Positions 1 to 42,883 of a DNA stretch of 42,883 nucleotides are shown here, piece by piece. The stretch lies in assembly GCA_048938855.1 (NCBI GenBank), contig JBHLLT010000024.1, positions 1 to 42,883 on the forward strand, written 5' to 3'. The position numbers and the translations under genes are program-made. This DNA comes from Promethearchaeota archaeon (GTDB lineage: Archaea > Asgardarchaeota > Lokiarchaeia > Sigyniarchaeales > SOKP01). The notes under the pieces are model-generated. The model was not told where the DNA came from, searched no databases, and saw nothing but the letters and a program-made list of their open reading frames with translations. Position 1 is the stretch's first letter; the number at the start of each line of letters is the position of its first letter.

Positions 1-4
1 AATA

Positions 5-1795
5 ATGGTAGTGTTGCGAAATTTTGAGAGATTATCAAATAAAAAACGTAAGGTAATTGGATTAATAGTTGTTTTTACTCCTATCTCGTTATGGACATCT
101 GTGAGTATCGATTTGGGTGTAATGTTTGATAATAATCCAAGGTTATTATGGATAAATATTCCTACAATGGCCAATCCTGATGAAATTTTTGAAGTTACTA
201 TAGAAGCGTGGGATTCTTTTGAACGCTTAAGTGCCGTGTATAAGGGTAGGGTAGAATTTTCTATTGAATCTTATAATCTTACAAATTATGATCCAATAAC
301 AAATACTCAAGCAAGTTTGCCAGCGTTATATACATTTACGGGACAAGTATTTGGATCTGACATTGCATATGAAATTAAAGATGGAAAAGATAATGGAAGA
401 CATGTATTTCAAGCAAGCATTACTACACCTGGGTTTCATTATATTTTAGTAAATGACAGTTTAACAAAAAATACCTATTATAGTAATCCAATTATAGTAA
501 AAAATTTCACCTCAACTGATCCATTTATTGCGTGGGGAGATATGCATACTCATTCTGAACTCTCTGACGGGACAGGTACACCAGATCACTCGTTTTATTA
601 CGCTAAAAATATTGCATGTCTTGATTTTAATGCCCTAACTGATCATGGTGAAATAATGCTATTTTCTCCATGGTCACTAAATTTACTTGAAACTAGTACA
701 AATAAATGGTATGAACCAAATAATTTTGTAACATTCCATGGAATAGAGTGGACGTGTGTCAGAACTGGTCATTATATTTGTATTTTCAGCGGAGATGGGT
801 TATTAAAATCACCTATACTAGACTCATATTTTACTATAAAGTCTCCTCAAGCTTTGTGGAACGTTCTAGATGACTTCACAACAAGAAATGGTGTAAAGGC
901 ATTGGCACTTCCTCATCATACAACTAAAGAAGCATATATTCAAGATTGGACTTATAATAACCCAAAATATGTTAAGCTTGCAGAAGTTTCCTCTGTTCAT
1001 GGAGAATTTTTATTTGAACAAAGACATGAATTAAACTACGTAGGCGCAATCGACAAACCCCCTACTTATACTAATGGTTCTTCAATAGTAGATGCTTATA
1101 AAATGGGTTATAGAATGACTATGTATATATCAAGTGATGAGCATGATGGGCATCCTGGTCATAGTTTAAGTCATACAAGAGCATATATAGGTCATCAACG
1201 TCCTTTTAGTTTGTGGCATACTCGAAATGAACATCCATATCCAGGCGGTTTAACTGCTGTTTATGTAGACAATCTTACAAGAGAAGGTGTTTTTAGTGGA
1301 TTAGAAAATCAGAAAATTTATGCAAATTCAGATCATGGTCGGCCTATTCTTAGATTCAATATCAATGGAACAAAAGTAGGAGACGGTTCAACATTTGTGG
1401 CTAGCGGTTCAGCTGATCACAGAGAAATTAATATCTTTCTGGCACAAGACGGAGCACCAGTTGCTTTAAAATCAAAAGCTGCCTCAGTCACTCCAAACTG
1501 GATTCCGAATTGGAATGCTAATATTGAAATTATTAAAAATGGAATGCTATGGCATACTGAACCGATTTCTTCACCAATAATAAATTTTACAATCATTGAT
1601 ACTGAACCAATAACTGGGACAAGTTATGAAAAATCCTGCTTGAAAAGAGGGAATAAATATTATATAAATCAATATAGTGACAATCCTATTGATCCAAGTA
1701 GTTTAAATACAAATGATTTTGATTTTTATTTGATTCGTGTTGTTGGAGATAATGGTAGAATGTCATATGTGGGACCCATATGGGTGGAATATTAA
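5..1795 (+). CDS. Membrane-anchored PHP-family metallohydrolase (DUF3604/CehA-McbA-like), possibly 5'-truncated
   Basis: PHP motifs WGDMHTHSELSDG, ALTDH, GIEWT, GHY, LPHH, SSDEH. N-terminal basic plus hydrophobic segment. The frame is open to the window edge, so the real start may lie upstream. Confidence 0.75.
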   Translation: MVVLRNFERLSNKKRKVIGLIVVFTPISLWTSVSIDLGVMFDNNPRLLWINIPTMANPDEIFEVTIEAWDSFERLSAVYKGRVEFSIESYNLTNYDPITNTQASLPALYTFTGQVFGSDIAYEIKDGKDNGRHVFQASITTPGFHYILVNDSLTKNTYYSNPIIVKNFTSTDPFIAWGDMHTHSELSDGTGTPDHSFYYAKNIACLDFNALTDHGEIMLFSPWSLNLLETSTNKWYEPNNFVTFHGIEWTCVRTGHYICIFSGDGLLKSPILDSYFTIKSPQALWNVLDDFTTRNGVKALALPHHTTKEAYIQDWTYNNPKYVKLAEVSSVHGEFLFEQRHELNYVGAIDKPPTYTNGSSIVDAYKMGYRMTMYISSDEHDGHPGHSLSHTRAYIGHQRPFSLWHTRNEHPYPGGLTAVYVDNLTREGVFSGLENQKIYANSDHGRPILRFNINGTKVGDGSTFVASGSADHREINIFLAQDGAPVALKSKAASVTPNWIPNWNANIEIIKNGMLWHTEPISSPIINFTIIDTEPITGTSYEKSCLKRGNKYYINQYSDNPIDPSSLNTNDFDFYLIRVVGDNGRMSYVGPIWVEY

Positions 1796-1885
1796 ATATT
1801 ATTACAAAATAACAACATTCAATTAATTTATATTAAACAAATCTTTACCAAACTCACTTAGGATTTTATTATTGGAATATCTGAA

Positions 1886-4675
1886 ATGAAAGCTAATAAC
1901 ATTATAATTGTACCTCATACTCACTGGGATAGGGAATGGTATATAACATTTCAAGAATTCCGTGCTAGATTAGTAATAATGATGGATAAACTATTAAATA
2001 TTTTTAAGACTAATCCTGAATATAAAAAATTTACACTCGATGGTCAAGTAATCCCTTTAGAAGATTATCTAGAAGTTAGGCCTGAAAGGGAAGAAGAAAT
2101 TAAATACTATGTAAAAGAAGGAAGGCTCTCTATTGGCCCAATGTACATCCTTCCTGATGAATTTTTAGTTAGTGGAGAGTCCTTAATAAGAAATCTTTTG
2201 ATTGGCCATCAGGTAGCACATAAATTTGGAGGTATTATGAAAGCTGGATATATCCCCGATCCATTTGGTCATATAGCTCAACTTCCTCAAATATTAAAAG
2301 GTTTTGAGATTCCTTCTATTTTATTCGCACGAGGTTTTGGAAATGAATTTGAAGAAAATAATTTAAACATGGAATTCACATGGAATGCACCTGGAAAATC
2401 AGCATCAATACTGGCCATCCACTTAATAATGGGCTATGGATCTTTGAAATCTCTAAATACTAAGAAATTTAAGGGAATTTACAAAAAAGCATTCACCAAA
2501 ATTGAATCTATGGTTGAAATTTTTGAAAGATTTACATGTTCTCCCGTAATACTTCTTAATAATGGCGATGATCATCATGAAGCTCAGCGAGAGGTTCCTG
2601 AAATAGTAAAACAATGGAATGATTTACATCCTGAAGCAAAAATGGTCCAAGCCGATTTTGAATATTATATTGATAAGGTCTCAAACTCGAATCCTAATTT
2701 GAAGGAATTTCAAGGAGAATTAAGAGGTGGTAGGTATGCAAACATATTATCAGGAGTATTCTCAGCAAGAATGTGGATAAAACAAAGAAATACAGCTATT
2801 GAATATCTCTATGAGAAGTATACAGAGCCATTATCTACATTAGTATGGGCTCTTGATAAGTATCATAAATTTCTTTACCCAAAAAATTACATCTTAACTG
2901 GGATGAAATGGATGCAAAAGAATGCTCCACATGATAGCATTTGTGGTTGTTCAATTGATGAAGTGCATGATGAAATGAAAACGAGATTCGATTGGGCAGA
3001 ACAGATAGGAAATGAAATATTTAAGGATTCTGCTCTGTATTTATCAAATCTTGTAGAAGTTAATCCAGAGTATAAATATCGAAATGTCTTATTCGTCTTT
3101 AATCCACTTCCTTGGAAGAGGCAAGATATTGTTGAATTTAATATTATTTCGAAAAACACAAAAGGTGGGAAATTACCGTATAATCTGAAGATATTTGATT
3201 CTGATAATATAGAAATTTACTATCAATATTCCAGTATAGAAGAAATTCCTAGATTTATACAACAATCAAGTATAAGTCATAAAATTAGTTTTTTTACTGA
3301 AATTCCCGCATGTGGCTACAAGATATTTTATGTTTCAACCTCAAAATCAGAAAATAATCATGTAATAGAACCAGATAATTTTAAAATTACACGTAATTTC
3401 TTGGAAAATGAATTTTATAGAGTTAATATTACCTCAGAAGGATTTATAAATGTTATTGACAAGGAATCAGGTATGGTATATGATAAAGTTTGTTACTTTG
3501 AAGATGTGGGAGATTGGGGTGATTTATATGATTTCTCAGGTCCTAAAAGCAATCAAACTGATTTAAGGTTTACATCCGAAGATGCAGCAGTTTTTGAAAG
3601 ATCCGTGCATATTGATGGCCCTACTCAAAAGACCTTTAAATTAAGATTAAACTTGAAACTACCTTATTCATTAACCGAGGACCGTTACAATCGAGAAGAT
3701 TGGCTAGCAGATAATAAAATAACAATTTATATATCATTATATAAAAAAATAAAAAGAATAGACTTTAAAATAGAACTGGAAAATAATAGTAGAGATCATA
3801 GAATTCGTGTTTTATTTCCGACCAAAATTAAAGCTGATAAAGTTTATGCTGATGGGCATTTCTATGTCGTTCCAAGAAGTGTTGATTTACCGAAAGCAGA
3901 GAGATGGGAGCAAATGCCTCAGCCAACAAATCATCAAAAAGATTTTATTTCTATAAGCAATCAAAATGGGACATTTGCTGTTTTAAACAAGGGGTTACCG
4001 GAATATGAAGCTATAAAAGATGAAGATTATTCAATCACTTTTGCCATTACTCTCCTAAGATGTATTGAATGGTTATCTCGTGATGATTTTAATTCAAGAT
4101 ATATTCCTGCAGGACCAGCTTTTAAAACTCCTAAGGCACAATGTCTGGGAAATCATATTTTCGAATTATCATTAATTACCAGCACCAAACAAAACTGGTT
4201 AGAAGCAAAAATTCATAGGAGAGGTAAGGAGTTTAATAATCCTTTTAAACTTTTTTTTCCTGCAATGGTGGAAAGCCCAATAAGAGCTTCTGATAAGGTA
4301 GTTTTACGACCTTTTGGCATAGTTTCCATTTTTTATAAAACGAAAACAGAAGATTTGCAGTCATATCTTCCTCCCAAAATGAGTTTTATTGAGATTGATA
4401 ATGAAAGTATTATCTTAAGTTGCTTAAAAAAAGCAGAGGTTGGAGAATATTTAATTATTAGACTTTATAATATATCTTCTTCTTCTCAGAATGGAATATT
4501 AACTCTCTATGAAAAACTATTAATAAAAAATGTTGAAATAGTGAATTTTTTAGAAGAAATCCCTAAAAATGGAATAAAGGCAGAGGCAAATAATTTTAAA
4601 AGTAATATGATTAAAGTAAAATTAGAGCCTCATGTAATTGCTACTCTTAAAATCGAGATTTCTTTTAAAGATTAA
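1886..4675 (+). CDS. Glycoside hydrolase family 38 alpha-mannosidase (MngB-like)
   Basis: HTHWDREWY, LDGQ, PDEFLVSGESLIRN, PDPFGH, HDSICGCSIDEVH are diagnostic GH38 motifs; 929 aa. Confidence 0.93.
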   Translation: MKANNIIIVPHTHWDREWYITFQEFRARLVIMMDKLLNIFKTNPEYKKFTLDGQVIPLEDYLEVRPEREEEIKYYVKEGRLSIGPMYILPDEFLVSGESLIRNLLIGHQVAHKFGGIMKAGYIPDPFGHIAQLPQILKGFEIPSILFARGFGNEFEENNLNMEFTWNAPGKSASILAIHLIMGYGSLKSLNTKKFKGIYKKAFTKIESMVEIFERFTCSPVILLNNGDDHHEAQREVPEIVKQWNDLHPEAKMVQADFEYYIDKVSNSNPNLKEFQGELRGGRYANILSGVFSARMWIKQRNTAIEYLYEKYTEPLSTLVWALDKYHKFLYPKNYILTGMKWMQKNAPHDSICGCSIDEVHDEMKTRFDWAEQIGNEIFKDSALYLSNLVEVNPEYKYRNVLFVFNPLPWKRQDIVEFNIISKNTKGGKLPYNLKIFDSDNIEIYYQYSSIEEIPRFIQQSSISHKISFFTEIPACGYKIFYVSTSKSENNHVIEPDNFKITRNFLENEFYRVNITSEGFINVIDKESGMVYDKVCYFEDVGDWGDLYDFSGPKSNQTDLRFTSEDAAVFERSVHIDGPTQKTFKLRLNLKLPYSLTEDRYNREDWLADNKITIYISLYKKIKRIDFKIELENNSRDHRIRVLFPTKIKADKVYADGHFYVVPRSVDLPKAERWEQMPQPTNHQKDFISISNQNGTFAVLNKGLPEYEAIKDEDYSITFAITLLRCIEWLSRDDFNSRYIPAGPAFKTPKAQCLGNHIFELSLITSTKQNWLEAKIHRRGKEFNNPFKLFFPAMVESPIRASDKVVLRPFGIVSIFYKTKTEDLQSYLPPKMSFIEIDNESIILSCLKKAEVGEYLIIRLYNISSSSQNGILTLYEKLLIKNVEIVNFLEEIPKNGIKAEANNFKSNMIKVKLEPHVIATLKIEISFKD

Positions 4676-4676
4676 A

Positions 4677-5138
4677 TCACTCCCATTCCAAGATTTTTTC
4701 CATTCTAGTCTCAATATCCTCATTACCATGATCTAATTGTCCAGTTTTTGCATATCCAAGATTCTTATAAAAGCTTACAGCTGAAATTGCTGAATATAGA
4801 AATAACTCTTTAATTTTTTTTCTTTTTGCTTCACTTTCTAGTTTCTTTACTAATTTAGTTCCATATCCTTTTCGATGTTTTGAAATCATAACATAAACAT
4901 CACGGACTTGACCTAAATCAGAAATGCTCCCAGTACCGATTAAATCACCTTCTTTTTCAATAACTATTGTATAAATATCAGGTCTTTTCATAAAATTTTT
5001 AGAGTAGCTTTTTACTAAGTATTTAATGAATTTTGAAGAATAATTTTTACGATTCACTTCACGTAAACAAGTTATAATAATTTCTAAGCATTTCTTCCTG
5101 TCAGTTTTTTGAACTTCTCTTATTATCTCATTCGTCAA
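4677..5138 (-). CDS. GNAT-family N-acetyltransferase
   Basis: Acetyl-CoA motif A (VYV...HRKGYGTKL) and A-x2-FY-x2-LGY; TTG start. Confidence 0.85.
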   Translation of the reverse strand: MTNEIIREVQKTDRKKCLEIIITCLREVNRKNYSSKFIKYLVKSYSKNFMKRPDIYTIVIEKEGDLIGTGSISDLGQVRDVYVMISKHRKGYGTKLVKKLESEAKRKKIKELFLYSAISAVSFYKNLGYAKTGQLDHGNEDIETRMEKILEWE

Positions 5139-5344
5139 AATCCAACTAATGAAAACTACAAAAATTTAGCTTTTATATTGCAAAAAATATTTTCTCTTAT
5201 AGTTAAGAATACTAAAAATCTTGAATTCCTTTTATTCTATCAAATTAAATTTGGTACTACTATGCTCAATAATATGTACCATTACCTTAAAAAGGGTTGT
5301 ATATTTAATACTTCTTACTATTAAATACCTAATATAGATTTTCT

Positions 5345-6463
5345 ATGGTAAATACTGATATTGATTTTGATGTTTGTATTATAGGGGCAGGTCCAGGAGG
5401 CTCAATTGCAGGTAAAGTAGCTGCTGAAAACGGCTATAGGACATGTATTATTGAAAAAGATGTAATTGGAGATATGGGGCGATACAAAGCCTGTGGTGGA
5501 GCTATAGCTTGGGAGTTGGTAGAAGAGATAAATTATCCTGAAGATAAAATAAGCCGTATTTTTGAATCATTAGAACTTCACCATGTTGATGGGGATAGGT
5601 TCTCAAAAAAAGGAAAAGGTGTGACGGTTTGGCGTAATATATTTGATAAATTTCTAACTGATATGGCAGTTGACAGTGGAGTAATTTTGAAAGAGAAGGA
5701 TCCTTTAATCAATCTTGAGAAGAAAGATAGTTTTTATATTATAAGTACTAAAAAAAAAAAATATACTGCAAAGTACATAATAGCTAGCGATGGAGCTACT
5801 TCCACTACTTTAAAATTATTGGGATGGCCATATTTCAAAAATGAAAATATAGTTCTAACGATTACAAAAGAGATGAGAACTACTAAAAATAATATAAATA
5901 GTAAATTGGGAAATGATGCAATTCATGCATTTTTTGGAGTAAATAATTTAATCCCAATTGGTTATGCATGGTTATTTCCAAAATTTGAAACAATTACAGC
6001 GGGATGGGGTAACCAAATAAGTCTTGTTAAAAATTCAAGGGAGGAATTTAAAAAATTTGAGAATCTTACTTTCGTGAAAAATGTTCTAAAAAACAGTCAT
6101 TTAACCATTTTCAAAGCGCATTTGATCCCTGTTGGTTTACGCCCTAAACTCTATAAAGACAACGTATTTGCGGTTGGTGATGCTGGTGGATTAGTGGACC
6201 CTATCAGTGGAAAAGGAATACCATATGCAATGATGAGCGGACAAATCGCAATTGAAACAATTAAATCTTGTGAGAAAAGAGATAAATTGGATAAAATGGG
6301 TACTTTTTATGAGAAAAACTTAGATAGGAAATTCCTCCTTGTTCTTAAAGCAAAAAGAATAGCTCGAGATCAGATATTCCAAAATGATGAGAATTTAAAA
6401 CGATTTCTATCACTTTGGGAAAAGTACCGCAGTTCTGAAATAGTCATGAAAAAATTACTTTAA
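5345..6463 (+). CDS. Geranylgeranyl reductase-family FAD oxidoreductase
   Basis: GAGPGG dinucleotide motif, KACGG, GYAWLFP, VGDAGGLVDPISGKGIPYAM; adjacent to GGPP synthase. Confidence 0.88.
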   Translation: MVNTDIDFDVCIIGAGPGGSIAGKVAAENGYRTCIIEKDVIGDMGRYKACGGAIAWELVEEINYPEDKISRIFESLELHHVDGDRFSKKGKGVTVWRNIFDKFLTDMAVDSGVILKEKDPLINLEKKDSFYIISTKKKKYTAKYIIASDGATSTTLKLLGWPYFKNENIVLTITKEMRTTKNNINSKLGNDAIHAFFGVNNLIPIGYAWLFPKFETITAGWGNQISLVKNSREEFKKFENLTFVKNVLKNSHLTIFKAHLIPVGLRPKLYKDNVFAVGDAGGLVDPISGKGIPYAMMSGQIAIETIKSCEKRDKLDKMGTFYEKNLDRKFLLVLKAKRIARDQIFQNDENLKRFLSLWEKYRSSEIVMKKLL

Positions 6464-6619
6464 AAATGCTAAAAATACCTTCAGCAACCTAATTTTAAGA
6501 TCTCAAATTTTTTCTAAATGTTAAGAGTATTGAAAATCTGAAATACCTTTTATTTCAGTAAATTATATGTAGTATACTGATTAAATTATACAATTATAAA
6601 TAAAGATTTATGATTATCA

Positions 6620-7687
6620 ATGAAGTTTATTGAGTATTCAAAGAAATATGTTCCTAAAATAAATAATGCAATTAAACTTCTCTATGAAAAGAAATTAAAC
6701 ACTGTACAAAATCAATTTTTAAAAGATTACTATTCAGAATTAAAGGATTACTTCCTATCAGGTGGAAAGAGAATCAGACCATTATTATGCATCGCTAGTT
6801 TTAATGCTTTTAATAAAGAAGACGAAAATGATATTGTTCAACCAAGTATTGGAGTAGAATTCCTTCATAATGCCTCATTGATTCATGATGATATTATCGA
6901 TAGAGATAATTTTCGCAGGGGGAACCCTTCTTTTCACTATAGGTTTCGAAATTATCATCAAAAATATAATTTGAAGAAAATGAACGATATTGATTTTGGT
7001 AATTCTATAGGAATCATAGGAGGGGATTCAGCATTTTTCTTAGGGATAGAAGCTTATCTTTTTAACAATTTTGATGTTGATCGAAATTTAAAAGCCATCA
7101 AATTATATGAACAAGGATTTATTGATATTGCAAATGGCGTATTAATTGAAACTGATATGGTAAACAGAAAAGATTTAACCATTTCCGATTATATTAAAAT
7201 GATTTCACTTAAAACGGGAGCTTTATTAGAAAAATCAATCTTAATTGGGGCAACCTATGCAAAAGTTAATGAGAACGTAATGAACGACCTTTCAGTTTAT
7301 GGTATAAATTTGGGGATTATTTTTCAAATAATCGATGATATATTAGGAACTTTTGGTGATGAAAAAGTTACTGGTAAGCCTACTGATGGAGATATTCGAG
7401 AGGGTAAAAAAACTTGTCTATTTATTGATGCATTCAATAATTTAGATGATAAGGATAAGGATAAACTTGAGAAATTAATAGAGAAATCAGACATGACAGA
7501 TTATGATGTCCAGAATGTTAAAGAGTTATTTTTAAATGCGAATGCTATTGATTCGTGCAAAGAATTAGCAGATTCATATTTTAAAGAAGCAAGTTCATCT
7601 TTAGAGAATTTAAAAACCGAGATAAATTCTTCAGAAGTAGAATTCTATGAAGATCTATTAAAATTTGTGAAAAATAGAAGTTTCTAA
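6620..7687 (+). CDS. idsA: Short-chain trans-prenyltransferase, probable geranylgeranyl diphosphate synthase
   Basis: GGKRIRP, FARM LIHDDIIDRDNFRRG, KTG, SARM FQIIDDILG, DIREGKKT. The residue five before the FARM is Ala rather than Phe, so product chain length is uncertain. Confidence 0.88.
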   Translation: MKFIEYSKKYVPKINNAIKLLYEKKLNTVQNQFLKDYYSELKDYFLSGGKRIRPLLCIASFNAFNKEDENDIVQPSIGVEFLHNASLIHDDIIDRDNFRRGNPSFHYRFRNYHQKYNLKKMNDIDFGNSIGIIGGDSAFFLGIEAYLFNNFDVDRNLKAIKLYEQGFIDIANGVLIETDMVNRKDLTISDYIKMISLKTGALLEKSILIGATYAKVNENVMNDLSVYGINLGIIFQIIDDILGTFGDEKVTGKPTDGDIREGKKTCLFIDAFNNLDDKDKDKLEKLIEKSDMTDYDVQNVKELFLNANAIDSCKELADSYFKEASSSLENLKTEINSSEVEFYEDLLKFVKNRSF

Positions 7688-7851
7688 CAACGGATATGTG
7701 TGTAAATTTTCCCATTTTTTATAGGTTCATGGCACTATTACACAATTTTATCTAAAAACGCAACTTTATATTAATCTTACTTTGCTAATAATATGGAAAA
7801 AAAATTGTATTTTTTAAATAATAAAGGCAAAATATAGGTGGTTAATAGGGG

Positions 7852-8238
7852 TTGGAGGTTCCCAAATACGACATTCTAATTATAGATGATAGTAAGTATA
7901 TAAAACTCTTATTGACAGAAATCATAGAATTAAAAGGTTTTACATGTAGAACTGTTGACAATATTTCTTTAGCGATGCGAGAATTAGAAAACTATCTACC
8001 TAAACTAATATTATTAGATGTGCATTTGCCAGATTCTAGTGGTTATGATTTTTGTAAAAAACTTAAATCATCTAAGAGGTTTAATAAAATTCTTATATAT
8101 TATTTTACAGGTGTTGCAGAGACAGAAGTTGCCATAAAAGCACTTGAAACAAAAGCCGATGGATATTTGATAAAACCTTTTGATTTATCTGAGTTTTATA
8201 ATATTATTGAACTTGTAAAACAAAATACTGTTGTTTAA
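7852..8238 (+). CDS. Stand-alone response regulator receiver (CheY-like)
   Basis: ILIIDDS, LILLDVHLPDSSG (phosphoacceptor Asp), FTG, ADGYLIKPF. Confidence 0.9.
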   Translation: MEVPKYDILIIDDSKYIKLLLTEIIELKGFTCRTVDNISLAMRELENYLPKLILLDVHLPDSSGYDFCKKLKSSKRFNKILIYYFTGVAETEVAIKALETKADGYLIKPFDLSEFYNIIELVKQNTVV

Positions 8239-8397
8239 TTTTGATTAAAAACTATTATGTAATGTTTAAAGCTTCAAAAATTTATATAAAAATTGAAAAC
8301 ATATTTATTTTAGAATTAAGGAAAAATAAAAAAAATCTATATATTTGTCTTGATTTATTAACTTTAATAATCAATTGAGACTTAGTGGAGATTCCAA

Positions 8398-8784
8398 TTG
8401 AAGATACTCCAAGATATTTGGATTCTGCAAAAATCTGGGTTAGTAATATTTCATAGAGAATTTGATAAAAGTGTTTCTCCTCAGCTTTTTGGAGCAATGA
8501 TGAGTGCTTTAAATATGTTTGCTGAACAATTAACTGAAGGAGGCTTATCAAATTTCGATTTAAAAGACACTAGATTCACTCTCATAAAAAAATTGAATCT
8601 AATATTTATTGCAACATCATCAAAGAAATATAATCAAAAAAAAGTAAATAAAGAATTAGAAAAAATATCAGCTAAATTCATAAAACTTTACCATGGTGAA
8701 ATAGAGAATTTTACAGGAAAATTAGGTGGCTTCTCTAATTTTATTGATGAAATTGGAGGATCATTAGAAGAAAAAGAATTATAA
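8398..8784 (+). CDS. Longin-like (sedlin/sigma-adaptin-like) small Asgard protein
   Basis: IWIL-x2-SG-x2-IF...L-x-G-x3-AL-x2-F...LIF...L-x2-I-x3-F pattern typical of Asgard longin-fold proteins; GGAG SD upstream of TTG. Confidence 0.65.
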   Translation: MKILQDIWILQKSGLVIFHREFDKSVSPQLFGAMMSALNMFAEQLTEGGLSNFDLKDTRFTLIKKLNLIFIATSSKKYNQKKVNKELEKISAKFIKLYHGEIENFTGKLGGFSNFIDEIGGSLEEKEL

Positions 8785-8791
8785 AAGTAAT

Positions 8792-10684
8792 TTATTGATT
8801 GATCCATTGGTATAATTCACCTAATAGTACCCTTTTCGCTGTATTCCCTATTAATTTATCAATTTTATCCACATTCATTAACCACATTGAAGATCTTAGT
8901 TCTTGTTTCAGAGTTTTTATCTCTTTAATACTATTCAAAAAAGTATTATTTTTATAATCATGCCAAGCTGTTCTTAAAAACTTGAAGGCAAAACCCCCAA
9001 TATTTGCTCCAATTGAGATTGCCTTAGCAATGTCCAACCCATTTCTTAAGCCTCCTGTTGCAATTATGAGTTTTTGAGTAGCTTTTCTAACATTAATTAT
9101 GCTGACAGGTGTAGGATTACCCCATTCCCTGAATGTATCCGCAATCTTTCGTGTATATGCTTCATAGCTAAAATTATCGCGTATTGACTCAATCGCAGCA
9201 AAACTAGTGCCTCCAGTTCCCCCAACATCAAATCCATCAAATCCTAATGAATCAAGTTTTAAAGCTAATTCCATATTAAATCCAGAACCAACTTCTTTTG
9301 CTATAATAGGAATTTTAATATTTTTTCTTATCTCTTTAAAGATTTCTTCAAAATTTTTATAAGAAAGATTACCATTGCTTTGAGTAAGTTCATGTAAAGC
9401 GTTTAAATGTATAGCCATGACATCAGCATTAATCATTTCGACGCATTTATTAAAATCATCCAAACTAAATTTAGGATCACATATTTGGCCAACTCCAATG
9501 TTTCCAATTATAGGAATATTAGGTGCCATAGCACGTACAACTTTAAAAGAATCAATTGTGGAAGGATCTTCCAAACCAATTCTTTGAGAACCAACACTCA
9601 TTATAATATTTTCTGTATTCGCAGCATTTGCTAAAATATTATTGATTATTTTAGAAATTTCATGACCTCCAGTAATTGCTGCAATACATATAGGCGCCGA
9701 AATTTCCTTTCCAAAAAATTTTAAAGAGAGATCAATATCCTCTAATTCAAACTCAGGGAGTGGATGATGAATTAGATTTATATCATCAAAGTAGTTCTTT
9801 GAATGTTGAACATTATACTTTAAAGGGATTTTTAAATGTTCTATTTTCCTATTGTATATTTTTCTCTCAGATTTTGAATTAAATGGTGTTTCTATTGTTG
9901 TACATTTTAAAGACTTATTAAGTATTGACTTCAGGATATTTTCATCTTTTAATCCATTAATAACTTGAACAGGGATATTAAATTTTATAATTTCCTCAAT
10001 AATCTCTAGTTTACTTTTTATTCCGCCTGTAACATCAATTTTTTGATCCAAATTCGCTAATTTTAGATCATCTAAGTCATGAGAACTTAAATTTAAAGCA
10101 AGTTTTACATTTCCATTATCCTTGATGAAGATACCATCTTTTTCAATAGCAAATACCACTTTTGAAATTTTAAAATTTCTTATATTTTTACATAATTTTA
10201 ATATTATCTGATCTCCTGAAAGTATTGAAAAAGATCTTTCTCGACTTAATATTATATCGCCATATAGGATTGGGATTATTCCAAGTCTTATCAAATGTTC
10301 AATAGATTCAATATTATTAACTAAGACTTGGTTATATTCCTTGATAAATAAACCTGAGGGTTGGATGGGAATCGCAGGTTTGTTATTCTCTAAAAACTTG
10401 TTAATTATGATTGAATTAAATTTATTCATAACCTCGTGTGTTTTAGAAAGCCCTAACAGTTGATCCTTAATAGATTCATTAAAACCTTGAGATATCTGAT
10501 ATTTTTTTGCAATAGGATGACCAAATGACCCACCTCCATGGATTAAAATAATATTTTTCTTGCTCCTAATAATCTGTTTAACCGAACTTTCTAATATTTC
10601 TTCCCTAAGGGAAAATGGTGTTTCTTTGTCAGTTAATAAACTTCCACCTAGTTTTAAAATAATAACTTCATTATTTTCTTTCAA
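8792..10684 (-). CDS. fni: Fusion: isopentenyl phosphate kinase (N-terminal ~265 aa) plus type 2 FMN-dependent IPP delta-isomerase
   Basis: IPK motifs KLGGSLLTDK, HGGGSFGHP, SGDQI, DVTGGI. IDI-2 motifs RKIEH, AITGG, GSQR, HLN, KEVG, GGTSFA, GGLR. One continuous 630-aa ORF. Confidence 0.92.
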   Translation of the reverse strand: MKENNEVIILKLGGSLLTDKETPFSLREEILESSVKQIIRSKKNIILIHGGGSFGHPIAKKYQISQGFNESIKDQLLGLSKTHEVMNKFNSIIINKFLENNKPAIPIQPSGLFIKEYNQVLVNNIESIEHLIRLGIIPILYGDIILSRERSFSILSGDQIILKLCKNIRNFKISKVVFAIEKDGIFIKDNGNVKLALNLSSHDLDDLKLANLDQKIDVTGGIKSKLEIIEEIIKFNIPVQVINGLKDENILKSILNKSLKCTTIETPFNSKSERKIYNRKIEHLKIPLKYNVQHSKNYFDDINLIHHPLPEFELEDIDLSLKFFGKEISAPICIAAITGGHEISKIINNILANAANTENIIMSVGSQRIGLEDPSTIDSFKVVRAMAPNIPIIGNIGVGQICDPKFSLDDFNKCVEMINADVMAIHLNALHELTQSNGNLSYKNFEEIFKEIRKNIKIPIIAKEVGSGFNMELALKLDSLGFDGFDVGGTGGTSFAAIESIRDNFSYEAYTRKIADTFREWGNPTPVSIINVRKATQKLIIATGGLRNGLDIAKAISIGANIGGFAFKFLRTAWHDYKNNTFLNSIKEIKTLKQELRSSMWLMNVDKIDKLIGNTAKRVLLGELYQWINQ

Positions 10685-11642
10685 TCACCACACCTTCTTT
10701 ATCAATACTTGCTATCAAGCTATTGAATCCTTTTTTATTTAAGATTTGGGAAATTTCTTCTAAACGGTCTTCATTCCCAATTGAAATTACACATCCTCCT
10801 AATCCTGCTCCAGTTAATTTTGACCCATAAGCTCCATTCTCATTAGCAATATGAATAATTTCATTAATTGAATCATTAGACAAACGTAAAGCTGCTAAAA
10901 GTTTTTGATTTATATTCATCAATTTACCAATTTCAACTAAATTTCCCTGAGAAATCTCCAATTCCGCTAATTCTGTATAGATTCGTATTTTATCGAAAAT
11001 ATAATCACAGAATGACGGTTCTTCATTTTTAAATCTCCTTAGTTGTTCAATGGCTAATTTAGTTTTGTGTTCCATATTTGTATATGTTACTAAAATCTTA
11101 AAGTCATGAGGTACTTCTAAATAACGGAATCTATTATCTTGAAAAAAGATCAGTTTACCAAAAGTACAAATTGTATTGTCAATACCTGAAGGCGTTCCAT
11201 GTATTATTTTTTCTAATTCAAATGCAATATCTGAAATTTCGCTTTTTTCTAATTCTAAATTAAAATAGGTATTAAATGCCATAATTAACGCAACTGCTAT
11301 GGATGCGGATGACCCTAAACCAGAACTTGGGAAAAGATCTGAAAAAATTGTAATTTTGAGTTTTTCTATTTGATCATTAGACCTTTGATGAATAATTTTA
11401 AATAAATACTTGATTTGTTTTAACTGATGAGGCATTTTTTCAAAGAGATCATCCAAATCCTTGAACTCATACCTCTTATCAAAATTCTTTAATATTAATT
11501 CTATTTTACCTTCACTTAATTCCTCAATTACACATGTAGATTTTATGGATATTGCAGCTGCTATTGCGGGATAGCCATAAACTACTGCGTGTTCACCAAA
11601 TAAGATGCATTTACCAGGTGCACTAGCACGAACAATTTTCAT
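10671..11642 (-). CDS. mvk: Mevalonate kinase
   Basis: APGKCILFGEHAVVYG, PSSGLGSSA, HGTPSGID, KLTGAGLGG. Confidence 0.95.
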   Translation of the reverse strand: MKIVRASAPGKCILFGEHAVVYGYPAIAAAISIKSTCVIEELSEGKIELILKNFDKRYEFKDLDDLFEKMPHQLKQIKYLFKIIHQRSNDQIEKLKITIFSDLFPSSGLGSSASIAVALIMAFNTYFNLELEKSEISDIAFELEKIIHGTPSGIDNTICTFGKLIFFQDNRFRYLEVPHDFKILVTYTNMEHKTKLAIEQLRRFKNEEPSFCDYIFDKIRIYTELAELEISQGNLVEIGKLMNINQKLLAALRLSNDSINEIIHIANENGAYGSKLTGAGLGGCVISIGNEDRLEEISQILNKKGFNSLIASIDKEGVVIERK

Positions 11643-11651
11643 AGGGTTAAA

Positions 11652-12926
11652 CTATTCACTTTTTGATAGTTTTTCTAATATTTCTTTAGCATAATCAATT
11701 CTAATTTTGTTCTCCCTTACAAGTATTCTAGCAACTTCTTCAATTAAATTATCAGGTGCTCCAGCTAACTTTGCAATATTACGTGAATGTAGAATCATAT
11801 GACCCTTTTGAATACCTTCAGACGCTAAAGCTCTTAAAGCAGCTACGTTTTGAGCTAGTCCTAAAGCAGCAGCTATTTGACAAAGTTCATCAACACCTTT
11901 AACATTTAAAATCTTTAAAGAAAGGCGAGCCATCGGATGTACTTTTGTCATCCCACCTATTATTCCTAATGCCATAGGCATTTCTATTTCACCTATAAGG
12001 TTTCCGTGAGAATCCTTCCGAAATGTTGTCAATGGAGAATATGTTCCCTTCATTGATGCATAAGCATGAGCTCCTGCTTCAATAGCCCGTGTATCATTTC
12101 CAGTTGCTAAAGCTAATGCAACGATACCATTCATTATACCTTTATTATGAGTAGTTGCTCTATATGGATCCGCTAAGGCAAATTCATAGGCATTTAAAAT
12201 TCCTTCTACTACTTCTTCACCACCTAACAGATCCTTGTCAAATACTGCCCTGCTTTTTGCAATTCGATGAGTTGCCAAATTTGAAACTATTCTAAGATAT
12301 ACCTTACCTCCAGATATATCTTCTATATAAGGGCTAATATTTTCAGCCATTGTATTTACGATATTAGCTCCCATGGCATCTAATACATCAACTAACAAAT
12401 GAATAATTATCATTTCTCCTTTTCTTGTTGTAATTTCTCGAATTTCAAAATCAAAGGCTCCTCCTCCTAACTTAATTAAAACGGGATCTTGTTCATTTGC
12501 AATTTTTAAAAGATTTTTTTTATTTGTCTCTAATTTGTTTTTAGCTACTTTTATGTCCTTTAAATTGGTTAACTGAATTTGAGAAATCATTATAGATTTT
12601 ACTTTATCAGAATGAAAACCTCCATGCTTTCTAGCTATTTTAGCAGCTTTAGAAGCAGCAGCAATTACTGATGGTTCTTCGGTCACCATCGGAATTATAT
12701 AATCTTTATTATTGATTTTAAAATAGTTGGCAATCCCTAAAGGTAATTGATAAGAACCAATAACATTTTCTATCAGAGTATCAATTTGTGTCTCAGTAAA
12801 GTACCCTAAATTTTCGAGGATTTTTTTCTCATTATCATCAAGATCAATAAGTTTAGATAATAATTTTCTACGTTCTTTAATTGATAATCTGTAGAATCCT
12901 GAAATATCAGAACTATACTCTTTCAT
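11652..12926 (-). CDS. mvaA: HMG-CoA reductase, class II
   Basis: ENVIG-x3-LPLGIA, EEPSVIAA, DAMGANIVN, THNKGIMNG, GNDTRAIEA, GIQKGHM. Confidence 0.95.
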   Translation of the reverse strand: MKEYSSDISGFYRLSIKERRKLLSKLIDLDDNEKKILENLGYFTETQIDTLIENVIGSYQLPLGIANYFKINNKDYIIPMVTEEPSVIAAASKAAKIARKHGGFHSDKVKSIMISQIQLTNLKDIKVAKNKLETNKKNLLKIANEQDPVLIKLGGGAFDFEIREITTRKGEMIIIHLLVDVLDAMGANIVNTMAENISPYIEDISGGKVYLRIVSNLATHRIAKSRAVFDKDLLGGEEVVEGILNAYEFALADPYRATTHNKGIMNGIVALALATGNDTRAIEAGAHAYASMKGTYSPLTTFRKDSHGNLIGEIEMPMALGIIGGMTKVHPMARLSLKILNVKGVDELCQIAAALGLAQNVAALRALASEGIQKGHMILHSRNIAKLAGAPDNLIEEVARILVRENKIRIDYAKEILEKLSKSE

Positions 12927-13053
12927 TTTTAAATGTTGATTTTGTAATTGAAAAGAATTAATTATTTTATTTTTTTAGAATTAATACAAAAAATAATTAT
13001 TATTCCTAATTAATTAATACTTATAAGAAATTTAATTTTACAACCAAATATCT

Positions 13054-13614
13054 GTGAGAATTTTGATTCTTATTGCGATAACTGGGGCCTCAGGAATAGC
13101 AATAGCAGAAAAATTATTAGAAGTATTAAAGAGCAAAGACATTAAAACTGAATTAATAATATCAAAGTCAGCTGAAGTTGTCATTTCAAGTGAAACTGAC
13201 AGAAAGATCAAAGAAATTCAGCAATTAGCAACAAAATCTTATGATGTGGATGATTTAACTGCTCCACCAGCTAGTGGTTCCTATAAAATTGAAGCTATGA
13301 TCATAGTTCCTTGTACAATGAAAACTTTAGCAGCTATAGCTAATGGTTATTCAGACAATTTAATCACTCGAGCTGCAGATGTTGCTATAAAAGAAAAGAG
13401 AAAACTTATTCTAATTGTAAGAGAAAGTCCTCTCAGTCCTATTCATTTGGAAAACATGCTAAAATTAGCAAATTTAGGAGTAGTAATTGCCCCCCCTGTC
13501 CCATCCTATTATATTAAGCCTAAATCCGTTGATGATCTTATTAATCATACTGTAGGAAGGATTCTCGATCAAATAGGAATTGAAAGTGATATAAAGAGGT
13601 GGGGAGATGAATAA
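13054..13614 (+). CDS. ubiX: Flavin prenyltransferase UbiX
   Basis: ITGASG, ASGS, PCTMKTLA, NLITRAADV, KE-x-R-x-L, RESP. Confidence 0.95.
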   Translation: MRILILIAITGASGIAIAEKLLEVLKSKDIKTELIISKSAEVVISSETDRKIKEIQQLATKSYDVDDLTAPPASGSYKIEAMIIVPCTMKTLAAIANGYSDNLITRAADVAIKEKRKLILIVRESPLSPIHLENMLKLANLGVVIAPPVPSYYIKPKSVDDLINHTVGRILDQIGIESDIKRWGDE

Positions 13615-13933
13615 ATGGAAAGTAATTGTTGATAGCTATGAAATGGGTGATGATATAGTGTTAATGTTAAGAGGTGGTGAGAAATTTCATATAGGTGCTG
13701 TTGCAATGGCAACTCCGTATAAAAATACTGCGAGTACAAGCATAATCAGCTCATATGGTCATAAGGAGGGTGATTTAGTTAAGCCATTAGCAGAAAAGGT
13801 AGCCAAAAGACTTAAAAAAACAGTTGTTTTAGTAGCAGGCTTACATATTGATAATGCAACTCAAGATGATATTCAAAAACTGGTTGAAAACTCAAATAAT
13901 GTTATTGATGACTTTTTAGAGGGATTTAATTGA
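13607..13933 (+). CDS. LpdD-like prFMN-binding/chaperone protein
   Basis: GG-x3-HIGAVA, GHKE, AGLHIDNAT signature; lies between and overlaps ubiX and ubiD. Confidence 0.75.
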   Translation: MNKWKVIVDSYEMGDDIVLMLRGGEKFHIGAVAMATPYKNTASTSIISSYGHKEGDLVKPLAEKVAKRLKKTVVLVAGLHIDNATQDDIQKLVENSNNVIDDFLEGFN

Positions 13934-15186
13934 GAGATTATTTAAAAAAAATCAATATAAAAGAAAATGAAGATGTAATTTCTTTAGATGTGTTAAGCCA
14001 TCAAATTTATAAAGACCAAGAAGCACCAACAAAATATAGTGTGAAAAATTACTCATTTCCAATAGTTTCAGGATTAGTAAGTAATAGAAAACTATTTGCT
14101 ACAGCCCTAGGAATTAATCAGAACCAAATTATTCAATTTATTACTGAAAAATTAGATACTTTAAAAAAGCCTAAGGAAATCGATAAGGCTAAGTTTTTAA
14201 ATAATAAAATCGATGTAACGAGCGATACTGATTTAGAGAAATATATTCCAATGATAAATTTTTATGGAGATAAGAAGTACATTACATCTAGTATTGTAAT
14301 TGTTAAATTTCCAGATGAAGACAGACAAAACTTGTCTTTTCATCGATTAATGCATCTTGATTCAAATCAATTTTCAATAAGAATTGTACCTCAAAGACAT
14401 TTAGATAAAGCTTATCTTAATGCAATAGAAAATAATAAAGATTTAGAGTTAGCAATTGTTTGTGGTGTACATCCTGCTATAGAAATAAGTTCTTCATTTT
14501 CATCGCCGCAATTAGATGAACTCTCTTTAGCAGCTACAATGTTAAATGATCTTAGTGTATTTAGGCTTTCAAATGATCTTCTTGTACCTTCTGATGCTGA
14601 GTTTGTATTTGAAGGTAAAATTACAAGAGAAATGGCAGATGAAGGGCCTTTTGTTGATTTAACTGGAACTGCTGACAAAATAAGATCTCAGCCAATTCTC
14701 GAAATAGAAAAACTCTATTTTAAGGATAATCCAATCTTCAGAACTATTTTACCCGGTGGAAAGGAACATAAGATGCTAATGGGCGTACCACAAGAACCAC
14801 GTATGTTTAAATTCATATCTAATACCGTTAGTACGGTGAAAAATGTTATTTTAACACCAGGAGGGAATTCTTGGTTTCATGCTGTGGTGCAAATCAAAAA
14901 AAGAACTGAAGGAGATGCTAAAAATACGATTCTGGCAGCTCTAGCAGCTCATCCCAGTTTAAAAAGGGTTATTGTTGTTGATGAAGATATAAATATTTAT
15001 AAGTCTGACGATGTTGAATGGGCTGTAGCAACACGAGTCCAGCCAGATAGAGATATTTTACTTATTCCAAATTCAAAAGGATCATCATTAGATCCCTCAT
15101 CAAAAGATAGTATAACATGTAAATGGGGGATCGACGCTACCAAGCCCTTGGAAAACAATGAAGGTTATAATAGGGTGAAATTTTAG
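13930..15186 (+). CDS. ubiD: UbiD-family prFMN decarboxylase, probable anhydromevalonate phosphate decarboxylase
   Basis: SFHRL, EGPFVDLTG, VIVVDEDI, VEWAVATR, GIDATKP. Specific function inferred from coupling with AcnX and MVA genes. Confidence 0.9.
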   Translation: MRDYLKKINIKENEDVISLDVLSHQIYKDQEAPTKYSVKNYSFPIVSGLVSNRKLFATALGINQNQIIQFITEKLDTLKKPKEIDKAKFLNNKIDVTSDTDLEKYIPMINFYGDKKYITSSIVIVKFPDEDRQNLSFHRLMHLDSNQFSIRIVPQRHLDKAYLNAIENNKDLELAIVCGVHPAIEISSSFSSPQLDELSLAATMLNDLSVFRLSNDLLVPSDAEFVFEGKITREMADEGPFVDLTGTADKIRSQPILEIEKLYFKDNPIFRTILPGGKEHKMLMGVPQEPRMFKFISNTVSTVKNVILTPGGNSWFHAVVQIKKRTEGDAKNTILAALAAHPSLKRVIVVDEDINIYKSDDVEWAVATRVQPDRDILLIPNSKGSSLDPSSKDSITCKWGIDATKPLENNEGYNRVKF

Positions 15187-16328
15187 TGTATTTGACTAAA
15201 AAGGAAGAAAAAATCCTGGATGGAGAATCTGGAGAGATAAAAGCAAAAGCTATGAGAATTCTTGTAACTCTAGGTGATATATTTAATGCAGATAAATTAA
15301 TAAAAATTGATTCAACTCAAATTGCAGGAGTATCTTATAAAACTATTGGGGATGCAGGATTGGACTTTTTAGAGGATTGGGCCAAAGAAAATGTTCAAGT
15401 CGTTGTTGAAAGTTGGATGAATCCTGCTGGTATGGATTTAGATGAGTGGAATAAATTGGGATTTCCAGCTGATTTTGCTAAAAAACAAGTAAGGATAATT
15501 AAAGCTTTAACATCAATGGGGATCAAACAAAGCTGCACTTGTACTCCATATCATAACGGGCTTATACCAAATATGGGATCTCATATAGCATGGTCAGAAT
15601 CTTCAGCCGTGATTTTTGCTAATTCTGTTCTAGGAGCAATGACTAATCGGGAAGGAGGACCTAGCGCTCTATCAGCTGCATTGATAGGGAAAACACCAAA
15701 TTATGGTTTACATTTAGATGAAAATAGAGTAGGACAAATACAGTTCAACATAAATATAGAGTTAACTAATTTTGATTTCACTCTTTTGGGATATCATATC
15801 GGAGAACTTTCAAATAATAAAATTCCTGTGATAACTGGAGTCAATGAAGCTTCTTGGGCTCAGTTAAAAGCATTGGGTGCAGGAGCTGCTGCCAGTGGAG
15901 GAGTAGCAATGTTTATTATTCCAAATATCACCCAGGAATCAAGGATAATTGATAATCCTGAAGTATTTGAAGTATCAAGAGAAGATTTAATTAAAATACA
16001 GGAAAAACTAACTATTGGTAGTGAACCTGAAATAATAGCATTCGGATGTCCACATTGTTCATTAGAAGAAATAAATGAAATAATCCAAAATATAAAAACA
16101 GAAAAAAAAGTATGGATTTTCACATCAAAACAGATTAAAAATAAATTCCAGAATCTACCTCATAATATTAGTATCTTCGCAGATACATGTATGGTTGTTG
16201 CACCTTTAGAAGAAATGGGAATAGGCTGTTTAGCCACTGATTCTAGTAAGGCAGCTCATTATACACAAAACTTATCGAAAATTAAAAGTATATTGAAATC
16301 TCGCGAGGATCTTTTAAGTGGAAATTAA
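15186..16328 (+). CDS. Aconitase X large subunit, probable phosphomevalonate dehydratase large subunit
   Basis: GVSYK, CTCTPY, WSESSA, GCPH, DTCMVV (three Fe-S Cys ligands); MVA context. Confidence 0.9.
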   Translation: MYLTKKEEKILDGESGEIKAKAMRILVTLGDIFNADKLIKIDSTQIAGVSYKTIGDAGLDFLEDWAKENVQVVVESWMNPAGMDLDEWNKLGFPADFAKKQVRIIKALTSMGIKQSCTCTPYHNGLIPNMGSHIAWSESSAVIFANSVLGAMTNREGGPSALSAALIGKTPNYGLHLDENRVGQIQFNINIELTNFDFTLLGYHIGELSNNKIPVITGVNEASWAQLKALGAGAAASGGVAMFIIPNITQESRIIDNPEVFEVSREDLIKIQEKLTIGSEPEIIAFGCPHCSLEEINEIIQNIKTEKKVWIFTSKQIKNKFQNLPHNISIFADTCMVVAPLEEMGIGCLATDSSKAAHYTQNLSKIKSILKSREDLLSGN

Positions 16329-16704
16329 AGGAAATTGTATTGTACCAGGAGAAGCTACTGGAGAAACTTTAGTTAGTTATGAACCGATTTCTTTTTTAGG
16401 TGATATTGACCCTAAAACTGGTCAAATAACAGCAACAAGACACCCATTAAAAGGTATTTCTGTAAAGGGTAAAATTTTAGTATTCCCTTTCGGAAAAGGG
16501 TCAACTGTTGGATCCTATGTAATTTATCAGCTATTTAAGAATAGATCCGCCCCTATTGCATTTTTAACACAAAAAGCTGATCCTATTGTTGCTGTTGGAG
16601 CAATAATTTCTGGGATCCCAATGATGGATGATATTGATATAAATAAAATTCCTAATGGTATAAAATTAAGTATAAATGCTAATTTAGGTTTAATATATTT
16701 TTAA
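16318..16704 (+). CDS. Aconitase X swivel-domain subunit (DUF126), phosphomevalonate dehydratase small subunit
   Basis: ISFLGDIDPKTG, HPLKG, GKGSTVGSY with catalytic Ser; overlaps the large subunit by 11 nt. Confidence 0.92.
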   Translation: MEIKGNCIVPGEATGETLVSYEPISFLGDIDPKTGQITATRHPLKGISVKGKILVFPFGKGSTVGSYVIYQLFKNRSAPIAFLTQKADPIVAVGAIISGIPMMDDIDINKIPNGIKLSINANLGLIYF

Positions 16705-16724
16705 ACTTTTAAACTAGGGGTTTA

Positions 16725-18404
16725 TCATTCAAGATGAGGTATAGTAGCATCTTGAATTTGACATTCTCTTTTAACTAAATATTTCTCAGGAATAGGCATG
16801 TATATAGGACTCCAATTTAGTAATCCTTTTGCATTTATATTTTCCTCATTTTCATTTTCAACTCTTCTGATTTCATATTCTAATGCATTCCCTTTTTTTG
16901 CATTACTTGCTACTCTAACAAAACCATTTTTTAGATATTTAAGATCATTATGATTAGATTGAACTATAGGATCACTCTCTAATTTTGCAAAAAGAGGAAA
17001 GAACCGTTTATGATATCCTGAATGCCCTTTAGGACAGTGATCTAAACCTTTTATATTTGGAATTAGACACCCCTCATCACAAAAATGCAATGTGAAGCCT
17101 CTTTTATTATTTTGTTCATGCTCAATAATATGACCTAGAAAAATCTCAGGTTTTACTGTACCATTCTTAACAGATTCATATTCTTGAACACTTTTACGTT
17201 GTTTCAAATCTATAAAATCATTTATATGAGGCCCATTTTTGATAACTGCTTGAAAACCTTCCTGAACTTTTAAAAGCCCTGAAATACAGGTAGCTCCTGA
17301 ACCATAGGATCCAAAATAGATTGTATCATTTTCTCGAGCTTGATTTTCTAACAAATAACATACCTGTGACCATAAACTGGCGTTATACATATTACCAAAA
17401 TGCATTGGAACGCTTAATTGAGGAAGTACCCTTTCTTTTACGTTTGTATTTACCCAATAGGAAAATCTCTCTAATGTTGGGGAAGAAAACCCCCTTTCTT
17501 TGAGTTTTAAATAAAGGTATTCTGGTAATACTGTTACATCATGTAAAAAATGATCAAGTTTCGCAAGTATAGATGATCTAATTGTATTTCTTTCAAATTT
17601 GGGAAGTTCATTTATATGCTTAACCCAACGTTTTAGAATTATCTGCTGCATACATTTTAGAGGTAATTTGGAATAAGGGGCGTGAAATGTGTAAAAATCC
17701 GCATGAAAATCCCCAATATTTCGAATTAAATCATCATATGCCCCCAGTTGAAACTTGAGATATGCTTCTTGGGAATAATGTCCAAAAGCACTTGCATTTT
17801 TTTCATTAGGTGGTCGAAAGAAATCATTAACATTTCCAGAAACCTTACCAAATTTTTTGCTAAATTTCGCTATTCTAGGATTTTTCGAAATAACAAGACC
17901 CATAGCGCCTGATCCTTGTGTTGGCTCACCAGGGGAACCAATATGATATGAGGAAATATCAGCACTTATGATGAGGGCTTTTTCAATAATACCGTTTTCA
18001 ATTAAGCCAATGGCATTAAGAATTGCTAAAGTGCCTCCAGCACATGCATTATAAATATCTTGAGTAATCGAATTAGGAGAAATTCCTAACATTTCAGCAA
18101 AAATATTGGATATTGATTTGACACTATATGTAATAGTTTCATTTCCGAAAAATAAAGCATCAATACTTTTTGGAGAGATGCCAGCTCTTTGTAATGTATT
18201 ATATCCTGCTTTTAAACCTAAAGATACAACATCTTCATCAACTTCAGGTATTCGCATTTCTTTGGACAAAAGACCCTTTATATATTTATCAGGATCTATA
18301 TTCCGTTCTTTCGCTAGTTCACGTAAATCAACATAAAATCTAGGTGAGAAAAATGAAAGCGAATCAATTCCAATATCTGAAAATAGATAATCGTTAGAAA
18401 GCAT
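16725..18404 (-). CDS. mvaS: HMG-CoA synthase with internal insertion and C-terminal DUF35-like extension
   Basis: Catalytic E (GNET), C (NACAGG), H (FHAPY); GEPTQGSGA, DFFRP, GNMYNAS, SYGSG. At 559 aa it is much longer than typical ~350-aa archaeal HMGS. Confidence 0.88.
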   Translation of the reverse strand: MLSNDYLFSDIGIDSLSFFSPRFYVDLRELAKERNIDPDKYIKGLLSKEMRIPEVDEDVVSLGLKAGYNTLQRAGISPKSIDALFFGNETITYSVKSISNIFAEMLGISPNSITQDIYNACAGGTLAILNAIGLIENGIIEKALIISADISSYHIGSPGEPTQGSGAMGLVISKNPRIAKFSKKFGKVSGNVNDFFRPPNEKNASAFGHYSQEAYLKFQLGAYDDLIRNIGDFHADFYTFHAPYSKLPLKCMQQIILKRWVKHINELPKFERNTIRSSILAKLDHFLHDVTVLPEYLYLKLKERGFSSPTLERFSYWVNTNVKERVLPQLSVPMHFGNMYNASLWSQVCYLLENQARENDTIYFGSYGSGATCISGLLKVQEGFQAVIKNGPHINDFIDLKQRKSVQEYESVKNGTVKPEIFLGHIIEHEQNNKRGFTLHFCDEGCLIPNIKGLDHCPKGHSGYHKRFFPLFAKLESDPIVQSNHNDLKYLKNGFVRVASNAKKGNALEYEIRRVENENEENINAKGLLNWSPIYMPIPEKYLVKRECQIQDATIPHLE

Positions 18405-18807
18405 TACCCGTGTCTCTTAAAGTGTTAAATTTCCTTTTTTCCAATGAAAAATAAATAATTTAAAGTAATATTTATTTATTCAAAAACTTATCTAAATAAA
18501 TATTAAATTTATTAGAAGAAGCACTTATTTAAAAATTCTCAGTAGTCTCATATTATCAATAGTTCAAATTCTTATAAGTGGTATATATTATGAAAAATAC
18601 CATTCTTTTTTAACAACAATAAGAACGCGAAAATCGTAAATTAATTTTCCATATAGGTTAATATTAACAGAGTTTTCATATTAATTAGTCAAACTCCATT
18701 AGCTCAGCTTTAAATAATAAAAAAATAACAAAAAAGAATTTTAGATAAAATTAATATTTTTAATATTTATATTAATATTGAAAATTACATATTATTTTTC
18801 TGAAGAG

Positions 18808-19575
18808 ATGGAAACTACTTTAGAAGACTTAAGAAAAAACCATAGTGATAAGTTACCCAAGCACATTGGACTCATCGTTGATGGAATTTAGAAGAGATCT
18901 CCACTTCTAAACAAAAACAGACGATGGGCAGCAAAAAGAAATCTTGATGTTAATTTTGGGCATTTAGTTGGGTATGAAAACCTGAAAAAAAGGTTATTTG
19001 ATTTTTTTGATGCAGGGATCCATTATTTAAGTCTGTACATTCTATCTCTTGAAAATGTTAAAAAACGAAGTGCTGAAGAGCTTAAATATATCTATAAAAT
19101 TATGATAAAAGCTGTTGACACAGTTATTAACGAGTCGATTGTAAAAGAGGAAAAAGTAAGGTTTAGTGTTATTGGCAGAATTTCAATGCTACCACCGAAA
19201 GCAAAAGCAAAAATTCAAGAGTTAATAAATTTTACAAAAGCTCACGATCAAAATTTTATAAATCTCTGCATTATGTATGATGGCCATGAGGAAATTGTTG
19301 ATGCTGTAAAATCTATCATCAAGGATTCTGTAAATGTAGAAGATATAGATGTTGAATTAATTAAGAAATATTTATACACCAAAAATTTCCCGCCCCTAGA
19401 TTATATAATTAGAACTGGGATGGATGATGGTGCAAGAATTTCAGGATTTCTATTGTGGGATTCTTCTTATGCTGAATTTAAATTTCGGGAAGATCTATGG
19501 CCTGATTATAATAAAGAAATGGTAATTGAAGATCTTGAAGATTATATAAGAAGAAATCGAAGGATGGGAAAATAA
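18808..19575 (+). CDS. uppS: cis-prenyltransferase (UppS family) interrupted by a 30-nt insertion; 245 aa if the insert is removed
   Basis: ATG 18808 is in frame with the 19102 ORF: METTLEDLRKNHSDKLPKHIGLIVDG-[I*KRSPLLNK]-NRRWAAKR...GH...SLENVKKRSAEE...YDGHEEI...DYIIRTG...RISGFLLW...RRMGK. The only internal stop is TAG 18889-18891, inside the insert. Confidence 0.9.
18886..18916 (+). other. Candidate 30-nt archaeal-type (relaxed BHB/BHL) mRNA intron in uppS
   Basis: Removing 30 nt (18885-18914, 18886-18915 or 18887-18916 are equivalent) restores GAT GGA AAC AGA CGA (DGNRR). Perfect 8-bp hairpin TTTAGAAG (18887-94) / CTTCTAAA (18904-11). Flanking CTCATCGTT (18871-79) pairs with GACGATGGG (18920-28). 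Confidence 0.6.
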
Positions 19576-19694
19576 TCTTCATGACTTTTTTTTAAAAACC
19601 TCAAAATAGTTAACCAATTATTAATTATCAAACCTAAAAAATAAAGAGACATTTGAATAAGTATTAATCAACTGACCAAAAAAACCTTTGAATC

Positions 19695-21548
19695 ATGTCA
19701 AATGTAGACAGAACCATCTCTTTGAATATTTCCAAATTTCCGCAAAATTTGTTAATTTCAGGTATTGAGAATGAAGTTAAAATACATGCAGTAAACACTT
19801 CAAGCAAAAAAGAGACATACAAATTCGATTTTGAAGGGGAGAATTTAAAAATAAAAGTGGAACCAGAAGTTTTCAATAATCATCTAGAATTTAATCCAGG
19901 AGAAACCAAAGAAATAACCTTAAAATTAGAACCTACTATTGATGGTTTTGGAAAATTAATTATTAATATAAATTGGCTTAAGATTACTGAATACACAGTT
20001 AAGGTACAAAAAGTTAGGAATGTTGCTCCTACCAGCAAAATGAAATCAATCCTAAAATCTCACGTATTCACTATTACTGAAAAACTTGAGATGTTTGATT
20101 CAGAAGAATATTTTATACATATGGACCAAAATGCGATTACTAAAGCAGAACAACAGTTAGAAAGTTTAAAAAGTGAATTCAATTCAGCACAATCTATGGG
20201 ATCGCCAACTTCTCAACTACTGGAAAAAATAGACGCCTATATTATTCAAATAGCGAAAGGTTACCTTTCAATTAATAATCCCCTAAAAGCTTTAGAATAT
20301 GCATTAATGCTTTCAAAAAGTAATGAACAACTTGACTTATATACAAATTTAATTCGAGCATATGCTTCTAAGGATTTTGATCAGATGATTCAATTAACTC
20401 AAAATATGCAAGATTTAACTTTAAAAAATAAAATTATAAAATCGTTAGCTCTTGATCGTGTTAAAATTAATCCTGAACAAGCAATTAACACAACAACTTT
20501 AATTCCAGAGCCTTCTGCTAAAGAAGAATTCATGAGTAATATATTCAGCAAAGTCATTGAGACTGATGCTAAATTAGCCTTGAAATTCATAAACCAAATT
20601 GATAATGATTTTCAAAAAGTTAGGGTTTTGTTTAATATAGCAAAAGAATTATATGGTCAAAATGCTCAATCAGATGTTATTAATGTTTTTAATCTAATCG
20701 TTCAAATAGGGCTCATTTCTTACAATAAAAATCAAGATAATAGAAAATTAAGAAAATTATCTTATGAAAATATAAAGAATGCAATTAATGCTCTTGCTGA
20801 ATATGACAGTCCTAACACTGCTCATGCTATTGTTGAAAATATTTCAATTCAAGAACTTAAAGAAAAACTAACAAAAGATCTATTTGATATTATTTATGAG
20901 ATGGTTGATGAAGTACAGACTAAGGTAGAAGCTACTCCCGTATTTTCTCAATATTTCTTATTGAATACTTTTGTATCTCAAGTTAATAGGGAGATTACAA
21001 ATTTTAGCCTAAAAGGTGGAAATCTTAGTAATAATATTCTTGTGGATGATTTCAATTTTAATATAGCATTTCTCTCCTTATTTAGTTTTGATTTTAGTAT
21101 TTTTCCGATATTGGATCGAGTATATAATGATATAAAATATTCATTAAACAAATCAATTGCATATTTCGTTTTTCCATCAAAAGAAAATTATAACCAAAAT
21201 GAGTTAAACACTCTTAAAACTTCATTAAAACAATTTTTCAAGAATCTAAGCAATGCTCCAGGACAAGTATTAATATTTAATTTAGATTTTATTCCCTATT
21301 TAGGAAAACCGACGATAATAATATCTTCAGAAAATGCTTTAGGTGAACCTTTTTATTCAAAGATTAAAAAGATTGGAGAAAAGATAGAACTAATTGAAGA
21401 TAATTCTCTATTTAAAGGTGGTAAAATCTCTCATGAGCTCGCAGAGATATTTCCATCAAATAAAGCTAAAATCATCAATTTAGTCCTATCATATGAATTT
21501 TTCAATGATTATGACATTTTTAAAACTTTTATCCAATCTTTACTTTGA
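19695..21548 (+). CDS. Hypothetical protein: N-terminal Ig-like beta domain, alpha-solenoid, C-terminal alpha/beta domain
   Basis: 617-aa ORF; N...FNPGETKEITLKLEP-x2-DG is an Ig/CARDB-like pattern, followed by short helical-pair repeats (e.g. NPLKALEYA, NPEQAINTT, DAKLALKFI). Confidence 0.6.
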   Translation: MSNVDRTISLNISKFPQNLLISGIENEVKIHAVNTSSKKETYKFDFEGENLKIKVEPEVFNNHLEFNPGETKEITLKLEPTIDGFGKLIININWLKITEYTVKVQKVRNVAPTSKMKSILKSHVFTITEKLEMFDSEEYFIHMDQNAITKAEQQLESLKSEFNSAQSMGSPTSQLLEKIDAYIIQIAKGYLSINNPLKALEYALMLSKSNEQLDLYTNLIRAYASKDFDQMIQLTQNMQDLTLKNKIIKSLALDRVKINPEQAINTTTLIPEPSAKEEFMSNIFSKVIETDAKLALKFINQIDNDFQKVRVLFNIAKELYGQNAQSDVINVFNLIVQIGLISYNKNQDNRKLRKLSYENIKNAINALAEYDSPNTAHAIVENISIQELKEKLTKDLFDIIYEMVDEVQTKVEATPVFSQYFLLNTFVSQVNREITNFSLKGGNLSNNILVDDFNFNIAFLSLFSFDFSIFPILDRVYNDIKYSLNKSIAYFVFPSKENYNQNELNTLKTSLKQFFKNLSNAPGQVLIFNLDFIPYLGKPTIIISSENALGEPFYSKIKKIGEKIELIEDNSLFKGGKISHELAEIFPSNKAKIINLVLSYEFFNDYDIFKTFIQSLL

Positions 21549-21582
21549 ATTAAAGAAAATTATCAAAAATTATAAACTCAAA

Positions 21583-21594
21583 TTTTTATATATA
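21583..21594 (+). promoter_or_regulatory. Putative TATA box for the ligase gene
   Basis: TTTTTATATATA about 70 nt upstream of ATG 21661; weak evidence in AT-rich DNA. Confidence 0.3.
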
Positions 21595-21660
21595 TTGTAA
21601 AAAAACAGAAGATATCTTTAAACAGAAAATAGCTCAAAGTAATCAAAAGGGAAGACTTTT

Positions 21661-23331
21661 ATGGCAAAAGACAAAAAGAAGAAACAAAAGAAAGAAAAAA
21701 AACAGAAACATAAATCTGGACAAAGTGCAGACGCGATTTCTAACATATATGCTAAGAAAGGTAAAGCAGTAGCACCAAGTGTTTCATTAGGAAAGAGCAT
21801 CGATAGGTCTGGAGATAAATTATTTTTAGGGTCAGATTATCGAGAAGTATATATCCCTGAAAGACCATGGGCAGATATGTTAGCGGATACTGAACACTGG
21901 ACTCCTTTAGCATTCACTCATGGTATCGAGATGGAGTTAATAATCGCGGATGATAATGGTGATTATCCTCCTGGGGAAGAAATGGTTTTTAGAATGAAAG
22001 AAATTGTAAAAGATGCTATCAAAATCATGGATGGGATCTTATATGAGGGGAGAAGCGATTTTTTACCCGTACCAGATTATATTAGACAAAAGGTTTTAGC
22101 CAGACCTTGGGGACGAGATGATCTTGAAAAGGGATATGCAATGAATATTCGCTACGCATTAGGAGATGGTTCAGTCGATATTGATACATTTGCCAGAGAT
22201 GGAAACGTAACAGCAATTACATATATATTAGAGCTCGTTACACCTCCATGCATGTATGTTGAAGAATTAGCATTCTGGGCGAGTACATTATTTTTATTGG
22301 CAAAAGCCACATTACCTAAAGATTTACACATAATTGCTTCTGCTATAAATCCAGCGACTAGTGAATATATGAGAGGGGTAAGTCAGGCGGACCACAGTCA
22401 CATTGGTACTTTTGAATCAGAAATAGAAAAAATTCAAGCTTATTGTATGATCCGTAATTTTATCCCCCACATTATTGCTCTTACTTGCAATTCGCCTATT
22501 ATAAACAATAAACCCACAGATGTAGTAAAAATAATTAATGGTCGTATCACAGCGCCTAATTGTGTTAGATCTTTGCGATTGAAAAATAATACTACTATGT
22601 TAAGTAATAATGATCCTAATCATTTCATTCCGTATTTAACATCGTCAGATCAGAATTCGCAAAACTATTTTCTCCAAATTGTACAAAAAGCTAGTCTAGA
22701 AGATGGGCGCTTTCAAGACGTATTCCCTTTTACAGATTGGGGTACAATTGAGGTTCGCATAAGTGATGCTCAAATTTCTATTTGTCGTCGAATTGGTATT
22801 GCCCTATTAATACAAACTATGTGCTATAAGGCTAGAAAATTACTCCAGCGAGGAGTATGGGTTCCAGATGCAGGAAGCAATACTATTGCACCTAATCGTA
22901 AGGGTGCCATTGAACGTGGGTTAATTTCCTTATTTAGACCTGCACCTGATCTAACTCGAGAAAATCTAGCTCAATATGACCCTGAATTTGCCGAACAATA
23001 TTTAGGACCGAAAGATCAACCAATACGTTATATGATGCAGGCAGTGCAAAGAATGTTTTTCTATTTAAAAGATGAATTGAAGGAGTTAGGATTTTTATAC
23101 TCTCCATTTATGAAACCTATTTTACAATCTGTATTTGGGAGTGTTTCATATGCTCAACCCCCAATAACGGAAGCTGAGTATCAACTTTCACTTTACGATT
23201 ATAAATTGAAAAATGGAGAAAATCCAAGTATCCTATATGATTTAATATATTTTACTATTCAATATTGTCAGGATCCTTTAAATAATCCACTTACAGGAGT
23301 TTTAACACTCCCAAAAGAGATGAGAGACTAG
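21661..23331 (+). CDS. Glutamate-cysteine ligase family 2 (GCS2/YbdK-like) carboxylate-amine ligase with Lys-rich N-terminus
   Basis: GIEMEL (ExE), ILELVTPP, HSHIG, ALTCNSP, S-x-R, D-x-FP...GTIEVRISDAQ. Confidence 0.8.
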   Translation: MAKDKKKKQKKEKKQKHKSGQSADAISNIYAKKGKAVAPSVSLGKSIDRSGDKLFLGSDYREVYIPERPWADMLADTEHWTPLAFTHGIEMELIIADDNGDYPPGEEMVFRMKEIVKDAIKIMDGILYEGRSDFLPVPDYIRQKVLARPWGRDDLEKGYAMNIRYALGDGSVDIDTFARDGNVTAITYILELVTPPCMYVEELAFWASTLFLLAKATLPKDLHIIASAINPATSEYMRGVSQADHSHIGTFESEIEKIQAYCMIRNFIPHIIALTCNSPIINNKPTDVVKIINGRITAPNCVRSLRLKNNTTMLSNNDPNHFIPYLTSSDQNSQNYFLQIVQKASLEDGRFQDVFPFTDWGTIEVRISDAQISICRRIGIALLIQTMCYKARKLLQRGVWVPDAGSNTIAPNRKGAIERGLISLFRPAPDLTRENLAQYDPEFAEQYLGPKDQPIRYMMQAVQRMFFYLKDELKELGFLYSPFMKPILQSVFGSVSYAQPPITEAEYQLSLYDYKLKNGENPSILYDLIYFTIQYCQDPLNNPLTGVLTLPKEMRD

Positions 23332-23362
23332 TTATCATTATTAAAAAATAGGGGATAAATTA

Positions 23363-24910
23363 ATGTTAACATGTACTATAGAACAAGATGGAAAGAAAAG
23401 AGTAGAACATCTACTTGTAATCGATGCTCATTCTCATCTTGGTCAAGATGTAGATGGAGCCACTATGATGAATCCTTTAGCTCCAGGAGTTGGGACATTC
23501 GATTTTTGGGGCAATGTCCAAGGAAGAGTACAAGCTGATTGGGAGAAAACTGGAGAACAGTCTTTTACTACAACCATGGATGGAAAATTTACGAAAATCT
23601 CATGGTCTTTTACACCTTTTCCATTCACAGATCAACTTTATAGAGAGCTTGAGAAGATAGGAAAGAAATTTTCTGATTTAAAACAGAAATCGAAATTTTA
23701 TTCCTTTATCGATATGGGTATTTGCTTCCCTTTTCAAGATGTTTTTAGGGATAAAATGCCAGAAGCATTGTACAGAGCGAGTAATATTAATGTATCACGC
23801 TTTACAACAAGATTTCCATTTTCTATGAAATTAGTTGGTTATGGTCGTTGCGATCCAATGGAAGGGCAGAAAGCTATAAATGAAGTGAAATATATCCGGG
23901 AAACTCTTGGTCTACGAGGGTTAAAATTGCATCCTAGATCTGAAGGTTATATTGATAATATGACTTCAGAAAAAGTCATTAATGTTCTTGTTGAAGCTGC
24001 TAGTTATTCCTTACCTGTTATTTTTGATACAAGAGGTCGGGGGTCAATATTAGAAATTGGGAAATTAATCAGAGCATCAAGAAATGTAATCCAATCAAAA
24101 TTTCCAGATTTATTGCCTCATTTTAAAGTGATTATAGCGCATTTTGCCCAAGGAAACATTGATGATTATGAAGTATATAATACTATTGTCCAACCAAACA
24201 CCTATGGAGATCTTTCAATGTTACATGGTGCCGGTGCTGGGAATTTTTTTGAAAGTTTTCGCAAATGGTTTCAATCTCATAACAAAAAAAGCGTAGATAA
24301 TCGAGATTGGTCCGAGTATCTTCTTTTTGCTACAGATTATCCTTATTTTGGTGATGCTCATGCCCAAAAATTAATGAAATATATAATAAATAAGCAATTT
24401 TTTGATACAGGAGGTAAGCTTACAGATGTTAGAAATATTTTAGGGTTAAACCAATTAAGGATTTTACCAGAGTATAATACACCTCAATATCAAAAAGAAA
24501 CTAAAGCTATCCCTAGCATATTAGTTTCAAATCCGCAATTTAAACAGAATAAGGTAAGTGCTTATGACACATCTGTTATGGCTTTAGCAAGGTTAATTGT
24601 GGACAACAAAATTGATATTAAAAAACTATGTATTCAATTTAAAGATACTTGGGACTTTTTTAGTGAAAATGTGCTATTAAATATTCAATCAAATAACACA
24701 AAAGAAGAAAAAGATATATTATTAATGAGTCTAGTGAAAGATCAAATAGCCCTTTTTGCGCCATTACATTCAACCATTGATTGGAAAAAATTCGGATATA
24801 ATTATTTTAATCCTGAAGATCGCGCTTTTTTTGCATCAGTGTTTAAAAGCAATTACTTAAGTACTGATGTTTCAAAAACTGTAGATACTTTTTCTCACGT
24901 ATATTCTTAA
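23363..24910 (+). CDS. Amidohydrolase-2-family TIM-barrel metalloenzyme with C-terminal extension
   Basis: IDAHSHLG, GLRGLKLHP, IIAHF, LLFATDYPY, ILGLN. Confidence 0.82.
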   Translation: MLTCTIEQDGKKRVEHLLVIDAHSHLGQDVDGATMMNPLAPGVGTFDFWGNVQGRVQADWEKTGEQSFTTTMDGKFTKISWSFTPFPFTDQLYRELEKIGKKFSDLKQKSKFYSFIDMGICFPFQDVFRDKMPEALYRASNINVSRFTTRFPFSMKLVGYGRCDPMEGQKAINEVKYIRETLGLRGLKLHPRSEGYIDNMTSEKVINVLVEAASYSLPVIFDTRGRGSILEIGKLIRASRNVIQSKFPDLLPHFKVIIAHFAQGNIDDYEVYNTIVQPNTYGDLSMLHGAGAGNFFESFRKWFQSHNKKSVDNRDWSEYLLFATDYPYFGDAHAQKLMKYIINKQFFDTGGKLTDVRNILGLNQLRILPEYNTPQYQKETKAIPSILVSNPQFKQNKVSAYDTSVMALARLIVDNKIDIKKLCIQFKDTWDFFSENVLLNIQSNNTKEEKDILLMSLVKDQIALFAPLHSTIDWKKFGYNYFNPEDRAFFASVFKSNYLSTDVSKTVDTFSHVYS

Positions 24911-25024
24911 ATTATTAATGGTTGAAGAAACCCTAATATATTCTTTTATAGTAATTATTATTAGTGAAAATAATATAAAGCTGCATTTTAACCAACACGA
25001 TTAATTGCTTTTTAGGGATATAAA

Positions 25025-26071
25025 TTGAAAGGAATTGTGATTTTAAAGCTAGATAAGAAAACAGATTTAGTGAAAGATGTGGAATTCCCTGAAAATATAT
25101 GCGAAGAATTAGGAGTAACGGACTCAATGCTTTCAACTGTATTTGAAGAACACAAGAGAGTAAGAACAGGACCTAATTATTTAGAAATGCAAATAAAACG
25201 TGACCTAAGTGTAGCCAGTTTTTTTACGGGTCATTCTTCCAAACATTTTATTGGGAAAGGAGATAATGTAATTACGGTATTCCTTTCTGATGAAGATATA
25301 CTCCCTAGAAATTTTGAAGGACAAGTACGAAGAATCGCATTCGAACTATTACCACAAAGAAAAGAAAAAAAATTTAAAGAACTAGTCGCAAAATCTTATG
25401 AGTTGTTAGAAAAAGGTGAACTCGACGCTTATTGGCAAGAGAGAATGGAATTTGAAGAAGAAATTGGAGAAAAGAAAGAAAAAATTGATGATCTTGCTCA
25501 GAAAGTATCTATGCTGGTTTCTGATAGAACCGACCATCTTAGAAATGTAGAAGCATTAAAGAATGAAGTAGCAAAGTTGTATTCAAAATTAGAAAGTTGG
25601 AGTAGTCAAATGGCAGAATTAAACGAGTATAATGCAACTTTAACCTCAAAAAATAAAGAACTTACCAGATTATTAAATGTTCAAAAATTATCATTGAATC
25701 AGAAAGACGAGCGTATAAATAATTTAAAAGCGAAATTAGATGATACAGATGTAATTGAGAAAGGTGCTGAAAAGTTGCTTGTAGAAATTAAAAAGATAAA
25801 ATTGGAGAACAATAAATTAAAGCAAGAGATTCAACAATTAAACGAAATAAATAAAAAGCTTAAATTTCAAGCGTTAAAAGCAAAGCGAGAGAGTGAATCC
25901 GTTCCGAATTTGGATAAGGAAATTAAAATATTAAATGATAAGCTCTTAGGCGTAAATAATGAGAAGGAAAATATTAAGAGAGAATTAACTGATTTAAGGG
26001 AAGAAATTAAGCTAATTAGACAAGAACGTGATAAATATTATAAAATTATAAAAGAAAAGAATCTTATTTAA
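25025..26071 (+). CDS. uDENN/longin-like N-terminal domain plus ~200-aa coiled coil
   Basis: MKGIVILKLD-x10-FP start resembles the Asgard G-x4-W/F-D-x3-G-x6-YP family; C-terminal half is E/K/L heptad-rich. Confidence 0.55.
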   Translation: MKGIVILKLDKKTDLVKDVEFPENICEELGVTDSMLSTVFEEHKRVRTGPNYLEMQIKRDLSVASFFTGHSSKHFIGKGDNVITVFLSDEDILPRNFEGQVRRIAFELLPQRKEKKFKELVAKSYELLEKGELDAYWQERMEFEEEIGEKKEKIDDLAQKVSMLVSDRTDHLRNVEALKNEVAKLYSKLESWSSQMAELNEYNATLTSKNKELTRLLNVQKLSLNQKDERINNLKAKLDDTDVIEKGAEKLLVEIKKIKLENNKLKQEIQQLNEINKKLKFQALKAKRESESVPNLDKEIKILNDKLLGVNNEKENIKRELTDLREEIKLIRQERDKYYKIIKEKNLI

Positions 26072-26165
26072 ACTATTTTCAGTTTTAGAAAAAATTTTAA
26101 GATTTTTTAAATAATTCACAAGAAAATCGAGATTTGACACACTGTCTTGAAATTGTCTTTTGATC

Positions 26166-27020
26166 TTATGATTTGTCAATATAATGTTTTTTTATGAAAT
26201 TCATATTCATTTGAACCGCATCTTTAGTTGATATTCCTCCGTGCCCTGCCACATAAATTTCAATGTCCATTTCTAAAATATTCTTCAAATTCTCGAACAA
26301 CTTTAAAGGATCAATAGCATTAAACCTCCCAGTATCATTTGGAGCCCAACTATCATCCAAATTAGCAAATAATAAATCTCCCATAAAACAAATTTTTTCA
26401 TCTGGAAAATAGGCTATAATGTCAGATTCTGTATGGCCTGTGCCAAATGGTATCAACTGAATAGTTCTTTTAGTTCCGTTTATTATTAATTTATCTTTAA
26501 TCAAGAAATTAGGTAATCTAATTGTGAAATTTGGATCTTTAACAGAGTTATAAAACTCTATATCATTATATATTTCAGTTTCACCATATGGGGGATTATC
26601 AGATGTTAACATTTCCTTTCGCTTCTGAAGTTCTTCATCTGCAGTATTTCTAAAATTTTTTAACTGCTCAAAGCAGACTTCTTTTATATTTTCTAGTGTA
26701 AGCTGAGTACTTACAATTGGAATGTTTTCTGGAAAAATGCAATTCCCAAACAAATGATCACCATGAAAATGACTATTAATAATTAACGAAGGATCTTTTT
26801 GATATAACTCTTTTATAAGATTATATAAATCTTGAGTAGCACCCGGATAGAATAGTGTATCAAAAACAACTATATAATTGCCTAAATCAAAGAGTCCTGC
26901 ACTCACACGTGCTTCAGAATCATTTTTAGATAATGCAGTAAAGATACCTTCTGATAACTCAAAAAGATCGAAATATTTTGATTTAAAATCAATTTGTTTA
27001 TAGTTCATAATAATTTTCAC
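26166..27020 (-). CDS. Metallo-beta-lactamase-fold hydrolase (cyclase-like), copy 1
   Basis: SHFHGDH, GHT, GDLLF, AGHG; alternative start ATG 27008. Confidence 0.88.
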   Translation of the reverse strand: MKIIMNYKQIDFKSKYFDLFELSEGIFTALSKNDSEARVSAGLFDLGNYIVVFDTLFYPGATQDLYNLIKELYQKDPSLIINSHFHGDHLFGNCIFPENIPIVSTQLTLENIKEVCFEQLKNFRNTADEELQKRKEMLTSDNPPYGETEIYNDIEFYNSVKDPNFTIRLPNFLIKDKLIINGTKRTIQLIPFGTGHTESDIIAYFPDEKICFMGDLLFANLDDSWAPNDTGRFNAIDPLKLFENLKNILEMDIEIYVAGHGGISTKDAVQMNMNFIKKHYIDKS

Positions 27021-27184
27021 TTAAACGTTTAATTAAATGAAAAAATGAATTAAAATTATTTATAGGTTAATTTAATAAACTTCATTTGAACTTGAAATAA
27101 ACGTTGAACTAAATAATAACTTTTGGCAGAAATGATTCTCTTTGTATTGAATAATATAATTAAATAATTATTGAGAGTTATATA

Positions 27185-27209
27185 TTTAAAAAAAAAAAAT
27201 AAACAATTT
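27185..27209 (-). terminator. Oligo-U archaeal terminator after MBL copy 2
   Basis: Long A run on the + strand (T run on the - strand) just past the stop codon. Confidence 0.45.
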
Positions 27210-27211
27210 TA

Positions 27212-28159
27212 TTAGGATTTCTTTAATAACTCTGTGAGATAATTAAGATTCCATTCTAAAACAGAACTATCAAAAGATTGCAACTCCTCTGAAAAATCTT
27301 CTCTTTTAAGTTGGGTTGGATCTTCTCCCGCATCAATACGTTTTTTTACTAAATCTAAAATTTCTCTGATATATTTATTTTCGAGAGAAAATTCTTCTTT
27401 AGACGCTAATTCACCATGTCCAGGAACAACAACTTTAAAATCCATATCCATAATTTCTTCATTTACTGAGATCCATCCTTCAGGATTTCCAGAACCTAAC
27501 CAAGGATCAACACGCGCAAATAAAAGATCTCCCGAAAATAGTACTTTCTCTTTAGGGATATATACTATAACATCTCCATCAGTATGAGCTTTTTTGAATG
27601 TTCGCATTTGAACTGATTCCCCTTTACCATATATAACACATCCTTCCTTAAATGCAAGATTGGGTTCTCGGATTGAAAAATTGGGTGAGCGAACAGATTT
27701 AATAAATATAAGATCATTTTCAATTTCCTTTCTTTTTGCTTCATCTGTTTCATTTTTAAGTGATTCCTCCATTTCGGTTAGATCCATATTCTTCAACTGT
27801 TCTAGTCGTTTCCTTCCTTCTGTTTGAATATTTTTCAAAGTTCGGTGTGAAGTCATAATTTGAGTTGTCTTATCAAACAAAGATGTCCCCATTAGATGAT
27901 CCATATGATAATGAGTTATTACTATAAAATTAGGCTGCTTTTCAGTAAATTGAATAGCCGCTTTTTTTAAATCCTCAGCAGCATTTACATTTCCAGTAGT
28001 ATCAATAAGTATTAAATAATCCTCAATATCTATAAAACCAGCATTGCCACCCATATCGGATTCTTTTTTGCCAATAGCAGCATAAGCACTTTCTGATAAT
28101 TTATAGAGATCAAAGTATTCTGATTTAAAATCTAATTTTTTTACAAAATCAAATGACAT
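27212..28159 (-). CDS. Metallo-beta-lactamase-fold hydrolase (cyclase-like), copy 2
   Basis: THYHMDH, AHT, GDLLF, PGHG. Start moved to ATG 28159 because it aligns with the paralog N-terminus (DFKS-x-YFDL). Confidence 0.85.
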   Translation of the reverse strand: MSFDFVKKLDFKSEYFDLYKLSESAYAAIGKKESDMGGNAGFIDIEDYLILIDTTGNVNAAEDLKKAAIQFTEKQPNFIVITHYHMDHLMGTSLFDKTTQIMTSHRTLKNIQTEGRKRLEQLKNMDLTEMEESLKNETDEAKRKEIENDLIFIKSVRSPNFSIREPNLAFKEGCVIYGKGESVQMRTFKKAHTDGDVIVYIPKEKVLFSGDLLFARVDPWLGSGNPEGWISVNEEIMDMDFKVVVPGHGELASKEEFSLENKYIREILDLVKKRIDAGEDPTQLKREDFSEELQSFDSSVLEWNLNYLTELLKKS

Positions 28160-28336
28160 AAATTTCTTTAAGATATAATCTTGAAAAACTTTTGTGATTT
28201 TTCTGAAACATACCTTCAAATTTGAGAAGGAATTCTAAATACGATGCGTTGAAGAATTTGGATCCTTATATAGTAGATTTATATATTTGATAAGTGATAA
28301 ATTACATATTATCTTTACATAAAAAGGGTTAATCTA

Positions 28337-30082
28337 ATGATAAATAGAAAAAAACAAAAATATTCGATTAGCTTAGTAACGGTTTTAATGATTTCTTTAC
28401 TGGGAGTCACTCTATGCACTAATTTTTATGATTTGAATGATCAAATTAAATTCGGTAATGAATATGATAATAAGCTATTAAAAATGGCTTCTATATATCA
28501 AGATCTGATAATTGATGATAATGGCGCCCAAGATTGGGATTGGGCAAAATCAAGTGGGATTTGCACTGGATTTGGTACCCCTGCAAGTCCTTATAGAATA
28601 TTAGATGGTATTTTCGAATATCTTTTAAATCCAGATGGACATTGCTTACAAATATTTAATTCACGTAAATATTTTATCCTTAGAAATTGTACTTTTCAAG
28701 ATGCGGATATGACAGGAGCAGGATTATATATGAATAATGTAACTAATGGGTTAATCGATGACTGTTTTTCAGTCAATAATCTGTATTCTAATTGCATAGG
28801 AATCTTCATGGAAAATGTGAATAATACTCAAATAAGAGATTCCTATATTTCCGAGAATGATGGAGATGGGATATACATGATAGATTCTCATTTTAACACA
28901 ATTAGATATAATAACATATCAGCAAATGAATATCGTGGACTGTATCTTAGTCAGAGTACTCATAATACTATTTCTAATAATGAGATAAATGATAATCAAA
29001 ATGCAGATGGAATTTTAATGGATACAAATAGTGATGACAATACAATATCTACAAATACGATAAATAGTAATGGCGTCAACGGAATTCAAATTGATTCTTG
29101 TAATAGAAATACTATTTCAAATAATGATGCAAATAGTAATGGACAACATGGTATTTTTGTGTTTGGTGGGATTCGTAATACTATTAATTTAAATACAGCT
29201 AACGATAATGGTGGAATGGGAATTAATATAGCTCTAGGCAGTGATTGGAATACTGTTTCTAGAAATACTGCAAATTCAAATGATAATAATGGAATTTATT
29301 GTGTTTTTAGTGATTATAATGAAATATTCCAGAATGTAGCAAATGATAATCTGGGTATAGGACTTTATGAAGGTTTTGGTTTCCATAATATCATCCATAA
29401 GAACACTTTATATAATAATACTGTGGACGGCATATTTATAGCCTTAGGTAATAATATAACTTGTACTCAGAATACAGTTTATGAAAATAAAAACAATGGA
29501 ATTTACCATTCTGTCATGACTGATAGCTTAATCGAAGATAATAATGTACATCATAATGGTATGCATGGAATTCTTTTGGATGGCGGTTCTGTAAGAAATA
29601 TCATAAAAGATAACAGTTTTAACTACAATAATATGAGTGGAGTTAACTTTGCGGCCAATAGTGATGATAACTTATTAATAAATAATATAGCATCCAATAA
29701 TGTTGATCATGGAATATCACTTGTGAGTAGTGATAACAATATTATATCAGATAATACAGCAAGTAATAACGGGCAAAATGGAATTAATTTATTGACAAGC
29801 CAAGATAATACTATAATTTCGAATGTAGCCAACAATAATATAAATGGAACATATCTTGTCTCGAGTAATAACAATAAAATCATTAGCAATATCTTATTAG
29901 GGAATATCGTGTGTTATAACGAGACAGGAAGTACAGGAAATATTTTTGAGGCTAATGTGTGCACTGGGACTGGTGGTTTCGCGTTTGATTTAAGTATATT
30001 TTTATTAATTCTTGTTATTATTGAAAGTGTGGCTCTCGCAGTAATATTATCAACATATTTTATAAGAAAAAGAAAATCTTAA
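28337..30082 (+). CDS. Surface protein with right-handed parallel beta-helix (NosD/PbH1) repeats
   Basis: N-terminal signal/TM; many ~22-23-aa repeats GI-x-L-x2-S-x2-N-x-I-x2-N; C-terminal TM followed by IRKRKS. Confidence 0.88.
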   Translation: MINRKKQKYSISLVTVLMISLLGVTLCTNFYDLNDQIKFGNEYDNKLLKMASIYQDLIIDDNGAQDWDWAKSSGICTGFGTPASPYRILDGIFEYLLNPDGHCLQIFNSRKYFILRNCTFQDADMTGAGLYMNNVTNGLIDDCFSVNNLYSNCIGIFMENVNNTQIRDSYISENDGDGIYMIDSHFNTIRYNNISANEYRGLYLSQSTHNTISNNEINDNQNADGILMDTNSDDNTISTNTINSNGVNGIQIDSCNRNTISNNDANSNGQHGIFVFGGIRNTINLNTANDNGGMGINIALGSDWNTVSRNTANSNDNNGIYCVFSDYNEIFQNVANDNLGIGLYEGFGFHNIIHKNTLYNNTVDGIFIALGNNITCTQNTVYENKNNGIYHSVMTDSLIEDNNVHHNGMHGILLDGGSVRNIIKDNSFNYNNMSGVNFAANSDDNLLINNIASNNVDHGISLVSSDNNIISDNTASNNGQNGINLLTSQDNTIISNVANNNINGTYLVSSNNNKIISNILLGNIVCYNETGSTGNIFEANVCTGTGGFAFDLSIFLLILVIIESVALAVILSTYFIRKRKS

Positions 30083-30105
30083 TTTTTTTTTTTATTTTTA
30101 TTTTG
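30083..30105 (+). terminator. Oligo-U terminator
   Basis: T-tracts immediately after TAA 30082, between convergent genes. Confidence 0.5.
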
Positions 30106-30197
30106 ACTGATAAAAATTGAATTTCTCTTAACTAATATAATTAATAAAGAGGTTTAGTTTATTTAATTAAAAATAATTTTAATGAACGATGTGTCTA

Positions 30198-30653
30198 TTA
30201 ATCAGGTGTAAGTGAGTCAAGATCTGATAAATCCAAGCCACTATCCATAACTTCGACAGTTTCAGATAAGAATTCATCTAAAATCTCCTTTAATTCATCT
30301 CCAGATCTCTTAAGAATAAGTCTAATTAGCCCAATATTGATCTCAGGATCGGAGATTAGAGTGAGAACACCTTTAGGTCCACAAGAAGAAGCAAATATCT
30401 TACCTCCGCTGAATTCTGAAGTGACAATTTCAAGATTACCAAGTTCTAAATTTTTTCCTTGTTCTTCTGATGCACAAAATACAGCGCTAGCAATAGCACC
30501 AATCCCATCAACATCAGCTGGGAAGTAGGAAAATTTCGAGACACTTGCAATAGTTAATCCTGTTCTATCAACCAAAATTACTTTTTTAATGCCACTTTCA
30601 CTCTTTATAATCTTACTGAGGATATTATCGAAACTTTTTGTGTCAATACTAAT
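30198..30653 (-). CDS. Roadblock/LC7 (MglB-like) domain protein with acidic tail; probable ATT start
   Basis: VILVDRTGLTIA...IGAIASA...ELGNLEIVTSEF...NIGLIRL. The frame extends upstream of TTG 30575 to give the roadblock first helix (SIDTKSFDNILSKII), with AAGGTG SD 7 nt before ATT 30653. Confidence 0.85.
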   Translation of the reverse strand: MSIDTKSFDNILSKIIKSESGIKKVILVDRTGLTIASVSKFSYFPADVDGIGAIASAVFCASEEQGKNLELGNLEIVTSEFSGGKIFASSCGPKGVLTLISDPEINIGLIRLILKRSGDELKEILDEFLSETVEVMDSGLDLSDLDSLTPD

Positions 30654-30926
30654 GCTAATACACCTTTTAAAGAAATTTTAATCTTATAATTAATAATATA
30701 TTCTTTAATCTTTAAAACTATTATAACTATTTGAATTTATAAAATTATCCTTTTAAAATCTTTCATATGAAATTTAGGAAAAATGATTTTTAAGAAGTAG
30801 ATTTTAGAAGTATTACATCAAAAACTTAATAATTTTAATGAGAAATAAATTAATTAAAATATCAAAAAGTAAATATAGTCAGAAATGAATTTATGGGTCT
30901 AATAAGGAGAATTAGGGTGTATTAAA

Positions 30927-31079
30927 GTGAGAAATGAAATCGAATACCGATTACATAGAGTAATGATAAAATTAGAAAAAAAAAGTGTTGCATGCCCAAT
31001 TGCAGAAGAGTGTGTAAGTGCTGAAAACTGTAGTAGGTGTAATTATTTTTACAGAAAATGTACCAAATTCACAGGATAA
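30927..31079 (+). CDS. Small Cys-rich protein (50 aa from GTG 30927, or 38 aa from ATG 30963)
   Basis: MRNEIEYRLHRVMIKLEKKSVACPIAEECVSAENCSRCNYFYRKCTKFTG; five Cys; co-oriented 40 nt upstream of the SDR. Confidence 0.5.
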   Translation: MRNEIEYRLHRVMIKLEKKSVACPIAEECVSAENCSRCNYFYRKCTKFTG

Positions 31080-31119
31080 ATTCAATTCTAAAAAATAAGA
31101 GAGAGGATGATCAAATATA

Positions 31120-31923
31120 ATGAATTTAGGATTAGAGAATAAGGTTGCTTTAGTATTAGCATCAAGCAAAGGTTTAGGGTTTGCATGTGCATCTGGATTT
31201 TATGAGGAAGGCGCTAATGTTATATTGTGCAGTCGTTCTGAAGAAAATTTAGAAATAGCAAAAAGTAAAATTGAGATGTTAAATTCAAAGAATGCAAATA
31301 ATAAAGTTTTTTCTATTATTGCAGATTTAAGGTATGAGGATGAGATTGAAAATCTTGTAGAAAAAACCTTTAGTGAATTTGGCAGGATTGATATTCTTGT
31401 TCACAATGCTGGAGGGCCTCCTTCTGGACCAATTGAAGAGATCACTAAAGGTGATTGGAAAAATTCGATTGATTTGAATCTTCTATCATTTGTTCACATT
31501 ACAGATTTAATAGTACCAATCATGAAAAAGCAGAATTTTGGAAGAATTATTGCAATCACATCAATTTCAGTTAAGCAACCTTTGAATAATCTTGTTTTAT
31601 CTAATACAACGAGGTTAGGAGTTGTAGGTTTTGCAAAAACTCTTGCTAATGAATATGGTAGTCATAATATTCTAGTTAATGTTGTATGTCCCGGTCCAAC
31701 ATTGACGAATCGTATGAAAGAATTAATAAATAAAACAGTTCAAGATACAGGAAAATCATATGAAGAAGTTGAGAAAACCTGGATAGATCCTATACCGCTG
31801 GGAAGATTAGGAAAGCCCGAAGAATTAGCAAACTTAGTAGTATTTTTAGCATCTGAAAAGGCAAATTACATTACTGGTACAGTGATACAAGTTGACGGAG
31901 GTTTTACAAAAAGTCCTTTTTAA
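31120..31923 (+). CDS. Atypical short-chain dehydrogenase/reductase (BKR-like subgroup)
   Basis: ASSKGLG, HNAGGP, SNTTR in place of YxxxK, VCPG, ITG-x2-IQVDGG. Confidence 0.9.
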   Translation: MNLGLENKVALVLASSKGLGFACASGFYEEGANVILCSRSEENLEIAKSKIEMLNSKNANNKVFSIIADLRYEDEIENLVEKTFSEFGRIDILVHNAGGPPSGPIEEITKGDWKNSIDLNLLSFVHITDLIVPIMKKQNFGRIIAITSISVKQPLNNLVLSNTTRLGVVGFAKTLANEYGSHNILVNVVCPGPTLTNRMKELINKTVQDTGKSYEEVEKTWIDPIPLGRLGKPEELANLVVFLASEKANYITGTVIQVDGGFTKSPF

Positions 31924-31995
31924 AATATTTCTGTAAAGTATCATTTAAATATTTAAGAATTTTATATAACTAATATCTAAGATTTGACATTAAAA

Positions 31996-32014
31996 CAAAA
32001 AAGATTTTTATATA
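31996..32014 (+). promoter_or_regulatory. Putative BRE/TATA promoter of the 32115-37445 operon
   Basis: Purine-rich CAAAAAAG followed by TTTTTATATA about 100 nt upstream of ATG 32115. Confidence 0.35.
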
Positions 32015-32114
32015 ACATATTTCCATTAGATTTATGACTCATTATATCTAAAACTTAAAAATTAAGATATAAAAATCTTAAAAATTAAAAATAACACTAT
32101 ACAGATGGTTTACA

Positions 32115-34373
32115 ATGAGGAAGAAGACAGGTAACATTAGCTTATTAATATTTTTATGTATTTTTTTATCTGGAGCATTAGAAGTACCTTTTTTAACTTT
32201 TTTGGGAAATTCTAATGAATTAACTGATTTAAAACAAATAAATACCTCCGGTGAGGAATCTTATTTTAAACAATGGATTGAAAATCCAAATTTTACATCC
32301 ACATCTTATTGGACTTCAAGCAAGGGATCATTAGGTGATCCAAATGATCTTGAAGCAAATATAGATACTACTGCAGAACAAGCTAATTTCGAAGTAATAG
32401 GTGATAAAAGAACTAAAATTATCGATGATCCTATTAATATTGCTAATAGTGGTAATTGGGAAAAATTTAATAAAACTGAACCAGCAATTAATCCTGACAC
32501 GGCAACTATTGATAATAATGGATTTTATGTCTCTCATTCATGGCATGATGCCACAGCTGATCAATTTGCAAGCATTTATTGGAAATATAATGTTAGTATG
32601 GATGTTGATATGTCTGAGTATGAGATAACATCTGCAAATTTTACCGCGATAATGTATGCTAATGTAGATGACAATGTTGATACCCCTACAGATACTACCA
32701 CAGAAACAGGCAGTGGAGAACAAACTATAAATCAGCCAGGGATATATGACCATGCATTTTTTTATATTGAAGTTGCTGATATTAACGTGATTAATACTTA
32801 TAGAATTGCTTATAACCAAACGACCGATTTGGGACGTAATTCTCCTCCATTGTTAACATATAATGATAAACAAATCGAACCTTATGGGGATGAGGAAGAT
32901 TTAATCTATTATTTAACTAAGATTTTTGAAAGTGATCCAGGTCATGATAACTTTACGATAATAGTTGGAATAGAAATTAATTGTGAAGATGATTATACTG
33001 GAACCGATTTTGATGATTGGACTGAGCTAAGGGTCAGATCACTTAATCTAACTTTTTCCTATGAAAAGAAGATCAATGAATTATCTTCTATATCTTGGAA
33101 TCAAGAAGGAAGTAAGCCAAGTGATTTAAGTAGTGATACTGTTGTTGTCAATGAAGCATTACTCAGCTTTAAATATAAGATTAATGAAACTTGGACCAAA
33201 GATTCTCCTAATTCTGAAATACAAATCTTCATTAATAATAATAAACATTCGGAAACCGTAAAACTAAGCTCCGCTACCACGAGCTTTCAAGACGCAAAAT
33301 TAGGAGGTTATGATTTAACCTACTTAATAGATGAGAATAAAAACATTAATCTTTCCATTCAAGTATATATAGCTGATGATTTTAAATTAAATCGTACTAT
33401 TGAAATTTCCATAGATGAAGTATTTCTTAACGTTTCGTATACAATACTTTTTGCTGATTATCACACAAATTTAGAATTATTTCTAAATGGTGTGAATAAA
33501 ACACTTTCTCCTAGTATTACTGTACCTATTGGTCAAAATTTAACAATCACTGTGAGATATACAAACGGTACTGGATATCATATCCCCGGAGCAGAGATTC
33601 AACTAACTGGAATAGGAATAATAGAGAATCTGAAGGAATTTGCCAATAATTATTCGATTACCATCAATACTACACAACAATTGAGTATGGGCGATAATTA
33701 CTTAAGTATAGAAGCTACAAAAATTAACTTTGAAGGTAAATCTATTAATCCAATAATAAATGTGAGAAAAATACAGACAGAAATCTTAACCGTATCTGGA
33801 AACTCCACCATTAATATTGATGTAGGACACAATGCTCAATTACAGATAATGTTAAATGACACTGATAATGATAAATTGATAAGAGGAGCAATAGTGACTT
33901 ATACTTGGGATGAAGATCCAATTCCCAGAGTATTAACAGAGAATGACGGAATATATGAAGGAGTAATAATAGCTCCCCCAGAAGGGCCTCACACAATTAC
34001 TATATCAGTATATGCAGGTGTCGATTATGAATTTGTGGATTTAGAAATACCACTTTATGTCGGAACGCATGTACCTACACCTCAACCTGATTTGGGTTGG
34101 CTTATATATACCCTTGGTGGAGTAATCTTAGGTTTGGTTATAATTTTCACTTTATATCAAACACATTTTAAATATCCTCCTATGGTGCGAAAAATAAGAA
34201 AATTAAAGAAGAAAATTAAGAAAGCAAAGAAGATTAAGACCATTTTAGTAGAATCAAGAGAAGAAACAATAACTAAATCAATTGAAAATCGATTGAAGGA
34301 TTTAAATTTAGAAAGCAGCAGAATATGGGGAGAAAATGAAAAAACAATAATTGAAAAGAAGGAGGGGATCTAA
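32115..34373 (+). CDS. Single-pass cell-surface glycoprotein with beta-sandwich domains and basic cytoplasmic tail
   Basis: Signal peptide; acidic, beta-rich ectodomain with many N-x-S/T sequons; TM (WLIYTLGGVILGLVIIFTLY); then YPPMVRKIRKLKKKIKK. Confidence 0.8.
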   Translation: MRKKTGNISLLIFLCIFLSGALEVPFLTFLGNSNELTDLKQINTSGEESYFKQWIENPNFTSTSYWTSSKGSLGDPNDLEANIDTTAEQANFEVIGDKRTKIIDDPINIANSGNWEKFNKTEPAINPDTATIDNNGFYVSHSWHDATADQFASIYWKYNVSMDVDMSEYEITSANFTAIMYANVDDNVDTPTDTTTETGSGEQTINQPGIYDHAFFYIEVADINVINTYRIAYNQTTDLGRNSPPLLTYNDKQIEPYGDEEDLIYYLTKIFESDPGHDNFTIIVGIEINCEDDYTGTDFDDWTELRVRSLNLTFSYEKKINELSSISWNQEGSKPSDLSSDTVVVNEALLSFKYKINETWTKDSPNSEIQIFINNNKHSETVKLSSATTSFQDAKLGGYDLTYLIDENKNINLSIQVYIADDFKLNRTIEISIDEVFLNVSYTILFADYHTNLELFLNGVNKTLSPSITVPIGQNLTITVRYTNGTGYHIPGAEIQLTGIGIIENLKEFANNYSITINTTQQLSMGDNYLSIEATKINFEGKSINPIINVRKIQTEILTVSGNSTINIDVGHNAQLQIMLNDTDNDKLIRGAIVTYTWDEDPIPRVLTENDGIYEGVIIAPPEGPHTITISVYAGVDYEFVDLEIPLYVGTHVPTPQPDLGWLIYTLGGVILGLVIIFTLYQTHFKYPPMVRKIRKLKKKIKKAKKIKTILVESREETITKSIENRLKDLNLESSRIWGENEKTIIEKKEGI

Positions 34374-35501
34374 ATACCACATGGATATGTTATAACAGAA
34401 TGGACAGAAGACCAAGGATTAGTGGTTAAATTAAGCTATCCCGAAGATCTCACAATTGATTTAGATGACATGATGCGGATTTTTTATGCTCATATTACAG
34501 GAGCAGGAGCAGCAGGGAATGTGTTAGTAAGATTGGAAAAAGCACGTTCTAATGTTTCAAGCTATTTTACTGGAATGCAATCAGATATGCCAATAATGAT
34601 AAATTTAATGTTAGAATTAGGTGAAGATCCAGAAATGTTTGGTGAAGCAGTTTTACAAGAAATTAATCAAGATTTATTAAAATATTTGAGACATATGAGT
34701 ACGAATGTATCTCAAAGTTATGAGATTGTAAAAACTATAAAACTTTATTTGCGAAATACATTAATTCTCTTAGATAGATTAAAAAACCTATCAAAAGAAC
34801 AACGATTAGCCCAAATCTATATAAGTGAAAAAGCTAGAACAATATTAGAGGCTTTACAAGAAAGATCATTATCACGGCGAGAATTACAGGGAATTATAGA
34901 AGACAAATTAGAAAAAATAGTCCCAAATATCGAATATATTTTGGATCCATTTATTAAAACTGGGTTATTAATGCAGGATTGGGTTGAGGGAAATACTGAT
35001 ATTACCTTATTTCTTCTTAATGATTTTACTATTTTTCGGTCACCCGTAGTAAAATTAGTTGAGGATGCGAAGAAAGGCTTACCTAACCCTGAAGTTGCTT
35101 CAAAATATCTTGAGGAAGTTAATCAATTTTTTCTGAACTATAAACCTACATCTGAGGATAATCTTACAATTGCTCGTACTTTAATGAATCCAGATAATTA
35201 TGATTACATTACCTTATTTAGAGAAAGAGCATATCCTCTAAATAAAATCCCAAAAGGTCCTGGAGAAAGTTTAGACCAGATTGGAACATATTTAAAAGGT
35301 ATGGAAGATAATCAAATTCTTAAAGTTATTAGGGATAGTAAAGATACTTTATGGATATTCTTATTAACTGATATTGTTGTACAAACTTTTTATCCCGAAT
35401 ATTTAATAGAGAAGATTCGTAAAGATAGAATGGAAGGAAAACTAAATAAAAATGTAGCATTAAAACATTTAGAATTTCTTGAGGCTTCTTATAAAAAATA
35501 A
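34374..35501 (+). CDS. uDENN/longin-like plus winged-helix-like protein; probable ATA start
   Basis: Frame extends 16 codons upstream of GTG 34422: (M)PHGYVITEWTEDQGLVVKLSYP; GGAGG SD at 34361-65. Central ILEALQERSLSRRELQ...LDPFIKTGLL is wHTH-like. Confidence 0.65.
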   Translation: MPHGYVITEWTEDQGLVVKLSYPEDLTIDLDDMMRIFYAHITGAGAAGNVLVRLEKARSNVSSYFTGMQSDMPIMINLMLELGEDPEMFGEAVLQEINQDLLKYLRHMSTNVSQSYEIVKTIKLYLRNTLILLDRLKNLSKEQRLAQIYISEKARTILEALQERSLSRRELQGIIEDKLEKIVPNIEYILDPFIKTGLLMQDWVEGNTDITLFLLNDFTIFRSPVVKLVEDAKKGLPNPEVASKYLEEVNQFFLNYKPTSEDNLTIARTLMNPDNYDYITLFRERAYPLNKIPKGPGESLDQIGTYLKGMEDNQILKVIRDSKDTLWIFLLTDIVVQTFYPEYLIEKIRKDRMEGKLNKNVALKHLEFLEASYKK

Positions 35502-35519
35502 TAGGAGATAAAAATTAAT

Positions 35520-37445
35520 ATGTCAGGAGAAGAAAAAGACTCATCAACAAAACATGTTTTAGAACTCATTGGATTAGCTCATGATGAGGTTGATACTTAT
35601 TTTAAGATTACAGGAAGAGGTCCTGTAATGGTAGGAGAAATTGCTCTACTTAATAATACAACTGAAGAAAGAGCTACTGAAATCGCTAAAAATTTATTAG
35701 AAAAAGGCCTTCTTAAACAAATTCCGGGGAAGATGCCGGTCTATGAAGCTTTACCTCCTTATGCAGCACTTGTTAGTCAAATTCATCAGTTTAAAGAAAC
35801 AATAAAATCTTTTCAAAACGTTTCTCCTCAAAATATTCAAGCTAAATTTGATTCATTAGGAGAACAATCTACAAAACTTAAGAAACTTGACGACTATAAG
35901 TCATATCTTCAAATAATGAAATCCAAATTACCATCACAGATAAAAGAACAATTTAATCGTTTTGAAAAAGAAATGGAACAAGTAAGTAGGTTTCGAGATG
36001 TAAGAAGATTCATACTTAATTTAAAAGAAATAGTTCCTGCCGATATAACTAGAGATTTTGAGGCAATGGAATCTCGTTTGGACTCTGTAAAATCTGAGAT
36101 CGCATCTAGATTTGAAAAGCAATTTAGGATTGGAGCTTTAAGCAATATGGCAGAAAAAATCGTGTCGAAGGTAATTTCAGAGCAATTTGCAGAAATAACT
36201 AAAACATTTAAAAATAAATTTGTAGAAACTACTCAAAGTATGTTAGATCAAGTCATAAATCAATTAGGTAGTCTTACAGATACAGCGGGTGAAATCAGTA
36301 CTGACTTAGGAACTGTATTTACTGATATTCAAGGCGGGATGGTCAGTACATTAGATGATTTAGAAAAAAGAGTTACTGGAGTTTATGATGATATTCTAAC
36401 CGGGATTGCCGAATTGAAGGACTTATTCCGCACAGAAATTTTTGAAACGATACAAGATGACATTATCCATAACATTATAAATCAGTTAGAAAGTGCAGAG
36501 TTGACAATGCAAGAATTTTGGGAACGTTCAAAACAAGCTTCACTTTTAAGTTTCAAAGATGTTTGGTTTGTACGAAGTGTAGAAGCAATCAAAGCTCAAA
36601 TAAATGAATCATTATCTCGTGTGAAAATGCGAGTTCATATTGTAGCTCCGAAGTTAGAAGACATTGACTTAGTAGCATTAACAAGTTTAAAAAAACATAT
36701 AAATATTAGAGTTTCGACCAATTTTGATCTAAATAATCCACAAGATCAAATGAGATTTAAGCAAGTAGAAGGATATTCAAATTTAACTATACGACACTTT
36801 CCTAGAGAAAATCTGTGGTCGATAAATAAAGATTTCGAAGAAGTTATTGTATGTGTATTATCAAAATCAGAAACAGGAGAATTACAAATAGCTGGAATGG
36901 GCTCAGTATTAGAAGAACATGTAAAATTATTTGCAGCAGTATTAGAAGATGTATGGATACAGAGTAAAAAATTTGACCAAGCAGAAATTGCTCAAGTGAT
37001 TAAATATGCCCCTGAACCAACTATACCAAAACCAGAATATCACCAACCGATTACTTCTCCCGCACCAAAACCTTCCCAACCATTACCTTCTACACCTAAA
37101 CCGATAATTGCACCCTCAGTCCCTGAAATACCAAAGCCTCAAATAGAATCAGTAAGACCTTCTTCAATAGTAAAACCAGATATAGATTTATCAACGGATG
37201 GCTTTCTTTCAAATCAATTTGACAATCTTTTAAGTAAAATCGATACCGTATCAGGAGAAAACCTCGCACTCCTATTAGAAAAATTACAGGATGATCTACT
37301 TGAAAAAAAAGGATTCAGTGCTATTCTAAGACAAATGAGGATGGGAATTGATCCACTTAAAAGAAATAGGAACCTACTAACTAACACCGAAAAAGATGAA
37401 CTAAGAAATAAGATAAGATTTTGGAGATCTAAATTAAACCTTTAA
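35520..37445 (+). CDS. TrmB-family regulator-like protein: wHTH, long helical repeat region, PLD-like effector domain, Pro-rich linker, C-terminal helical domain
   Basis: LELIGL-x3-E-x2-Y...EIA...LLEKGLL...YEALPP (TrmB HTH); VWFVRS-x-EAI-x3-I-x6-K-x2-V-x-I-x2-P (TrmB effector domain). Confidence 0.75.
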   Translation: MSGEEKDSSTKHVLELIGLAHDEVDTYFKITGRGPVMVGEIALLNNTTEERATEIAKNLLEKGLLKQIPGKMPVYEALPPYAALVSQIHQFKETIKSFQNVSPQNIQAKFDSLGEQSTKLKKLDDYKSYLQIMKSKLPSQIKEQFNRFEKEMEQVSRFRDVRRFILNLKEIVPADITRDFEAMESRLDSVKSEIASRFEKQFRIGALSNMAEKIVSKVISEQFAEITKTFKNKFVETTQSMLDQVINQLGSLTDTAGEISTDLGTVFTDIQGGMVSTLDDLEKRVTGVYDDILTGIAELKDLFRTEIFETIQDDIIHNIINQLESAELTMQEFWERSKQASLLSFKDVWFVRSVEAIKAQINESLSRVKMRVHIVAPKLEDIDLVALTSLKKHINIRVSTNFDLNNPQDQMRFKQVEGYSNLTIRHFPRENLWSINKDFEEVIVCVLSKSETGELQIAGMGSVLEEHVKLFAAVLEDVWIQSKKFDQAEIAQVIKYAPEPTIPKPEYHQPITSPAPKPSQPLPSTPKPIIAPSVPEIPKPQIESVRPSSIVKPDIDLSTDGFLSNQFDNLLSKIDTVSGENLALLLEKLQDDLLEKKGFSAILRQMRMGIDPLKRNRNLLTNTEKDELRNKIRFWRSKLNL

Positions 37446-37623
37446 GATTTTAAGTAATTTTTTTTCTAATTACCATATTTTCTATGTAATTTTTTTTTGT
37501 TTCAAATTCTTTTTTCCTCAGACTCATATGTATTAAATATATATTGATTCCTTCAGATCTTAAGCTAAAAATTTATATTTTTTGCGAATGATTTAAATAA
37601 AGAATCAAAAAGGTGGAAATTTT

Positions 37624-37992
37624 ATGCCTAAAATTGTACATTTTGAAATAAATTCAGATGATCCATTAAGAGCAAAAAAATTTTATGAAAGCACTTTTGA
37701 TTGGAAATTTGAAAAGTGGGAAGGTCCAATGGAATACTGGGTAATTGAAGCGGGTAAGGATGATGAAGAAGGAATTAATGGAGGATTACAAAAAAGAGAA
37801 GAACCTAACGATCAGGTTTTTAACTATATTCAAGTTTCCAATGTAGATAAGTTTAAGGTGAAAATTGAAAAAGCTGGGGGTACAATTGAAAGCCCTAAAA
37901 TTACAGTGCCAGGAGTAGGATACTTCTATATGTTTAAGGATACAGAAGGAAATAAACTTGGCATTATGGAAGAAGATGAAAATGCTAAATAA
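37624..37992 (+). CDS. VOC/glyoxalase-family protein
   Basis: IVHFEI-x2-DD-x2-RA-x2-FY-x3-F-x-W, INGG, AGG, FKDTEGN. Confidence 0.92.
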   Translation: MPKIVHFEINSDDPLRAKKFYESTFDWKFEKWEGPMEYWVIEAGKDDEEGINGGLQKREEPNDQVFNYIQVSNVDKFKVKIEKAGGTIESPKITVPGVGYFYMFKDTEGNKLGIMEEDENAK

Positions 37993-38036
37993 AATTACAT
38001 TTTTTTTTTATTTGTCTTAATTAGAATTAATCCCTA

Positions 38037-38186
38037 TTAAAAATCGAAATTTTTAGAAGTCTTTTTGACATTTTTAGGATACTTCTTTTGACACTTTTTA
38101 CATAATGCTCTTGAGTCATTAAAATCCAATTTTATTTCTTTTCCGCAAGATTTACAATTTACTATTATTTTAACCAGTTTTATCAC
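38037..38186 (-). CDS. Small basic zinc-ribbon protein (49 aa)
   Basis: MIKLVKIIVNCKSCGKEIKLDFNDSRALCKKCQKKYPKNVKKTSKNFDF; CxxCG-x13-CxxC. Start codon uncertain. Confidence 0.65.
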   Translation of the reverse strand: MIKLVKIIVNCKSCGKEIKLDFNDSRALCKKCQKKYPKNVKKTSKNFDF

Positions 38187-38408
38187 ACTTATTGTATTTC
38201 TACTAAAATTTGATAGATTAATTCATCATTAATATATGCTATGATTCTTATTGTAAAAACTGAGCTCTTATTTTATATCAAATATTCTCAATTTACACTT
38301 ATAATTTTTTAATCTAAAATGACTCAATAGACTTTTAATTAACACAAGATTAAAAAAAGTATTTTAATATAAACTTTTGTTGGTTAATTATCATTATTTT
38401 GAATATTA

Positions 38409-40214
38409 TTAATATCCACGATACGTTGGATACCAGTATTGACTACTCATTGGATTATACGGAAATCCCTTCAAAGTTTCAGTGTGCACGAAATAGCGTT
38501 TATCATAATATAAAGGTATTTCGTAATAATACTTATCATGAACTAAGTACTGAAGTTTCTTATAAAGCTCATATCTTTGATGAGTATCAGTTTCAGCTAA
38601 AACAGTAGTAAGGAGTGAATTAATTTCAGAATTATTAATTTTTCCAAAGTTTGACGCAGATGCAGGATTAACCAGAGGATTAATCATAGTAAAGGTTTCA
38701 AAATACTCAGGAACCCATCCAGAATAAAAAATATGAAGTTCTTTTGGAGAACTGGGATCATCCCATTGAAAACGTTGGTCTGGGTACGCAGTTTTAATTC
38801 CTATCATATGCATATCATCTCTAAACTGATCAAGAAGATCAATTATATAATTGCTAAATCCTTTATAATGGAAATTAAAACCATTAAATGTAAAATTACC
38901 TGTAGGTAATGTCCACCCTGATGCATTGGTTGTCGGAATGAATTCGGCTGATAACCATAAAGATTCGTTAGTACCAGCAGTGAACTTTTCTCCAACTTGA
39001 GAACCTACATCCCAAGGTATATCATTTGTATAGCCATACCCCATACTTTGCATAATTATTCTAGCCAAGGGGATATTATATGATCCTCCAACCACTGATT
39101 GGTTATGTGCCGGGAAACCAGAAGGGACTAAAGAGTTAGCCGAAACAACAGTACCTTGACTAATATGTTCAATGAAATTAGTATGATTGAAAGCACTACA
39201 CATTGCTTTTCTCCACGTTTGATTTATAATTTCAGAATTAAAACCAATATACCAATAGAGAGATCCTGCTATATATTCCATAGTTCCATCTCCGGTTACT
39301 GTAATATCAGGATCTGCTTCAAAATCAGGTTTGAGTGAAGCAATTCCTTGACCTAAATAATCAATATCTCCAGCTAACATAGCATTGTTAGCAGTAACGG
39401 CATCTTTATAATATACATAGGCAATTTTATCCCAATACGCACCAGTTCTCCAATATCTTTCCCATCGGGCAAATCGAATCTCTGAGTTAGGAATATATCC
39501 AACTAATTTGAAAGGTCCAGTTCCAATAAGGAGATCTGTACCAAGACTTAACATTCTATCTTTAGGAGTAGATTCATGACCTACAATATAACTTGCTGTA
39601 TAGGATAAAAGTCCTTCAGTAGGGGCAAATGGACCATTAAGATAAAGCCTAACCACCAAGGGATTACTTGCTTTATGTGCATCCCACCAAATCCTACTCA
39701 AGGTATCATTAAAGATAGGATGACCATTACTAAACTTATAGAGAGAGTGTGGGAAAGCTTGAACATATTTAGTAGGATCTAATGTTCCTGTCCAGTTTCC
39801 GAAAAAGTTAATTCTTTCAAAAGTCCAAACAACATCTTCTCCAGTAAGTTTTTGACCATCATGAAAAAACACATTGTCCCGTAAAGTAAACTCAACACAT
39901 GTCTCATTAAGCCAAACCCATGATTCAGCAAGTCTAGGAACAATTGGGAAACTAAGGTCTGTTAAATCAGTAGCAATTAGAGGTTCAACAACTTGATCAA
40001 GCATATCATTTGATGTCCTGTCCCAGCTATCACAAGGGTCCATAGTAAGAGGATTGGATGTCTGTGCTATTTTTAAATCTGGATAAAAATAGTCAACCCC
40101 TATGAATACATTTCTTATTAAAATATAACTAAAACTGCCAAAAATAATAACATTCAGTATAATAACAATTATTATAGCAGGTTCCAAGAATTTTATATCA
40201 CTTCTTTTACTCAT
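38409..40214 (-). CDS. Family 5 (OppA/DppA-like) solute-binding protein with N-terminal TM anchor, copy 1
   Basis: TMDP, PRLAESW, FTLRDNVFFHDG, GTGPFKL, YIGFN, RKA. Confidence 0.92.
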   Translation of the reverse strand: MSKRSDIKFLEPAIIIVIILNVIIFGSFSYILIRNVFIGVDYFYPDLKIAQTSNPLTMDPCDSWDRTSNDMLDQVVEPLIATDLTDLSFPIVPRLAESWVWLNETCVEFTLRDNVFFHDGQKLTGEDVVWTFERINFFGNWTGTLDPTKYVQAFPHSLYKFSNGHPIFNDTLSRIWWDAHKASNPLVVRLYLNGPFAPTEGLLSYTASYIVGHESTPKDRMLSLGTDLLIGTGPFKLVGYIPNSEIRFARWERYWRTGAYWDKIAYVYYKDAVTANNAMLAGDIDYLGQGIASLKPDFEADPDITVTGDGTMEYIAGSLYWYIGFNSEIINQTWRKAMCSAFNHTNFIEHISQGTVVSANSLVPSGFPAHNQSVVGGSYNIPLARIIMQSMGYGYTNDIPWDVGSQVGEKFTAGTNESLWLSAEFIPTTNASGWTLPTGNFTFNGFNFHYKGFSNYIIDLLDQFRDDMHMIGIKTAYPDQRFQWDDPSSPKELHIFYSGWVPEYFETFTMINPLVNPASASNFGKINNSEINSLLTTVLAETDTHQRYELYKKLQYLVHDKYYYEIPLYYDKRYFVHTETLKGFPYNPMSSQYWYPTYRGY

Positions 40215-40232
40215 GATACCCTCTCATTATAA

Positions 40233-40766
40233 TTATACAAAAAATGGTATGTATGTAATGAAACCAAACACAAATGAAGCTAGATTTGCTGTAATAGTAG
40301 ATTTTATAATCTTCATATTTTTCACTGGGTATTTAAAACAGGGAATTATATTGAGTTTTTGATAGATTTTTAAATATAAAAGACACTCCAACAAAATGGG
40401 AAAAATCTCAATTAAAATTGATATAAAGAGAATATTAACAGCATCAAACTCACCTAAAGGGATTTGAAAAATGACAAAAGCAATGATTTGCGTTATAGGA
40501 AAGTTAATTAAATTTACCAGAAAAATTGAATTGTAGAAATCTTTCGCATGTTTCATTAATTCATTTTTCTTTAAAAACAAACGAAAAACTAATATTTCTA
40601 TCAAAAGTGTAATAACAAATAAAAAATTCATGTAGAGAAACATAATTCCTGGTCGAAATGGAGAAACAGGAGCGGGAATTGGATTAGCTCTCACCATAGG
40701 AATGAAAAAGAAAAAAACACCTAAACAAATTACACCCTTTAGACTTAAATTCCTAAAGTTGGTCAT
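40233..40766 (-). CDS. Small polytopic membrane protein with signal peptide
   Basis: Signal peptide ending VRA-NP; about four hydrophobic helices with intramembrane E and N residues (LLIE, VNLI, LIE, LLE, ANL). Confidence 0.7.
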   Translation of the reverse strand: MTNFRNLSLKGVICLGVFFFFIPMVRANPIPAPVSPFRPGIMFLYMNFLFVITLLIEILVFRLFLKKNELMKHAKDFYNSIFLVNLINFPITQIIAFVIFQIPLGEFDAVNILFISILIEIFPILLECLLYLKIYQKLNIIPCFKYPVKNMKIIKSTITANLASFVFGFITYIPFFV

Positions 40767-40966
40767 AATTATTATATGAAATGTTTGGTTTTCTCTATAA
40801 CTAGGAGATATTTTCCTCTTTCTCCATTTAAATTTTTGTTTTAAATATCAGATATTTTGAGATTAGATGTAATATTTTGATTGTAAAATTATTAAAAAAA
40901 TATTAAAATGAAAAAAGCAATTTTCTGATTAGACATCTACAATATTTTTAATTTTCTTCTTATTAA

Positions 40967-42739
40967 TTAATAATCACGATAGGTTGGATACCAGTATAGA
41001 CTGCTCATTGAATTATATGGAAATCCCTTCAAAGTCCCAGCGTGCACAAAAGAGAGTTTATTATAATATAAAGGCATATGGTAATAGTATTTATCATGAA
41101 TTAAGTATTGAAGCTTTTTATAATATTGACACCTTTGTAGAGTATTTATTTCAGCTGTAGCCTGATCAAGGAGAATGTTAAGTTCGGTATTATTAATCTT
41201 ACCATAATTACTAGCTGATTCAGGATTTATCAATGGATTAATCATAACAAAAGCCTCAAAATAGTCTGGTCCCCAACCAGCAAACCATATGTGTCGTGTA
41301 TTAAACTTACGGTGAAATGGATCCCAACTTAATATTTGTGGAGTTATATCAATTCCAATTAAATCCATATCTTCTGAAAATCGTTGGATAAGAAGTTCAA
41401 TATGGTGATTATATTGTTTATAACCGAAATCCCAATGATGATCTGAGAAGTTTCCTCCCAAAGGAATAAAAGAAGCATATTTCCATAGCGTTTCATTTGT
41501 ACCAGGATAAAAATTCTCACCATCTTGAATGCCTACATCCCAAGGAATACCATCTGTATATCCGTATCCCATACTCTGCATGATTAGTCGAGCATATGGA
41601 ATATTATATGTGCCGCCTACAATTGAAGCATTGTGTCCAGGAAAACCGGGAGGGACTAGTGAATTTGCTTTTATAAATGTATCTTCTAGAATTTCTTTAA
41701 CAAGATAAGTATAATTAAACGCATGACAAATCGCTTTTCGCCAGGTTTGATTTATCCATTCAGTGTTAAATCCAATATACCAGTATACTTGCCCATTTAT
41801 ATAATCGTTAGTACCGTTCCCAGTCACCGTTATATCCGAATCAGCTTCAAAATCGGGCATAAACGATGCAAGTCCCTGACCTAACCAATCAACTTTTCCG
41901 TTAAGCATCGCATTGTTAGCGTTGACACCTCTACTATTATAATCATAATCTCTATAAAGTACATAGATAATTTGATCCCAAAAAGCTCCAGTTCTCCAAT
42001 ATCTCTCCCATCGAGCAAATCGAATCTCTGAGGTAGGAATATATCTCACTAATTTGAAGGGTCCTGTTCCAATAACTAGATCTTCGGCACGATCCAACAT
42101 TTCATCTGCGGGAGTAGAATTAGGATGAACTATTGAACTTGCCGTATAAGCAAGTAATCCTTCAACTGGTCCATAGGGTCGATTTAATTTCAGAGTTACA
42201 TTATAATCATCAGTAGCATAACTTAAAGTATCATTAAAGATAGGATTTCCATCTCTAAATTTATAAAGCGAATGCGGAAATGCCATAACCTGGGTCTCAG
42301 GATCCAAGGTTCCAGACCAATTACCAAAATAATTAATTCTTGTAATTGTATACAAAACGCAATCTGCGGTAAACCGTGAACCATCATGAAAAAACACATT
42401 TTCTCGCAGTTTGAATTCGATGGTTGTATTATCAAGCCAAAGCCATGATTCTGCAAGGCGTCCTACAAGTGGAAGATTTGGATCAGTTAAATCATACGCA
42501 AGGAGAGTCTCAAGCACTTGATTAAGCATATCATTTGATACACTATCCCATGCATCTACAGGGTCCATAGTAACTGGGTTAGATGTCATTGCTACTCTGA
42601 GAATTTCTCCCGTTTCAGTATTACGATTAAAGATTGAAGAAAGTAACACCGCACTAAAACTGCTAAAAACGACAATATTAGCTATCAATGCAATAAAAAT
42701 TGCCCAATTTAAAATCTTATTATGAAACTTCTCTCTCAT
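40967..42739 (-). CDS. Family 5 solute-binding protein with N-terminal TM anchor, copy 2
   Basis: Same motifs as copy 1 with long identical stretches (SEIRFARWERYWRTGA, HDKYYY, YWYPTYR). Confidence 0.92.
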   Translation of the reverse strand: MREKFHNKILNWAIFIALIANIVVFSSFSAVLLSSIFNRNTETGEILRVAMTSNPVTMDPVDAWDSVSNDMLNQVLETLLAYDLTDPNLPLVGRLAESWLWLDNTTIEFKLRENVFFHDGSRFTADCVLYTITRINYFGNWSGTLDPETQVMAFPHSLYKFRDGNPIFNDTLSYATDDYNVTLKLNRPYGPVEGLLAYTASSIVHPNSTPADEMLDRAEDLVIGTGPFKLVRYIPTSEIRFARWERYWRTGAFWDQIIYVLYRDYDYNSRGVNANNAMLNGKVDWLGQGLASFMPDFEADSDITVTGNGTNDYINGQVYWYIGFNTEWINQTWRKAICHAFNYTYLVKEILEDTFIKANSLVPPGFPGHNASIVGGTYNIPYARLIMQSMGYGYTDGIPWDVGIQDGENFYPGTNETLWKYASFIPLGGNFSDHHWDFGYKQYNHHIELLIQRFSEDMDLIGIDITPQILSWDPFHRKFNTRHIWFAGWGPDYFEAFVMINPLINPESASNYGKINNTELNILLDQATAEINTLQRCQYYKKLQYLIHDKYYYHMPLYYNKLSFVHAGTLKGFPYNSMSSLYWYPTYRDY

Positions 42740-42757
42740 ATTAAAATCTCCAATCTT

Positions 42758-42883
42758 TTAAATTGTAAATAGACCGTAAGTAAAAATACCCACTGCGAAT
42801 GATACCAAATTGGCAGTAATAGTAGATTTTATTACTGTTTTGTTTCTTACTCGCTGTTCGAAATATGAAATTTCATTCCAAGT
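42758..42883 (-). CDS. 3' end of a paralog of the 40233-40766 membrane protein (truncated by window edge)
   Basis: TWNEISYFEQRVRNKTVIKSTITANLVSFAVGIFTYGLFTI* shares IKSTITANL-x-SF-x2-G-x2-TY with the paralog. Confidence 0.8.
   Translation of the reverse strand, partial: TWNEISYFEQRVRNKTVIKSTITANLVSFAVGIFTYGLFTI

What the first reader, a model, noticed from the sequence alone, without database searches (positions are those of the whole stretch)
18808..18930. 30-nt hairpin splitting the DGNRR active-site motif of uppS: candidate endonuclease-spliced mRNA intron in an Asgard-type archaeon
Seen: the ORF track calls only a 157-aa fragment, but the frame from ATG 18808 reads PKHIGLIVDG-[att TAG aag aga tct cca ctt cta aac aaa]-NRRWA. 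Deleting exactly 30 nt restores the invariant cis-prenyltransferase D-G-N-x-R loop. The insert is a perfect 8-bp stem (TTTAGAAG/CTTCTAAA) with a 9-nt loop, and the flanks pair with each other (CUCAUCGUU/GACGAUGGG, with G-U pairs). Cuts after 18886 and 18916 fit bulge-helix-bulge spacing (inner pair U18888-A18910, outer pair G18880-C18918, two 3-nt bulges), but only 2 of the 4 central positions pair, so the motif is relaxed. All other UppS motifs, including the C-terminal RxG, are intact, which argues against decay. Established: archaeal tRNA-splicing endonuclease plus RtcB remove BHB introns, and mRNA cases are rare (crenarchaeal cbf5 is the classic one). Inference: a spliced intron in a lipid-carrier synthesis gene, possibly gating its expression. 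I do not know of this being described for Asgard uppS.
Basis: partly seen in the sequence, partly recalled or inferred. Interest (0 to 1): 0.92.

Follow-up and report, generated by a model that had tools for sequence, protein, structure and literature searches.

The report
tRNA-type mini-intron splits Asgard uppS
The only gene for a lipid-carrier enzyme (UppS) in this Lokiarchaeia-type Asgard archaeon is broken inside its active-site loop by a 30-base hairpin that very probably is cut out of the messenger RNA by the tRNA-splicing enzymes, a process the papers I could search confirm inside a coding sequence for only one archaeal gene (cbf5).

Summary
Observation confirmed. A 30-nt insert (18887-18916, in-frame TAG) splits DG|NRR of the genome's only uppS; removing it gives an intact 245-aa enzyme. 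It is neither artefact nor decay: 24 copies in 23 genomes of the family, plus 4 more metagenome contigs, carry a 30-nt insert at the same site. Most are sole copies, with dN/dS (0.07-0.21) like insert-free relatives. The insert evolves as RNA, not protein: no codon periodicity, stops vary or are absent, and compensatory changes hold the inner stem, an exon-intron central pair and the exon-exon closing pair (24/24 Watson-Crick versus 7/46 without insert). The motif is not a canonical BHB: 2 of 4 central pairs here, with purine-purine mismatches. The genome has a two-subunit EndA with the Aeropyrum broad-specificity loop, RtcB, and similar inserts in rpl11 (one frameshifting) and RNase HII. Best reading: an EndA/RtcB-spliced mRNA intron (about 0.88). 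No RNA data were available, so splicing is inferred. 'Gating' is unsupported, as most relatives lack the insert. The scan found this same uppS intron before in other genomes; I found no paper describing it.

The parts
18808..18886 (+). uppS exon 1 (26 codons plus the first A of the Asn codon); holds the HIGLIVDG strand and the catalytic Asp
   Evidence: exon-1 reading conserved in insert-bearing relatives
18887..18916 (+). 30-nt intron candidate, with in-frame TAG at 18889-18891
   Evidence: register
18917..19575 (+). uppS exon 2, from NRRW to the C-terminal RxG and the stop
   Evidence: (PF01255, E 2.5e-54)
18871..18880 (+). 5' strand of the exon-exon helix; G18880-C18918 and U18879-A18919 close the motif
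18918..18928 (+). 3' strand of the exon-exon helix
18881..18884 (+). exon strand of the central 4-position helix (AUGG); only the two middle positions pair here
18911..18914 (+). intron strand of the central helix (ACAA)
18885..18887 (+). 5' three-nt bulge, predicted cut after A18886
   Evidence: middle A invariant in 28/28
18915..18917 (+). 3' three-nt bulge, predicted cut after A18916
   Evidence: middle A invariant in 28/28
18888..18910 (+). intron hairpin: 7-bp stem 18888-18894/18904-18910, extra pair G18896-C18902, 5-nt loop
   Evidence: 97% of cells paired
5345..18404 (.). context: mevalonate/isoprenoid cluster (GGR-like, polyprenyl synthase, IPK-IDI2-like fusion, MVK, HMGR, UbiD, AcnX, HMGS) upstream of uppS; HMGS is divergent from it

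Best explanation
A 30-nt archaeal (EndA-type) intron in uppS pre-mRNA. SHOWN: the insert interrupts the D-G-N-R-R loop of the only uppS, carries a stop, and its removal restores a 245-aa cis-prenyltransferase under normal purifying selection. A relaxed bulge-helix-bulge geometry (exon helix, four central positions, two 3-nt bulges with a middle A, 7-bp intron stem) is kept by compensatory change in 28 homologues. The genome encodes a catalytic and a structural EndA subunit and RtcB. INFERRED: the transcript folds into this motif, with purine-purine mismatches (A.A/A.G and G.A) standing in for the outer central pairs. A two-subunit EndA with the broad-specificity loop cuts after A18886 and A18916, RtcB joins the exons and rebuilds the Asn codon, and the 30-nt piece is released, possibly as a circle. 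The intron behaves as a near-neutral passenger that is tolerated because it is spliced, and is gained, lost or exchanged between lineages as a short patch with its flanks.
For: Same 30-nt insert at the same site in 24 copies from 23 genomes and 4 further metagenome contigs. All 23 pattern hits among 185,579 species are in records that match this family's contigs, mostly titled Promethearchaeota/Promethearchaeia. It is the only uppS match in 21 of these genomes, including the single-contig chromosome CP070831.1. dN/dS is 0.065-0.21 between insert-bearing sisters versus 0.05-0.18 without. BHB core: 88.7% of cells paired, 5 pairs with double changes, covariation 0.322 versus at most 0.132 for slid controls. 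The exon Asp codon third base covaries with its intron partner (UA 12, CG 13, UG 1). The exon-exon pair next to the closing pair is Watson-Crick in 24/24 with insert versus 7/46 without, and the closing G-C is 23/24 versus 10/46. The insert has no codon periodicity (entropy 0.59/0.73/0.58 versus 0.42/0.14/1.12 in exons), while paired columns vary half as much as unpaired. Stops are TAG, TAA, TGA, double or none, and there is no PylS. The EndA catalytic subunit best matches Aeropyrum pernix EndA, with the loop lysine aligned to Lys44 (PMC3241643). Second EndA-like subunit and RtcB present. The sole rpl11 of this genome has a 37-nt frameshifting insert with a 4/4 central helix.
Against: No spliced transcript or circle was seen (one search listed no RNA run; searches gave no spliced copy). 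The central helix has only 2 of 4 standard pairs here and in 12 of 28 copies, 3 in 15 and 4 in 1, below even the 'relaxed' class of bioRxiv 10.64898/2026.10.13.758758. All 28 inserts are 30 nt, a multiple of three, so this site alone does not force splicing by frameshift. The two double-change pairs at the junction mostly separate two sequence types, so they may be one or two events, and kin are not independent. Two inserts lack a stop (G036/P0092, P0233).
Confidence: 0.88

Rival explanations
1. The insert is removed from the RNA, but by another enzyme or with other cut sites than the EndA BHB register (for example one bulge plus an internal loop, or an unknown nuclease-ligase).
For: The central helix is weak, and the MFE fold shows an open 7x8 internal loop rather than a BHB. 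Three registers restore the frame.
Against: Only the cut after 18886 gives inner 4.86/5, outer 2.0/2 and central 2.6/4 pairing. The two middle central pairs hold in 26/26 with covariation. EndA with the broad-specificity loop is present.
Confidence: 0.05
2. Translational recoding: stop readthrough giving a 10-residue insertion, or ribosomal bypass of the hairpin, with no RNA cut.
For: Length is always 30 nt; a stop plus hairpin follows the last exon codon; two relatives have a stop-free insert.
Against: Stops differ in identity and number, with up to two per insert. No PylS. No codon-type constraint in the insert. Ten residues between Gly and Asn would break the pyrophosphate-binding loop (established knowledge of UppS). 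No matched landing codon for the Ile codon before the stop. Bypass does not predict exon-exon and exon-intron covariation. The 37-nt rpl11 insert cannot be read through.
Confidence: 0.04
3. Pseudogene, or exon 2 translated alone as a truncated protein.
For: Databases hold these genes as N-terminally truncated proteins. One copy (G065, contig end) has a stop in exon 1 beside an intact insert-free uppS.
Against: Sole uppS. dN/dS equal to intact genes. No stops or frameshifts outside the insert in the aligned span of 24 copies. Exon 1 is conserved and holds the catalytic Asp.
Confidence: 0.02
4. Assembly or sequencing artefact.
Against: Diverged but homologous inserts at the same base in independent assemblies from different studies.
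Confidence: 0.005

Closest known systems
cbf5 (pseudouridine synthase) pre-mRNA intron of Desulfurococcales and Sulfolobales (Watanabe 2002 as cited; Yokobori 2009, PMC2738675)
   Same: Small intron inside a catalytic motif of a coding sequence, cut between first and second base of a codon, unconventional BHB, hetero-oligomeric EndA, present in some relatives and lost in others.
   Different: Other gene (uppS) and other phylum (Promethearchaeota). Splicing is shown for cbf5 but only inferred here. Distribution is patchy within genera rather than at order level. The host carries several such inserts (rpl11, RNase HII).
Non-canonical tRNA introns of Asgard archaea (PMC11291895; bioRxiv 10.64898/2026.10.13.758758)
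   Same: Similar size, BHB-type borders, repeated gains, two-subunit EndA.
   Different: Those are in tRNA genes; the passages I searched in the two papers mention no mRNA introns. This one has only 2 of 4 central pairs.
BHB intron in the 5' UTR of Haloferax HVO_1309 (PMC7714728)
   Same: EndA-cut intron in an mRNA, released as a circle.
   Different: Lies in the UTR and does not interrupt the reading frame; 46 nt; euryarchaeal host.
IRE1/RtcB splicing of XBP1 (and HAC1) mRNA in eukaryotes (own knowledge)
   Same: Short non-spliceosomal mRNA intron, protein endonuclease plus tRNA ligase.
   Different: Other nuclease and RNA motif (two stem-loops); a regulated switch, which is not shown here.

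Membership tests
Canonical BHB intron (hBHBh') | Four-base-pair central helix | tested here: not met
   2/4 in this genome; 2/4 in 12, 3/4 in 15, 4/4 in 1 of 28 copies; mismatches are always purine-purine
Canonical BHB intron (hBHBh') | Two 3-nt bulges with cuts after the second base that remove exactly the insert | tested here: met
   cuts after 18886 and 18916 restore DGN in 28/28; middle A invariant in both bulges
Canonical BHB intron (hBHBh') | Flanking intron helix and exon helix | tested here: met
   intron stem 97% paired, two closing exon pairs 100% paired, with double changes
EndA-spliced mRNA intron with relaxed motif (cbf5 type) | Interrupts a coding sequence whose joined exons give a complete protein under selection | tested here: met
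EndA-spliced mRNA intron with relaxed motif (cbf5 type) | Host has hetero-oligomeric EndA with catalytic Tyr/His/Lys and the broad-specificity loop, plus RtcB | tested here: met
   two EndA-domain genes, one lacking the His; Lys44-equivalent in the loop (PMC3241643); RtcB. Subunit assembly itself not tested
EndA-spliced mRNA intron with relaxed motif (cbf5 type) | Spliced mRNA or excised circle observed | not testable with these tools
   no RNA run listed; no spliced copy recognised
EndA-spliced mRNA intron with relaxed motif (cbf5 type) | Cleavage by EndA in vitro | not testable with these tools
   bench experiment
Pyrrolysine/stop readthrough | One conserved stop and its decoding machinery | tested here: not met
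   stops vary and are often double; no PylS over cut-off
Mobile miniature repeat (MITE-like) | Related copies elsewhere in the genome | tested here: not met
   blastn and profile scan find no second copy; next hits score 21 versus 38.6 and those examined show no intron geometry
cis-prenyltransferase (UppS, PF01255) | Pfam domain, DGNxR loop, C-terminal RxG | tested here: met
   (DGNxR only after removal of the insert)

The most novel reading that the evidence does not exclude
Lokiarchaeia routinely splice messenger RNAs of core single-copy genes (uppS, rpl11, RNase HII) with the tRNA endonuclease, using a degenerate motif in which purine-purine pairs replace half the central helix, and these mini-introns move between genera as short patches with their flanking exon bases. 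That would be a spliceosome-free, multi-gene mRNA intron system in close prokaryotic relatives of eukaryotes, which also truncates their database annotations.
Probability: 0.7. Interest if true: 0.85.

Novelty: new variant of a known kind. Interest (0 to 1): 0.72.

Why it matters
In the papers I could search, splicing inside an archaeal coding sequence is confirmed only for cbf5 (PMC2738675, PMC7714728). A conserved intron in the active-site loop of a sole uppS means these Asgard cells would depend on mRNA splicing to make their polyprenyl lipid carrier. It extends EndA substrates to a motif with only two standard central pairs. It bears on whether interrupted protein genes predate the spliceosome. 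It also shows a systematic annotation error: about 45 database proteins of one clade are all N-terminally truncated. It gives a direct in vitro test with recombinant EndA.

Tried and rejected
The look-up of sequencing runs: no RNA holder listed, so no reads could be laid; this is no evidence either way. Hunting a spliced copy in protein and contig collections found no full-length protein identical to a spliced insert-bearing gene. The one gap-free metagenome hit, L105, is an insert-free relative of G004 (86% identity), not a spliced form. The blastn indel census missed the positive control and was discarded. The protein-diagonal census over about 557 gene pairs recovered uppS as the only clean stop-bearing polymorphic insert; it cannot see introns shared by both genomes. 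First pair count used a mis-registered outer helix and was replaced. Rfam: nothing at gathering level. Promoter and terminator scan: no excess over shuffles. Profile scan for related inserts elsewhere in the genome: none convincing. No second insert found in the mevalonate-cluster genes of this window, though few homologues were available and the cluster genes align at only 30-45%. Regulation ('gating') considered and left unsupported. Literature searches found no report of Asgard mRNA BHB introns; the library lacks most subscription papers.

Full report
Observation. The window reads ATG at 18808, then HIGLIVDG, ten extra codons with TAG at 18889-18891, then NRRWA and an open frame to 19575. 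The ORF list shows only the 157-aa tail. Removing 30 nt yields a 245-aa protein. Its insert-free orthologue (93% identical over exon 2) aligns end to end with solved undecaprenyl diphosphate synthases. The organism is a Lokiarchaeia-type Asgard archaeon: homologues and pattern hits are mostly labelled Promethearchaeota or Lokiarchaeota.

Copy number and machinery. tblastn and PF01255 find one uppS in the 3.95-Mb, 97% complete genome. Two EndA-domain genes exist. The C93 gene has the Tyr, His and Lys motifs and best matches Aeropyrum pernix EndA, including the loop whose Lys44 gives broad specificity (PMC3241643). The C34 gene lacks the His, as a structural subunit would. RtcB is present. PylS is not.

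Relatives. Of 135 family genomes, 118 had a match. I extracted 70 loci: 24 copies from 23 genomes have an insert, always 30 nt and always at the same base, and 46 have clean DGNRR. The second batch was chosen to include all stop-bearing copies, so 24/70 overstates the frequency; it is 10 of 48 matched genomes in the own genus and 12 of 39 in a second genus. Four more distinct copies came from metagenomes. In 21 genomes the interrupted copy is the only match, including a single-contig chromosome; one genome has two interrupted copies; one has an intact copy plus a contig-end interrupted copy with an extra stop. dN/dS between insert-bearing sisters is 0.065-0.21 against 0.05-0.18 for insert-free pairs. 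This rules out artefact and decay.

The insert evolves as RNA. On 26 distinct sequences the BHB core pairs in 88.7% of cells, five pairs show double changes, and covariation is 0.322 against at most 0.132 for slid controls. The third base of the Asp codon covaries with its intron partner. The two exon-exon pairs that close the motif are Watson-Crick in 23/24 and 24/24 insert-bearing genes but in 10/46 and 7/46 insert-free genes. These are synonymous positions, so the exons carry the imprint of the structure. Caveat: the junction changes largely separate two sequence types and may reflect few events. Inside the insert, variation follows pairing (entropy 0.43 paired, 0.93 unpaired) and not codon position, while the flanking exons show the usual third-position excess. 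Stops are TAG, TAA, TGA, two at once or none. Readthrough is therefore unlikely.

Register and motif quality. Three excision registers restore DGN in all 28 copies; only the cut after 18886/18916 also gives inner, outer and central pairing, and both bulges have an invariant middle A. The central helix is the weak point: 2 of 4 pairs here and in 12 of 28, 3 in 15, 4 in 1. The mismatches are always purine-purine (A.A, A.G, G.A). By the rule of bioRxiv 10.64898/2026.10.13.758758 this copy fails even the relaxed class, so I do not file it as a canonical BHB. By my manual reading, a tRNA-Gly intron of this genome (C92) has the same G.A at the position next to the 5' bulge, and a tRNA-Ser intron has 3 of 4 pairs, so the host enzyme appears to tolerate imperfect central helices. 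The cbf5 introns are also mostly unconventional (PMC2738675).

Not a lone case. Following leads from earlier scan notes, I checked two other genes of this genome. The only rpl11 has a 37-nt, frameshifting insert with a 4/4 central helix and a second 36-nt insert; removing both restores the conserved GGSASGGPPIGP stretch. The L11 N-domain match is split or shortened in about half of the genus. RNase HII has a 30-nt stop-bearing insert with 3/4 central pairs. A frameshifting insert in a single-copy ribosomal protein gene cannot be read through, which supports splicing for the class. A motif-free comparison of about 557 gene pairs found uppS as the only clean polymorphic stop-bearing insert, so such introns are uncommon per gene; shared ones are invisible to that test.

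History. On a uppS tree built without the junction region, the insert needs at least 6 changes, or 16 losses after a single gain. G010 (insert) is sister to G020 (none) with full support, yet its junction flanks are closer to the other genus (0.86) than to insert-bearing congeners (0.74), while its gene body shows the reverse (0.73 versus 0.80). I infer exchange of a short patch, intron plus a few exon bases, by recombination; convergent selection for pairing is the alternative, and the insert itself is equidistant (0.71 versus 0.72). No related copy exists elsewhere in the genome. This pattern fits a tolerated passenger better than a conserved regulator.

Mechanism. Shown: interruption, restoration, selection, conserved geometry, presence of enzymes. 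Inferred: folding in vivo, cutting by EndA after A18886 and A18916, joining by RtcB, release of a 30-nt RNA. Not seen: any spliced RNA (one search listed no run; searches gave no spliced copy). I put about 0.88 on EndA splicing, 0.05 on removal by another route, 0.04 on recoding and 0.02 on a pseudogene.

Novelty. In the papers searched, the one confirmed coding-sequence case is cbf5, with other cases only predicted (PMC2738675), plus a 5' UTR intron in Haloferax (PMC7714728). The Asgard papers I searched cover tRNA introns only. Within this scan the same uppS intron was reported before from other genomes, and many similar introns in other Lokiarchaeia genes; some notes claim spliced RNA for other genes, which I could not check and do not use as support. 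Verdict: real, very probably spliced, a new variant of a known kind, interest 0.72.

Noticed in passing
L146 (G000 C49, about 57456-57420 on the minus strand, and about 21 nt further on): The only rpl11 is split by a 37-nt frameshifting insert (4/4 central BHB) and a 36-nt insert (3/4) around a short middle exon; the L11 N-domain match is split or shortened in about half of the genus.
   Followed up: partly
L147 (G000 C81, about 88140-88170): RNase HII catalytic motif split by a 30-nt stop-bearing insert with a 3/4 central helix.
   Followed up: partly
G000 C92:2955-3068: tRNA-Gly that appears to carry two introns, one at a non-canonical position with a G.A mismatch in the central helix. Aragorn finds only 24 tRNAs in the genome, which suggests many are heavily interrupted.
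   Followed up: partly
window 5345-19575: Near-complete archaeal mevalonate/isoprenoid cluster (GGR-like, polyprenyl synthase, IPK-IDI2-like fusion, MVK, HMGR, UbiD, AcnX, HMGS) next to uppS; mvk here has an intact GEH motif.
   Followed up: partly
L003:1453-2046 (G000 C93): The Asgard EndA catalytic subunit carries the 'Crenarchaea-specific loop' with a lysine aligned to Lys44 of Aeropyrum pernix.
   Followed up: partly
L044 and L053 (G065): One genome holds its own insert-free uppS and, at a contig end, an insert-bearing copy of another genus's type with a stop in exon 1: contamination or a decaying transferred copy.
   Followed up: partly
L030 (G036), P0092, P0233: Two inserts have lost the stop and are annotated as 255-258-aa proteins with ten extra residues in the active-site loop.
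   Followed up: partly
L051 (G137) and L052 (G080): uppS aligns in two pieces further downstream (an apparent in-frame insertion of about 170 nt in G137; a gap in G080).
   Followed up: no
G000 C34, about 7690: A ThiF/E1-like frame (GVGGLG motif) has an in-frame TGA just upstream of its conserved start region with no ATG between; may be two abutting genes or a broken one.
   Followed up: no
window 19695-21548 and 21661-23331: Two large genes downstream of uppS, syntenic in several relatives, have no Pfam match.
   Followed up: no
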